A DNA stretch of 64,000 nucleotides from an uncultured Rivularia sp. Lineage in GTDB: Bacteria > Cyanobacteriota > Cyanobacteriia > Cyanobacteriales > Nostocaceae. Made by a program: the position numbers and the translations under genes. Numbering within the stretch: position 1 is the stretch's first letter; every line of letters starts with the position of its first letter. Where the stretch lies: contig OY762007.1 in the NCBI GenBank assembly GCA_963665115.1, forward strand, positions 3,712,001 through 3,776,000. Reading direction: 5' to 3'. The notes under the pieces were generated by a model. The model was not told the origin of the DNA. It was given only the letters and a program-made list of their open reading frames with translations, and ran no database searches. Shown in pieces: positions 1 to 64,000 of this stretch.

Positions 1-654
1 TTCGGAGGGGTTAGAACGCTTGCGATCGATTAACTCGCGGATAAATTTTGATAAACGCGGCATATCCCAGAACAACGTGCGGAACAGGCTTAAGCCCGAA
101 AAACCATCCGTCATTGCCTTCATACCGTTGTAAAACCGAGGCATATCTTCATCCGATGCACCCACCATCTCGCTAATCACCGTAACGGGAATCGGCAATG
201 CATAAGCCTGCTTAAGATCCACCGTACCCTGTGGTTCTGCCTTATCAAGCAAATCGTTAGTTAATTGCTCAATTCGCCCTTCCATCTTTGCCAGTGTTTG
301 TCGCGTAAATGCCTGATGTACTAAATCCCGTAAGCGGCGATGATCCGGCTCATCTTCGGTAATCATGCTGTTTGCCATTAAAGACACCGACTTAGGTAAA
401 GGGAAAGGAAATCTACCTCCCCCCATCGCAGTGGTGCGATTGCGAACAAAACGCGGATCTTTGAGAAAATTAGCGCAGTCATCGTAGCGGGAAAGAAAAT
501 AAGCATCCATCATACCGACTTTACCCTTACAGACAGGATAATCTTCTCGCAGCAGCTTGTAATACTCGTATTTATTCTCTGTAAACTCTTTTGAACTTAC
601 ATTAATGGGTTCCTTGATTTCGATTTTGGTTTTTACTCGCTGTTCAATTATCAT
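1..654 (-). CDS. Cytochrome P450, N-terminal part (runs off the window edge)
   Basis: Not in the ORF track. Manual translation from ATG at 654 gives MIIEQRVK...LSRYDDCANFLKDPRF...MITEDEPDHRRLRDLVHQAFT...DLKQAYALPIPVTVISEMVG, typical bacterial P450 motifs; AAGGTGA RBS upstream. Confidence 0.9.
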   Translation of the reverse strand, partial: MIIEQRVKTKIEIKEPINVSSKEFTENKYEYYKLLREDYPVCKGKVGMMDAYFLSRYDDCANFLKDPRFVRNRTTAMGGGRFPFPLPKSVSLMANSMITEDEPDHRRLRDLVHQAFTRQTLAKMEGRIEQLTNDLLDKAEPQGTVDLKQAYALPIPVTVISEMVGASDEDMPRFYNGMKAMTDGFSGLSLFRTLFWDMPRLSKFIRELIDRKRSNPSE

Positions 655-791
655 TTTTACTCACCTTTATAGATCGCTCTAGAATGGACCATCTCTCTCT
701 ATTTCTTACCTCAGCGCCCTCAGCGTCTCTGCGTTTTTTTAATCAGTAATCTTGAGACAACATAGAAGTAGCACATCAGTATCTTGAAAAT

Positions 792-1451
792 TCAAACCGC
801 GATACTACCTTGAGACTGATTTCTAACTTCTTCCTCTAACTGCTCATTTCCTAAAACCAGCCCCAACTCGGAACGAATATCGCTAATCTGACGCGCCCAA
901 TTTTCTTCAAAGCGATATGCCAGAAGACATTTAGCTTGCTTACCGAGTACTTTTCCCCTGCGATTATCGGCAAGTATTTTGTTAATTTGAGTCGGTTTAA
1001 TTATCAAAAAAAGCAACAATATTATGGGATAAACTATATTCAGCATTTTGGTATAGTTTTGTCCGACAGTGAAGGCAAACACGCCCATTTCACCGGGATA
1101 GCTGGTGTCAAATCCTAACAAAATATGAAATATGTCGTGGGTAACGATGTATCGCAGTGCAAAGGGATTGCTGTCAGCTTCTTCCTGTAAATCTTCGCTG
1201 ATTTCTAACGGTTGAATCCTACATCTTTTCATATGGTGGGCGTATTCGTAGCCCAATGTTCCTTCGGGTAGCTGACTAAGTTGTTCGAGATTTATTTCGG
1301 GATAGTAGCCTACGAAGTTTTTGAGTTTCGCTTCAACTTTAGGATTTAAACCTATGCCGTATAACTCAGATTCGAGTAACCCAATGTCTCCAGCTTTTCC
1401 TTCTATGAAGTAGTTTTTGAATGCTTTGATGTAGCGTTTGATGGTAGCCAT
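792..1451 (-). CDS. Coq4-family protein (paralog 2)
   Basis: LPEGTLGYEY and HDIFHILLGF...GE (HDxxH-x11-E) motifs; start moved to MATIKR at 1451 by alignment to paralog 1. Confidence 0.85.
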   Translation of the reverse strand: MATIKRYIKAFKNYFIEGKAGDIGLLESELYGIGLNPKVEAKLKNFVGYYPEINLEQLSQLPEGTLGYEYAHHMKRCRIQPLEISEDLQEEADSNPFALRYIVTHDIFHILLGFDTSYPGEMGVFAFTVGQNYTKMLNIVYPIILLLFLIIKPTQINKILADNRRGKVLGKQAKCLLAYRFEENWARQISDIRSELGLVLGNEQLEEEVRNQSQGSIAV

Positions 1452-1485
1452 TTGTGACCTCTTATATAGTGTGGATAAATTAAAT

Positions 1486-2139
1486 TCAAGCAGTAACGGT
1501 TTCTGGGGACTGACTTCCAAATTCTTCTAACTCGTCTTCTAAAATCAGCCCCAATTCGGAACGAATATCACTAATTGGACGCGCCCAATTCTCTTCAAAA
1601 CGATATACCAAAAGACATTTAGCCTGTTTCCCTAATGCTTTTCCTCTGCGAACATTGGCACGCATATGCTTGGTTTGATTGATGAAGATAAGCGGATACA
1701 CAGATGTAATCAAAGGCTCGAATGCGTTTATTGTCTTGCTGTAGTTTTGAGCGATAGTGAATGCAAAAACGCCAATTTCACCTGCGTAACTAGTGTTAAA
1801 TCCTAAAAGTACGTGAAATATGTCATGGGTGACGGTATATCGCAATGCAAAAAGATGATTATGAGCTTCTTCTCGTAAATCTTGGCTAATTTCTAATGGT
1901 TGAATCCCGTTTTTCTGCATATGCTGGGAGTATTCGTAACCCAATGTTCCTTGGGGTAGCTGACTGAGTTGTTCAAGATCGATTGATTGATAGTAACCTG
2001 CGAAATCTTGCAGTTGAGTCAAAACTTCTGGGTTTGCACCTAATCCGAAAATTTCAAACTTGAGAAACGCAATGTCTCCTACTTCTCCTTTAGTGAAATA
2101 ATCTTTGATTGCTTTGATAAAACGTTTGATAGTAGCCAT
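1486..2139 (-). CDS. Coq4-family protein (paralog 1)
   Basis: LPQGTLGYEY and HDIFHVLLGF...GE motifs; clearly similar to 792-1451 (tandem duplication); GGAG RBS. Confidence 0.85.
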   Translation of the reverse strand: MATIKRFIKAIKDYFTKGEVGDIAFLKFEIFGLGANPEVLTQLQDFAGYYQSIDLEQLSQLPQGTLGYEYSQHMQKNGIQPLEISQDLREEAHNHLFALRYTVTHDIFHVLLGFNTSYAGEIGVFAFTIAQNYSKTINAFEPLITSVYPLIFINQTKHMRANVRRGKALGKQAKCLLVYRFEENWARPISDIRSELGLILEDELEEFGSQSPETVTA

Positions 2140-2257
2140 AATGGCAAAACTCCTATGAATATTACTAATAAAGCGGTATTAAGTGTTTAAGCTTGACATC
2201 GCAGGCGATCGTTTTCCTATTTGGTATTAAAATTGCCTTGAGCGGAAGTTATTTTTT

Positions 2258-2319
2258 GTGACTGACACGTCATGTGACTTTATAGTCATAGTGTATAAAC
2301 AAGATTCCCTAGATGTCAA
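2258..2319 (-). promoter_or_regulatory. Sigma70-type promoter with two tandem TetR-type operators for the coq4-coq4-P450 unit
   Basis: Minus strand TTGACA (2319-2314), 18 nt, TACACT, followed by palindromes GTGACTGACACGTCAT (2258-2273) and GTGACTTTATAGTCAT (2274-2289). Confidence 0.75.
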
Positions 2320-2503
2320 CCTATCTTAGGTTTTGCTTAGGATGTAACTATTTACTTAGGCTTAAATTCGCTTGCCTCTATCTTTGGAGATAAGAGTAAA
2401 AATTTTTAGATTAAATTAGCAGAGGTTATAAAAATAGCCCCAGGGTTAGATTCTGGGGCGTTTTTGTTGAGGAGTTAGGATTGTTTTTGGATTTGTTCAT
2501 ATT

Positions 2504-2668
2504 TTGCACCATTTTCAAAACCGTTAGGGAATGCAATTCCCTAGCTAATAGCCTTCATTCCTCTGAAGAGGGCTATGTAAGATTTTCAGTCTACTTCAGT
2601 AGACTTGGGCTATTAGTCTCGGAATTGATTCCGAGGCGAGGGTGAAGGCATAAATGATAATGGTGCAA
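2504..2668. mobile_element. MITE-like / small dispersed repeat, TTGCAC...GTGCAA terminal inverted repeat family
   Basis: TTGCACCATT...AATGGTGCAA ends with internal hairpins; related ends at 9089-9200, 12772-12829, 53891-53947. Confidence 0.6.
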
Positions 2669-2921
2669 GAAGTTAATATTACCGAAAAAATTCGTTTGAA
2701 TTATATTCTGTAGCCTTGCATTTCTGCAACTGGATTATTACGAAACATTTTCACCTTCATGTCTTAAATATATATACAGAAAAGTGCAATTAAATAGTGA
2801 TATGGTGCGTTAGGTCAAACCCATAACACACCCTACTCGTAAATTAGGCAAAATTTATATTTATTAATAATTAAGGTTAGTGAGATTTTGATTATTTAAA
2901 CAATATTGACTAACGATATTT

Positions 2922-3581
2922 TTACTTTTTACTACTCATACCTGTTTCTAAAACTTTCACCAAATCATCAAAAATCTTTTCAACTACCTGCATATCAATG
3001 TCCAAAGGTTCTTGTTTAGCTAACTTTTGGGGATCGATATTCAATTGCCCAAGAATAAATTTTCCTAACTCATTACCTAACAAAGTGCTGACAACGAATG
3101 CTGCTAAATCAGGGGAAATATTGCTGTTGATATCTCCTTGAGCTATCCCTTGATTAACTAATTCTTTTACATATTCTAATGAAATCTCTTGAGTACGTTT
3201 AACAGCTTCATCGCGAAACGGTAAATTGCCATATACAGCCCCGTTAATGATCCGGCTAATTTTGGGATGTGCTAAATCAAACTGAGCGCTTGCTCCAAGC
3301 AACCAGCGTAAATAACGGAAAAACCCTTGCTGTAATTCTGGTGGATCTGTACTGCGTAAAAAAGCAATCCTTTCCTGACTCGCTAATTCAACAAGATGCA
3401 AATAAAGGTCTTTTTTGTCCTGAAAATATTGATAAAAGCTACCTTTAGCAATCTTCGCATCCGCAACAATCCGGGAAATCGACGCGCTGTTATAGTCATA
3501 AGTTGCAAATTCGGCGATCGCAACTTCAGTCAGTTTTTTCCTTTTGTTCTCCGGCAGGTTAAAGAAGGTTTGATTCGGCAT
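2922..3581 (-). CDS. TetR/AcrR family transcriptional regulator
   Basis: N-terminal HTH AIAEFATYDYNSASISRIVADAKIAKGSFYQYFQDK. Confidence 0.92.
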   Translation of the reverse strand: MPNQTFFNLPENKRKKLTEVAIAEFATYDYNSASISRIVADAKIAKGSFYQYFQDKKDLYLHLVELASQERIAFLRSTDPPELQQGFFRYLRWLLGASAQFDLAHPKISRIINGAVYGNLPFRDEAVKRTQEISLEYVKELVNQGIAQGDINSNISPDLAAFVVSTLLGNELGKFILGQLNIDPQKLAKQEPLDIDMQVVEKIFDDLVKVLETGMSSKK

Positions 3582-3611
3582 AACGGCGGCAATTCAACTC
3601 TTTTATCTATA

Positions 3612-3671
3612 GTGACTATTTAGTCATGTGACCTTTTAGTCACTATATTGGTAAATGCCTCATACTGTCAA
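3612..3671 (-). promoter_or_regulatory. tetR promoter with two tandem operators (probable autoregulation)
   Basis: TTGACA (3671-3666), 18 nt, TATAGT; palindromes GTGACTATTTAGTCAT (3612-3627) and GTGACCTTTTAGTCAC (3628-3643). Confidence 0.8.
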
Positions 3672-3820
3672 CCATTCTTGAGATAGAGAACGCTTTATGT
3701 AGTTAATCTTTCTTAGGATGGGAGGAGGGGGTAGAGGGGGAGAAGAATTATTCATTTACTACTTACTCCTAACTCTTCCAATTACCAATTACCAATTCTC
3801 AATGCCCAATGCCTAATTAC

Positions 3821-5566
3821 TTAATTCAAAGTGCGCTCATAAATCACATTGCCTTGAGCATCGTAAACAGTAAGGGGGACATCGGCGTTATCGCTGATTG
3901 CTTCTAAAGCTTGCTGTAAGGTTTGCAAGTGATTATTTACGCCATCAATAATACTAGTATCTCTTTGAGTGCTGGCTTCTATTAAACTATCTTGCAGGCT
4001 TTGCTCGTAGGCGGGACTTATCCGCACGGTAATTCCTTGACTACCCATGATGTAAGTACAAACGGGAATTTCGTCGGAACAGGTTCGCTCTAAATCGGAA
4101 CGGGTTTTTTGTATTCGGGTGGCAACTCGTAATTTTTCTCGCGCTTGTTGGAGAGATACAGTTGCTGGTGCAATTAATTTCTCAGCTTCGACGCTATAAA
4201 GACTGCTAGTAGCAATTTGTCTGGCCGAACTTAATGCTGTTTGCCAATTTCCAACTGCTGCCGTCCACTGGTTTTGTCGTTCGTAACGTTTGGCAAGGGA
4301 TACGGCGTTGACTGCTTGTCTATAGGTTTTGGCTGCCATCAATTCTCTTGTGTTGCGATTCTTTACTGCTAATAATCGGGGTTTATATTCGGATATCAGT
4401 TTTTGTGCGTCGGAATATGCCGGACTTTTGGCAGGAATCGAGATTAATGCATTTACAGCTACTTGCCAAGTTGCTTCAACTTTTTGCCAGTTTTCTAAAG
4501 TGTTGGCGGTTGCTTGTCGTTTTTCGGCGACGATAGCCACAGCTTTAGCTGAAGTGATTCTTCTTGTATATTTATCTTCTTTCTGCAATAGAGCATTGAC
4601 TGCTTGTAAGCTAGCACGGTAGCTGGCAATTTTTTCTTGTGCTAATTGGTAAAGTTCGCGATCGCGATCGATTGCTTCTAAAGGTGAAATTGCTTGTCGC
4701 CACAATCGTCGTCTATCTTGTAATTGTTTTAAGTTTAAGGCAGGAGTTTTGCTTTTTTGCTCGGCTATCTGGGCTGCTTGAAAAGCTGTAAATACCTGCT
4801 GAATTTCTTCTGACTTTTGGGACAAGCTGAGAGAAAGTTGTTGCGATTGTTGGGAATAAGGGGATAAACCGGGAATTTGACGTAAATTTATTCTTGCTAA
4901 ATCAATTTTACGTTGTAATCGAGCTAAATCTTGGTCTGAGTTGATTTGATCGACTAATTCTCCATAAGAACTATTTAGATACTGTGCGGTTTTTAGTTGA
5001 TTGCACTTGGTTATCAAACAAGGGCGAGTTGCAACGTATGCACCACCTAAAGTTGCTGAAACTATTACCCCAATAACAGCAAGCACCATTAGTTTGATAT
5101 TAAAACTTGCTGGCTTTGGTTGTGGATTATCAGGTAAACCAGGTATTTCAACCAGATTAGATGAATCCGAATCAACTTCCGAAATCGGCGAATAAGTCAA
5201 AGCTGAAGAATCGGGTACAGAAAAATCCTCCTCTACTTGCTTGATATTTTCACCATCGTAGTGTTTTTCCAGAGTTAAGGAACGTTTAGCGTAAGGAAGC
5301 TTGACTCCAACTACTCGTAAGAAAATATCTATTTTTTCTTGTTGGTACTCGCGGGAATTATTAGAAAGCGCTTCTTTAAGAACTGTAAAAATATTTTCGG
5401 TATCGACTGCCACACCCTGGGGGTGCTGAGCTAAAATCATTAGCTGGTAATTTTTTACAGCACACCGAACCTCAAAAAATTCTCCAGATGGAACGTCTGC
5501 ACGCAAGTGTTCCTGCAAATTATTCGCTAAAAGTTGTAAATTATCCGCACGAGTCGCTACTGTCAT
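3821..5566 (-). CDS. Hypothetical single-pass membrane protein with long helical-repeat C-terminal region
   Basis: 581 aa ORF; one TM segment (LMVLAVIGVIVSATLGGAYVA); repeated W..A...L..I helical motifs. Confidence 0.75.
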   Translation of the reverse strand: MTVATRADNLQLLANNLQEHLRADVPSGEFFEVRCAVKNYQLMILAQHPQGVAVDTENIFTVLKEALSNNSREYQQEKIDIFLRVVGVKLPYAKRSLTLEKHYDGENIKQVEEDFSVPDSSALTYSPISEVDSDSSNLVEIPGLPDNPQPKPASFNIKLMVLAVIGVIVSATLGGAYVATRPCLITKCNQLKTAQYLNSSYGELVDQINSDQDLARLQRKIDLARINLRQIPGLSPYSQQSQQLSLSLSQKSEEIQQVFTAFQAAQIAEQKSKTPALNLKQLQDRRRLWRQAISPLEAIDRDRELYQLAQEKIASYRASLQAVNALLQKEDKYTRRITSAKAVAIVAEKRQATANTLENWQKVEATWQVAVNALISIPAKSPAYSDAQKLISEYKPRLLAVKNRNTRELMAAKTYRQAVNAVSLAKRYERQNQWTAAVGNWQTALSSARQIATSSLYSVEAEKLIAPATVSLQQAREKLRVATRIQKTRSDLERTCSDEIPVCTYIMGSQGITVRISPAYEQSLQDSLIEASTQRDTSIIDGVNNHLQTLQQALEAISDNADVPLTVYDAQGNVIYERTLN

Positions 5567-6281
5567 AAAGCCCTGTTCCGTTCCGTATATTTTCAGAGAT
5601 TAAAGTATATTCAAGTGAGCCAAACTAATTTTTGATTAACTAGTTACAATATAAAATCCGAACGTACATTTTTTTAACACAACAAATGAGTTTTTACAAA
5701 AAGTCTCAATCTGCAAGTAAATTTATATTTATAAGTAATTCTAAGCATAACGACCTCGATTTTGATTGCAGGGTAAATACGTAATTATCTAATTTTTGTC
5801 GAAAATTATTAACCTGATAATTTTTTTTCTATGGATATGATAATTTTTGGCTCAATAGTGGGAAACATAAGATTTTTAACGTATCGCGATCGCAGCATAA
5901 ATTGTTTCAAAATTAACTAATAACTAGCAGAAGCAATTGAATTTATTCTCGATTGTTTACCTCTGTTTTTTAGGGGTGTTCACCGAAATACTTTGTACAT
6001 CAGATGTATCGCCACTCGGTAGCGGAAATTGCTGAGAATAAAAAGTGTAAGCATTTTTACTGATAATATGAATTACCTCATATAAAGTAATAAGATCGGA
6101 GAATGGCTTTTTTATTTACCACTACTACGCTATTGGATAAAATTAGTAACAGAAAATAACTGGTTTTTAACAGCTTGTTTTTAACGGCTTTAAATCGAAG
6201 ATTGATTATTAAGGTGCTTGCTAGATGTTTTAGACAGCACCGCAGTAATCCTCCACAAGTTGCAACAAAAGGTGTGTGTCA

Positions 6282-7508
6282 ATGGAATTATTAGAGTATC
6301 AAGTAAAAGAATGGTTTGGAAAAATAGGTATTCCTGTATTACCTTCCCAAACAATTGACCATCCCACCGACTTAAAACGTTTGAAAATCAAGTACCCAAT
6401 TGTTTTGAAGTCTCAAATTTACGGAGGAGGACGCGCAAAAGTCGGTGGTGTAAGGTTTGTAGAAACCACAATCGATGCGATCGCCACCGCGCAAAATATT
6501 TTTAATCAGGCGATTTATGGGGAACTACCCGAAGTGTTGCTGGCAGAAACAAAATATAACATTGAGCAAGAGTTATATTTAGCTATTGTTTTAGATACTG
6601 CTGTATGTCGTCCGATTTTGCTGGGTTGCAATGAAGCGGATATCGATTGGGAAGAAGCTGGGGAGAAAATGCAGCACGTTGTGGTAGAGGAACAATTTTC
6701 TCCTTTTTACGCTCGGAGACTGGCCTTAAAGATGGGTTTGCAAGGTGCCTTGATGCAGTCTGTAAGCAAGGTGATCGAAAATATGTACCGATTATTTGTA
6801 GAGAAAGACCTGGATTTGGTAGAGATTAATCCATTGGGGGTAAATTCTTCGGGACAGGTAATGGCTTTGAATGGAAACGTCAGTATCAATGAAAGAGCAG
6901 TTCTTCGTCATCAAGAGATTGCTGTAATTGCTCGCAAAATAGTTAGCCGTAACATATCGAAAGATACAAATGGCAAATTAGGCAAATGGGATGGGATAGA
7001 AATGAATGGTAGGATAGGCGTTTTGGGAAACGGCGCTGGTTCCGTCATGGCGACTTTAGACTTGGTTGTAAGCAATGGTGGCAAACCTGGAGTATGCCTT
7101 AATTTGCGACACGCATTTCTAACCGATACTACGCCAACTACTTTTAATACTCGTTTTGAAAAAGCTTTACAAATTTTAGCTGCCGATCGAAGTATTCAAG
7201 TGATACTGATTAACTTTTTGGGTAGTATTCCTCAAGCAGGAGAGGTTGCAGAGGTAATTGGAAACTTTATTCAAGAGCAATCGGGTTCTAGTTCGGAAGA
7301 GTTTGTTTCAAATAGTACTAGAAATCGTCGGGGAGGCTTTTCTACTCCTAGATTAGTTATTCGTTTGGCTGGTTCCGATTTAGATACAGCTAAAAAATAC
7401 CTATCAGATTTAGAAAATTTTGGAGATAATTCTATATTGCTAGTAGAAAGTTTAGATGAGGCAGTCGCACAAGCAGTTAAGTTGACAAAAACTAAGACTA
7501 AAAAATAA
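6282..7508 (+). CDS. sucC: Succinyl-CoA synthetase beta-like subunit (divergent ATP-grasp protein)
   Basis: MELLEYQVKE, KSQIYGGGRAKVGGV, LVEINPL, GNGAG...MATLD motifs; several canonical residues altered; start may be ATG 6282 or GTG 6276. Confidence 0.85.
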   Translation: MELLEYQVKEWFGKIGIPVLPSQTIDHPTDLKRLKIKYPIVLKSQIYGGGRAKVGGVRFVETTIDAIATAQNIFNQAIYGELPEVLLAETKYNIEQELYLAIVLDTAVCRPILLGCNEADIDWEEAGEKMQHVVVEEQFSPFYARRLALKMGLQGALMQSVSKVIENMYRLFVEKDLDLVEINPLGVNSSGQVMALNGNVSINERAVLRHQEIAVIARKIVSRNISKDTNGKLGKWDGIEMNGRIGVLGNGAGSVMATLDLVVSNGGKPGVCLNLRHAFLTDTTPTTFNTRFEKALQILAADRSIQVILINFLGSIPQAGEVAEVIGNFIQEQSGSSSEEFVSNSTRNRRGGFSTPRLVIRLAGSDLDTAKKYLSDLENFGDNSILLVESLDEAVAQAVKLTKTKTKK

Positions 7509-8143
7509 TAACAATATCATAAAAACAGGTGTTTTTTATATATTGAAGTATATTGGTCTAAAAGTTTATTCTTTTTAACATCAGCGGCCTTCTTTAATCG
7601 TTACCGAAGTCCATTTAGCAAGGTATGATTTTTGTAGGCATAAATAATTCTTTGCTTATTTATATAAGCAGAGAATAAATACAATGGGCTTTATGTTTAA
7701 TCGCAAATTGATCGAGCGATAAAGCTAAATTTATTAATTTGTAAGTAACTAAAATCGCACTTGTAACCGAAAACTTTTATGACATAAATCCTTAGAGATG
7801 CTTCCTCCAAGAACAACCCAAAAGCTTTCTTAAATATGTTCTCACACAGAAGCTGAATGTTGACACGGTTAGCTTAAAGCTTGGTAATACTCACTCAAAG
7901 ATAAAACTTTGAATACTTAACTGTAAAAATAGAAGTTTAATCTCTCGACCATTTTATCTTAACCTATATGTTCTTTTTCTTTTTTTGAAAATTTCAGTTT
8001 GCTTTTATCTCAACTTATTTGCGATACGCTTTCACGAACTGTTCTCTGAAAGGTAGAGCGTATGACAAATTAGATAAAACCGTGTTTTCGTTTTTATTAA
8101 TGACTTCAAAGGCTAAGTCCTCCTTAAAATTTTATGCTTTTTT

Positions 8144-9025
8144 ATGAATTTAACGCCAGATAGTAAAGTAATCGTTCAAGGCTTCAGCGAGTTTATTTCA
8201 GAAACTCACATTTCTCAAATGAAAGCATACGGTACAAACTTAATTGCAGGAGTTGAACCGGGATGTGGGGGAAGCAAGCAGTATGGTTTGCCAGTATTTG
8301 ATTTAGTTGAAGAAGTAGTAAAGAAATTCGGGGTTATCCATACCACAATAATTTGCGTGCATCCTTATCAAGTATTAGATGCAGCATTGGAAGCAATGGG
8401 TTCTGGTATAGGTCAAATTATTATCATCTCTCCTGGAGTACCCCCATTAGACATGGTAAATTTATTTCGCCGTGCCGAAGCCGAAGAAACTATTATCGTA
8501 GGGCCAAATAGCCCAGGGATTATTGTACCGGGGAAAATTTTGTTAGGTACTCATCCAAGCGAATTTTATCAACCGGGAGAGGTAGGAATAGTTAGTCGCA
8601 GCACTACATTAACCTATGAAATTGCTTGGGAATTAACACAAGTTGGTTTGGGGCAATCAATTAGTGTAAGCATTGGTAGTGATGGAATTGTGGGTTCTTC
8701 GTTTATCCAGTGGCTGCAAATTTTGGATGAAGACGAAAATACTCAAGCCATAGTTTTAGTTGGGCAACCTGGTGGAGGGCGTGAAGAAGCCGCAGCAGGC
8801 TATATATCCGAGATGATTGATAAACCAGTGATTGCTTACATTGCTGGAGTACACGCTCCACCAGCAAAACATTGGCGACAAACAGGTACATTAGCAGCAG
8901 TGATCGGACGAGATCCAGAGTTTGGGACTGCAAAAAGTAAACTAGAAGCTTTTAAGGAAGCGAAAATACCTGTAGCGCAACGCCCTTCTCAAGTTGCAGA
9001 ATTAGTTAAGAAGGTGCTGCATTGA
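8144..9025 (+). CDS. sucD: Succinyl-CoA synthetase alpha-like subunit (CoA-binding; canonical phospho-His motif absent)
   Basis: KVIVQG, YGTNLIAGVEPG, IVGPNSPG, GIVSRSTTLTYE, KPVIAYIAG; MGHAG replaced by WRQTG. Confidence 0.85.
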   Translation: MNLTPDSKVIVQGFSEFISETHISQMKAYGTNLIAGVEPGCGGSKQYGLPVFDLVEEVVKKFGVIHTTIICVHPYQVLDAALEAMGSGIGQIIIISPGVPPLDMVNLFRRAEAEETIIVGPNSPGIIVPGKILLGTHPSEFYQPGEVGIVSRSTTLTYEIAWELTQVGLGQSISVSIGSDGIVGSSFIQWLQILDEDENTQAIVLVGQPGGGREEAAAGYISEMIDKPVIAYIAGVHAPPAKHWRQTGTLAAVIGRDPEFGTAKSKLEAFKEAKIPVAQRPSQVAELVKKVLH

Positions 9026-9088
9026 GAGTTAGGAGTGGGAGTAGGGAGTAGGGAGTTAGGAGTAACTCCTAAATTTTGTTTTACTCAC

Positions 9089-9200
9089 ATCTTGCACCAG
9101 TTTCCGCAAACCCGGTTTCTTTTTGTGAAAACATGAATATTTCGTTATGAAATCAACAAGAAACCGGGTTTCTTTGGGCTTCTTGAGAATGGTGCAAGAT
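9089..9200. mobile_element. MITE-like repeat (ATCTTGCACCA...TGGTGCAAGAT)
   Basis: 11-bp perfect terminal inverted repeat; internal AAACCCGGTTTC/GAAACCGGGTTT pair. Confidence 0.65.
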
Positions 9201-9250
9201 ATCAGGTTTTATAAAATTTAGCTGCACATCAACTGATTAATTGCTGCTCA

Positions 9251-10948
9251 CTACTTACTGTTTGCAAATAGTGCTTTAGTTGCAGATTCACCTGCCGATT
9301 TAACTTGCTTTACTAAATACCAATTCAACAGTGCTGCAATAGCTAATTGGCAAAGGAATACAGGAAAAACTGTGCTAACAGTAGAATGCTTTATACCGTA
9401 CCAAAAACCACTTGTAAATAACCATAAGAGGTTGCTTATATTATCTTCCCTTGATGCATAAACATTTAGAATCGATAAAATAAACACCGGTATAATTATT
9501 GCTGCACCAGTTGTTCCCATTGCCCATAAATTACGTTTTGAGTTTTTCAACATCAACATAATTTGAGCAGTTGTAGCGTAAATTATTGTCGAACTGATAA
9601 ACAATAACACGCCCAAACATCCAATAATTTGGTAGTTATCCTTGAAAACATTCGTCTCTACATTCAGAATCAGAACAAAAAAGGCGCTTGCAGCAATTAA
9701 TAAGTTGATGGCAATTGCTAAAATAGCCGGACTTTTTTCACCTGCAATCAATTCTGAAAGCAAAGATTTATTAACTGAATCGGCACTATTTGCAACTTTC
9801 TGATACCTAAACCTTGCCCAATCTTGTACGGCTTGTCTGGGAGGTAAAATGATTGCGAATAATCCGATAAACAGTAACAAATTCCATGCGTATAAACCTT
9901 GAACGATACGAAATAAACTGTGTCTACCTGTATAATTCTCTGACAGCAAAAATCCTGAAATAATTATTTCAAAATTTGTGACAATCAAGTAACTTTGCTG
10001 TTTGCTGAAAATAGTAGCATTAGGATTACGAAAACAACGTTTTAATCCTTGCCAAGCCCAATAAGTCCAAATAGCATAATTTAACAAATGTATTGCTACC
10101 AGAGCCACAATATTTTTTCCTAAAGGCAAACTAAAAAACTTTAATTTTTCTAGTTCTGGAATACCTTTATAGAATAAATTAGGAAATAAATAATCTGTTA
10201 TGCTCAGGGGACTAAATAATCGAAAAAAGGCAGTACTCTCTTCATATTGACTGCTCTGATTCATTGCTACTGTAATCATTAAAAACAGCAAAACTAAACC
10301 GCTGGCTAGCCAAGGTTTAAAACCACTAAGCGCCGAGCCACCAAATATACCGAATAGCAGAGCAATACTATAAAAGCAAATACAGCTAGCAGTAAGTATT
10401 AAGTAGAAGCATGAGATATGGCTCAAAGCAATATTTGCCAATTTTCCAGTAACAACATGAAAAGGAATTGCTGCAAGAACTACCAGATAAATTAAAACTG
10501 GAACTCCGATCAGTTTTCCGGTAAAAATACTTATTTCCGATTGCGGGCTAAGACGAATAAAATTCAGCGTACCTCGACGTTCTTCTTGCGATAAATCGTT
10601 AACTATTAAATAAGTTCCTGCTACTAACAGTGTAAAAATTAAAATTACACTAAGAGATAGAAACATATATTCCCAATGATCTCGCCACCACAATTGCATA
10701 TCAATTTGATCTGTAGGGCAATATCTCAACTCTGGATTTAATTTTCTTAAATTTCTTACCTTGCAATATTTACTGTAAGTTCTAAAATTATCACCAGGAA
10801 ATTCTCGCAACTGATATAGAAATATGACCAATTGAGTAGCTAGAGATGTAGCTAAAGCAATAAGAACTGGAAACGGTTTTAAACGACCTTTTAATTCCCT
10901 GAAAAGTTGTGGATTCCAATCACCAATTTTATCAATGTAACTAAGCAT
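9251..10948 (-). CDS. ABC-2-type permease-like multi-pass membrane protein
   Basis: WNPQLFRELKGR start, EERRGTLNFIRLSPQ...GKLIG motif, more than 10 hydrophobic segments. Confidence 0.8.
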   Translation of the reverse strand: MLSYIDKIGDWNPQLFRELKGRLKPFPVLIALATSLATQLVIFLYQLREFPGDNFRTYSKYCKVRNLRKLNPELRYCPTDQIDMQLWWRDHWEYMFLSLSVILIFTLLVAGTYLIVNDLSQEERRGTLNFIRLSPQSEISIFTGKLIGVPVLIYLVVLAAIPFHVVTGKLANIALSHISCFYLILTASCICFYSIALLFGIFGGSALSGFKPWLASGLVLLFLMITVAMNQSSQYEESTAFFRLFSPLSITDYLFPNLFYKGIPELEKLKFFSLPLGKNIVALVAIHLLNYAIWTYWAWQGLKRCFRNPNATIFSKQQSYLIVTNFEIIISGFLLSENYTGRHSLFRIVQGLYAWNLLLFIGLFAIILPPRQAVQDWARFRYQKVANSADSVNKSLLSELIAGEKSPAILAIAINLLIAASAFFVLILNVETNVFKDNYQIIGCLGVLLFISSTIIYATTAQIMLMLKNSKRNLWAMGTTGAAIIIPVFILSILNVYASREDNISNLLWLFTSGFWYGIKHSTVSTVFPVFLCQLAIAALLNWYLVKQVKSAGESATKALFANSK

Positions 10949-11006
10949 GATAGTTGTTAGTTGTTAATTGTTAGGAGTTATAACTCTAAACCTTTGACTT
11001 TAAAAC

Positions 11007-11187
11007 CTAAGATGTTTGTTTCTTACCAAGTTTAAGGAAAGGGTTCTTCTGCTGCTGCTAACATCCGGATCGGTAATGTTTTCCCAGCACCGTTTGGCTT
11101 GATGAGTCCCCGTCGGTATTCACCTCCACCTATTTCTAAATCAACCTTATATAACTCACTGCTACGAATGGCTAATTTTTTTACCAT
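11007..11187 (-). pseudogene. Remnant of ABC transporter ATP-binding gene with large internal deletion
   Basis: ATG 11187 gives MVKKLAIRSSELYKVDLEIGGGEYRRGLIKPNGAGKTLPIRMLAAAEEP (Walker A-like), joined out of frame to a C-terminal-like FLKLGKKQTS* ending at 11007. Confidence 0.75.
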
Positions 11188-11421
11188 TATTCTGGAAGTC
11201 AGGCTGACATTTTCGTATAACCCAGATTCCGCACCCTACAACTTCGATCCGAATAGTTTCGGATATTAATACGTATCCTTAACAAAACTTGATATTTTAT
11301 TTGATTAATATAGTAAGAAGGTTCTACGTGCCGCGATTTGTTACTCGATCTAAAGACAGGCATTCCAGTCAGATTTGGTTTGCTATGATAACAAAAATAT
11401 TAATCAAGCATTTATCAGTTA

Positions 11422-11514
11422 TAGGAGTTACGCAGCAATAACGGAAAATATAGTGTTTCAGACATCTCAGATCCCCCCAACCCCCCTTTTAAAGGGGGGC
11501 TTGCGTAAGTCCTA
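11422..11514. mobile_element. MITE-like repeat (TAGGA[G/C]TTACGCA...TGCGTAAGTCCTA)
   Basis: Terminal inverted repeat enclosing a CCCCCC-TTTTAAA-GGGGGG hairpin; same ends at 21930-22080. Confidence 0.6.
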
Positions 11515-11608
11515 AGTTATTGTCCCCAGTCTCAGGATCAATACTGTATTTTGAAGTATGTTATTTACATAGAAACAAGTGAATCTACCATAAACCAGAA
11601 AGAAGCCC

Positions 11609-12529
11609 GTGAAAAACGAAGCTAACGAATCGGCTGAGACAGTAAATCAAAGCTCGGAATCCAACCAAGCAGAAATTCAGCAGCAAAGTATTCGAGACAA
11701 AATAATCGATGAAGTTGTCAAAGGTGGAAATCCTGGCAGTCTAAATTTAATCTTCGCCGATTTAAAGGAAGCACAGTTAATTGGTGTCAATCTTAACCAA
11801 ATGTATTTAAGTGGTGTTGAATTAAACAATGCAAATTTAACAGGTGCCCAATTGATAGAAGTTGATTTAAGCGAAGCGGATTTAAGCGATGCAAGATTAG
11901 TAGATGCTCAATTAGTAGGCGCTAATCTTAATAGCATAAAATTAATTGGAGCTAATCTTAATAATGCTAATTTACAAGATAGCAATCTTAGTACTGCTAA
12001 GCTGAATAATGCTTGCTTAATCGGTGCAAATTTAATTGGTGCAAATTTAAGCGGTGCCCAATTACTCAATGCCAATTTGAATAATACTCAACTTAATAAA
12101 ATTTATTTATGGAATGCTAACCTTAATAATGCTCAGTTAGCCAATGCTGACTTAACTGGTGCCTATATGAATAATGTCAAACTTAATAGTGCTAACTTGA
12201 CTCGTGCGATTATCAAAGATGCTCAACTTGCTGAAGCCAAGTTGAAAAACGCTAATTTAGAATGGGTTGATTTGAGCGGTGCCCAATTAGATAACGCTAA
12301 CTTGAGAAATGCTAACTTAAGCGGAGCTAGTTTAGAAAACGCTAACTTATTAAATGCAAATTTTGAAGAAACTATTCTGTATAACACAGACTTTAGAAAA
12401 GCGAACTTAACCAATACCAACTTTATTAATGCAAAAGTTACAAATGCTCGCTTTGGTTGGAATCTAGGCATTAGCGAAGATGTCAAACTTTATTTAAAGC
12501 GACTAGGAGCAATTTTTGATGATGAGTAA
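11609..12529 (+). CDS. Pentapeptide repeat protein
   Basis: Long run of A(N/D/Q/K)Lxx repeats. Confidence 0.95.
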   Translation: MKNEANESAETVNQSSESNQAEIQQQSIRDKIIDEVVKGGNPGSLNLIFADLKEAQLIGVNLNQMYLSGVELNNANLTGAQLIEVDLSEADLSDARLVDAQLVGANLNSIKLIGANLNNANLQDSNLSTAKLNNACLIGANLIGANLSGAQLLNANLNNTQLNKIYLWNANLNNAQLANADLTGAYMNNVKLNSANLTRAIIKDAQLAEAKLKNANLEWVDLSGAQLDNANLRNANLSGASLENANLLNANFEETILYNTDFRKANLTNTNFINAKVTNARFGWNLGISEDVKLYLKRLGAIFDDE

Positions 12530-12540
12530 TTATCTCTCTT

Positions 12541-12720
12541 CTAAGAAACTAAAGTAATCAAGTGAGAAAAAGCTTCTGTTGCATCTGCTATCGCTTTAGT
12601 TTGAAATACAAATTCGCTATAGTCAGCCAAATTATCCAACCCAACCAGATTTAACATTACTTCTGTCGTTGCCCACGCAGAAGTTTCAACAAATAGTTTG
12701 CGCCATCGTACTTTTTTCAT
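12541..12720 (-). CDS. Small hypothetical protein, 59 aa (below ORF-track cutoff)
   Basis: MKKVRWRKLFVETSAWATTEVMLNLVGLDNLADYSEFVFQTKAIADATEAFSHLITLVS*; GAGG RBS; GLDNLADYSEF resembles a small cyanobacterial protein family as I recall it. Confidence 0.65.
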   Translation of the reverse strand: MKKVRWRKLFVETSAWATTEVMLNLVGLDNLADYSEFVFQTKAIADATEAFSHLITLVS

Positions 12721-12771
12721 GTTCGTTTCCTCATCTCAAATATCATTTACAAAGAAATTGATTAATCTTGC

Positions 12772-12829
12772 ATCTTGCATCGGTGTCAGAAACCGGGTTT
12801 CTAAAGGCTCGTTGAGAATAGTGCAAGAT
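12772..12829. repeat. Short member of the TCTTGCA...TGCAAGA repeat family
   Basis: Near-identical to 53891-53947 and to the right half of 9089-9200. Confidence 0.6.
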
Positions 12830-13044
12830 ATCAGTTAATTAAATTTTATATCTTTGTTAAAAAATGTAAATGATTTTGATAGTCGATTACAATACCTCAA
12901 CTGGATAAGTGAGGTAGTGATTTTACTTCTGAAAGAGATGGCAATCACCAATTGACGAATATTGCACTTAGTCTAGAAGGCTGGTGCTACAAAAACAAAG
13001 CCCGTCTGCACGGGCTAGAAATTGATTGTAAAACCTGGTAACTG

Positions 13045-14418
13045 TTAACTGTTCACTGTCAACAGTTGCACAGCATCCGCTTGTGTAGGTAAAGCCGCTG
13101 TCAAAACTTCACTACCATTCTCTGTAACTAAAACATCATCTTCGATGCGGATTCCTCGTACATCTGCAAATTGAGTTAGACGTTCCCAATTCACCGATTT
13201 ATTAAACTGTTCGCGTACTTCAGCACTATCTAAGATCGCCGGTACTTGATAAAAACCAGGTTCAATTGTAACCACCATGCCAGTACGTAAAGGTCGATTC
13301 AAGCGCAAATAACCTAAACCAAAACGCCCGCTTCTTTCTCTTCGGGGTTCGTATCCTGCTAAGTCTCCCAAATCTTCCATGTCATGCACGTCTAAGCCTA
13401 ATAAATGACCTATTCCGTGGGGAAAAAACAAGGCATGAGCGTCTATCTCGACTAATTCTTCAGAATTACCTTGCAAAATTCCTAAATTTACCAAACCTTC
13501 GGTAATAATCCTACAAGCACAAAGATGAATGTCTTCGTATTCAACACCAGCACTAATTTTATCAATGCAGGCATCATGTGCTGCTAAAACAACATCATAA
13601 ATATCCCTTTGAGTCGATGAAAATTTACCGCTAACTGGCCAGGTGCGAGTCACATCAGCAGCCCAACCCATAGAAGTTTCTGCACCGACATCAGCAAGTA
13701 ACAAGTCATTCTGATTCAGGGAGTTTTGATAATTTTCGTTGTGCAAGACTTCCCCGCGCACGGTAACAATACTGTTATAAGATGTTGTCATATTGCGAGC
13801 AATGATAACCGATTCCATCGCCGCTCGCACTTGGGCTTCTGTTTTCGCTTTAATAGTTGCCGCCATCCCAGCGAGGTGCGCTTCCACAGTAACGCCAACA
13901 GCTTGACGTATTTCACTTAAAGCTGCTTCGTCATGAGTAAGCCGCAATTCAACAACTGCTTTAGCTAACTCCAAATCTAGATTTTCTGGCGCACGTTGCG
14001 GTAAAACCCATCTATCCAGTAATTGTGACTGTTGCGTCCATGAGCCTGCATCTTGTACCGCAATAGTTGCCACACCTTCTAAATGCGATTCTAATTCTGC
14101 CATCGAGTAAGCTTCATCGGCTCCGATTTGTTCAGCAATTCGATCGCGAGATGGCGTTTCTCCATGCCAAAGAGCGCTACTTGCTCCGGGATTATCCATG
14201 AATAACTGCAACTTACCTGCTTCCAAGCGAATCGCTGCATTTTTTAAAGGTAATCCTGCGAAATAGAGAAAATGACTGCTAGGGCGATGAGGAAAAATAT
14301 TTGCAGCAAAATTTCGCGGGCTAGGACTTCCAGACCAAAATATTGCGGGAAAATCGATTATTTTAGCTAACTTTTCTCGTCTTTGACGTAGAATTTCTGT
14401 AAGATTTGAGGTAGTCAT
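13045..14418 (-). CDS. pepP: Xaa-Pro aminopeptidase (M24B)
   Basis: LLADVG, ADVTRTWP, HGIGHLLGLDVHD, TIEPGFY, GIRIEDDV metal-binding motifs. Confidence 0.95.
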   Translation of the reverse strand: MTTSNLTEILRQRREKLAKIIDFPAIFWSGSPSPRNFAANIFPHRPSSHFLYFAGLPLKNAAIRLEAGKLQLFMDNPGASSALWHGETPSRDRIAEQIGADEAYSMAELESHLEGVATIAVQDAGSWTQQSQLLDRWVLPQRAPENLDLELAKAVVELRLTHDEAALSEIRQAVGVTVEAHLAGMAATIKAKTEAQVRAAMESVIIARNMTTSYNSIVTVRGEVLHNENYQNSLNQNDLLLADVGAETSMGWAADVTRTWPVSGKFSSTQRDIYDVVLAAHDACIDKISAGVEYEDIHLCACRIITEGLVNLGILQGNSEELVEIDAHALFFPHGIGHLLGLDVHDMEDLGDLAGYEPRRERSGRFGLGYLRLNRPLRTGMVVTIEPGFYQVPAILDSAEVREQFNKSVNWERLTQFADVRGIRIEDDVLVTENGSEVLTAALPTQADAVQLLTVNS

Positions 14419-14424
14419 GGTTTG

Positions 14425-14598
14425 GGGATGAGGGAGAGGGGGAAGAGGGGGAAGAGGGGGTAGAGGGGGTAGAGGGGGAAGAGGGGGTAGAATTTAGGTG
14501 GTAACAAGTTACTGATAACTGATAACTGATAACTGATAACTGATAACTGATAACTGATAACTGATAACTGATAACTGATAACTGATAACTGATAACTG
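14425..14598. repeat. Tandem arrays: GGGG(A/T)AGAG 9-mers and about 12 ACTGATA heptamers (STRR-type)
   Basis: Directly visible at about 14430-14490 and 14511-14598 between divergent genes. Confidence 0.95.
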
Positions 14599-14610
14599 TT
14601 CACTGTAAAA

Positions 14611-15045
14611 ATGTTTCCTAAACCGAAAGCTAAGCTGAGTGGTATTAAAGAGAAAAACTGGGCGATTGAAGAATTACCGGGATTAAAGCAGGATGAAATT
14701 GATAACTTGAAAAGTAAGGGTTTTACAAGTACTTTAAGTCTGGTGAAACAAGGAAGAAATTTACAAGAAAAGTTGATACTGGCACAAAAACTACAGGTTC
14801 ATGTCCAGTATGTTAATAAATGGGTTGCTTTAGCCGATTTGGCTCGAATTCCTGCTGTAGGTACTGAATATTGTGGATTGTTGCTTCATGCTGGTATTGC
14901 TTCGGTGATACAGTTGACGACTACTCCTCCCCATCGCTTGCACAAACAAATTTTACGTTTGCAAGTTGCAACTCTACAGAGAAGAGATTTATGTCCTGCT
15001 GTTGAACTTGTACAACAATGGGTTCAAGATGCGAAAAAGTTATGA
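14611..15045 (+). CDS. DUF4332 domain protein (helix-hairpin-helix-like)
   Basis: IEELPGL, WVALADLARIPAVG, LLLHAGIASV motifs. Confidence 0.8.
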   Translation: MFPKPKAKLSGIKEKNWAIEELPGLKQDEIDNLKSKGFTSTLSLVKQGRNLQEKLILAQKLQVHVQYVNKWVALADLARIPAVGTEYCGLLLHAGIASVIQLTTTPPHRLHKQILRLQVATLQRRDLCPAVELVQQWVQDAKKL

Positions 15046-15206
15046 GTTAAGAGTTATGAATTATGAGTTATGAATTATGAGTTATGAATTACGGGTTATC
15101 AAACTTACATCTTGTGTACGAAATGTATTAAGTGTTTGAAAATTGATTTTAAATTCTAGATTTTTAATTCTTCATTCTTAACTTTAACTCTTAACTTTTA
15201 ACCCAA

Positions 15207-15818
15207 TTATTCTTTTTCCAAAACGCCGTTAAGAAATATGTCAGCTAATCCTTCTGCCATTTTTTGTTTTTCTTGGGGAGAAGCATCTGGTTCCATAAGG
15301 GTTTCGTGGGAAAAGCCTGCTACGGCAAACATTCCTAAAAATACCTGTGCGACGAGTTTCGCATCTGTCTTGCGATAGATTCCTCTATCCATTGCTGTTT
15401 GAAAGAAGCCTTCGGCGACATGAGTCATTTTATCGATCACTTCTTTTTGAATGCGATCGCGCAAGTCGGGATGAAATTGCGCTTCCATAAAACAAACTTT
15501 CATCATGTCGGCATTTTTTTGTAAATTCCACATCCGACGACGCATGACTTGGGCTACGGCTTTGTAGCTGCCCATTTCGCTCAATTCGGTGAGTAAATCT
15601 GTGAGAATATCTACCCAACCTGCGGTTGCAACTTCGACTAAAATTGCTTTTTTATTAGAGAAATGACGGAACAAGGTTCCTTCTGCAACCCCTGCTTTTT
15701 GTGCTAAGTCGCGGGTAGTAGTACCGTCAAACCCTTTAGAAGCAAATAGTTTTTGTGCCGCTTGTAAAATGCGATCGCGTGTTTGTATTTCTGGGGGAGG
15801 AGATTTAAAAGCTCGCAT
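15207..15818 (-). CDS. TetR/AcrR family transcriptional regulator
   Basis: ILQAAQKLFASKGFDGTTTRDLAQKAGVAEGTLFRHF. Confidence 0.93.
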   Translation of the reverse strand: MRAFKSPPPEIQTRDRILQAAQKLFASKGFDGTTTRDLAQKAGVAEGTLFRHFSNKKAILVEVATAGWVDILTDLLTELSEMGSYKAVAQVMRRRMWNLQKNADMMKVCFMEAQFHPDLRDRIQKEVIDKMTHVAEGFFQTAMDRGIYRKTDAKLVAQVFLGMFAVAGFSHETLMEPDASPQEKQKMAEGLADIFLNGVLEKE

Positions 15819-16160
15819 AATATTGGTTTTAGTGATTCTGGAACTGCATATGTAGCATTATTGTCTAACGTTAAGTACCATAACCTGCAAATCTTTAATA
15901 TAAGATTAAGCGTTGAGAATTGATATTTATTGGTGAGTTTAAATTTACTCAGAAGATAGCACGATAATTGGTAATTTGTAATACGTTGCTTGATCTCATC
16001 GCGAGTTGCTCCCATTCAAAATATAGGGGATGAAGATATATGGCGATAAGGTGAAATCCTGCTTACAGGTTCATCCCGTTGTTTTTAAACGTCAGAGATG
16101 TCAAAATGTTCAATCCTGTTTATATTGCTTGCAAAGGTTACACAATTTAAAAGGAAAATT

Positions 16161-17726
16161 ATGGGAAATTTCTCACGTCGGCTATTCGCACTTTTTTTGG
16201 CATTAGTTTTTTGGTGGGAGTTTCTGCCCCTATTTGCATTTGCTCAAACTCCCTCTAAAACCCCAAGCGCCGAGTCAAATGAATTTTCAATTCAACCTTA
16301 CTTAAATCGGGTTGTTGAAAATTTGACGGAGTTCAAATTAGACAATGGTATGAAGTTCATTGTTTTACGACGAACTCAAGCACCCGTAGTTTCTTTTGTT
16401 ACTTATGCTGATGTTGGCGGCGTGGATGAACCAGAGGGAAAGACTGGTGTTGCACACTTTCTAGAACATTTGGCTTTTAAAGGTACGGATAGAATTGGGA
16501 CTACGAATTACGCAAGAGAAAAAAGGTTGCTGGATAGATTAGATCGAGTAGCAGCCCAAATTCAACAAGCGCAAGCAGCTGGACAAAAAGATAAAGTTGC
16601 TCAATTACAAGCTAGGTTTAAGAAGATAGAAACCCAAGCTCGTGAAACCGTAAACCAAAATGAGTTAGGCAGAATTGTCGAACAAGCGGGGGGTGTGGGT
16701 TTAAATGCCACAACTTCCACAGAAGCTACCAAATATTTTTACAGTTTTCCTGCCAATAAATTAGAACTTTGGATGTCTTTGGAATCGGAGCGTTTTCTTA
16801 ATCCCGTGTTGCGACGCGAGTTTTTTAAGGAAAAAGACGTAATTCTTGAAGAAAGACGGATGCGGGTAGATAATTCCCCCATCGGACAAATGATTGAAAA
16901 GTTCAACGATACTGCTTTTGAAAAACATCCTTACAAACGTCCGGTGATAGGTTATGACAAAGATATTCGCAATTTAACCACGCAAGACGTACAGCAATTT
17001 TTCGAGACATATTATGTACCGAGCAATCTTACAGTTGCTGTTGTTGGAGATGTCAAGCCTGCTGAAGTCAAGAAAATGGCAGAAGCTTATTTTGGTCGTT
17101 ATGAAGCCAAACCCAAACCAGAGCAAAAACTTCCGGTAGAGCCAAAACAAACTAAAGAAAAAGAATTTACCTTAAATCTACCTTCTCAACCTTGGTATTT
17201 AGAAGGTTATCATCGTCCAAGTATCAATGACGCAGATAATGCAGTTTACGACATCATCGGTAGTTTGCTCAGCGACGGACGTACTTCGCGGCTATATAAA
17301 TCTTTAGTAGAAGAGAAGCAATTAGCACTCGCAGCCCAAGGTTTTAGCGGCTTTCCCGGAGATAAATATCCGAACCTAATGCTATTCTACGCTTTGACTG
17401 CACCTGGACGTAGCGTTGATGAAGTAGCAGCAGCCTTAACAGAGCAAATTGAACTTTTAAAAACACAGCCAGTTTCTGCTCAAGAATTAGAAAGAGTAAA
17501 AACCAACGCTCGCGCCGGATTATTGCGCTCCCTCGATTCCAATATGGGTATGGCGCAGCAGTTATTAGAATATGAAGTCAAAACTGGTTCTTGGAAGAAC
17601 TTGTTTGCACAGTTAGAAAAAATTGAAGCAGTTACCGCCCAAGATATTATGCGCGTAGCCAAAGAAACTTTCGTTGCAGAAAATCGCACCGTCGGTAAAT
17701 TGTTGCCGAAGAAGCCAGGTAGTTAA
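16161..17726 (+). CDS. M16 zinc peptidase, catalytic subunit, with signal peptide
   Basis: HFLEH inverted zinc motif, NATTS, EERRMR, HPY; start 16161 preferred, 16098 possible. Confidence 0.92.
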   Translation: MGNFSRRLFALFLALVFWWEFLPLFAFAQTPSKTPSAESNEFSIQPYLNRVVENLTEFKLDNGMKFIVLRRTQAPVVSFVTYADVGGVDEPEGKTGVAHFLEHLAFKGTDRIGTTNYAREKRLLDRLDRVAAQIQQAQAAGQKDKVAQLQARFKKIETQARETVNQNELGRIVEQAGGVGLNATTSTEATKYFYSFPANKLELWMSLESERFLNPVLRREFFKEKDVILEERRMRVDNSPIGQMIEKFNDTAFEKHPYKRPVIGYDKDIRNLTTQDVQQFFETYYVPSNLTVAVVGDVKPAEVKKMAEAYFGRYEAKPKPEQKLPVEPKQTKEKEFTLNLPSQPWYLEGYHRPSINDADNAVYDIIGSLLSDGRTSRLYKSLVEEKQLALAAQGFSGFPGDKYPNLMLFYALTAPGRSVDEVAAALTEQIELLKTQPVSAQELERVKTNARAGLLRSLDSNMGMAQQLLEYEVKTGSWKNLFAQLEKIEAVTAQDIMRVAKETFVAENRTVGKLLPKKPGS

Positions 17727-18003
17727 GAGACAAGGTGACAAGAAGACAAGGGAAGAAGGAGACAAGGAGACAAGGAGACAAGGGGACAAGGAGACAAGGG
17801 GACAAGGAGACAAGGGGACAAGGAGACAAGGAGAAGGGGACAAGGGGAGAGAAAAATGTTTGGTAGCTAGGGAGCAAGATGCTCCCACTACTATTTTTTT
17901 TATAACTCCCTACTCCCTACTTACTACTCTTAACTCCTTACTCTTTACTCTTAACTCCTAACTCCCAATTCCCAATTCCCAATCCCCAATTCCCAATTCC
18001 CAA
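17727..18003. repeat. GACAAGG(A/G) 8-mer array, GGGAGCAAGATGCTCCC palindrome and CCCAATT heptamer array
   Basis: Visible arrays; a similar composite occurs inverted at about 24360-24545. Confidence 0.9.
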
Positions 18004-18015
18004 CAAGGAGAGAGA

Positions 18016-19536
18016 ATGAAGATTAAAAGAATAAGGTACAACAAGAAAGTGAAAAGATTGCTTTACTCGTTACTGGTTTGTTTGGCTTTTGTGCTGGTAA
18101 GTTTTAACTTTTCTGGTGCAATGGCACAGCAAGTAACGCCTAAATATACACCAAAGCATTATACTGATTTGGAATTCAAGCCGGTAGGCGAAATCAAGTT
18201 ACCCGAATACGAACGGTACCAACTTGAGAACGGCATGATAGTTTATTTGATGGAGAATCACGAGTTACCGTTGGTTAATGGTAGTGCATTTATTCGTACT
18301 GGCTCTCGCTTTGAACCTGCCTCGGAAGTTGGTTTAGCTGAGTTAACAGGTGGAGTCATGCGTACTGGGGGAACTGTGCAACATCCTCCCGATAAACTCA
18401 ATCAAATGTTGGAGCAAAGAGCAGCTTCGGTAGAAACTAATATTGGTGATACTTCAGGTAGTGCTGGTTTTCAATCGCTCAGCGAAGATGTAGATACAGT
18501 TTTTGGGTTATTTGCTGAAGTATTGCAACAACCAGCGTTTTCCGAGAATCAGTTGGAGTTAGCAAAAACCCAGATGAAGGGTGGTATTGCGCGTCGTAAC
18601 GATAGCCCAGATCAAATTGCAGGAAGGGAATTCAAAAAGTTAATTTACGGTGAAAATAGCCCTTATGCCCGCATCCCCGAATATTCATCGCTAAATAATA
18701 TTACTCGCGAGGATTTAGTAAAGTTCTATCAGCAGTATTATTATCCCAATAATATGATTTTGGGAATCGAAGGGGATTTTGATTCTGCCAAAATGAAATC
18801 CTTAATTCAGCAAACACTTGGTAAATGGAAAGCTAATCCCAACTTCAAGAAGCCCGCATTACCAGAAGTTTCTCAAGCTAAAACCGGCGGAGTATTTTTT
18901 GTCAATCAACCGCAGTTAACCCAAAGTAACGTACTTATCGGACATATCGGCGATAAATTTGCTAGCCCCGACTATCCCGAATTGGATGTAATGAATGGGG
19001 TGATGAATGGCTTCGGTGGCAGATTATTTAATGAAGTGCGATCGCGCCAAGGTTTAGCATATTCGGTATACGGTTATTGGAGTCCCCGCTTTGATTATCC
19101 TGGTATGTTTATTGCAGGCGGGCAAACACGTAGTGATGCTACAGTACAGTTTGTCAAAGCTGTAGAGGAAGAAATCAAGCGGATTCAAACTCAACCTGTA
19201 ACTCCTCAAGAATTAGCGTTTGCTAAAGAGTCTACTTTGAATTCTTTCGTATTCAACTTCCAAGATCCCGCTCAAACTTTATCACGATTGATACGCTACG
19301 AATATTACGGTTATCCTAAAGATTTCTTGTTTACCTATCAAAAGCAGGTAGAAAACACTACGGTAGCAGATGTACAGCGAGTTGCTAAAGAACATCTAAA
19401 ACTGGATAAATTAGTATTTTTGGTAGTAGGAAATCAAACCGCGATTAATCCACCACTTACACAACTGGCATCGCAGGTAACGCCAATAGATGTAACCATT
19501 CCCGGTACGCCAAAACCGCAAGCGAGTCAACAATAG
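18016..19536 (+). CDS. M16 peptidase, non-catalytic partner subunit
   Basis: M16 motifs (LENGM, RLFNEVRSRQGLAYSV) without HxxEH; signal peptide. Confidence 0.9.
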   Translation: MKIKRIRYNKKVKRLLYSLLVCLAFVLVSFNFSGAMAQQVTPKYTPKHYTDLEFKPVGEIKLPEYERYQLENGMIVYLMENHELPLVNGSAFIRTGSRFEPASEVGLAELTGGVMRTGGTVQHPPDKLNQMLEQRAASVETNIGDTSGSAGFQSLSEDVDTVFGLFAEVLQQPAFSENQLELAKTQMKGGIARRNDSPDQIAGREFKKLIYGENSPYARIPEYSSLNNITREDLVKFYQQYYYPNNMILGIEGDFDSAKMKSLIQQTLGKWKANPNFKKPALPEVSQAKTGGVFFVNQPQLTQSNVLIGHIGDKFASPDYPELDVMNGVMNGFGGRLFNEVRSRQGLAYSVYGYWSPRFDYPGMFIAGGQTRSDATVQFVKAVEEEIKRIQTQPVTPQELAFAKESTLNSFVFNFQDPAQTLSRLIRYEYYGYPKDFLFTYQKQVENTTVADVQRVAKEHLKLDKLVFLVVGNQTAINPPLTQLASQVTPIDVTIPGTPKPQASQQ

Positions 19537-19556
19537 TTTTCTTTTCTAAATAGATG

Positions 19557-19591
19557 AAAAACCCGGTTTATTGATTAAGCCGGGTTTTTTT
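19557..19591 (+). terminator. Rho-independent terminator
   Basis: AAAAACCCGGTTTA-loop-TAAGCCGGGTTTTTTT downstream of the M16 pair. Confidence 0.8.
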
Positions 19592-20040
19592 ATGCTTTTT
19601 TATTTCTTTCTTTGAAAAAATTATAGTTTTATTTTTTAATTTAAACCGCTTTACTCGAAATATTGGCTCCTCCGAAGCAATAAATTACGATTGATATGTG
19701 CCGTATCGGGAATATTCCGGAATACAAGTATAAATTTTAATTTGTATTCACAGTAGCTTTACCATGTATCCGTATTTATAGTTTAGTATTATTACTTAAG
19801 TGTTGTTGTAATAAAGTATTGGGTGTTTCGGCTTAAGTCTGGGGCTTTTACGGGCTTGGAACTATACTTTCTGTAAAAAAAATCTTTTGCAGAAACTACA
19901 TATTATCTATCCGTTTGACAATATTTGGGTGAGACTTTCTCTTGCCAAAAGTTTTATTTGCTGCGGATATTAGCTGACTGCTAACTGATTGAGTAAGTCA
20001 GCCAAATTAATAATGCAATTTTTTTTCTTTAGAAAATAAG

Positions 20041-20838
20041 ATGAACAAAAACCTCAAATTAATTCAAAACTTTTTTTTAGTTGCTGCTCCAATTTTAGCT
20101 AGCTCTGTTTTAGGTGTTTCACCTAGTAAAGCTGCTACTTTTGCTTATTCTGAAGGAAATTTCTTCTTTTCAGAATTTAGTCAAAATCCATCAAACGTTG
20201 CAACTATTACAGATACATTAGCCATAGGCGAAGAGCTTATGGTTGACGCTATAGCTTTAGCAGAAGCTGAGTTTATTGTTACACCACCCCAAGCATCAAA
20301 TTCATCTTTGAGTGTAGCTTTTGGTGAAAGCCAAGATTATTTAGTAGTTGCAGAAAGTGAAGCTTCGGTTATCGGTAATTTCGATATAGATGCAAATACA
20401 AATTTTTCTTTCAATTTTTCAGGCGATTTAGAGCTTGCCACATCAATAGACAATCCTCCAAAAGAGAATGCAAGAGCTAGTGGAGATATATCTTTTGCAC
20501 TTATCGATATCCAAAACAGTAATGTCTTAGAATTCTTCAATCTTGTAGGAAACATTGCAACGGAAGGAGATAACGATTTTGTGACGTTACAAAAAAGCGA
20601 TAATATTACTTTAAGTGAAAAATTAATTGCACCTGGTTTTGGCGGTTTGCAAGAATTTCTAGCGGTATCTGTTGAAGGTTCTTTTGAAAGCCATTTTGCG
20701 AAGGAAACAACTTTAGCGTTAGTAGAAGTTAAGCGAAATCGAGCCGAAGTTAAAGCCGTACCCGAAGCTTCAAGTAGTCTGGCTTTGCTCGTATCTAGCG
20801 GCCTTATTGGTGTAGTATTAAAACGCAGACGTAAGTAA
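20041..20838 (+). CDS. PEP-CTERM-type surface protein
   Basis: Signal peptide ending PSKA-AT; C-terminal VPEASS, TM helix, KRRRK. Confidence 0.85.
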   Translation: MNKNLKLIQNFFLVAAPILASSVLGVSPSKAATFAYSEGNFFFSEFSQNPSNVATITDTLAIGEELMVDAIALAEAEFIVTPPQASNSSLSVAFGESQDYLVVAESEASVIGNFDIDANTNFSFNFSGDLELATSIDNPPKENARASGDISFALIDIQNSNVLEFFNLVGNIATEGDNDFVTLQKSDNITLSEKLIAPGFGGLQEFLAVSVEGSFESHFAKETTLALVEVKRNRAEVKAVPEASSSLALLVSSGLIGVVLKRRRK

Positions 20839-21104
20839 AAGATTTTACCCATACTCCTAACTTATTGACAGTTTGGGGTAAGTAGGCAAGCGTAATTGAA
20901 TGTAAGATGTCATTGTTTGAACGCAATGTTGCTTAGAAAGGGAAAGTGCGGTTTATCGCAATGAAGAAGTATATTGTATTTCTTTATACCCACTTACTTG
21001 TTCAAGCTTATAGAAATTTGAAACCGGAATTAATGTAACTTCTTGACGCATCCTCTAATTACATTTTTGTAATTCTGGGATGCTTCTTTATTTAAGCAAA
21101 GAAA

Positions 21105-21215
21105 CTAGTACCGCTGCGCGGAAGTAAAAAGTCAAAAGTAAGAAGTAAAAAGTATTATATAATAAGGCTTTCAAACTTTTTAAATGGGTGCTTTATTTAC
21201 GCCGTACTGTACTAG
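21105..21215. repeat. Small dispersed inverted-repeat element (CTAGTAC...GTACTAG)
   Basis: Terminal inverted repeat with internal AAAAGT(C/A)A heptamers. Confidence 0.5.
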
Positions 21216-21390
21216 ATTTAAATTAAAATTGATTAGTTTTTATTTCTTTAATTAAAGTAAATTCATAAATAAAATTTAGCTTTAACTATAATTCAGTTTT
21301 AAAAAAAAATAATCACAAAATTTTAACTTATTGTATTATTGCTTATATGTTTAGTACAATCTAATAAGTAGTTTTTTAATAGTTAAAAAA

Positions 21391-21690
21391 ATGAGAATTA
21401 TTGATTTAAAATCTTCAGAACTAGTAGAAGTTCAAGAGAACATTATGGGCGGCGTATATAGTTATGCTTATGCTCAAACATATGCTTCATCAAACGTGGG
21501 TTTGGCACAAGCTAATGCAGCTGCTGTTGGAGAGGAAGCTTACACCTCTACAAATACTTCTACTGCTATTTATAACAGTTCTAATTCTACAATTACAGAT
21601 TCTTATGCAAGCGCAAATGCTTATGCGAAGAAAAATAAAAGCTACTCAAGTTCTTCTCACAACAGTATTTCCTTCTCTATATTTACTTAA
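21391..21690 (+). CDS. Double-glycine-leader small secreted protein, Ser/Ala/Tyr-rich core
   Basis: Leader MRIIDLKSSELVEVQENIMGG; core with AxAxAxAxG...TxTxT...SxSxS pattern shared with 22947 and 51240-52761. Confidence 0.8.
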   Translation: MRIIDLKSSELVEVQENIMGGVYSYAYAQTYASSNVGLAQANAAAVGEEAYTSTNTSTAIYNSSNSTITDSYASANAYAKKNKSYSSSSHNSISFSIFT

Positions 21691-21929
21691 TAGTTTATAT
21701 ATTCCAATTTTTTCAAAGTTCCCCTCCACTTAGAGTCCAGTATTCTCAATATTTTTCTATTGTATGAACGCTGGTTTTTAACTATTTATAACGCCCCTTT
21801 TTGGAAGAGAAGGGGTTATCTAATTAATACAGCGATAGAACCTACAGAAAATCCTCCCCGAAGTTTGGGGAGGGTGCGGGTAGTAGATATGGGTTTATAA
21901 CGGTAGCTTACCCGCATTTTAATATGAAT

Positions 21930-22080
21930 AGGACTTACGCAAAAGCAACGTAACTGCGTCATTACGAGCGACAGCGACGTATATGTCCTATCGGACACGC
22001 TCCGCTAACGCAAAAACCCTGCGATTGCTTCCCTACACTGCGTACCGATCGCAATGACAAATCTCCATAGCGTAAGTCCT
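21930..22080. mobile_element. MITE-like repeat (AGGACTTACGC...GCGTAAGTCCT)
   Basis: Perfect 11-bp terminal inverted repeat; same family as 11422-11514. Confidence 0.65.
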
Positions 22081-22156
22081 GATGAAGTATTTTGAGTTTT
22101 ATTATGCTCAAAACACCCAGTTTATCAGGACGGCTTATTATCTACATTGGCATCTT

Positions 22157-22351
22157 CTATTTACTAGAACAACTAGAACTCGATGTTGAAGAACTATTGT
22201 CATTATTACTTGTAGAAACATTAACAGAAACAGTTTGACTAGTTTTAGCTTCCTTATCGTCACTAGAGACTTTAGCTATACTTATTGCCTCTGCAAAACT
22301 GTTTCCTTTACGCGATATCATACGTTTCATTCTTGCTTGATACCGAACCAT
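22157..22351 (-). CDS. Small Ser-rich protein, apparent leaderless relative of the GG-protein core
   Basis: KGNSFAEAISIA...TSQTVSV...SSSTSSSS resembles KGNLATAESSANA...T.T...SHSNS; last gene of the small-gene run. Confidence 0.6.
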   Translation of the reverse strand: MVRYQARMKRMISRKGNSFAEAISIAKVSSDDKEAKTSQTVSVNVSTSNNDNSSSTSSSSCSSK

Positions 22352-22462
22352 ATTTTTAACCCTTTTTTCGCAAATTATTAAAAAAAGCTATTAAGAAACT
22401 ATCTGCTTCTACTTAATAGCTATTTTTTGATAAACCCAAGCTAAAAAAACTGAATTGAACAG

Positions 22463-22783
22463 CTATAAAATTTGAGCGCTGTATGCAAAAGACCTCGCAA
22501 CTTTACTATCGCTATATTCACTACTTTGTAAAGTAGCAGCTACAGTCAAGCTATTCTCCGTTTTATTAGACATCATGATTCCAGTAGCACCTGTTTCTTT
22601 GTCTTCGATGAATTGTGTCTTATATCCACTATTTATATCTAACAATGTCTCATCCTGTATCCCTAAATAATAAGAAGGACGTAATATTAGACGGGAATAT
22701 ATCAACATTCCACCTTGCACGCTTCGTTCATCCTGAAGCTCTGTATCACAAAAACTAAGATCCGAAATTTTTAATCTTTTCAT
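22463..22783 (-). CDS. Double-glycine-leader small secreted protein (divergent core)
   Basis: Leader MKRLKISDLSFCDTELQDERSVQGG shares ISDL...V.GG; GTG at 22789 is an alternative start. Confidence 0.75.
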   Translation of the reverse strand: MKRLKISDLSFCDTELQDERSVQGGMLIYSRLILRPSYYLGIQDETLLDINSGYKTQFIEDKETGATGIMMSNKTENSLTVAATLQSSEYSDSKVARSFAYSAQIL

Positions 22784-22946
22784 AAACACCCTTTTGGCAA
22801 AAGTTATATCGCCAAAAGCTTCTAGAATAAAGCTTTCAGCGATATGAACGATATTCTTTTTTTTTTAATCAATCTACTTCACATACAGACTAAAAAGAAT
22901 AAGAGTTAAACGAGTTTGTAGAAGCCTCGTTTAACCCAAACAGGTA

Positions 22947-23207
22947 CTAGTCTACAGCTGCGAATGAACCAGAACTAGAACCGGAAGAGTGATTGTCAGC
23001 ATATGTGTCAGTGAAAGTCTTTGTGAAAGACTTCCTGCCGAATGCTCTAGAATCTGCAAAAGCTTCAGCAGAATTATCTTCTAAGTCTATTTTGGTTTTT
23101 ACATTGAGCTTCACGAAATCGTTTTGATAGTAAGAGTAGAAGCCAAAACCACCAACAACTTCAGTTCCTTCAACAGCTTCCAAGTGATTTAAATCTAAAA
23201 TATTCAT
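22947..23207 (-). CDS. Double-glycine-leader small secreted protein (putative major substrate of module 1)
   Basis: Leader MNILDLNHLEAVEGTEVVGG; 66-aa core homologous to 51240-52761; AGGAG RBS. Confidence 0.88.
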   Translation of the reverse strand: MNILDLNHLEAVEGTEVVGGFGFYSYYQNDFVKLNVKTKIDLEDNSAEAFADSRAFGRKSFTKTFTDTYADNHSSGSSSGSFAAVD

Positions 23208-23246
23208 GAGATTCTCCTGGGAATTAATTAATGTTTTCTGGGAATT

Positions 23247-23310
23247 AATGTAAGCGTTTTTGTTTGCTGCTTACATTTATAAATATAGATATTTTTTTAG
23301 AGTAAGTCAA
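23247..23310 (-). promoter_or_regulatory. Promoter TTGACT-17-TATATT followed by AATGTAAGC...GCTTACATT inverted repeat
   Basis: -35 at 23310-23305, -10 at 23287-23282, inverted repeat 23247-23277; same layout at 52801-52862. Confidence 0.75.
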
Positions 23311-23569
23311 GCTTTTTCTATTTATTTCATATTACTTAATACTAGTATTGTTTTGTATTATTGAGCAGCACGAATTGAGCATCATTAATTTATGCTCGTA
23401 ATAAATTATTCGTCATATAAAATGATTTAACGTCTAATTTCGATATAAAGCATATAAGAATCTAAATTTTGTTCATTTATTAATCAAATTTATTTTGAGG
23501 AATGTAACTAATAACTTGACTGTCAAATACTCGATCCTGTACTTTACAAATTGTTTTTCTATATGTAAC

Positions 23570-24355
23570 TTAAGCCTGTTTGATAATCTCTTTGTTCAAT
23601 GAAATATTAACAAGATTATCTTCTAGTTGAGCATTAATTTGCAGATGTTGAATTTGTTGCTTCAACCAACCATTAAATAAATCTGAAATAATTTGCTCCC
23701 GTAGCTGTTCATCTAATTTGGGTTGAATAATTTCTTCAACCCAAATTAAATAAACACCTTTAGGACTTACAATTGGCTTAATAATTTCCGGTGGAGTAGC
23801 AGCAAATACACTACTCGCAATTTCCGGACGAAAATCTTTGCGCCGTTGAATTCCCTGATATCCACCAGCACGACGCAATTCTGGAATTGGAATATATTCG
23901 CGAGCAATTTCCGGGAAAGTCAATTCATTTTCTTGCAGCGCGTAAAACAGTTCCAAAGCCAAGTCATAATTATCAAAAATGACTTCATAGGTAACAGCTT
24001 TTACGAAATCAAGTTGATTTTGATAAAAGAATGCTTCGACTTTATCGGTAAATAAGTGATGTGCTACTTTCTTGGCAAGCACGTTGTTATAAACTAATTC
24101 TTCAAACTCATCGATAGAAAGATGATGAGCTTTCAACCATGCCCAAGTATCAGCTGCTTTGACAAGTTTTTTCGCGAATCTCAGCCTATCTCCTTCTTGC
24201 TGTAATTCTTCATCATCAACTGTAATACCTGCTGTACTAGCAACATCAGCAATAATTTTTCGAGTCGCTATCCCCTCTACTATGTGAGGAATCTGGCAAG
24301 ACATCTTCAAATGATGGATTACGTCTTTAGATGATATGGATAAAGTATTTTTCAT
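23570..24355 (-). CDS. PpiC/rotamase-type foldase-like protein, no signal peptide (module 1)
   Basis: SurA/PrsA-like helical N-terminus plus LTFPEIAREY...RRAGGYQG...IIKPIVSPKGVYLI. Confidence 0.85.
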   Translation of the reverse strand: MKNTLSISSKDVIHHLKMSCQIPHIVEGIATRKIIADVASTAGITVDDEELQQEGDRLRFAKKLVKAADTWAWLKAHHLSIDEFEELVYNNVLAKKVAHHLFTDKVEAFFYQNQLDFVKAVTYEVIFDNYDLALELFYALQENELTFPEIAREYIPIPELRRAGGYQGIQRRKDFRPEIASSVFAATPPEIIKPIVSPKGVYLIWVEEIIQPKLDEQLREQIISDLFNGWLKQQIQHLQINAQLEDNLVNISLNKEIIKQA

Positions 24356-24359
24356 AATT

Positions 24360-24545
24360 GGTAATTGTTAATTGGTAATTGGTAATTGGGAATAGTTAAG
24401 AGTTGTAAAACAATGAGTAGTGGGAGCATCTTGCTCCCTGCCTACCCCCTCTCCTTATCTCCTTGTCTCCTTGTCTCCTTGTCTTCTTGTCTTCTTGTCT
24501 TCTTGTCTTCTTGTCTCCTTGTCTCCTTGTCTCCTTATCTCCCTG
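24360..24545. repeat. GGTAATT heptamers, GGGAGCATCTTGCTCCC palindrome and CTTGTCT(C) array
   Basis: Visible tandem arrays between hlyD and the foldase gene. Confidence 0.9.
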
Positions 24546-24550
24546 CTCTC

Positions 24551-26104
24551 TCAAACCTCCAATCCTCCTTTTTGCAATTTCTTAAATGGATCTAACAGAA
24601 AATCAATTAAGCGCCGCTGACGAACAATCACCTCAGCATTTGCAGTTTGCCCAGGGGTTAGGGGAATGCGTCGCGATCCATTTTCGATATACGGCTTATC
24701 AAGTGTGATTCTTAATTCATAAATTTCTGCACTACCTGGGGTTGTTGCTTCAACTTTTGAATCTGGGGAAATCCAACTGACTTTACCCGGTAAAACTCCA
24801 TACTCTTGGAAAGGGTAGGCATCAAACTTCACTTTTACCGGCATTCCCGTTTTCAATAAGCCGGTTTCCTTAACTGGCATTTGAGCTTTCAAAACAAAAC
24901 CGCTATCTTTGGGGGCAATTCTGGCAATTCTTTGTCCGGGTTGTAACACTTCTCCCGGCTTGGATACGGGTAACTCAAAAACTATGCCATCAATTGGCGA
25001 TCGCACTATTCGCTGTTGTATCTGAATGTTTAAAGAAGTTATCTCGCTTTTGGTTTGAGCAATTTCCGATTTCGTAGAATTTATTTGCCTTTGCAAATCT
25101 TTTAGTTGCTCTTGAGTCTTTAACAGAGTGAGCTTTCCGGCATTGACTGCACTTTGATAACTGCTCTGTTGCTCAGATAAACGCAGTTTTGCTTGTTCAA
25201 TATCAGACTGCAACTGATTCATTGTTGTCTGATAGCGATTTGTTTCTTCAGCTAAACGGAATTGAGCTTGCTTAATGTCCGATTCAGTTTTCTCGTAAGC
25301 TCGCTTGCTTTCTTGTCGTTGTTTTCTTAGCCGATCGATTTGGGCAGCGGAAACAGCACCATCTTGCAAAAGTTTGCTGTAGCGCTCTACTTGTTTTCGA
25401 TCTATCCCTAAACTCACTGCTGCCGATTTACGTTCGTCTTCTAAAGTTTGAATCTGCTGTTTAGCTTGATTTACTAATGCTTGTTTCTCTAAATTTTGTA
25501 GTTTATAGGTACTCTGCTTGGCATTTAAATCTTGAATAGCTTGATTAACCTGAGCTTTTTTCTCCAAAGCTTGAGACTGGTTTTGTTGCTCTTGGGTGCT
25601 AGCTGTCAACTCTATTTGCTTCTTGAGCAGTTCTAATTGCGATACCTGATTTTGAAACCCCGCCAACTTTTCCTTTGTCCGTTCCAACTCTGACTTAACT
25701 GTATCGTTATCTAGTTGTAAAAGAATTTGTCCGGCTCTAACTTTATCTCCTTCTTTTACCTTCACAGCAGTAACACTACCGCCAGCGATACTGTCTAATT
25801 TGCGAATCGATCCTAATGGTTCTATCCTTCCTCTAGCGCTACCAGTTTCATCAACAGTAGAAACCATCGACCAAGGCAATCCAACAGCAAGAAAGCCAAC
25901 AAAAACATAGATTAAAGAACGGCTCCAGACTTTTGGTAAAGCATCTAGAAGTTCCTCGGTACCATAGTGTAAATTTTCGGATGTTTCTACAACCTCTGGC
26001 GATGATTGCTCCTTTGTATCTTCCTCATAGGGAGGCGATGGAGTGTAAGCAAGATATTCATCCTTCCTCGCCAGAGATGATGAATTGTGGTGTGCGTGCG
26101 GCAT
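24551..26104 (-). CDS. HlyD-family type I secretion membrane fusion protein (module 1)
   Basis: N-terminal TM, VKVKEGDKVRAGQ, long coiled coil, VRSPIDG, VKFDAYPFQEYG, LTPGQTANAEV. Confidence 0.95.
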   Translation of the reverse strand: MPHAHHNSSSLARKDEYLAYTPSPPYEEDTKEQSSPEVVETSENLHYGTEELLDALPKVWSRSLIYVFVGFLAVGLPWSMVSTVDETGSARGRIEPLGSIRKLDSIAGGSVTAVKVKEGDKVRAGQILLQLDNDTVKSELERTKEKLAGFQNQVSQLELLKKQIELTASTQEQQNQSQALEKKAQVNQAIQDLNAKQSTYKLQNLEKQALVNQAKQQIQTLEDERKSAAVSLGIDRKQVERYSKLLQDGAVSAAQIDRLRKQRQESKRAYEKTESDIKQAQFRLAEETNRYQTTMNQLQSDIEQAKLRLSEQQSSYQSAVNAGKLTLLKTQEQLKDLQRQINSTKSEIAQTKSEITSLNIQIQQRIVRSPIDGIVFELPVSKPGEVLQPGQRIARIAPKDSGFVLKAQMPVKETGLLKTGMPVKVKFDAYPFQEYGVLPGKVSWISPDSKVEATTPGSAEIYELRITLDKPYIENGSRRIPLTPGQTANAEVIVRQRRLIDFLLDPFKKLQKGGLEV

Positions 26105-26213
26105 AATCAGTTACCAATTATCAGTTATCAATTATCAGTTAAGAGTTAGAAACCATTTGTAGTGGGAGCATCTTGCTCCCTAGCTGCTTTTTAATGCCCA
26201 ATGCCCAATCCAT

Positions 26214-29200
26214 CTACCCCACATTTGCTAATTGCTGCTGGTTAAGATAGTAGTAATGACCTTTTTTGGCAATCAATTCGTCGTGTGTACCACTTTCTAT
26301 CAATATGCCTTTATCCAAAACTAGGATTAAATCGGCATTGCGTACTGTAGAAAGACGGTGAGCAATGATTAAGCTAGTACGTCCTTTAAGAATTGTTTTT
26401 AAATTGTTTTGAATTATACGTTCGGTTTCGGCATCTAAACTACTGGTTGCTTCGTCGAAAATTAATAATTGAGGATTACCTAACAAAGCACGAGCGATTA
26501 CGAGACGTTGCCGTTGTCCTCCAGATAACATTCCCCCACCTTCACCGATTTCATTTTCGTAACCCATCGGTAATTGCTGGATAAATTCATCTGCTCCGGC
26601 CAAACGCGCTGCTTCGACAATTTCTTCTAAAGCAGCTTCCGGGTGAGCAACACTAATGTTTTCTCGGATGGTTCCGCCAAATAAGAAGGTATTTTGGTCT
26701 ACTACACCTACTTGACGACGCAGGGATTTTAAGGCAATTTTCGATACATCATGACCGTCAATTAAAACCTTGCCTTCTGTTGGAGGATATAAGCCTAAAA
26801 TTAGCTTTGACAGTGTAGTTTTCCCAGAACCGCTACGTCCTACTACTGCGATGGTTTGCTCTGGTAGAATTTCAAAGCTGAGATTCTCTAAAACGTTAAC
26901 TTCGCTTTCCGGATGATAGCGGAAGCTAACGTTATCAAAGCGAATATTACCGCGAAGTTTAGATATATGTTTGCGGGGGGATGCAAGCAAATTTTCTTCT
27001 GCTTCAGCTTCTAAGACATCATTAATCCGTTCGGTAGAAATCATAATTTCTTGGAATTGATTCCATACTCCCGAAAGTCGCTTAAAAGGACTGAGAACGT
27101 TGCCCATCAACATATTGAAGGCAATTAATTGTCCGATGGTAAGTTGATTTTGAATCACTAAATAAGCGCCAAACCACAACAGAACCGTACTGCTTATGGT
27201 ATCGATACTGCCGCTAATAATTTGTAATCTTGTACCAATTATCTTGGCTCGAAAGCTTTTTTTGATGACATTATTTAATAATTCTTCCCACTTCCAGCGC
27301 ACTGTATCTTCGATCGCCATACTCCGCACGGAACGAATACCCGTCAGAGATTGAATTAAATAGCTGTTTTGTTCGGCACTAGCATTAAAAATCTCTCTTG
27401 ACATTTTTCGGAGAATGCTGGTACTCGCCAGCGCCAAAATAAAAAATGGCGGCACTATCAAAAGTACTAACAATGTTAGCTGCACGTTGTACCAAAACAT
27501 CACAGCTAAATAAACAACTATCGTAATTAAATCGAGAACTATTGATAGTGTTTCGCCAGTCAAAAAACTCTGAATCTTGCTATTTTCTTGAATTCGGGAA
27601 GTTATATCGCCGACGTAACGTGACTCGAAGTAAGACAAAGGCAAGCTAAAAGTATGTTTGAGAAACCCTACCAGCATAGCGACGCTAATCCGGTTGGCGG
27701 TGTGATACAGCAAATACGAACGCACCGCATTAACCGCGATGCTGAAGAAACCAAAGATTAATAACCCCAAACCAACCGCGTTTAGAGTAGATATACTACC
27801 TTGAACAATTACTTTGTCTAATAAAAATTGCGTAAATAGCGGCGTAATCAACCCAAATACTTGCAGCAATATCGAAGCCATGAATACTTCAAACAGTACC
27901 GCATAATGAGGTTTGATTAATTCATAAAACCTCCAAACGCCACCTATCTCTTCTTGGGCTTCTTTGAGTCTAAGTGTCGGTTGCAACAACAATGCATAAC
28001 CAGTCCACTTGTCTTTAAACTCTGCATGAGGAATACTGCGTTGCCCAATGGCTGGATCGCAAACTATAACGTGTTTTTTATTGATTTCGTAGACAACAAT
28101 ATAATGCTTGCTTTCCCAGTGAGCAATTGCCGGTAAAGACTGTTGCGCCAATTTATCAAAGCTGGCTTTTACGGGTTTGCTCGCAAAGCCGATACTTTCG
28201 GCAGCAGCAGCCAAACTCCGCAAGGATGCACCACTGCGGTTGACATTGGCAATATCTCGCACGCGATTAACAGCCAACCGTCTACCCCAATGTCTGGCAA
28301 TCATTACCAAACAAGCGCAACCACAGTCGGAAGCACTTTGTTGGGCAAAGAAAGTATATTGCTTGCTAAAGCGTTCCCATATATGTTTAGCCTTGGTTTT
28401 AGGGCTGGGGAAGTAGGGTTTAGCTTTTTTCTGGGCTGAGGAAGAAGGGAATGGGATAACTTTCCGATTGCTAGCAATTTGCTCAGTTTGAGGAAATGTC
28501 TTATTATTCTGGTTCCTAGAACGAAATTCACGGGGTGAAAATTGCTCTGATGGATTGATCCAGGCTCGCAACTCGTTCCATTCTTCCAGAGCTAATTGCA
28601 AGTTAGAATTTTTAAGACTATAAACAATAGTTGGTTGCGTTACTTCCCATTTTCCATCGGTATCTTTATCTGTATAAATATTTCCTGGAGTTAAAATTCT
28701 ATTTGCGGCGTTTTTTATCTCTCCTCGTCGTAACAGCAATAATTTATTATCCTCAAATAGTTGAAGAGTACTTCCCCCAACTTCAATACGATACCGCTCA
28801 CATAAATAGAGAGCCTTGAATATTTCCTCCGTGGAGGAACTAAGCGGTAGTTGTGAATTCTGACGGCACAGTAGCAATATGTCCCAAAATTCTGCACGTC
28901 TGTAGAAACGCTCTCGAATTTGAGGATGCTTTTCCATTAAGCCATATAACGCTTCACCGCTGATAAAGCAAAGTTTCAAAGAAGTTGAAGCCCTTGCAGT
29001 CAAGTTAATAAAATTTTGTTCGCCAAACAAACTCTGTTCGCCAAAGGATGCACCACAAGAAACGGTTGCGATTAAATTATCCGAATCATCAAGAAGTCGA
29101 ACTTTACCCGCAAGCACTATAAAAATACCGGGTTTTGCTTCGGGCGATCGCCAAAATAACTTTGCTACTTTCGGTTCGATGATTTCTATTTTCTTCAAGC

Positions 29201-29291
29201 AGCTTTGTATATCTTGCTCTGTCAGGCTTTCACCCAAAGTTGCGATAATTGTATGACATAGCTGCTCTTGAGATAATACATCTTGCATCAT
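26214..29291 (-). CDS. Peptidase-containing ABC transporter (cNMP-binding-like, C39, TMD, NBD), module 1
   Basis: FGE cNMP-like domain; QQSASDCG, AHWESKHY, VCDP (C39 triad); GRSGSGKT, LSGGQRQR, FDEATS, IAHRLST. Confidence 0.95.
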   Translation of the reverse strand: MMQDVLSQEQLCHTIIATLGESLTEQDIQSCLKKIEIIEPKVAKLFWRSPEAKPGIFIVLAGKVRLLDDSDNLIATVSCGASFGEQSLFGEQNFINLTARASTSLKLCFISGEALYGLMEKHPQIRERFYRRAEFWDILLLCRQNSQLPLSSSTEEIFKALYLCERYRIEVGGSTLQLFEDNKLLLLRRGEIKNAANRILTPGNIYTDKDTDGKWEVTQPTIVYSLKNSNLQLALEEWNELRAWINPSEQFSPREFRSRNQNNKTFPQTEQIASNRKVIPFPSSSAQKKAKPYFPSPKTKAKHIWERFSKQYTFFAQQSASDCGCACLVMIARHWGRRLAVNRVRDIANVNRSGASLRSLAAAAESIGFASKPVKASFDKLAQQSLPAIAHWESKHYIVVYEINKKHVIVCDPAIGQRSIPHAEFKDKWTGYALLLQPTLRLKEAQEEIGGVWRFYELIKPHYAVLFEVFMASILLQVFGLITPLFTQFLLDKVIVQGSISTLNAVGLGLLIFGFFSIAVNAVRSYLLYHTANRISVAMLVGFLKHTFSLPLSYFESRYVGDITSRIQENSKIQSFLTGETLSIVLDLITIVVYLAVMFWYNVQLTLLVLLIVPPFFILALASTSILRKMSREIFNASAEQNSYLIQSLTGIRSVRSMAIEDTVRWKWEELLNNVIKKSFRAKIIGTRLQIISGSIDTISSTVLLWFGAYLVIQNQLTIGQLIAFNMLMGNVLSPFKRLSGVWNQFQEIMISTERINDVLEAEAEENLLASPRKHISKLRGNIRFDNVSFRYHPESEVNVLENLSFEILPEQTIAVVGRSGSGKTTLSKLILGLYPPTEGKVLIDGHDVSKIALKSLRRQVGVVDQNTFLFGGTIRENISVAHPEAALEEIVEAARLAGADEFIQQLPMGYENEIGEGGGMLSGGQRQRLVIARALLGNPQLLIFDEATSSLDAETERIIQNNLKTILKGRTSLIIAHRLSTVRNADLILVLDKGILIESGTHDELIAKKGHYYYLNQQQLANVG

Positions 29292-29785
29292 TTCCCTACC
29301 TCTACCACAGCGTATTCAACTGCTTGCAATTCGCAGATGTATTGCTCCCTGTCTAAAAGTTTCAATTTTTGGGATAAATATTTACATGACAATACAACTA
29401 TGTAAGTGTCAAATATATAACAATCACCGTAGTAGCTCGAAAGCTGAGGTAGAAGCTTTATTAACCATTGAATAGATTGATAATTAAAATCCTTGAGTGT
29501 ACCAATTGAAAGATGACACAATTTACAAGTTAGAGCAAAATACGCCCAAGTGTTGCAACAGAAGGACATCTGCTGGAAAAATATTAGTTTTTTACAGATT
29601 TGAGTTTGAAATTTACTCATACTCATATCTGTCTGCAACATAATTTCAATTTGCCGAGAATATTCTACCCGTAAACTCGGAGGTAAACTTTTTAACAAAT
29701 TCTTCAGCCTACAAGTACTTAATAACTTGTATTGCAAGGAACAGAATCCTGCAAAAACTTGTAGGAAACTAAATTGATGTGACAT
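29288..29785 (-). CDS. Degenerate helix-turn-helix-like protein overlapping the PCAT start
   Basis: ATGA overlap with PCAT; LLKSL...LRVEYSRQIEIML..D...QTQICKKL resembles, from memory, IS630-HTH-like proteins found beside cyanobacterial PCAT genes. Confidence 0.45.
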   Translation of the reverse strand: MSHQFSFLQVFAGFCSLQYKLLSTCRLKNLLKSLPPSLRVEYSRQIEIMLQTDMSMSKFQTQICKKLIFFQQMSFCCNTWAYFALTCKLCHLSIGTLKDFNYQSIQWLIKLLPQLSSYYGDCYIFDTYIVVLSCKYLSQKLKLLDREQYICELQAVEYAVVEVGK

Positions 29786-31421
29786 AATTTGTATATGTTG
29801 CTGTCAGTAGTAACGCATCGCTGTAGGTTATATCCCCGCCAAGGTTCTACAGCTATGCATAATTTGCTTTTACGATGTGCGACTAACCTCGGGAGCTTTC
29901 CCTCTAACTTTGCAAGAGTTTAGGGGGATTATCCTCTGGTTGATATAAATAATTACATTTCATAGTTTTCTCATAAAAACGATTTCCTCATTTGAATAAT
30001 GAATTTTTACAGTACTTGAGTTCTGACAAACTTCGATCGTCTAATAAGCATTGTACGGTTGCTTATCATTACTTGTTAAGCTTTTCTCTTAAAGTTTTGT
30101 ATCTTACCAAGCTTAATTAAAAAGAAAATCTTCATAATTAAAGCCTGCAAAGTTAGTTTCGATCGAGAAGAGTCTGAACCTTTGCGCTTGAAGCTTAGAG
30201 CAATAGTATTAAGCAACCTTAAGCATTTCAAGCTCCCTTACAAATATATGGGTACTTTTTAATTTATTTATGCAATATGCTTCTAATCTATGATGTTTTG
30301 CACCATTTGCATAAGCCTGTAAAACGCTAGAGATATAAAGGTTCTAGAGACTAAAAAGATGTTTGATATCTTAAGTTAAATTTAAACTCTGGATCGAGTA
30401 GAAGTTCTTAAACAGTCAAAATAATACAAAGCAAACAGTTTTATCCTGCTTAGAAACAATCATTTTTCTTATATGCATAGGCAATAATCTATGGTTTGCA
30501 GCCAAGCTATATCAGTCATTAATCAATGTTATTTCTGACTTCTGCAAAAGGAAGGTGATAGGTTTGCGAAGATATCCCAAACTATATTCATGTCTTTCTC
30601 GAATTGCTGAAAACACGGGTAGCTAGAGCCAAATGCTACTACCGCAAATTTTTCATTTTCAAATTATCACTTATCCAAGGCTTCCAAAGCAGCAGTTCAA
30701 ACTTGAAAGTGAAAAATTAACATATATTTACGGTCAAAAACCATAAATATGCTCCATCTAAAGAAAGACTGCAATCGACTTTTACAGAACTTGCCTATGA
30801 GTCAGGGGATTAATGTCCAATTACTTTCTATAGTCTAGAAACCGCGCAAAAGGCAGTTTTCTTGGAGAATAGTAGTCCCCCACACCTTTTCGATACCAAT
30901 ATCTTTAATAGTAGATTACTGAACGCCATGTCAAGAGTTTATCATAAAAAAAAACCAGACATCATACAAAAACTACAGTATCTTCATGAAAACTTTAAAT
31001 AAACCAAACCTTAATTTATTATTAAAAACGATAGCTGTTCTATTAACCTAAAAACACAAAATTAACTTAGTTAATAAATCATTCTAATAAAGCTATCAAA
31101 ATAATTAATATACAGGCAAAAAGTTATTAAACTTAATAGTCGAAAGGGATAATTTTCGTCCTAATGATACATAGCAAAAAAGGATAAAATAGACATCTAT
31201 CAATAGACACATTAATGCTATTCAAAGTGACTTATACAATATAGAATATGACATCTATCATAAGTAACAAATTTGTAAAAGGTTCAAAAAGTATGTAAAG
31301 TGTGTCAGTAATATAAAAGATTTAGTCTTGTTTGTAAACGTTTATTACTGTACTTAGAGCAATACCACATATATATATTTTTTTTTATTTTTTTAATTAA
31401 TAATGTTGGTTATTCACTACA

Positions 31422-31646
31422 TATAGCAATCCGAATTTAAACGTGAGAAAACACGTAAATGTAGGATTGAAATAATAAGTAAAATTTTATTCATGCCTGG
31501 CGACTATAAGTCGCGGCTACACAGACAAAACCTGCCCTGCGCGGGTTATTTGATTAAGTCCACGCAGGTGGACTTAGTTTGTGTAGTAGCGGTTTCAACC
31601 GCCAGCTAATTTATCAATTTCTCACAAATCATTTAGGATTGCTATA
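31422..31646. mobile_element. MITE-like element with TA-flanked TAGCAATCC...GGATTGCTA ends
   Basis: Terminal inverted repeat plus subterminal GTGAGAAA/TTTCTCAC; internal REP-like hairpins such as AAGTCCAC-GCAG-GTGGACTT. Confidence 0.7.
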
Positions 31647-32211
31647 GTATGCTTAAAAATGATTTGAATAAGGGAACAGGGAACAGAAGAAAAAGACTCT
31701 ATAAGTAAATGATTTTATGATTAAAACTCATGACACTTATATATCAGGGCTTTACAAAGCTTTTTACCAGATACTAATTGCTAAAGAGCCATGAATTTTT
31801 AAATATTAATATAAAAGCGAGACAAAGTAATTGAATTGTACCTTCATATTGGGGTAGGACAAACACTTATAAATATGTGAAAAAAATCTGAGTTCCAATT
31901 CGGCAACCTCAGTATAAATTTCAAACTTGTTTTACCCTAACTTTACCAAATATGTTTATAAGCACCTTAGTATTGTGGTGTAAGGTATGTTTTTTATGAA
32001 TAATCAATTGACATTGCGATTAATTTTTAAAGACAACTGAAATAAATAAACAAAAAAATAAAGTTTTCAGATTTTCTTGTCTACAATTTTAATATGACGG
32101 CAATAGATTGAGATTAAAAGCTCAATATTTTTATCATCAATAACTGCTTTATGAATTTGTAAAAACTCATAACACTTATTGATGTTAAATTTTTTTAAAT
32201 CAGAGGATGAT

Positions 32212-33027
32212 ATGAAAAAGTATTTTGGATTGAGTCAAAGTTTTTTGATGTTAACAGCATCATGCATCGCTGGTTATGTATTCTCAGCTTCTCCAAGTAG
32301 GGCTGCGACATTTTCTTCATCTGAAACATCTTTGGTATTTACAGATTTTAGTCATAGTGCTTCAGATGCTTTCACCAAAACAATTGTTGACTCGATATCA
32401 ACTTCTCAAGAAGGTAAAGTAGAAGCGATAAGTGATGCGACAGCATTTATCGAAACCAATTTTCCGGTGGCAATAAATTCTTCTTTCAGTCTTGCTAACG
32501 GGGAAAGCAAAAACTATATGGGTTTGGCAAGCAGTAACTCTGAAATTAGAGGCATCTTTAATATTGAGGAAAATACTCTTTTCTCTTTTAATTTCATTGC
32601 CAATTTAACTTTGAGTACATCAATCGATAGCTATCCCGACGAAAATGCTCAAGCTAGTGGAGAAGTATCCTTTGCACTTTTTGATGTAAATAGAAATAAA
32701 AAATTAGATTTTTTCAATGCAAGTAGCGGTTTAACAACAAAAAGCGATAACGATTTTGTAAATTACAATAAACAGGGTGATATCACCTTGAACAATCCAT
32801 TTGCTATTTCAAATTTTGGTGATTGGGAAGAATCTGCTCAAATTTCAGTTGCGGGTTTTTATGAACGTAATTTTGAGACTAAAACAACTTTAGCTTTAGT
32901 TGCATTTACTAAGAATCAAGTTAAAGTTTCAGCACCCGAGCCTACAAATGGAGTAGCCTTATTGTTTTTAAGTAGTGCAATTATTGTCAGTATCAAATCC
33001 AAACGACGAAATAAAAGGTGGGTATAG
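32212..33027 (+). CDS. PEP-CTERM-type surface protein, paralog of 20041-20838
   Basis: GAGG RBS before ATG 32212; signal ending PSRA-AT; shared FSFNF...TSID..P.ENA.ASG..SFAL.D; C-terminal APEP, TM, KSKRRNKR. Confidence 0.85.
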   Translation: MKKYFGLSQSFLMLTASCIAGYVFSASPSRAATFSSSETSLVFTDFSHSASDAFTKTIVDSISTSQEGKVEAISDATAFIETNFPVAINSSFSLANGESKNYMGLASSNSEIRGIFNIEENTLFSFNFIANLTLSTSIDSYPDENAQASGEVSFALFDVNRNKKLDFFNASSGLTTKSDNDFVNYNKQGDITLNNPFAISNFGDWEESAQISVAGFYERNFETKTTLALVAFTKNQVKVSAPEPTNGVALLFLSSAIIVSIKSKRRNKRWV

Positions 33028-33091
33028 CCTTACTTTTTCTTAGCTTCTAAAGTTATATGGCTGAGTCGAACAGAAATCAAAACTGATTTAT

Positions 33092-34408
33092 TTAAGTGGA
33101 AGAAGCCAGTAAATTGTATTTTAATAATACATCGGCTGCCTGTTTAATTTCATCAAAAGCTATCCCCGATCTTTTGGCAATATCTAGCAAAGTATAATCG
33201 CCATCAGATAAATTCAAAACCCACAAGATTGCCATTCGACTTAGCCTTCTATTTTGAGAACCAGTATCTGCTTCATACAAGCCTCTTTTTCCTAATTGTG
33301 GCTCGCATTTAGGATTTTTATTGTAATAGGTTTGGTTATTTTCGAGAATATTAACTATGGTAATACATTTAGAAAATGATTCTGCAAGATATTGGGGTTG
33401 AACAAAAGTTAAATCATCTGCTGAAGTATGATATTCAGGAAAAGAATTATGTGGCGATCGCATTAAGCAACCGACAGGTAAATTAAATCCTGGGGAGCAA
33501 TATTGACGTTCATCATAGCCATAGGGAAAGAAGTCAATAACTTTATCGTCTTCGGCGCTATTACTGAGAACATAGGTAATAATATTATCGATTTCGGCAT
33601 CACCACGACGGCTTTTTTTATAGGTAAAATTACCATTATCTCCTAAACAAGTTAACACTAAGGCATGTTTGATTTGAGAAACGTTTTCTTCGTTTAGTGC
33701 CAGCCAAGTAATTGAACCAATGGTTCCAGGGATAAAGATAAATCTGTAAGAATAGTGTGGTGTAAATTGACTGAGATGTTTTGCTAAAAATACAGCAATT
33801 GAGATGCCAGAAAGATTATCATTGCAAAGTGAAGGATGACAAGCATGGCAAGAAATTAATACCTCTTCTGTAGTTTTTCCTGGTATAAAATATTCCCCAT
33901 AGCTAAGATGACCGGGTTCGAGAGAGGAATCAATATAAACTTCATATTCCTCATCTTGCAATTGCAAATATTGGTTGTGACTTAAGCAAAATCCCCAGAT
34001 TTCTTGATAATAGGAAGTCCGATAGGGAATCCACTCAGGAGATTCTGGAATTGTAAATAAGTGTTCTTTAAGTTCGGGAAGAGAAACTTTTTTATGAACG
34101 GGAATGCTGTAATTTATAACGTGTAAATTTGAATTAGCAAAATCTACAATTTTCTCACCTTGAGAATTTTTAATGTAAGCATCTTTAATATTCCATTCTT
34201 TAGGAACAGTCCAATCAAATACTTGAGTCCCTGTAGAAACTTCATGGACTTTTATGGGAATATGTTGTTGAATAATTCTTAATGTTTCTCTAAAGCCATT
34301 ACCCGTAATACTGCGACAAATCGGATATAGATCGCAGATTAACTGGTAGAGTTTTTCACCTATTTCTGAATTGCTATTTTGTAAATTGGGTAGAGTTTGT
34401 AGCTGCAT
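33092..34408 (-). CDS. DUF4910 family aminopeptidase-like protein of polysaccharide clusters
   Basis: PICRSITGNG, DWTVPKEW, PYRTSYY, HACHPSLCNDNLSG, DERQYCSPG, YHTSAD, C-terminal HTH. Confidence 0.88.
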   Translation of the reverse strand: MQLQTLPNLQNSNSEIGEKLYQLICDLYPICRSITGNGFRETLRIIQQHIPIKVHEVSTGTQVFDWTVPKEWNIKDAYIKNSQGEKIVDFANSNLHVINYSIPVHKKVSLPELKEHLFTIPESPEWIPYRTSYYQEIWGFCLSHNQYLQLQDEEYEVYIDSSLEPGHLSYGEYFIPGKTTEEVLISCHACHPSLCNDNLSGISIAVFLAKHLSQFTPHYSYRFIFIPGTIGSITWLALNEENVSQIKHALVLTCLGDNGNFTYKKSRRGDAEIDNIITYVLSNSAEDDKVIDFFPYGYDERQYCSPGFNLPVGCLMRSPHNSFPEYHTSADDLTFVQPQYLAESFSKCITIVNILENNQTYYNKNPKCEPQLGKRGLYEADTGSQNRRLSRMAILWVLNLSDGDYTLLDIAKRSGIAFDEIKQAADVLLKYNLLASST

Positions 34409-34434
34409 ATTTATGTATGTATTAATGAATGTGT

Positions 34435-35777
34435 TTAACAATATTTCCTAAACACGGGTTTCACCGGACGACCAATTAAATAATTTTCTATTCCATTTTC
34501 TAAGGCTTTTCGATAAACTTGCAAAGATTCATCAACTGCTGCGATGGTACTGTCAATATCTCGATCGCTATGAGAAAAACTGACTACAAGAGAAGGCATA
34601 ATTAACCCTCGTTTGATGGTTTCTTGCAGAAATAAAGTTCTAAATGCCTGAGATGCTTGTTTATTTAGATCGCGGGTTGCATAAACTAAATTACAAGGTT
34701 TGCCAACAACTTGAAAGTAATCTTGAAGTTGATGAGTGGCGATCGCCCGATTAATTCCTTTGCGTAATCTTTCCCCTTTTTGGTAAAGCTGCTCTATTAC
34801 GTCTTCTTGTCGAAAAACTTTCATGGTAGCAATCGCAGCAGCTAAAGCATGATTTTCGGCTCCGTGGGTACTAGAAAGCAGAAATACCCGCTCTTTGTCG
34901 TGGTAAATTCCGCCTAACTCCATAATTTCTCGTTTACCAACAAGCGCAGAAACAGCGAAACCATTTCCCATGCCTTTACCAAATGTTGATAAGTCGGGAA
35001 CAATACCATAATAATTTTGAGCGTTACCAGCTAACCAACGAAATCCTGTAATCATCTCATCCAAAATGAAAACAGCTCCATTTTCTTGACAGAGTTTTTG
35101 TACCTGATGCAGAAAATTGTCAGAGGGATCTTCATATTTAGCTGGTTCTAAAATTAGACAAGCAATCTTCCCTGGATAATTAGCAAAGACAGTTTTAACA
35201 CTTTCAATATCATTAAAATTGAATTTGACTGTCAAATCTTGAATAACTTGGGGAATGCCAGCAGATATGGGCGTGCTGCCAATGTACCAGTCATTGTAAG
35301 AAAAGAAAGGATGATTTCCACAAACCGCAACCATATCTCGTTTCGTGTAAGCCCTTGCCAGTGTAATTGCTGCGGTAGTAGTAGTTGAACCATCCTTAGC
35401 AAATTTGACCATTTCTGCGCCGGGAATCCAGCTAAGCAGAGCCTCGGCACATTCCATTTCAATAGTAGCTGGGCGGGTAAAATTATTGCCAAGCAGCATT
35501 TGTTGATAAGCTGCTTCCACCACAGGTGGATAAGCGTGTCCCCTAAAGTGACAGCGCGTAGCCCCATTCCGTATTCAATAAATTCATTATCATCGACATC
35601 CCATGCATGACATCCTTTACCTCTGACAATAAAGCCAGGTGAGGAAACTGGAAATTGATCGTCACCTTTGGCATAAGTATGGCAACCACCAGGAATCAAA
35701 GAATGGCTTTTTTGTTGTAAATCCTTCGATTGTTTAAAAGACTGTTTATTTGAAGTATTAAAGTTGGCTAAAGTCAT
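34435..35777 (-). pseudogene. Class III PLP aminotransferase (glutamate-1-semialdehyde aminomutase-like), split by one frameshift
   Basis: N half PGGCHTYAKGDDQ...GLRAVTLG continues as HAYPPVVEAA in another frame at the run 35540-35543; C half has DEMITGFR, TFGKGMGNG, SSTHG; may be a sequencing error. Confidence 0.85.
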
Positions 35778-35898
35778 ATTTATTCTGCCTATAATAAAGT
35801 TTGTAATTTTATCAATGATTTTTTTTCATAAAATGGGGCGTTGCGTTCCGTTAAAATTACACTTTATAACTAAAACATTTACCTATCTCCCATATATA

Positions 35899-36552
35899 TT
35901 AAAAAACTATTTTTCGACAATGAAATGCTTCGGAATAGTTACTTGGTGAATTAGATTCAATTCCTCGAATTCTTAAAATTGAACGAAAAGTTTCTTCTGT
36001 GAACCACTGTTTGTTCTTCTGTGTTGTAAAAGCATCCATCAAGTATTTTATTTTTCGACGACAGAGTGCTTCATCTAAATGTACAAAGAAGTTGGGAATT
36101 CCTAAATCCCCATCATATTTGGGAATTTCATATTCTAAAATCAAATGATTTCTAAAAGTGTTCCAGGTGAAGTCAGAAATTAAACGATGGTCTTGATGTC
36201 TGTCTTGTCGGTAATGAGTAAAAATCAAATCGGGCGAAAATTCTTGTTTTAATTCTTCAAAGCATTCTTTCACTTCTTTACCTTGGAAAGATAGGAAGCC
36301 ATCTTGAAAATTTTTAATTACTACTTTCTTTTGCGATACTTCCTTTAAAAAGGTATTGCTACTTACCCTAGCCTCAAGCGCTCTTTGCTCGTTGGAACTA
36401 AAAACTACCCAAGAAATAGTAATATTACTATAGTTTTCAATCAGTTTTAAAACTGTACCACCACAGCCAATTTCAATGTCATCGCAGTGGGCACCCAAAC
36501 AAAGAATTTTTAGTTCGGATTTTTCAGATTTATTAAAATCAATTTTGATCAT
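35899..36552 (-). CDS. PIG-L/LmbE family deacetylase
   Basis: GAHCDDIEIGCGG, DRHQDH, YEIPKYDGD motifs; start 36552 or 36585. Confidence 0.9.
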   Translation of the reverse strand: MIKIDFNKSEKSELKILCLGAHCDDIEIGCGGTVLKLIENYSNITISWVVFSSNEQRALEARVSSNTFLKEVSQKKVVIKNFQDGFLSFQGKEVKECFEELKQEFSPDLIFTHYRQDRHQDHRLISDFTWNTFRNHLILEYEIPKYDGDLGIPNFFVHLDEALCRRKIKYLMDAFTTQKNKQWFTEETFRSILRIRGIESNSPSNYSEAFHCRKIVF

Positions 36553-36594
36553 AAACAAGATATTATTAAGAAAACATTTGGACAAAAAAGATTT

Positions 36595-37386
36595 TCAAGC
36601 AACCTCTAATTGCTGATTTCTCCAAACTTCCCAAGGTGTTTCTCCTTGAGCATACATATCATCTAACTGCTGCTTTTCTTTGAAAGTATCCATAACCCCA
36701 AAAAAGCCAGTATATTTGTAAGAAAATAGTTGTTGTCTGGCAATTAATCTTTGGAAAGGTTCAAGAACAAGTTCTTCTCCTTGATTAATATATTTAAAAA
36801 TCTCTTTCTTAAAGATAAAATAGCCACCATTTATCCATATATCGCGATTTTTAACATCCTGAATATCTTTAACTAAACCATCTTCATCCATATCAACTAA
36901 GTGAAAGCTTTGGCTAGGGCGCACGCATAGGAAACTAGCAATTTTATCGATTTTATGAAAATTTTCAATGTATGTTGGTAGATGTAAATCTGTCAAACCA
37001 TCGCTATAGTTAGCTAAAAATACATCTTCGCCTTCTAAATATTTTTCAACTGCTTTAAATCTTTCACCAATATTAGCAGTTAAACCTGTATCGACAAAAG
37101 TAATATTCCAATCTTCAATATCGCTATTAAATAACTTAATATTTCCTCCATTGGACAAAGTAAAATTGTTAGAAAGCCACTCATTATAATTCAAAAAATA
37201 ACTTTTGATTAAATCGGCTTTATAACCCAAACATAAAATAAAATCTTTATGACCGTAATGTGCATAGTATTTCATCACTTGCCATAGTATCGGTCGATAG
37301 CCAATATTTACCATTGGTTTGGGGATGCTTTCCGAATATTCTCTCATTCTTGTACCAAAACCGCCGCAAAATAAAACTACTTTCAT
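36595..37386 (-). CDS. rfbF: Glucose-1-phosphate cytidylyltransferase
   Basis: CGGFGTRMRE...PKPMV, LCLGYK, VDTG, WINGGYF, MDTFKE. Confidence 0.88.
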   Translation of the reverse strand: MKVVLFCGGFGTRMREYSESIPKPMVNIGYRPILWQVMKYYAHYGHKDFILCLGYKADLIKSYFLNYNEWLSNNFTLSNGGNIKLFNSDIEDWNITFVDTGLTANIGERFKAVEKYLEGEDVFLANYSDGLTDLHLPTYIENFHKIDKIASFLCVRPSQSFHLVDMDEDGLVKDIQDVKNRDIWINGGYFIFKKEIFKYINQGEELVLEPFQRLIARQQLFSYKYTGFFGVMDTFKEKQQLDDMYAQGETPWEVWRNQQLEVA

Positions 37387-37563
37387 ATTTGTTACCTGTT
37401 GATTTAAATACGTTTGATTTGAGCGATAACTTAATAGAACTAATTATTAGTAGATACTAAGTAGGTTGGGATTAAAAATAGTAATTTGGAATAGGGAATA
37501 GAAAATGTACTAAGTCTTTTAAGCGCACGCTACACGAACAAAATTTCAATAGTAATTATATGT

Positions 37564-37666
37564 TAAGCTGTTACGCATTTAATTTGTATTTGACTAGCGG
37601 GAAAGATGCCCGCACTACAAGAATTTGATATTTTAGTTTTATACAATTCAGTTGCACATCAGCTTA
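37564..37666. repeat. Small dispersed inverted-repeat element (TAAGCTG...CAGCTTA)
   Basis: Inverted ends around a central GCGGG-AAAGATG-CCCGC hairpin. Confidence 0.5.
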
Positions 37667-37715
37667 TTAATAAGTATTTATCTGTTCCCTATTCTCCGTT
37701 CCCTTTTATTCAACT

Positions 37716-38957
37716 TTACGAATAAACTTTTACTTCTGGAATTGGTACAACAAATTGACCTCCCCAATCCCGGATATAAGCCATTTGTGACATAATTTCA
37801 TCTTTAAGGTTCCAAGGTAAAATTAATAGATAATCTGGCTTTGTTTCTTGAATTGTATCTGGATGAAAAATTGGAATATGAGTTCCTGGTAAATAAAGAC
37901 CTTGTTTGTGAGGGCTGCGATCTACTGTATAATCAAGAAAATCTGTACGAATACCGCAGTAGTTTAATAGGGTATTTCCTTTTCCCGGAGCGCCATAACC
38001 AACAATTGATTTCCCCTCACTTTTGACTTTAATTAGGAAATTTAGCAATTTATGTTTGGTTTCTTTTACCTGTTGCCCAAAAGAAAAATATGTTTGTAAA
38101 TCTGTAAAACCAGCAGTTTTTTCTCTAGTTTTTAGCTCTAATATTTTTTCAGTAACGGGTTGAGAATTATTTTCTGTATGGCGAGCATAAATTCTTAAGG
38201 AACCACCGTGAGTTGGTAATTCTTCAACATCGAAAATAGTTAAACCGTGATTTGCAAATACTTTTTCAACAGTTAGGTAAGAAAAGTAAGAAAAGTGTTC
38301 GTGATAAATTGTATCAAACTGGTTTTCCTCCATCAATTTCATCAAATGGGGAAATTCCATTGTAATTACTCCTTGGGGTTTAAGAATAATTTTCATCCCT
38401 TTAACAAAATCATTGAGATAGGGAGTATGAGCAAGAACATTATTACCCAGCAATAAGTCAGCACCTACTCCTTTTTCAGCTTGTTCTCTAGCTGTTTCTT
38501 CTCCGAAAAATTTAACAACGGTAGGAATACCTTTTTTAATTGCGACTTTAGCAATATTTCCTGCTGGTTCGATTCCTAATGTCGGTATATTTTTAGCAAC
38601 AAAATACTGCAATAAATAACCATCGTTACTAGCTATTTCTACTACCTGATTTCGGTTACTTAATTTGAAGCGTTCAACTGCCATCTCAACGTAGTTTTTA
38701 GCGTGTTGCAACCAGCTATCGGAATAAGAGGAAAAATAAGCATAGTCGCTAAATATATTTTCGGGAGTAATATATTCTTGTAGCTGCACTAAAAAACATT
38801 TGTGGCAAACATAAGCGTGTAATGGGTAAAACGCTTCCATTTGGTTTTTCTGTTCCGGTTTGCGATAGCTTTCACAAGGAGGAGACATCCCTAAATCTAC
38901 AAATGTATGCTGTAATTCTGTACCGCAGGATAAGCAGTTTCCTTGATGTTTTTGCAT
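37716..38957 (-). CDS. NDP-hexose C-methyltransferase (Zn site plus SAM domain)
   Basis: CLSC...CHKC, EIASNDGYLL, FDTIYHEH, THGGSLR, GYGAPGKGNT, ILPWN. Confidence 0.9.
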   Translation of the reverse strand: MQKHQGNCLSCGTELQHTFVDLGMSPPCESYRKPEQKNQMEAFYPLHAYVCHKCFLVQLQEYITPENIFSDYAYFSSYSDSWLQHAKNYVEMAVERFKLSNRNQVVEIASNDGYLLQYFVAKNIPTLGIEPAGNIAKVAIKKGIPTVVKFFGEETAREQAEKGVGADLLLGNNVLAHTPYLNDFVKGMKIILKPQGVITMEFPHLMKLMEENQFDTIYHEHFSYFSYLTVEKVFANHGLTIFDVEELPTHGGSLRIYARHTENNSQPVTEKILELKTREKTAGFTDLQTYFSFGQQVKETKHKLLNFLIKVKSEGKSIVGYGAPGKGNTLLNYCGIRTDFLDYTVDRSPHKQGLYLPGTHIPIFHPDTIQETKPDYLLILPWNLKDEIMSQMAYIRDWGGQFVVPIPEVKVYS

Positions 38958-39036
38958 TGTTAAATTAGTTAATTAAATTTTTGAATTAAAGGAATAGGGA
39001 GTAGGAACTGAGGAGTTAGAAATTAGGAATTAAATA

Positions 39037-40933
39037 TTAAATATTAAGAGCAATCAAATTAGAGGCTATGGCTTCTCTTACAGGAAGTGCATCATCCTGA
39101 GCTAGCCTGTTAAACAATTTGTCTACCGATTGAGAAGTTCTATCTATTTTTAAAGCTGATTCAATAATGGTTAGCGTACCTGGCAAATTACCGTTCTTTA
39201 ACGGAATAAAGGCATGAGCTAAACAATAATTAAAGTTTTGAATGCGAGCTTGGGCTGTAATTTTTGCTCGTTTGTCTACAGGTAAATAGCTATGTGAAAT
39301 TTCGATGGCTTTTTGAACTTCTATTGCCATATCCCCGGAATTCCAGCTATAAGAAGTTTCGCTACTAGAATGAACCCGAAAACGAGCTAAAACATCTGGC
39401 TCGTACCACCAATCATAAAAAGCTGCAATACGTTTGTGAAGCTCCCAATCGTTAATATGAGGTATTTCGCAACTATATCCTCCCAACTGCTCGTGAGTTG
39501 TTCGACGAATTACAAGGGATGGTGTCATTACTAAACCGCAAACTCCAATATGCGATAACCAATCTTGCAAAATCCCCTTTTGTTCCTTGTACAACAAGTT
39601 TATTTCTCCCTGGATTCGGGCTTTACCGTTTTCGTTGATATATTCATAGCCAGTACAAGCTGCTCCGACACTATAGGGACAATCCTTAAGACTCTGCTGA
39701 AGTCGGGAATAAAAGCCATAGCAAACTGAGTCGTCATCATGTAAAACGTGAACCCATTCACCTCGGCTCAAGGAAATTCCTACATTCATATTGTTGGTAG
39801 AGCCGATATTCTCAGAATTGCGATAGTAGCGAACTATTCCTCCTGCTAAAGCATCGATTAATTCATGAATGGATGATGTACTGGCATTATCCATTACTAG
39901 AATTTCCATATTTGCTTCCCCAGTCCCACTGCAACAGCACGCTTGCAAGACATTCAAGTATATATTCGGTGCGGTTGTATACCGGAATTACCACAGTCCA
40001 GAAAGGTTGCGGTTTCTCTGGCTCCCTCAGAGGTGGAATTGCCCGAAACTGATAATTTCCAATTTTTACTTTATCTTGAGGAATCGAAGGAGTTATCTGG
40101 ATGGAACAACTTTGATGAGTTTTAATAGCTTTTGCATAGTTAGGATTAAGTAAAGTTAAACCCTGACGATATATTGAAAGTGCCTCAACTAAATTGTTTT
40201 GGGCTTGATAAATTTGACCTAAGCGATTGTAAATATCCCAGTTTTCCGAATTAAGTTTTAAAGCTTGATTGTAAAATGCACAAGCTTCTGCAAATTTTTC
40301 TTGTTCCTGCAATACTATACCTAAACTGTAGTAAAACTCCCAATTACCTGGATGTAAAACTATAGCTTGCTGATAGTAAGCAATTGCGTTGTTTAAATCT
40401 CCTGCCTGCTTGCGGTTAAGACCCAACTGATGATTCAATCGAGAATATAATGGTCGTTTATCTTCTGAAAGTTGACCTTGAGCGTATAAAGCATTCCCCA
40501 AATTCACATATGCTTCCCTACAGTCTGGCTGAATTTCTAGAGCTTTTTTATAAGATGCGATCGCGTTTTCCCACTTACCCAATTTTTGTAAAGCATAACC
40601 AAGATTATTGTGCAGTGGTGCGATATTACAACCCGCAGCTAAAGCGTTTTCGTAAGCATCTACAGCTTGAGAAAATTCCTTATAGGATTGATAGCAATTT
40701 CCTAAAGTATGCCATCTAAATGCGTTTGGCTGTAATCGTACTGCTGCTTCCAGGAATTCCTTGGCATTTTGGGACTCACCTTTTTGCAGTGTTATTAAGC
40801 CTAATCCATGTAAAGCATCGGGTTGAAGGGGCACAATTTCTAATATCCGGCGATATATCTGTTCCGCTTGCTTTAACCGATTGGCAGAATAATGTTGAAC
40901 CGCTGTTTTTAAGGCTTCAGAAATGGTTGCCAT
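39037..40933 (-). pseudogene. TPR plus GT2 glycosyltransferase, split by a +1 frameshift
   Basis: TPR repeats then WTVVIPVYNR...ECLASVLLQW; removing one G at 39925-39927 restores QWTGEANMEI matching paralog QWTGKEEMEI; LHDDD in C half; may be a sequencing error. Confidence 0.85.
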
Positions 40934-41033
40934 AGTTTAAATTTTTTATAGCTTAAATTTTTTATAAAAGTTAATCCCTTTTCCCTATCCAAACGAAATA
41001 CTAAATTAAAAATTAAAAATTAAAAATTAAAAA

Positions 41034-42554
41034 TTAATTTCGCATGGGTGCTTGTACTTTCAAACCTTCTGAAAGCAGTCTGGAAACTATTTCATTCCGT
41101 AAAACAGATAATTCATCTCGTTTTAGCCAAGAGAATAACTTTGTTACGGATTGTGGGGAATTCTCAATTTTGAGAGCTTCTTGTATTAAAAGAAGTGCGC
41201 CGGATAATTTACCAGCTTTTAAAGGAATTATGGCATTATTTAGACAGCAAGCAAAGTGATAATGCCTAGATTTTACAGTTATTTCATCAGATAAATATTT
41301 TTCTGAAACTTCTATGGCTCTGCGGATATCAGTTCCCCTTGAGCCTGAAAGCATAGAATCTGTTGTGATATTTTGAGAATGTTCGCGATAACAAGCCAAA
41401 ATTTCCGGTTCGTACCACCAATCATAGAAGGCTGTAACGCGCTTATAGAACTCCCAGTCGCCAGTATAATTTAATTCGGGTAAATATCCTCCCAACCGTT
41501 CGTAAGTAGAACGACGTACCACCACTGCGGGCATATTCAATGGATTTGTGATGCCAATTCGTTCTGCAAAATCTTTAATAATTCTTCGTTGTTGCTCGTA
41601 AATTTGCTGAGAAAAAATTACCTTTCCCCGCTCGTTGACGTTTTGATAGTTAGTGAAAGCTGCTCCTACAGAATCTGGAGATTGTTCTAAAGATTCTCGA
41701 AGACGGCTGTAGAAACTAGGAAGCACGTAGTCATCATCGTGAAGTAGGTGAATCCATTTTCCTTTACTAATCGCAACTGCTGTATTAAAGTTCCGATAAG
41801 CTCCTCGATTTTTGCTATTACGATAGTAGCTAATAATACCTATACCCAGTTCATCGACTAAATCCCTCAGAGAAATAGGGCTATTATCGTCAACAATAAT
41901 AATCTCCATTTCTTCTTTGCCAGTCCACTGGGTGAGTATACTTACCAAACACTCAAGTATGTAATTAACTCGTTCGTTGTTACTGTAAACGGGAAGTACA
42001 ACGCTCCAGAAGGGACGTTTACTTAATTTAGCGACTCCTGGAATTTCAGGAAACCGATAATTGCTCACAGATACTTCTCCTTGATGTTCGGGTGGAGTCA
42101 CCGAAACTGTTTTTGGAACTTCTAAGTTTGTTCTATTTTGTAAAACTTCAGCATAGTGAGGATTTATTAAACTAATGCCTTGACGATAAGCTGAAATCGC
42201 ATCTTGTAAATTACCTTGTTGTTGGTAAGCTTTTCCTAATAGCAGATGAAATTCACCATTATTAGGATTTAGCTTGATTACTTTTTGATAAAAGGCGATC
42301 GCGCTTTTTAAATCTCCCTGAGTTTGATGCAAACTAGCTAAATTATATAAAGCTTGTAGGTGTAATGGTTGTTTTTCAAGAACTTGATAATAAAGCTGTT
42401 TGGCATCTGCGAAACGATTACCTAGTTGATGTTTAACGGCAAGTTCAACAATTGCATCGGTTCCTAATCCTTGCTCCGATTCAACTTCATTCTCTTGTGC
42501 TGCGACTTGTATAGAAGTATTTAGGTTATATTCAGAAATATTTTTAGTATTCAT
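41034..42554 (-). CDS. TPR plus GT2 glycosyltransferase
   Basis: N-terminal TPRs; WSVVLPVY, IIVDDNS, LLHDDD, GDWE. Confidence 0.9.
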   Translation of the reverse strand: MNTKNISEYNLNTSIQVAAQENEVESEQGLGTDAIVELAVKHQLGNRFADAKQLYYQVLEKQPLHLQALYNLASLHQTQGDLKSAIAFYQKVIKLNPNNGEFHLLLGKAYQQQGNLQDAISAYRQGISLINPHYAEVLQNRTNLEVPKTVSVTPPEHQGEVSVSNYRFPEIPGVAKLSKRPFWSVVLPVYSNNERVNYILECLVSILTQWTGKEEMEIIIVDDNSPISLRDLVDELGIGIISYYRNSKNRGAYRNFNTAVAISKGKWIHLLHDDDYVLPSFYSRLRESLEQSPDSVGAAFTNYQNVNERGKVIFSQQIYEQQRRIIKDFAERIGITNPLNMPAVVVRRSTYERLGGYLPELNYTGDWEFYKRVTAFYDWWYEPEILACYREHSQNITTDSMLSGSRGTDIRRAIEVSEKYLSDEITVKSRHYHFACCLNNAIIPLKAGKLSGALLLIQEALKIENSPQSVTKLFSWLKRDELSVLRNEIVSRLLSEGLKVQAPMRN

Positions 42555-42620
42555 ATTTAAGTGAAAAATTTAATAATTTAATTTATTTAGTGATATTGCT
42601 TATTCCCACTATTCCCTACT

Positions 42621-43847
42621 TTATTGAAACACGATTGATTCAGAGGTAATTTGACTGGAACTCACGTCCGAAATCAGTAATGTTTGTTCGTTGAACAAAG
42701 AATCGAGTTTGAAAACAATACCGTCATTTGTATCAATAATATTACCTTGCTGCAACCATTGCTCGGTATCTATATTGCCCCATCCTTTAAAGACAATTTG
42801 ATCTTCACCCACCTCAAAATCTTGAATAATATCAAAGTCATTTCTTAAGAATGTATCTTTACGGTGGAAAATAAATTTGTCATTACCCTCACCACCAACT
42901 AAAGTATCATCTCCTCTACCACCAATTATCCGATCGTTACCCCAGCCGCCATTGAGCTTATCTTTGCCCTTACCTCCAAATAGTTTATCTTTACCTTGTC
43001 CACCTTCTAAAATATCGTCACCTTTTAATCCATACAGTTTGTCGTTCCCCAAGCTGCCATAAATTTTGTCTGCACTCCTCGTTCCAATTAATCGATCTCG
43101 ACCAATGGTGCCATAAATAACATCTGTACCCAAATTACCAATTAAGCTATCTCCAGCAACTTTAACGGCACTAGTATTAATTTCTACTACTGTTATATTT
43201 GTATTCCTAGAAAAAGTCTTTTGATAGCTGCCAACGGTGTTACTATAAATTTCATCTGAACCATTATTTCCATCAAGATCGGAAATTTGTTCTCCATTGA
43301 GAATAGCAACATTGCAACTACTACCAACTTTAATATTAGCTATTTGTTCGGAGGAAATTAGTTTACCTTTAGTGCCAAAATAATCTAACACTTTGAGACA
43401 ATCTGGATTTGTGGTGTCTAACACCAGAAAAGCACTTTTAGAATTAACTTGGTTATATTCGGTATTAGGATTTTCAATTTCTTTAGCTGTTAAAGCCAAA
43501 TTGACCGAAAAATCAAAAGAAAAAGTTTGATTAGCTTCAATTGCAAAATTAGCAACTACCTGACTTTTACTTTTAGAAGTTCCTGTATAAGTTCCATCAC
43601 CATTCGCATTACTATCAGCGAACAGAAAAGAAAAATTAGCATCTTCAAGGAAAATTGCTTGAGCTTCGGCAATCGCAAAACCTACTCCACCCGTGACTAA
43701 TGTTTCCGTTTGGGAATCAGTCAAAGTTTCTGAAGGGCTGTGACTATAGTTGAAGACATTAGCATCCGCTGTAGCCGTAGCAAAATTCTGGTTAGGATTA
43801 GTTATTGGATCTATTATTGGTTGCAAAAAAATAGTTTCGGGGTGCAT
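42621..43847 (-). CDS. RTX Ca-binding repeat protein whose N-terminal domain matches the PEP-CTERM proteins
   Basis: AIAEAQAIF...SKSQVVANFAIEANQTFSFDFS...KVLDYF aligns with 20041 and 32212; C-terminal GGxGxD repeats and D.I.DF..G.D tail. Confidence 0.85.
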   Translation of the reverse strand: MHPETIFLQPIIDPITNPNQNFATATADANVFNYSHSPSETLTDSQTETLVTGGVGFAIAEAQAIFLEDANFSFLFADSNANGDGTYTGTSKSKSQVVANFAIEANQTFSFDFSVNLALTAKEIENPNTEYNQVNSKSAFLVLDTTNPDCLKVLDYFGTKGKLISSEQIANIKVGSSCNVAILNGEQISDLDGNNGSDEIYSNTVGSYQKTFSRNTNITVVEINTSAVKVAGDSLIGNLGTDVIYGTIGRDRLIGTRSADKIYGSLGNDKLYGLKGDDILEGGQGKDKLFGGKGKDKLNGGWGNDRIIGGRGDDTLVGGEGNDKFIFHRKDTFLRNDFDIIQDFEVGEDQIVFKGWGNIDTEQWLQQGNIIDTNDGIVFKLDSLFNEQTLLISDVSSSQITSESIVFQ

Positions 43848-44166
43848 AAAATTATCTGTTGATATTAATCGTTTAAAGATTTACGCATCAATAATCGAGT
43901 TTTTTCTCCAACCTTTAAAAAAGGTTTTGCATAAATCCTGTATTTGCTCGTACTTGGTGATTTAATCAAATACGGTAGAATTTTTGAAACGCTCTACACC
44001 CTGTAAAAATGCTGGATTTAAGAAAAGTGTCTTGTGGAATAATTTTTGTACGAGTACTGAAAAGCTGATATTTGTAATTTTGTAAAGACGTAGCAGTGCT
44101 ACGTCTCCCAACGCTCCACAGAAAATAAATCACTCAAAATTAATTTGCTGAAGTATTAAGTTCAAT

Positions 44167-47100
44167 CTAGACAAACCATTGTCTGGAACCATTATTCTGG
44201 ACTAATTGAAGACTAGACCCATTTTGGTCTTGTAAGCTAGCTCCTACGTCAGCAATTGTTGCATCGACTAAAACTGCCATCGTATCTCGTAAGAATGGTT
44301 GCTGCCCTGCAATACCAACCCCGTAAATAAATGTATTAGTTCCAGCTTGTTCGATTTCATATATAAACCCTTTTTGCAGTTGGATAATATCTCCAGCATT
44401 GAAATCTCCTGTATAACCACCAGTAGCTTTTTCTGTACCAATTATCGCAACATCGTTAAAGCTACTACCACTACCCCAATAGTAAGCTTCACCATTATCT
44501 CCCAGGACAAAGCGGTCATTACCGGCTCCACCAGTGAATATATCAACCTCTTGTATCCCTCGGACTGCCATACCACGTACAAAAGCAGTTCTGCTACCAG
44601 CCCCAACACCAACAAGCACATCATCCCCAGAACCACCAATCAAGAAGTCATTACCACCATTACCAACCAATCTATTATTAGAACTGTTCCCGATTATCCT
44701 GTCACCAAATATAGAACCATCTGCATTTTCAATATTACTTAGGGTGTCAGTACCACCCAAACCATCATTAGCAATTCCAGCGGCTAAGTCAACTACAACA
44801 CCTGCTGTACTCAAGGAATAACTAACCCGGTCAATTCCACTGCCTCCATCAATAGTGTCATTGCCAGCACCACCGTCAAGAATATCATCGCCAGCAGCAC
44901 CGTTAAGATTATCATTGCCAGCACTACCGATTAAAACGTTATTTGAATTATCCCCAATGAGGGTATCATCGAAAATCGAACCCAAAACTTGTTCAATGCT
45001 AATTAAAGTATCGGTACCGCCGATTCCATCGTTTGCCGTACCCGTACCAGCAACTAAGTCAACGGTAACTGCTGACAAACTAGAGGAATAATCTGCTCTA
45101 TCAAAACCATTGCCACCGCTAAGGGTATCGTCGCTGGCACCACCTGCGAGCGTATCATTACCATCACTGCCTTCTAAACTATCGTCCCCGGAGCCACCAC
45201 TTAGATAGTTATTTGCTGAATCACCAATCAGGGTATCGTTGTAATCGGAACCTTCTATTTCTTCAATGCTAACTAAAGTATCAGTACCGCCGAATCCATC
45301 ATTTGCCGTACCAGCTACCAAATCAACTACAACACCGGCATTATTAGTACCAACTGGGCTACTTGAATAGTCTACTCGATCGCTACCCGTTCCCCCATCA
45401 AGGGTGTCATTTCCAGCACCACCTGTTAAAGTATCGTTACCATTTCCACCGTTGAGCAGGTTGGCACCCGTATTACCAGTCAAATTATCATTGAAATTAG
45501 AACCAACAACATTTTCAATATTGGTAATGAAATCTGTATCGTCAAATCCATCTTCGCTAGCAGTACCAGCAGCTAGATTGACGGTAACATCTGCAATACT
45601 GGTGGAATAATCAAGGGTATCATTTCCAGCACCACCATTGATAGTATCGTCACCCGCTCCACCAATGAAGATGTTATCGGCTGTATTTCCAGTAATATTG
45701 TCGTTAAAACGAGAACCAATTACCTCTTCAATATTACTTAAAGTATCAGTACCGCTAAGACCATCGTTAGCTATTCCTGTCGTCAAATTAACGTTAATTC
45801 CGGCTGCACTGGATGAATAATCTACTCGATCGCTACCGTCACCGCCGTCGATACTATCATCACCAGTTCCACCTACAAACAAATTATCGGCAGCATTACC
45901 AACTATAGTATCGTTACCTCTAGAACCAAATACTTCTTCAATGCTAATTAGCAGATCGGTACCAATTTGCTGACCTGTGGCATTCTCAGTTGCTAAGTTA
46001 ACGTCAACTGCTGAAGTATTAGCAGAATAATTAACGCGATCGCTTCCATCACCACCGACAATAGTATCGTCTCCAGCACCGCCAACAAAAGAGTTATCTT
46101 CTGCATTGCCAACCAAAGTGTCGTTAAAACTCGAACCAGTTACGTCTTCTATATTAATAAGTGAATCAACATTTCCGAAGCCATCAAGTGCGCCATTCTG
46201 AGCTAGATTCACCAACACCGCAGCCGTACTCGTGGAATAGTCTGCTCGGTCGGTTCCAGCACCACCGTCCATAGTATCGGCACCATCACCACCCAGAAAA
46301 GAGTTAACTCCTGCATTACCTATTAATAAGTCGTTAAAATTGGAACCAATAACTCCTTCTATATTTACTAGAGTATCGATTGCACCGAGACCATCTAAAG
46401 CACCACTATTAGGTAAATCTACAGTTACCGCACCAGTACTTGAGGAATAATCTGCTTGGTCAAAGCCAATACCTCCATTTAGGGTGTCACCACCTAAACC
46501 ACCCACCAAAATATCATTTCCCGCTCCCCCGTCAAGACTATCATTTCCCCCATTACCTTCAAGGAGATTATTTCCAGTATTTCCGGTTAGAGTATCGTCA
46601 AAAGTAGAACCTCTAACGTTTTCAATCTCGACTATAGTATCTGTAGTTCCGAATCCATCGCTAGCCGTACCTGCTGCCATATCGACATTAACCCCGGCCG
46701 TACTCGAAGCATAACTAATAAGGTCAGTTCCCGTGTTGCCTCTGAGAGTATCATCACCAGCCCCCCCAACAAGAGTATCATCGCCAAGATTACCGTCTAA
46801 GGAATCGTTTCCAGCACCACCAACTAAAGTATCATCATCCCCACCACCATCGAGCCTATCGTTACCGTCGTCGCCAAATAACAGGTCATTGCGCCCGTTA
46901 CCTAAAATAGTATCGTCTCCATCACCACCAAGGAGGGTATCTACGCCACCACCAGTAAAACTGCTGCCGCTAGCACCTTGGATAAAATCATCGCCGTCGC
47001 CACCTTCTACAAAGTTATTACCGCTAGTTGCAAAGATAACGTCATCTCCCGCTCCAGCAGAGATAGTATCATTACCTTGTCCTCCAAAAATAATGTCGTT

Positions 47101-47400
47101 ACCATCCCCACCATCGAGGCTATCGTCACCTCCACCACCATCTAAGTAATCGTTTCCAAGCCCTCCTACTAACGTATCACTCCCACTATCGATACCTCCA
47201 TATAAACGGTCGTTACCATCCCCACCATCTACTAAATCATTACCTCGATCGCCTCGAATAAAATCATCTCCACCCAATCCATACAGGCTATCATTGCCAC
47301 TACCCCCAAAAATTTGGTCGGCAAATTGCGTACTTCTGCGTCGTATTGGGGAAGAACCATCAACTAAATCATTCCCTCTAGTTCCTCGAATGAAAGCCAT
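44167..47400 (-). CDS. Large RTX Ca-binding repeat protein (T1SS substrate, adhesin-like)
   Basis: Many GGxGxDxL nonapeptides plus nine D.(V/A)DYS.S...V.V.L..G...DG....D.L..IE...GS..ND modules; no Sec signal. Confidence 0.92.
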   Translation of the reverse strand: MAFIRGTRGNDLVDGSSPIRRRSTQFADQIFGGSGNDSLYGLGGDDFIRGDRGNDLVDGGDGNDRLYGGIDSGSDTLVGGLGNDYLDGGGGDDSLDGGDGNDIIFGGQGNDTISAGAGDDVIFATSGNNFVEGGDGDDFIQGASGSSFTGGGVDTLLGGDGDDTILGNGRNDLLFGDDGNDRLDGGGDDDTLVGGAGNDSLDGNLGDDTLVGGAGDDTLRGNTGTDLISYASSTAGVNVDMAAGTASDGFGTTDTIVEIENVRGSTFDDTLTGNTGNNLLEGNGGNDSLDGGAGNDILVGGLGGDTLNGGIGFDQADYSSSTGAVTVDLPNSGALDGLGAIDTLVNIEGVIGSNFNDLLIGNAGVNSFLGGDGADTMDGGAGTDRADYSTSTAAVLVNLAQNGALDGFGNVDSLINIEDVTGSSFNDTLVGNAEDNSFVGGAGDDTIVGGDGSDRVNYSANTSAVDVNLATENATGQQIGTDLLISIEEVFGSRGNDTIVGNAADNLFVGGTGDDSIDGGDGSDRVDYSSSAAGINVNLTTGIANDGLSGTDTLSNIEEVIGSRFNDNITGNTADNIFIGGAGDDTINGGAGNDTLDYSTSIADVTVNLAAGTASEDGFDDTDFITNIENVVGSNFNDNLTGNTGANLLNGGNGNDTLTGGAGNDTLDGGTGSDRVDYSSSPVGTNNAGVVVDLVAGTANDGFGGTDTLVSIEEIEGSDYNDTLIGDSANNYLSGGSGDDSLEGSDGNDTLAGGASDDTLSGGNGFDRADYSSSLSAVTVDLVAGTGTANDGIGGTDTLISIEQVLGSIFDDTLIGDNSNNVLIGSAGNDNLNGAAGDDILDGGAGNDTIDGGSGIDRVSYSLSTAGVVVDLAAGIANDGLGGTDTLSNIENADGSIFGDRIIGNSSNNRLVGNGGNDFLIGGSGDDVLVGVGAGSRTAFVRGMAVRGIQEVDIFTGGAGNDRFVLGDNGEAYYWGSGSSFNDVAIIGTEKATGGYTGDFNAGDIIQLQKGFIYEIEQAGTNTFIYGVGIAGQQPFLRDTMAVLVDATIADVGASLQDQNGSSLQLVQNNGSRQWFV

Positions 47401-47759
47401 AAATATTTATCTCCTAAGTATTAAGTTTTTGACTAATTAAATGTACGAACTTCTAAAAAAAGATTTTCTTATTGCGACTTAACGAAACTTTCTCAAAGTT
47501 TTGAAATGTTACGCAATTGATAATGTAGATTGATTGCGTCTAACTACCGATCGAAAGAACTTACTAATTTGGTATTGGTCAAATTGTATTACGTATTAAC
47601 CCTGGATTTGATAAACTTGTTGTAAGAAATTTGTTATAAATTGATGTTGATATCAATATAAAACCTCACTTCCTTCTTTAAAGGGGTGAGGTTGCGAAAA
47701 TTCAGTAAGTTGTAGAAGCTGAGATTCAGCCTGAACTAACCCAGGATAACTCCCGACTA

Positions 47760-50700
47760 TCAAGCTTCTTTTTTTGTACGCTTAAGTTTTAAAGCTTTAT
47801 CATAAGCTGCCATAGCTTCACCCATCTGCCTTTGTGATTGCAGTACCATTCCTAAGTTGTGGTAAGCTTCTTCAAAATCTGGGTTTAAATGAATTGCCTT
47901 TTGATAGTAAACAGTAGCGGTTTTAGAGTCACCAACTTGTTTTCTGGCATTACCTAATTGAAAATTCAATTGAGCGTAGTAAACTTGTTTTTCGAGAGTA
48001 AGTTTACCTTGAGTATGAAGGATGTTACCTAAATTTACATCCGCTTCTCGGCAGTTGGGCTGAAACTGCAAAGCTTTTTGATAAGATGCGATCGCCTCTT
48101 TCCATTTACCTTGTTCTTCTAAGGTGTAGCCCAAATTATTGTAAATAGTGCCTGCATCCGGCCTCAGAGTAATAGCTTTTTGATAAGCTGATTCTGCTTG
48201 TGCCATTTTTCCTTGGGAGCAGCGCAGATTACCTAAAGCAAACCAAGTTTTTACGGATTTCGGTTGAAATTGCGAAGCTTGAGTCAAAAACTTTTCTGCT
48301 TCCTCAAATTTTCTTTGCTGCTGAGCAATTATTCCCAATCCATACAGCGCTTCTGAATGCTGTGGCTGTTTTTCTATAACCTGATGATATAGCTGTTCGG
48401 CTTCCTTTAAACGACGATTTTGATGATGTTGAGCCGCAAACAGGAATATTTCAGCAGTTTCTTGGGTGTCAAATCGTCTTGATTTATTAATCACTTTTAA
48501 TAGAAAATCTTCGAGCGCCCTGACTGGTTTTAAATCGTCATATAATTTATATTTGTTCTCGGCAACTTGCTCGGACATATATTGCCTATACTGAAAATCT
48601 TTCCCCAAACGGACAGCAATTTGCACGTATTCTTCTTTATTAGAAGCTATCGTCTCTTCAATACCCATCATCTTTAAGATTGCCATACTATGCCGCCCCC
48701 GCATTAAATCGCCAGGTAAAGTGACAATAGGTACGTTACGAGCAACAGATTCTAAAGTTGAATTGCAACCCGACCAACCAATACTATCAAGAAAAACATC
48801 GGCGATCGCGCTGACACCAGCAAACATAGTTGGTCGCATTCGCGGTAAAAATAGGCAATAATCTTGGAAATTAAGCCCTAATTGCTCAAAGGCACGATCT
48901 AAACGCTGACGGAAGACTTCGATTACATCTTCACTTTCATGTTTAATAAATACAAATTTAGCATTGCTTAGCCCTTTAGCAATCAACGGGAAAACATCAT
49001 CATGACTGGGCAAATATTTATATAATGATTGACAGCACCAGAAAAGAATTTCATCTTCTTTTAAACCAATCTCTGTTTTGTTTAGTGTTTGCGGTTCAAT
49101 TGCTAAAGGTGTGTAATGAATCGAGAGATTTGGCAACCGCACTAATTTTTCTGTATAGTTTTCTTGAGCATTTTCCGATTCCATTAAATCGCTACTTAAG
49201 TAATAATCAATTGTCGGAAGTCCACTAGTTTCAGGATGACCCCAAGATGTCATTTGAATTGGCGCTAATCTCAAACATCCCAAATTAACTGTAGTTGGGT
49301 CCATGCCAAATTCTGGAAAAATCAGAATATGTAATTTATCTTCAGCTATTGTTTGACACCACCGTTCAATTGAGCGATTACCTTGAACAAATTTATCGAA
49401 GACATTTGCAGCACTTACTGTGTGTTCGTCTTTTTTAGAATTCGTATAATAGCCGAATAACTCAAATTCACTTTTATCTAGATTTTCTACCCAACCTTTG
49501 ATAGGTATTTTCCAATTAGAATGACCGTAAAAAAACCTAGAAACAATACCAACACGAATTTTTTGGTTTTGCTCTAAATTAGGTAGAGGAAGAGATTTGC
49601 TATATTGCGGATAGCGACTCGACATAATTTTGCAAATCATTTTTCCATAGGTTCGCTGCAAATCTCGGTCATTTAAGCCTTGATATGTTAAATAAAAAGG
49701 TTGTAATGCTCCCACCGCTTCAACTGATTTTGCTCGTTCTTGCTTACTAGCTAATTGAAAGGTTTGAGCTAATTTTTGTAAATGACTTTTATATTGATTG
49801 CGTCGAGACTCAATTTGATCAACCGTAGAATATATAATTGGCAATTGGCTAATACATATTCCCAATTTTGCTGGAGCAAACTTTGGTGATACTTCGAGGG
49901 CTTTTTTAAATGCCCCTATAGCTGCTTCTAATTTATTCTGCTCTTTATACAAAAGTCCTAAATTATAATGAATGCCATCAATATTCGGGTCAATTTTTAT
50001 CGCTTTTTTGAATGATTCTATAGCAGCATCAAATTGATTTAGTTTTTTGAGAAGATTACCTAAATTATTATAACTAGGTACTAAATCGGGTTGGATTTCT
50101 AAAGCTTTTTTGTAATAGACTACTGCTTCTCTATACTTACCTTTTTGCTGTAAAATATTTCCTAATTCGTCATAGCCATTTGCATGGTTGGGTTCAATTT
50201 TTATCGCTTGCTGGTAAGACTTGAAAGCAATATCCAACTTTCCCTGTTTTTGCAGCACATCTCCTAATTTATGATGAGCTTTTACTAAATCGGGTTGTAA
50301 TGCAATAGCCTGCTGATAATACAATTCTGCTGTCTTAAAATCTTCTGCTTTTTGTCTGCCTAAACCAAACTGTAGATTTAAATTTGCGTAATAATTTCCT
50401 TGTTCAGGTGAAAGCTTGTCTTGCAGGTGCAGAGCATTTCCCAGATTCGCTTTCAATTCCACGCTGTTAGGCTGAATTTCCAATGCTTTGTTATAGCAAG
50501 CTACAGCCTTCTCTAGCTTACCCTGCTGTTGCAAAGTCCCACCCAAACAGTTATGTACTGCCACCGCTTCTGGTTGCAAAGCTAAAGCTTGTTGATAATA
50601 CTCTACTGCTTCGTTTAATTTTCCTTGAGCTTGACGCAAATTACCCAACCTGAATAGCGCTTGTGCAAACTCGGGCTGGTATTCTAAAGCTGTTTTCAGC

Positions 50701-50879
50701 AAATTTTCTGCATCTCTATCCTTACCTTTTTCTAAAGCAAGTACACCTAAACCATATAGTGCTTCTGCTTGTTGAGGATTGCTCTCTAGAATTTTACGGT
50801 AAACCCCTTCGGCTTCTGTAAACCGTTTATTTTGATAATGTTTATCGGCTGTTTGAAGAGTTTTTGCTAAGTTTTTCAT
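47760..50879 (-). CDS. TPR-GT41-TPR protein (O-GlcNAc transferase/SPINDLY-like)
   Basis: TPR arrays on both sides of IRVGIVS..F..HS, RLAPIQMTSWGHPETSGLPTIDYY, QSLYK, DVFLDSIGWSGCNST. Confidence 0.92.
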   Translation of the reverse strand: MKNLAKTLQTADKHYQNKRFTEAEGVYRKILESNPQQAEALYGLGVLALEKGKDRDAENLLKTALEYQPEFAQALFRLGNLRQAQGKLNEAVEYYQQALALQPEAVAVHNCLGGTLQQQGKLEKAVACYNKALEIQPNSVELKANLGNALHLQDKLSPEQGNYYANLNLQFGLGRQKAEDFKTAELYYQQAIALQPDLVKAHHKLGDVLQKQGKLDIAFKSYQQAIKIEPNHANGYDELGNILQQKGKYREAVVYYKKALEIQPDLVPSYNNLGNLLKKLNQFDAAIESFKKAIKIDPNIDGIHYNLGLLYKEQNKLEAAIGAFKKALEVSPKFAPAKLGICISQLPIIYSTVDQIESRRNQYKSHLQKLAQTFQLASKQERAKSVEAVGALQPFYLTYQGLNDRDLQRTYGKMICKIMSSRYPQYSKSLPLPNLEQNQKIRVGIVSRFFYGHSNWKIPIKGWVENLDKSEFELFGYYTNSKKDEHTVSAANVFDKFVQGNRSIERWCQTIAEDKLHILIFPEFGMDPTTVNLGCLRLAPIQMTSWGHPETSGLPTIDYYLSSDLMESENAQENYTEKLVRLPNLSIHYTPLAIEPQTLNKTEIGLKEDEILFWCCQSLYKYLPSHDDVFPLIAKGLSNAKFVFIKHESEDVIEVFRQRLDRAFEQLGLNFQDYCLFLPRMRPTMFAGVSAIADVFLDSIGWSGCNSTLESVARNVPIVTLPGDLMRGRHSMAILKMMGIEETIASNKEEYVQIAVRLGKDFQYRQYMSEQVAENKYKLYDDLKPVRALEDFLLKVINKSRRFDTQETAEIFLFAAQHHQNRRLKEAEQLYHQVIEKQPQHSEALYGLGIIAQQQRKFEEAEKFLTQASQFQPKSVKTWFALGNLRCSQGKMAQAESAYQKAITLRPDAGTIYNNLGYTLEEQGKWKEAIASYQKALQFQPNCREADVNLGNILHTQGKLTLEKQVYYAQLNFQLGNARKQVGDSKTATVYYQKAIHLNPDFEEAYHNLGMVLQSQRQMGEAMAAYDKALKLKRTKKEA

Positions 50880-51239
50880 AATTTATACAACTTCTAATAG
50901 TGAGTTTAAAGTTTTTAATATCTGGGATACTTTTAAAATTTTCAAAAATAAAGCTTTTGTAAGTAAGACTATCAATATAACTATGTAACATTCGGGTAGA
51001 CAGGCTTCTCTTCGAGAAGTCGCTTGCTTGCACGTCTACAAAGTCTTATCCCTACTGCCTATTCCCCACAACAAAGATGCCTTGTCATAATTACAATTTT
51101 CAATATCGAGCTACTTAGGATATAATAAAAGAATCCGAAAGCCCAATGACCAGTTGAGCCTTCGGCTATAAAAAATGTACTTGGTTTAAAAGCCAACCCG
51201 ACTCGCAGCCCTCCACGGTAACTGCGAGTTTTGTTTTGA

Positions 51240-51530
51240 TTAATAGGTTACAGAAATTGCTAAAGAGTTGGAGTGTGATTGCTTCCAATCGGTGTAAGTT
51301 AACGAGAAGGTTTCGGTTAAAGTATTGTTACCGAATGCGTTTGCACTCGATTCAGCAGTAGCCAAGTTACCTTTTACATAAACAACGGAGTTAACATCTT
51401 TGTCGATCTCAACAGTTTCATAGATGTCAATATTTACTTCAATATCTTTGCTGATATCGAAATCGAAGTCACCACCAACAACAGCATTTCCTTCAACAGC
51501 TTCTAAGTAGTTTAAGTCGGAAATAATCAT
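51240..51530 (-). CDS. Double-glycine-leader small secreted protein, tandem copy 4
   Basis: Leader MIISDLNYLEAVEGNAVVGG; 76-aa beta-patterned core; GGAG RBS. Confidence 0.9.
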   Translation of the reverse strand: MIISDLNYLEAVEGNAVVGGDFDFDISKDIEVNIDIYETVEIDKDVNSVVYVKGNLATAESSANAFGNNTLTETFSLTYTDWKQSHSNSLAISVTY

Positions 51531-51621
51531 TTTCGTTCTCCAGTAAATTAATTAAATGTACTCGTTTAATACCAACCCAACTCGCATCCCTCCAAGGTAA
51601 CTGCGAGATTGACTCTGACAA

Positions 51622-51912
51622 TTAGTAGGTTGCAGAGATTGCTAAGGAGTTGGAGTGTGATTGCTTCCAATCGGTGTAAGTTAGTGAGAAGGTTTCGGTT
51701 AAAGTGTTGTTTCCGAATGCGTTTGCACTCGATTCAGCAGTAGCCAAGTTACCTTTTACATAAACAACGGAGTTAACATCTTTGTCGATCTCAACAGTTT
51801 CATAGATGTCAATATTTACTTCAATATCTTTGCTGATATCGAAATCGAAGTCACCACCAACAACAGCATTTCCTTCAACAGCTTCCAAGTAGTTTAAGTC
51901 GGAAATAATCAT
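51622..51912 (-). CDS. Double-glycine-leader small secreted protein, tandem copy 3
   Basis: Differs from copy 4 by one residue (SATY vs SVTY). Confidence 0.9.
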   Translation of the reverse strand: MIISDLNYLEAVEGNAVVGGDFDFDISKDIEVNIDIYETVEIDKDVNSVVYVKGNLATAESSANAFGNNTLTETFSLTYTDWKQSHSNSLAISATY

Positions 51913-52088
51913 TTTTGTTCTCCAGTAAATTAATTAAATGTACTTGCTTTAACTCCTGCTCTATCTTTTCTCTGACTAAAGGAATTGACTATAGTAAGTT
52001 TCTAATAGAGCAAGGTGTTAAAAATTTGGCATTACAAACCAATCCAACTCGCATCCCTCCACGGTAACGGCGAGATTGACTCTGACAA

Positions 52089-52379
52089 TTAGTAGGTTGC
52101 AGAGATTGCTAAGGAGTTGGAGTGTGACTGATATTTGTCGGTATAGGTTAACGAGAAGGTTTCGGTCAATGTGTTATAACCGAATGCGTTTGCGCTCGAT
52201 TCAGCAGTAGCCAAGTTGCCTTCTACATAAACAACAGAGTTAACATCTTTGTCGATATCGACGTTTTCATAGATGTCAACATTTACTTCAATATCTTTGC
52301 TGATATCGAAATCAAAGTCACCACCAACAACAGCATTTCCTTCAACAGCTTCCAAGTAGTTCAAATCGGAAATAATCAT
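52089..52379 (-). CDS. Double-glycine-leader small secreted protein, tandem copy 2
   Basis: Same leader; variant residues NVDIYENVD, VEGN, FGYN, DKYQ. Confidence 0.9.
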   Translation of the reverse strand: MIISDLNYLEAVEGNAVVGGDFDFDISKDIEVNVDIYENVDIDKDVNSVVYVEGNLATAESSANAFGYNTLTETFSLTYTDKYQSHSNSLAISATY

Positions 52380-52470
52380 TTTTGTTCTCCAGTGAATTAA
52401 TTAAATGTACTCGTTTAATACCAACCCAACTCGCATCCCTCCACGGTAACTGCGAGATTGACTCTGACAA

Positions 52471-52761
52471 TTAGTAGGTTGCAGAGATTGCTAAGGAGTT
52501 GGAGTGTGATTGCTTGCAATCGGTGTAGGTTAGCGAGAAGGTTTCGGTCAATGTGTTATAACCGAATGCGTTTGCGCTCGATTCAGCAGTAGCCAAGTTG
52601 CCTTCTACATAAACAACAGAGTTAACATCTTTGTCGATATCGACGTTTTCATAGATGTCAACATTTACTTCAATATCTTTACTGATATCGAAATCGAAGT
52701 CACCACCAACAACAGCATTCCCTTCAACAGATTCTAAATAGTTTAAATCCGAAATAATCAT
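52471..52761 (-). CDS. Double-glycine-leader small secreted protein, tandem copy 1
   Basis: Leader with ESVEG; core as copy 2 but DCKQ. Confidence 0.9.
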   Translation of the reverse strand: MIISDLNYLESVEGNAVVGGDFDFDISKDIEVNVDIYENVDIDKDVNSVVYVEGNLATAESSANAFGYNTLTETFSLTYTDCKQSHSNSLAISATY

Positions 52762-52800
52762 TTTTTGCTCCCGATAAATAATCGTTTTTAAGAATGTTTT

Positions 52801-52862
52801 TGTAAGCGCTTTGTTCTGGTTGCTTACATTTATAATATATACTTACGTATTTTTAAAGTCAA
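52801..52862 (-). promoter_or_regulatory. Promoter TTGACT-17-TATATT followed by TGTAAGC...GCTTACA inverted repeat
   Basis: -35 at 52862-52857, -10 at 52839-52834, inverted repeat 52801-52828; matches 23247-23310. Confidence 0.75.
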
Positions 52863-53073
52863 CGCTTTTTTCTACTCTTTATATAAATAAAATATGTTTT
52901 AGAATTGTTAATTACTTGATAGGAAGAGCAAACAAAACAGCATAAAACGGACAAAAAGCTACTTTGTCTATCTTATGCTGCTTTATTATTATTTATTAGT
53001 TCGGCTTATTAAAAGCTGATTTTTGAATTTAATTACTCGCTTTTAATTGAAAAATAAATTGTTAAATTACCTA

Positions 53074-53853
53074 TTAAGCATAATTTTTTACTTCTTCTTG
53101 CAATTTAATATTATCCAAATTGAATTGAGCTTTTTGTATTAAAGGAACAGTCTTTGCCTTTAACCAATCAGTAAATAATTCATCAATAATTTTTTGACGT
53201 AAATCTTCTTCTAATTCAGGTTGAATAATTTCTTCAACCCAAATTAAATAGATACCTTTTGGTGACGTAATTGGCTTGATAATATGAAGCGGAGTTGCAG
53301 CAAATACAGCTGCTGCAACTTCTGGGCGAAAATCTTCGCGATGTCGGACTCCTTGATAGCCACCTGCACGGCGAAGTTCGGGATCTTGAATATATAAACG
53401 AGCGATTTCTGAGAATGTTATTTCACCCTCTTCAAACGCATAAAATAACTCTAATGCTAAGTCCCTATCTTCTAAGATGACTTCATAAGTGACAGCAGCT
53501 TCATAATTGATTCGGTTTTCGTAAAAGAATTTTTCAATTTGAGGCGCGAATAAATGATTGGCTAGTTTCTTGGAAATCAGGCTGTTACGAACTAATTCCT
53601 CAAAGTTTTGTACTGATAAATGGTTTCTGTTTAGCCAACCCCAAGTATCTTTGGCTGTAGCAAGCTTCTTGTCTAAGCGAAGTTTATCTCCTTCCTGCTG
53701 TAATTCTGCCTCTGTTACCTCAATTCGGGCTTCTGAGGCAGCTTGATTAATTACTGTTTGAGTTGCGATCGCCTCTACAATGTCAGGAATCTGACAAGAT
53801 AACTTTAGCTGATGAATAATCTCTGTAGTTGAAATGTTTAATTGTTCGCCCAT
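53074..53853 (-). CDS. PpiC/rotamase-type foldase-like protein (module 2)
   Basis: Close paralog of 23570-24355; start moved to MGEQLNIST at 53853 because the ORF extension runs through a repeat element. Confidence 0.85.
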   Translation of the reverse strand: MGEQLNISTTEIIHQLKLSCQIPDIVEAIATQTVINQAASEARIEVTEAELQQEGDKLRLDKKLATAKDTWGWLNRNHLSVQNFEELVRNSLISKKLANHLFAPQIEKFFYENRINYEAAVTYEVILEDRDLALELFYAFEEGEITFSEIARLYIQDPELRRAGGYQGVRHREDFRPEVAAAVFAATPLHIIKPITSPKGIYLIWVEEIIQPELEEDLRQKIIDELFTDWLKAKTVPLIQKAQFNLDNIKLQEEVKNYA

Positions 53854-53890
53854 AATGCTATTCTTCTGTAAAACATTTTTTAAATTTAAC

Positions 53891-53947
53891 TTCTTGCAAC
53901 GAGCAAGAAACCGGGTTTCCAAAGGCTCATTGAGTATAGTGCAAGAA
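53891..53947. repeat. TTCTTGCA...TGCAAGAA repeat family member
   Basis: Near-identical to 12772-12829. Confidence 0.6.
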
Positions 53948-54267
53948 CTCAGTTTTATAAAACTTATACCAATTCCAAAAACGTTGGCGGCAGATATCCC
54001 AGCCTTGCTACGCGCAGCTTGTCCAAAGTATTAGGTAGAATTGGAGAAAGATTTTGGTTTTGTCCGTATATCGCATTCATTTTTTCTGCACAGTATTACG
54101 CAATCGAAACAATAAATTAAGTATTAATAATTATTTAGACGTGAGAATTTGCCCAAGCTCTTTTCCATAAGGTGGCTCGTATAAGTCCTGTCTAATCTTT
54201 TTAAACAAACTCTGATATGGAGTTTTTATGCTTAGATGTTAATTAAAGCTTAATTTGAAGATATAGT

Positions 54268-54492
54268 CTAGGTAGCAATGGTTCTAAAAATGGTTTTATC
54301 TGATGCTGAGATAAGTGATAATTCTGTATCAATTTTTTCTGCTAATTTGTAAGCCATTGATGGAGGATTTCGGTAGTTACTGGCAGTTTTCCTAAATCCC
54401 CATCGTCTGGCTTCAACTTCGGAAACTCCGAACTCTTCAGCTAATTTGCGGTAACTCCAGCCATGTTTTCTCATTAGTTCGATTGGATGCAT
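54268..54492 (-). CDS. Small helix-turn-helix protein
   Basis: HGWSYRKLAEEFGVSEVEARRW HTH pattern; AGGAG RBS. Confidence 0.75.
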   Translation of the reverse strand: MHPIELMRKHGWSYRKLAEEFGVSEVEARRWGFRKTASNYRNPPSMAYKLAEKIDTELSLISASDKTIFRTIAT

Positions 54493-54703
54493 AACTTTTC
54501 TCCTGATGTACTATTTTCTCAAGCGTGAGTTGATATGTAGTAAATATGGTTATTAATTGGGGTTGCACTTATAATCTTGAAATTATACGCAAGCCCTAAA
54601 ACTCGGTATAGCTTGAAACTTTGTCCGAATTTAAGATTCATTCAATTTTGGATTATCATCTTCTTAAAAGAAAAATAAATCCAGATTCACCGGCAACCTA
54701 GAC

Positions 54704-56266
54704 TTATGATCTGTCTTTCTGCATTTTTTTAAATGGATCTAAAACAAAATCAATTATCCGACGTTGACGAATAATCACCTCTGCATCAGCTGTTTGTCCG
54801 GGGTTTAAAGTAATACGCTTTTCGCCATTGTCTACGTATTGCTTATCCAGGGAGATTTCTAGCTCAAAACTTTCACTGTTTCCTTGGGCTGTTGGCTGTA
54901 CTTTCGAGTCGGGAGATACCCAAGCAACTTTCCCTTCCACAATCCCGTATTCTTGATAAGGATAAGCATCAAATTTGACTTTAACTGGCATTCCTACTTT
55001 TAAGAAACCACTATCTTGTATTGGCATACTCGCTTTGAGAACAACGCCAGTATTCTTGGGAGCAATTTGTGCTATTCTTTGACCGGGCTGTAGAACTTCT
55101 CCAGGTTTGCTAACTGGTAACTCAAAAATTATCCCGTCAATTGGCGATCGCACTATTCTTTGCTGTAACTGTAGCTTTAAGGATGCAATTTGACTGCGTG
55201 TTTGAGCTATTTGAGATTCAGTCGCTAAAATTTTGCTGCTGGTATCTTTGAGTTGTTCTTGAGTTCGCAAAATTGAGAGTTTGGCTGTTTTTAACAAAGT
55301 TTGATAGCTGTTTTGTTGTTCTTTTAATCTCAGCTTGGCTTGCTCGATGTCAGCAGAAAGTTGATTCATTGTTGCCTGATAGCGGCTTGTTTCTTCGGCT
55401 AGACGTAATTGTGCTTGTTTTCCATCAGATAAACTTCTGTCATATAGTCGTTTACTTTCTTGTTGCTCTTTTCTTAGACGATCGACTTGATTTTCAGAAA
55501 CCGCTCCATCCTTGACTAATCGGCTGAAGCGGCTAACTCTTTTGGTATCTATAGTTAAACGGTTTTGAGCGAACTGTTGCTCGTTACTATTTGCTTTAAT
55601 CTGCTGTTGTACTTGATTGAGTAAAGCTTGTTTTTCTAATTTCTGTAGCCGGTAAGCACTCTGTTTCGCATCCAGATTTTGGCTTGCTTGCTGTACTTGA
55701 GCCGTTTTTTCCAAGGCTTGAGATTGATTTTGTTCTTCCTGAATGCTTATTGTTGATAATAGTTGATTTTTCAGTATATCTAATTGTGCTTTTTGGTTTT
55801 CCAATCCAGAAAGCTTTGCTTGAGTCTGCTGTAAATCCGTTTCTAAAATATCGGAGTCGAGTTCTAAAAGAATTTGCCCGGATTTTACCGTATCGCCTTC
55901 CTTAACTGTAACAGCTTTGACACTTCCGCCAGTTCTGGTATCCAGTTTTCTTGTTGCACCTTTCGGTTCGATACGTCCTTTAGCACTTCCCGTTTCATCT
56001 ATTTTCGAGAAAGTAGCCCAAGGTAAAGCCAGGAATATAAAGCCTAACAAAACGTATAATACACCCCTCGTCCATAGCTTGGGTAAACTATCTAAAAGTT
56101 CTTCTGTGGCATAGTGCAAATCGCCTCCCGTATCCGAAGTTGCACTTGATTGCGATTTTTGATCGGTATATTCCGCGTCTGTTTTCGGATTTTGATTGCT
56201 GTTTTGACTCTTGTTATATTCTTCTTCAACAAATGCTGCTGAGCTATCTGGTGATACATATGTCAT
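54704..56266 (-). CDS. HlyD-family membrane fusion protein (module 2)
   Basis: Paralog of 24551-26104; AGGAG RBS before ATG 56266. Confidence 0.93.
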   Translation of the reverse strand: MTYVSPDSSAAFVEEEYNKSQNSNQNPKTDAEYTDQKSQSSATSDTGGDLHYATEELLDSLPKLWTRGVLYVLLGFIFLALPWATFSKIDETGSAKGRIEPKGATRKLDTRTGGSVKAVTVKEGDTVKSGQILLELDSDILETDLQQTQAKLSGLENQKAQLDILKNQLLSTISIQEEQNQSQALEKTAQVQQASQNLDAKQSAYRLQKLEKQALLNQVQQQIKANSNEQQFAQNRLTIDTKRVSRFSRLVKDGAVSENQVDRLRKEQQESKRLYDRSLSDGKQAQLRLAEETSRYQATMNQLSADIEQAKLRLKEQQNSYQTLLKTAKLSILRTQEQLKDTSSKILATESQIAQTRSQIASLKLQLQQRIVRSPIDGIIFELPVSKPGEVLQPGQRIAQIAPKNTGVVLKASMPIQDSGFLKVGMPVKVKFDAYPYQEYGIVEGKVAWVSPDSKVQPTAQGNSESFELEISLDKQYVDNGEKRITLNPGQTADAEVIIRQRRIIDFVLDPFKKMQKDRS

Positions 56267-56423
56267 AGTTTTAACTCCTGATTTGTAAACAAGGAAACGG
56301 GAGAGGGGGGATGGGGAGGTCAAAGGTTATATGTAAGAATTAAGAAGATATAAGTCCCGTTATTTAAGATATTTGCTCATTACCCACTACCTATTACCCA
56401 TTACCAATGCCCAATCCCCAACT

Positions 56424-59400
56424 TTAAGCAGTTTGCGACAACTGCTGTTGATTAAGGTAAAAATAATGACCTTTTTTGTCTATTAATTCTTGATGATTTC
56501 CGCTTTCCACCAATACACCTTTGTCCATCACCAAAATCAAGTCTGCGTTGCGTACTGTCGATAAACGGTGAGCAATAATTACGCTTGTTCTACCTTTGAG
56601 AATCGTTTTCAGATTGTTTTGAATGATACGCTCTGATTCCGTGTCCAGATGACTGGTAGCTTCATCAAACAGTAACAAGCGGGGATTACCCAGTAAAGCA
56701 CGGGCGATCGCCAGGCGTTGCCGCTGTCCTCCAGAGAGCAATCCACCACCTTCACCGATTTGGGTTTCATAGCTTAGCGGTAGTTGTTGGATAAAATCAT
56801 CTGCCCCGGCTAATTGTGCGGCTTGGATAACGTCATCAATAGTTGCTTCTGGGTGAGCAATGGCAATGTTTTCGCGGATAGTACCACCGAATAAAAAGGT
56901 GTCTTGATCTACAACACCGACTTGAGAACGCAGCGAGCGTAAAGCAATCCCATTTACATCCTGACCATCAATTAATACTTTGCCGTCTGTGGGTGGATAT
57001 AACCCTAAAATCAATTTAGAAAGAGTTGTTTTTCCCGAACCACTGCGGCCTACTAAAGCTACCATTTGTTCGGGTTTGATTTCTAAGTTGATATTTTCGA
57101 GTATATTACTCTTACTTTCAGGGTGATAGCGGAAGGTAACATTATCAAAGCGAATGTGACCGTTTAGTCTCTCCAGAATTTTGCGGGGCTTATTATGCAA
57201 GTCTTCTTCGGGTTCTGCCTCTAGGACATCATTAAGACGTTCGGTGGAAATAACAATTTCCTGAAATTGATTCCACAGTTGAGAAAATCTCTGGAAAGGG
57301 GCCTAAGACGTTACCCACCAACATATTAAAAGCAACTAACTGACCGACGCTAAGTTCTCCTTGAATTACCTGCCACGCTCCAAACCACATTAAACCCGTA
57401 CTTGTGAAGGTTTGAATTCCACTAGTAAGCATGGTAAGGCGAATCCCAATCAGCTTAGCTTTAAATGATTTTTTTACCCGATTGTTTAATAGTTCCTCCC
57501 ATTTCCAACGTACAGACTGTTCAATTGCCAGCGATCGCACCGTGCGAATTCCCGTCAAAGATTCGATAATATAGCTGTTTTCCTCGGCTCCGGCATTAAA
57601 AATTTCTCTGGAGATACGGCGTAAAATCCCCGTACTAGCCAGCGCCAGAATGAAAAATGGCGGTACTGTTATCAGCACAAATAATGTCATTTTCCAGCTA
57701 TACCAAAACATCAGGGTGAGATAAACCACTAATGTCAGCATATCTAGGACAATAGACAGGGTTTGTCCGGTAAGAAAACTTTGAATTTTCTGGTTTTCTT
57801 TGATGCGCGAAATAATATCCCCAACAAAACGGGATTCAAAATAGGCAAGAGGCAACCCAAAGGTATGCTTAATAAAGCCTACTAGTAAAGAGACACTGAT
57901 ACGGTTAGCAGTATGAGCGAGCAGGTACGATCGCACTCCGTTCATGGCAATATTGAATAACCCAAAAACGATCATTCCCAAACCAACCGCATTTAAAGTG
58001 GCAATGCTGCGCTGTACCAATACTCTATCTAGTAACAATTGGGTGAAAATAGGTGTTACCAGCCCAAATAGCTGCATAATCACCGAAGCGATAAAGACTT
58101 CTATAAGGACTTTGTAATGAGGTTTGACTAACTCAACAAACTTCCATAAGCCAACATCTTGATTTTCGGTATTTTTGAGCAGGGCTGTGGGTTGTAGCAA
58201 TAAGGCATAGCCAGTCCAGTCTGCTGTAAATTCCTCGTGAGTCAGAGTACGCGAACCGCGAGCTGGATCGCCGACAATTACTTTTTTCTGATTAATTTCA
58301 TAAACAACAATAAAGTGATTTCCCTTCCAGTGGGCGATCGCCGGTAAAGATTGTTCTGCTAATTTCTCTAAAGTAGCTTTTACCGGACGAGTTGCAAAAC
58401 CTATATTTTCTGCCGCAGATGCCAAAGCACGTAAAGAAGCACCACTGCGCCCCGCATTAGTCATATCTCGCAAGCGACTAACGCTAAAATATTTGCCCCA
58501 ATAACGACCAACCATTACCAAGGAAGCTGCACCGCAGTCGGAGGAGCTTTGTTGGGCATAATAAGGGTACCGCTTTGTTAACTGTCCCAACCAATGCCCC
58601 ATTTTTACCTTCGGGCTGGGAAAGTAAGCACGAGATATTTTTTTATCGGGTTTTGCTTGGTTATCTCCTTTTGGAAACGGAATTATTTTATTGCTAGAGT
58701 GCAACCGTTTCTGATGAAGAATTTTTTCTAGGTGGCTGATGTTTTCGAGAAATCCGATCTTTTGGGGAAATTTTGGGGCGATCGCCATTAGTCGTAATAA
58801 ATTCTGCTAATTCCGGGCAATGTTGCAGTGCTGTTTGCAAGTCTTCTTGTTTGAGAAAATAAGCAATAGTAGGTTGAACTACTTGTAAGTTATCTTGTTT
58901 TTCAAAAGAATATATCTTACCCAGCGTCAGAAGTTCGTTATCGGAATTTAATATTTCACCTCGATGTAACAGCCACAATTTAAAATCTTGTTCCCAAGGG
59001 ATTTTTGCAGAGGCTTCTAATTTATACTTTTCAAATAGCGATAAAGCCTGAAGTAACCCGCTAACTTGAGATGAATATTGAGGAAATTGGGAGTTTTGCC
59101 GACATAACAGTAGTAAATCCCAAATGTCTGCTTTATCTAACAATTTTTGACGAATTTTAGGATATTTATCCATCAAAGACTGTAGAACTTCTTGTTTAAG
59201 AAAGCAAATTTTTAAATTATGCGATGCTCTACCAGCATAAGGAATAAATTGTTGCTCAAATAAAGTAGCTTCACCGAATGATTCTCCTGCTGAAAGGGTT
59301 GTAACTAGATTTTCAAAGTAGTCTAAAAGTCTAACTTTCCCGTCAAGGACAATATAAAGCCCTTTTTCAGCTTCCGTTACCTGCCAAAACAGCTTCGCAA

Positions 59401-59512
59401 CTGGTACATCTATCGTTTCAGCCGTTTCTATACAATTTCGTAATTCCTGCTCCGAGATGTTTTCACCTAAAGCGGAAGTAATTTTTTGTTCTATATTGTC
59501 TTGTACAAACAC
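56424..59512 (-). pseudogene. Peptidase-containing ABC transporter (module 2), split into three ORFs by two +1 frameshifts
   Basis: cNMP-like part 58694-59512; C39 (QQSSSDCG, AHWKGNHF, VGDP) and TMD 57232-58788; NBD 56424-57200; removing one base at 57293-57297 restores GPFQRFSQLWNQFQE; may be sequencing errors. Confidence 0.88.
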
Positions 59513-60306
59513 TGTTTCACCTAAAAATATTCGTAGTTACAATTATTATTTATGAGTTTTTTTGTATTAGAAATTAAGGTAATCAAATTTAAGCAATCTA
59601 GCATAAATAGATTATTAATTTTCATTTTCGCCGCAAACAAGTGAATACGGCTAATTAAACATATAAATGATGCTTAACAAGACCTAGACTTTGATTTATA
59701 AATTCTTTCGCAGCCATAAAAATGTTTTAATCTGTTTCTTTGATAAATCATGCAGCCATACATTCACCATTTTTTGATCGATGGTGATAGTACAAATAGT
59801 TCACATAACTTTAAAAGAATTTTTTTGTAAACTAAACTTTAGGAATATTACGAAATATTATCTAGCCGTTTATTCTCTTAACTTCCAAAATAAATGGAAG
59901 TTAACTTTAATAAAAAAATCTCAAAAAGACTTTAGTCTTAGGTTAACTATAGAGAACTAATAGAAAAGCATTGACGCTCTAGCTACTTATTATTGCATTA
60001 AAATACAGATTAGTTCTTTCACTATCAGCAAAGATTCATGTATATAAAATTAGCTTGAAGTAGATTTAGATACTAAGCGGTAAATATTGATTTCATATCC
60101 GTCTAACTTTGCTTTCCTTCTTTAATTCTTAGTAAATTTGCCTACTTTATGTCAATACTTTTTTGCGGTTAAGTAAAAATCTTTATATTAGGTTTATAAT
60201 GCTTGTACTAATTCTGTATGAGGCTACTGAAACGAAGTCCCTCGGGGTATCTCCTCCAGAGATGCGGCGCTAACACACTCTCCTCACCACGCACGAGGGT
60301 TGGTAA

Positions 60307-61861
60307 CTGTTATCTAATCTTTACCCATAAATAGACATATTTACCCATATTGTCCAGATATAGTGTTAGGCGTGTAATAGGTATTTACAGTAAAGTCTGC
60401 CGTGGGGAGTATCCCCACGGCGAGCTTTACAACAAAGCGATGGTTAAAAGTTGTTGAGGCGAATCAGCAACTTTGCCTTTTATGCTAGTTGAATTTTTAA
60501 GAATTAATAATTTTAACATTTACACTATTAATGGTAGTAAGAAGGATGATATGTTTATATCTAAATAATCTAAAAATAGATAGTTTAAATTTCTAAAAGT
60601 TGAAGTCGGAAAGATTATACAATGTTACTCGGATTTAAAACAGAATTAAAATTAAATAACAATCAAAGAACTGTTTTACTTAAACATTGTGGAGTTTCTA
60701 GACATGCTTGGAATTGGGGATTAGCATTAACCCGCGCAATATTAGAAAATAATAAAATTAATCCTGATTCTAAAATAAAATTTCCAAGTGCGATTGATTT
60801 GCATAAATACTTAGTAGCTTTGGTCAAACCAGAAAATTCTTGGTACTATGAGTGTTCTAAGTCTGCACCACAATACTCTTTAAGAAATTTATCTACTGCT
60901 TGGAAAAGATGCTTCAAAAAAATCAGTGGTCAACCAAGATTTAAAAAGAAAGGTAAGAATGATTCGTTTACTTTAGAAGGAACTTGTAAGACTATAAATA
61001 GTTTTACTATTCAAGTTCCAAAGATAGGTAAATTAAAAACTTATGAAAGATTACCATCTCTAGATAAAATAAAATCTGTAACTATATCCCGTCAAGCTGA
61101 TAGGTGGTTTATCAGCTTTAAGATTGATATCCAAATACAGAATAATTGTAATACAACTGTCGTAGGTGTAGATTTAGGAGTCAAATCTCTGGCTACTTTA
61201 TCAACAGGTGAAGTTATAGAGGGAGCAAAATCCTATCGTAAAAATAAGACTAAATTATCTCGATTGCAGTGGTTAAATCGCAATAAAATAATTGGTTCTA
61301 AAAATTGGAGAAAAGCTCAACTGAAAATAGCTCGACTTCATAGAAGAATTTCCAATATAAGAGCATATTCTATCCATAAATTGACATCATTATTAGCCAA
61401 GAACCACGGAACGATAGTGATAGAAGATTTAAATGTATCGGGTATGATGAAAAATCATAAACTAGCCTTATCGATTTCTGATATGGGATTTTATGAAGTT
61501 AGAAGACAACTTGAATACAAATGTAAATTGTACGGTTCTAAATTAGTTGTAGTAGATAGATGGTTCCCATCATCTAAAGCTTGTTCTAATTGTGGTCATA
61601 AAAAGGAAGTACTCTCTCTAAGTGAAAGACTGTTTGATTGTGAGAACTGTAATTTTACGATTGACCGCGATTTAAACGCTGCAATCAATTTATGTAAGGC
61701 CGGAGGCGGAGCGTCTCCGGCTCCGCTGTCAGTTAGACAGTTTCAGCCTGTGGATGGGAAGTAGCCGACTACCCCAGTTTGAAGCAGGAAGTAAACGCCA
61801 AAATGATATATGTCTAGATTTGTCTATTTATAGGTAGTTTTGGGTAAGTTTTATGTAACGG
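60307..61861 (+). mobile_element. Non-autonomous IS607/IS200-605-type element (tnpB only)
   Basis: Left end CTGTTA...TTACCCA-TAAATAGACA mirrors the right-end reverse complement CCGTTA...TTACCCA...TAAATAGACA; no tnpA ORF; boundaries approximate. Confidence 0.7.
60622..61764 (+). CDS. tnpB: TnpB RNA-guided endonuclease
   Basis: GFKTELKLNN start; RuvC GVDLG, IEDL, DRDLNAA; Zn finger CSNC...CENC. Confidence 0.95.
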   Translation: MLLGFKTELKLNNNQRTVLLKHCGVSRHAWNWGLALTRAILENNKINPDSKIKFPSAIDLHKYLVALVKPENSWYYECSKSAPQYSLRNLSTAWKRCFKKISGQPRFKKKGKNDSFTLEGTCKTINSFTIQVPKIGKLKTYERLPSLDKIKSVTISRQADRWFISFKIDIQIQNNCNTTVVGVDLGVKSLATLSTGEVIEGAKSYRKNKTKLSRLQWLNRNKIIGSKNWRKAQLKIARLHRRISNIRAYSIHKLTSLLAKNHGTIVIEDLNVSGMMKNHKLALSISDMGFYEVRRQLEYKCKLYGSKLVVVDRWFPSSKACSNCGHKKEVLSLSERLFDCENCNFTIDRDLNAAINLCKAGGGASPAPLSVRQFQPVDGK

Positions 61862-61880
61862 TGATTCACTGGCTGCGCTA
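61700..61880 (+). ncRNA. Putative TnpB omega/reRNA scaffold plus flanking guide
   Basis: Inferred from position over the tnpB 3' end and element right end; GCCTGTGGA...GAAGCAGGAA segment; limits approximate. Confidence 0.45.
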
Positions 61881-62033
61881 GCTAAATCAAGCGCATTTTG
61901 ATAAATAAATCGTAGTAGATCGTGACTTTATTAAAGGGTTCGTAGTAATAAGTGACTTATTACCCGAATTTGGGACTAAAGTCCTCACTACGAACCTTGA
62001 TTTCCCGGCAATTCTAAGTTGTTCGAGTACTAA

Positions 62034-62798
62034 TCAACTAAAGAAACCTGAAGAACTAGTAAGTTCAAAGTTGTAGTATATGTAGTCAAATTCAACATCT
62101 AACCATTGTTGAAACATATTATCAAGAATTTCTTGATATCGGTTGGGCGTTAATTCTGCGGGTATATAGTCTTCAACTATAAATAAATGATACCCATTTT
62201 CAGTTTTGATCGGACCAACCAATTGTTTCGGAGATGCGCTAAATACTAGAGGTGCTATTTCTGGCATGACAGCCCATCGATAAACTTTTCCCTCGTACCC
62301 GCATTTATATCTACGATTTTCATCAATATCGTGAAGACGAGCTGCTTGATAAAAGCTGATTTCACCTTCTTCAATCTGATAATACAATTCTTGAGCTAGT
62401 TTGTCGTCGTCTACAATAAATTGGTATAAAACAACTTGTTCAAATTTTGAGCGGTTTTTAATGAAAAACTGTTCTACTTCCTTACCAAATAGTGTCATAG
62501 ATAGCTTTTGTTTGAGCAAAAGGTTGCGAATCCCAACTTCCCAATCTAACGGAGTCAGCATTTGCTGTTCTAACCATTTAACTGTGTCGCTAGCTTTTTC
62601 TAAACGTTTGTCTCTACGCTGACGGTTTGCTTCAATCTCAATTTCTTCTGTAGTAACATTTATACCTTTTTGAAGTGCAGTTTTTTCAATAATTCTTTGA
62701 TATAGAACCGCTATACATATTTCTTTTAACTTTATTTCCGTTTTGAGGAAGTTAATAATTTCATCAGGCTCCATAACTATTTTTAATTGGTTATTCAT
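62034..62798 (-). CDS. PpiC/rotamase-type foldase-like protein (third, more divergent paralog)
   Basis: LAQELYYQIEEGEISFYQAARLH...RRYKCGYEG...VGPIKTENGYHLF; no signal peptide. Confidence 0.85.
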   Translation of the reverse strand: MNNQLKIVMEPDEIINFLKTEIKLKEICIAVLYQRIIEKTALQKGINVTTEEIEIEANRQRRDKRLEKASDTVKWLEQQMLTPLDWEVGIRNLLLKQKLSMTLFGKEVEQFFIKNRSKFEQVVLYQFIVDDDKLAQELYYQIEEGEISFYQAARLHDIDENRRYKCGYEGKVYRWAVMPEIAPLVFSASPKQLVGPIKTENGYHLFIVEDYIPAELTPNRYQEILDNMFQQWLDVEFDYIYYNFELTSSSGFFS

Positions 62799-63180
62799 AG
62801 GTAAATTTTAGGAAAATAAATTGTCATGGCATAAAATTAGAAAAGGAAAAAGTATTCGCTTTATAGTCTTGTGCTTACTGAAATATATTTATTTCAATAT
62901 TTAAGTAAAATCACTATGGCATCTGAATATTTTTATGAATATGAATATTGATTTGAGTTACAGTAGATTCTATAATCAAAAATAAGTAGATTACCTTATA
63001 ATTACTGCAAATCCTGTATTAGATGCTTCATTTTATCAAATATCTTCTATAACAATTTATTAATTGCCCCGATCAATACCTCCTCTCAAGTTTGTATCTT
63101 AAAATAAAAAAATATCAATTGTAGAAAATACTGAAAATGTTTTGGATGTATATAACAATAAATAATTGAAAGCTGGTCAT

Positions 63181-63289
63181 ATACAGCATTTTGCAGATGA
63201 ATGAGGTACAAAGTTATATTCTAAAAGTCTTGTGGGATGGGCATCCCTGCCCGTCTGAATGTACTTCACCAAAGTCAAATATGCTGTAT
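63181..63289. repeat. Small dispersed inverted-repeat element (ATACAGCAT...ATGCTGTAT)
   Basis: 9-bp terminal inverted repeat, internal GGGCA-TCCC-TGCCC hairpin. Confidence 0.55.
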
Positions 63290-64000
63290 CTACTGGAGTA
63301 CTTATGCCTTCATTAATTGAATATTTTGTTTGGATAGGAAATAGGTTTGGGGGAACAGGGAACCGTTATATAACAGAGTAATAATTATATAAATAATGCG
63401 AGCTTAACTAAGTAAGTCGGCAAAAATAAACCAAAGTATATTACATAATGTAAATTAGCTTCTCTTCAAGAACTCGCTTGCGCGTATAGAAAGCCTTGTT
63501 CCTACTCCCTATTCCCTTGTCCTAATTACTATTTTCAATACCAACCTACTTACTTAATAAGCAAAAAAAACTGGAAGCTAGTTATTTTTCTTAGCTTCCA
63601 GGAAGTGAGAGTATAAATTATTAGTACATTTCAGGACGATAATCCGCTTAAAAACCTGGGATCGGTATATTTAACTTTAGGTGCGGTTTATCATTAATAT
63701 TAGCGATATTTTTTTAATCGTTACTTATTCTATTTTCGCTAAGCTAATAATTTTCATTTTTATTAGCTCTAGTTGAAGAAAGTTTTAGAGTAGCTTTTAT
63801 GTTTATTAGGGGGAGGTAAAAGCTTAAATAAACTAAATTGGGAAAATTCACCGCTCTAGTTTATTTGTTTGAACTTCCTTGAAAAAAGAACCACCATTAG
63901 CAACGATCAAATATAGATATTAGCCAATAAGTTATATGCCCCATTTTTAGATTGCCTGCTCAATCAAATCAATACTGTTATTTTAATAATTAATCATAGT

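Follow-up and report, generated by a model that had tools for sequence, protein, structure and literature searches.

Gene clusters that pair small GG-leader precursors with a peptidase exporter were sorted into groups by Wang, Fewer and Sivonen in 2011 (PMC3140520). As far as the accessible text of that report goes, their group II combines a long PCAT of cNMP (CAP_ED), C39, membrane and ATPase parts with HlyD and SurA/rotamase genes, a HetP-like neighbor, precursor arrays and the leader motif KIXDLXYLEX10GG, and M16 peptidases are mentioned as well. The same text assigns the products neither a function nor a structure and describes their cores as little conserved. In Synechococcus elongatus, four small GG-leader genes (ebfG1-4) lie beside the PCAT gene pteB and an HlyD gene, and their products are secreted, leader-cleaved, Ala/Ser-rich matrix proteins (PMC4997328, PMC9981879), of which EbfG1-3 bind amyloid dyes and EbfG2 forms fibrils (PMC9981879). 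GG-leader matrix amyloids are therefore already published, a precedent that an earlier note on the DNA studied here had missed. EbfG proteins have been reported to lack homologs; a second genome carries three EbfG1-3-like genes with 44-58% identity (G053:C1:1047158-1048127; L057, L059, L060).

Three further systems are related in outline. The CT pilus of Microcystis is a surface filament built from the small beta-rich subunit MrpC (PMC12397347; PDB 9BTQ), an example of a beta-rich cyanobacterial filament encoded beside a GT41 gene. The Fap system of Pseudomonas, in the part of its description available, exports through Sec, has a C39 peptidase in the periplasm, and builds its fibers from major and minor subunits that carry Asn/Gln-rich repeats (PMC5557850). 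The CTB family (PF28158) also consists of cyanobacterial tandem small GG-type proteins. In addition, Anabaena GG proteins with predicted amyloid hotspots are listed in the accessible portion of PMC12267927, and some of them may belong to the family described below.

The locus studied here, within a 64,000-nucleotide stretch of an uncultured Rivularia sp. (the window), shares the exporter architecture, the HlyD and SurA/rotamase genes, the HetP-like neighbor, the precursor array and the leader motif of group II, and is a group II cluster as that report's accessible text defines it. In contrast to the little core conservation reported there, its core is conserved across two phyla and also occurs in Sec-type and leaderless fusion forms. 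The family motifs were not found in the text of the 2011 supplement, where members may be given just as locus tags. With EbfG the locus shares a GG leader beside a PCAT and an HlyD gene, and with the CT pilus the low quality of AlphaFold monomers. The O-GlcNAc transferase gene that adjoins the CT pilin gene has a GT41 counterpart here, whose catalytic part recurs in only 2 of 20 related loci. The Asn/Gln-rich repeats of Fap are absent from the core.

The gene array and its neighbors

The array consists of four head-to-tail 96-codon ORFs on the minus strand, at 52471..52761 (copy 1), 52089..52379 (copy 2, the query for all searches), 51622..51912 (copy 3) and 51240..51530 (copy 4). Each encodes a 96-residue precursor with a 20-residue leader, in which the GG occupies residues 19-20, and a 76-residue core. 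The four near-identical GG-leader genes of the earlier note are thus real: the proteins are 92-99% identical, and the genes form a 300-nt four-copy repeat at 89-100% nucleotide identity. Any two copies differ at 9-31 nucleotides and 1-8 amino acids. Synonymous changes are the majority whichever pair is compared, 8-18 codons differing by these alone, the pattern expected of working duplicates. The core sequence quoted in that note is exact for the copies at 51240 and 51622, while those at 52089 and 52471 deviate from it at V34, N39, D41 and E53. Its description of the core as acidic, Pro-free and almost Cys-free was borne out (pI 4.05; 13-14 Asp and Glu vs 3-4 Lys and Arg; no proline; a single cysteine in one copy only).

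Each stop codon is followed by a 61-nt repeat (51186-51246, 51565-51625, 52032-52092 and 52414-52474) that is part of the duplicated unit and folds into a weak hairpin (z -2.2 to +0.6). After copy 4, an intrinsic-terminator-like 12-bp hairpin with a U tract (51135..51165, minus strand, z -2.05) likely marks the end of a four-gene transcript. Promoter-like sites were no commoner than chance, with 6 found vs 6.9 expected. In contigs from four sequencing runs of one study, coverage was single over the distinct spacers and ~2x over the coding parts that the copies share, which makes a collapsed or expanded assembly repeat unlikely. The array is not bridged end to end by any of these contigs, and the window itself may derive from the same runs, so they serve as an assembly check and not as a sign of spread.

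The copies look highly expressed. Their C-ending codons for Phe, Tyr, Asn and Ile (0.58-0.69 vs a genome median of 0.26; binomial p of 9e-6 to 9e-4) come near those of psbA, rbcL and groEL and fall at the 99.3-99.8th percentile of long ORFs, a comparison set of genes longer than the 96-codon copies. The ribosome-binding sites, called strong in the earlier note, are in the top 8-9% of long-ORF starts, strong and not extreme. Its suggestion that the product is needed in bulk is backed indirectly, by this codon bias and by near-identical tandem copies that also occur in other genomes.

To compare neighborhoods, ~20 kb was surveyed around the family loci of 20 of the 38 other positive genomes, picked mainly by score. 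Directly upstream of the array, on the same strand, are a PpiC/SurA-like PPIase that is likely an export chaperone (53074..53922), an HlyD-family adaptor (54704..56323, TIGR01843 above cut-off) and a PCAT joining cNMP, C39 peptidase and ABC exporter parts (56424..59512), each with homologs in 18 of the 20 surveyed loci; two loci have neither PCAT nor HlyD within ~10 kb. This export cluster directly upstream was missed in the earlier note. Given its position, the simplest role for the leader is to direct export, and the block on assembly suggested there would be an additional, putative role. The PCAT is split into three ORFs in this assembly, with the catalytic Cys and His motifs present. At each break there is one extra base that is absent from the contigs of three runs, the contigs of the fourth failing to bridge one break and not showing the other. 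A broken exporter was accordingly rejected, and the PCAT is most likely intact. Split overlapping ORFs also occur at 34435-35777 and 39037-40933, where single-base assembly errors are likely too. Farther upstream, an IS605/TnpB-like gene on the opposite strand (60622-61764) lies between the exporter and a second PPIase-like gene (62034..62798, minus strand), and beyond the window end there are the HetP-like gene (L052:2838-3308; NF037966, 118 bits) and a third PCAT (L052:5186-8344).

Directly downstream, a TPR protein with a GT41 glycosyltransferase part (47760..50879, minus strand) is a possible modifier of the product. Its catalytic part was found in only 2 of the 20 loci, leaving GT41 glycosylation unsupported as a core feature. 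Beyond it are two RTX proteins, and RTX genes occur in 10 of the 20 loci. The N-terminus of one of them (42621..43847, minus strand) resembles strands b2-b3 of the core (20 bits, more than any of 300 shuffles; hhalign P 0.004), and this protein is a possible minor component.

A fifth member of the family, divergent and with its N-terminal strand shortened (22947..23207, minus strand), adjoins a second PPIase-HlyD-PCAT cluster (23570-29291). Just upstream of this second cluster, 16098-19536 holds what we take to be a pair of M16-like peptidase genes. A GG-leader paralog on the plus strand (21391..21690; prob 64%; 28 bits, shuffle max 19) has the small-residue strands only, without the long hydrophobic strand, and might possibly act as a cap or nucleator; GG-leader paralogs of this kind were seen in several surveyed loci. 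The interval 21391-22789 holds more than one small GG-leader gene, at 21391-21690 (plus strand) and 22463-22789 (minus strand), together with a Ser-rich short ORF of similar strand pattern in which no leader was found (22157-22351, minus strand), and subfamilies matching the small genes of this interval recur in related loci. Two PEP-CTERM-like proteins (20041-20838 and 32179-33027) and the RTX protein at 42621-43847 apparently have an unnamed Ala/Ser/Phe-rich N-terminal domain in common. PEP-CTERM-like homologs occur in 6 of the 20 loci, and profile comparisons did not support these proteins as carriers of the core module. Between the two export clusters, at 33092-38957, sugar-nucleotide modification genes, labeled by sequence reading as nucleotidyltransferase, deacetylase-like, C-methyltransferase-like and aminotransferase-like, stand beside TPR-GT2 genes.

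Breadth and forms of the core family

A homology search with copy 2 gave 78 matches among 120 candidates, the closest named homolog among them being from a Rivularia MAG (90%). The breadth of the family, a check proposed in the earlier note, proved large, with 528 clusters at 50% identity. Family members turned up in 39 of the 401 genomes searched in the phylum and in none of the genomes sharing only the phylum with the window. Copies at least 85% identical were found in 6 of the 20 surveyed loci, and L050, a locus below the score threshold, has further near-identical copies. One gene, at L041:10533-10799, combines the family leader with a core made of a DKY repeat run and a b1-like tail.

The core corresponds to no curated family. 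None of 150 members matched a bacteriocin or bacteriocin-precursor, pilin or amyloid model in Pfam or NCBIfam, the Fap and curli amyloid families included, and stray matches concerned one or two members each. A CTB-named model was likewise matched by none of the 150, although the Pfam release used may predate PF28158; CTB is an Atlas lead only (feature score 0.79; 110 shared features; rank 12), and all leads from the Atlas scored below 0.9. Two profiles gave no match to the CT pilin MrpC at E up to 10 (9BTQ is included at least in the fold library), searches of PDB chain sequences gave nothing below E 0.19, and the plasmid search found no homologs of the family. A phylum-wide primer search was negative in all 401 genomes, and the single match from a primer scan of genome contigs, in Planctomycetaceae, was put down to chance. 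The transcriptome set of Acetabularia acetabulum (EukProt) contains a homolog, P0210, that starts like a signal peptide and has GGGGG and Cys-bearing ends; it is either a eukaryotic acquisition or a contaminant. In the literature searched, which included few subscription papers, no description of the core or its fusions was found.

A second branch belongs, where names are given, to Pelagibius, Kiloniellaceae and Pseudomonadota (alphaproteobacteria). Among 110 new matches, 96 carry a Sec-type peptide (signal peptides judged by eye) and a D-x-V-T-A-A/G-G propeptide before the core, a possible parallel to Fap as far as the available account of that system allows. This form also occurs in tandem, in Pelagibius litoralis (HBA54_27595/27600). 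Among the best 8000 candidates of a search for longer forms there were at least 46 longer, leaderless homologs, 45 of which start directly at the post-GG position, an independent mark of where the mature core begins. In 37 of these 46 a domain of 200-325 residues is inserted between b2 and b3, and the other 9 are fused otherwise, some to vWA. Domain models scored above cut-off for vWA in P0357 and P0362 and for choice-of-anchor L in P0372, and in most long forms scanned the inserted or fused domain matched nothing. Long and short forms share a locus-tag series and a same-sized contig in at least two named genomes (HBA54_27565; AAFX81_13410/13420/13425). Co-location in alphaproteobacteria was deduced from such tags and contig sizes, except on a single 1.6-kb contig from a metagenome scan, where a short, apparently leaderless form lies next to an exporter gene, presumably of the PrtD-like type I kind. 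Two proteins close to GG-leader members, P0181 and P0219, have the core fused to larger C-terminal domains, and fusion forms may thus exist on the cyanobacterial side too. A portable core that accepts domain inserts is unexpected for a toxin and expected for a module with major and minor subunits.

Strand pattern, covariation and a proposed extracellular fiber

The alternating pattern noticed in the four cores is a property of the whole family profile, at residues 22-52, 57-67, 70-80 and 85-93. In b1, the even positions 22-52 are mostly large and hydrophobic, with Lys at 30 and 44 (K44 in 91%) and Ser or Ala at 48. Odd positions 57-67 and 85-93 are almost all Ala, Ser or Gly, and even positions 70-80 mostly Thr, Ala or Ser. 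The three later strands recur every 15 residues. One of their faces is made of Ala, Ser, Thr and Gly, and the other carries larger side chains, E60 and E/Q73 among them.

Mean-field covariation was computed on 325 sequences, a modest depth (Neff 204), with 15 column shuffles as control. Six small-face b3-b4 pairs at +15 had a mean z of 7.5; the large face reached 0.8, and no shuffle exceeded 5.6. This +15 ladder appeared separately in the cyanobacterial-leader set (7.5) and in the other set (5.2), with pair states switching between T-S and A-A. Among 162 tree-independent pairs, divergence-stratified, the six ranked 2, 5, 6, 9, 22 and 37 of 1770; only stratified ranks were used, the unstratified tree-pair p-values being inflated (416 of 1770 below 1e-4). 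Antiparallel ladders with sums of 135, 150 and 165 coexist with the +15 ladder, and the pair 76-89 is also strong. As b3 and b4 cannot be both parallel and antiparallel in one chain, a second chain is indicated. Of 165 pairs between the inner face of b1 and the outer face, 12 are coupled, vs 0 of 198 between b1 and the small face (4 of 150 vs 0 of 179 with tree-independent pairs). The self-offset of b1 at +4 has a mean z of 1.6 vs 0.0 in the other strands; this +4/+6 signal is weak. Over 14 residues, b1 drifts by about three side-chain positions across the strands. The antiparallel ladders, b2-b3 at +15 and the b1 stagger are all weak (mean z 1-3), and under tree-pair control only single pairs of the weak ladders survive.

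AF2 monomers were of low confidence (pLDDT 62 and 53, pTM 0.34 and 0.25) and had b3-b4 as a sheet pair in both; Foldseek with the better of them gave nothing at E <= 0.001, a result of little weight for a model of this quality. Prediction of a four-core complex reached ipSAE 0.01 and 0.12 vs a mark of 0.42; the controls did not fold, and the outcome counts neither for nor against assembly.

The array product is probably the major subunit of an exported modular extracellular beta fiber. Codon bias, tandem copies elsewhere, the lack of bacteriocin matches, the domain-display fusions and a covariation difficult to accommodate in a single chain all point to a polymer subunit. The bulk, beta-rich, non-bacteriocin polymer subunit of the earlier note thereby gains indirect backing, with the filament itself a prediction. 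The precursor would leave through the neighboring peptidase-ABC/HlyD system, the PCAT cutting the 20-residue leader after GG, as suggested by established PCAT chemistry, shown for EbfG/PteB, and polymerization would take place outside the cell after leader removal. The 11-residue strands b2 (55-67), b3 (70-80) and b4 (85-95) would form two sheets zipped face to face by Ala, Ser and Thr, with strands roughly across the fiber axis. Partner chains would be related by a two-fold axis and swap strands, each b3-b4 sheet receiving the b2 of another chain; such a swapped two-sheet sandwich accounts for the +15, +30 and sum-135/150/165 patterns. The hydrophobic face of the 30-residue b1 (22-53), together with K44, would cover the outer face of several subunits (L56, L71, E73, F75, L90 and I92), leaving the Asp/Asn-rich side of b1 exposed to solvent. 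A stagger of ~4 residues per subunit would equal three strand spacings, and a three-strand rise (~14 A), being about four residues of extended chain, fits a b1 staggered along the fiber. For K44, near E73, a Lys-Asn/Asp isopeptide cross-link was considered. Paralogs and fusion forms would be minor subunits, with vWA and further domains displayed at the C-terminus or in the loop between b2 and b3, and the job of such a fiber is likely adhesion or matrix scaffolding.

A monomer accommodates the contacts suggested by covariation less well than a three-layer beta polymer with contacts between chains, and both this reading and the layered geometry are put forward as hypotheses, the secondary ladders and the stagger being weak. 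More tentatively, the family may represent a new class of surface fiber common to cyanobacteria and alphaproteobacteria. Fibers of this class would be built around a cross-beta core, chain-swapped and zipped by Ala, Ser and Thr, inside a sheath of N-terminal strands that are long and staggered. GG cleavage would release the subunits for assembly, three export routes (PCAT, Sec plus propeptide and leaderless type I) would supply them, and minor subunits would present exchangeable domains of 200-300 residues in one loop; all of this taken together is possible rather than probable.

The inter-chain covariation and the fusions require oligomerization only, and the gene dosage would also suit a surface coat, so the core could instead build a closed oligomer or a two-dimensional surface lattice acting as a display hub and not an open fiber; the contacts between chains suit a closed oligomer equally well. 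We consider this reading unlikely: a 30-residue b1 (~100 A when extended) lying over 11-residue strands with a +4/+6 self-offset suggests staggered repetition, and the length of b1 differs across members.

An EbfG-like, loosely ordered matrix amyloid, or a single-chain beta-solenoid of 15-residue coils stacking end to end, would do without the three-layer design. The export logic is the same as that of EbfG1-4 (PMC9981879), and a +15/+30 period is also a solenoid signature. Against the family HMM, the EbfG cores, taken from the locus of G403 whose products match published peptides, score 3.6-6.5 bits, values reached by 4-45 of 300 shuffles, with EbfG3 and EbfG4 slightly above most shuffles (reached by 4 and 6 of 300). 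Nevertheless, the EbfG1-3 profile shows no detectable homology to the core (hhalign prob 0.9%, E 0.06), and a remote relationship suggested by eye is unsupported in view of this result and the near-shuffle scores. The systems differ in other ways too: EbfG1-2 have a Pro-rich start, and EbfG paralogs are 44-65% identical, vs Pro-free cores and 92-99% for the array; the 714-residue PteB is without the cNMP extension that the array PCAT has; and the EbfG amyloid hotspot A-(F/I)-N-I-(G/S) is absent from the four cores. As the +15 signal is confined to one face, within-coil offsets of 4-6 in b2-b4 are at zero and b1 couples specifically to the outer face, an EbfG-like amyloid or a solenoid seems unlikely as well.

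A still weaker case, which we regard as very improbable, is that the product acts as a toxin of the unmodified bacteriocin or microcin kind, or as a signal peptide, and perhaps forms amyloid: GG leader plus PCAT clusters are classed as putative bacteriocin clusters in the accessible text of PMC3140520, and microcin MccAB1 is described as both antibacterial and amyloid-forming in that of PMC13188072, but the core is acidic, matches no bacteriocin family, is conserved across phyla and not hypervariable, and tolerates inserts of 200-325 residues, and the ORF list shows no immunity-like small ORF of at least 60 residues in the array unit.

Implications for cyanobacterial bacteriocin clusters

Against the literature searched, the export setting and the general idea of a GG-leader matrix fiber are already known, and no description was found there of the cross-phylum core, the three export routes, the display forms or the predicted layered polymer. 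The predicted three-layer architecture has no counterpart in PDB sequence searches, and the 76-residue core is small enough for a direct test. Its domain-accepting loop would offer a ready scaffold for protein display on a fiber. Many cyanobacterial 'bacteriocin' clusters are without a demonstrated product. If the proposed reading is true, a common subset of them builds a surface fiber, and the builders would be lineages that form mats, crusts and biofilms, among them Rivularia, Nostoc, Microcoleus and Tolypothrix.
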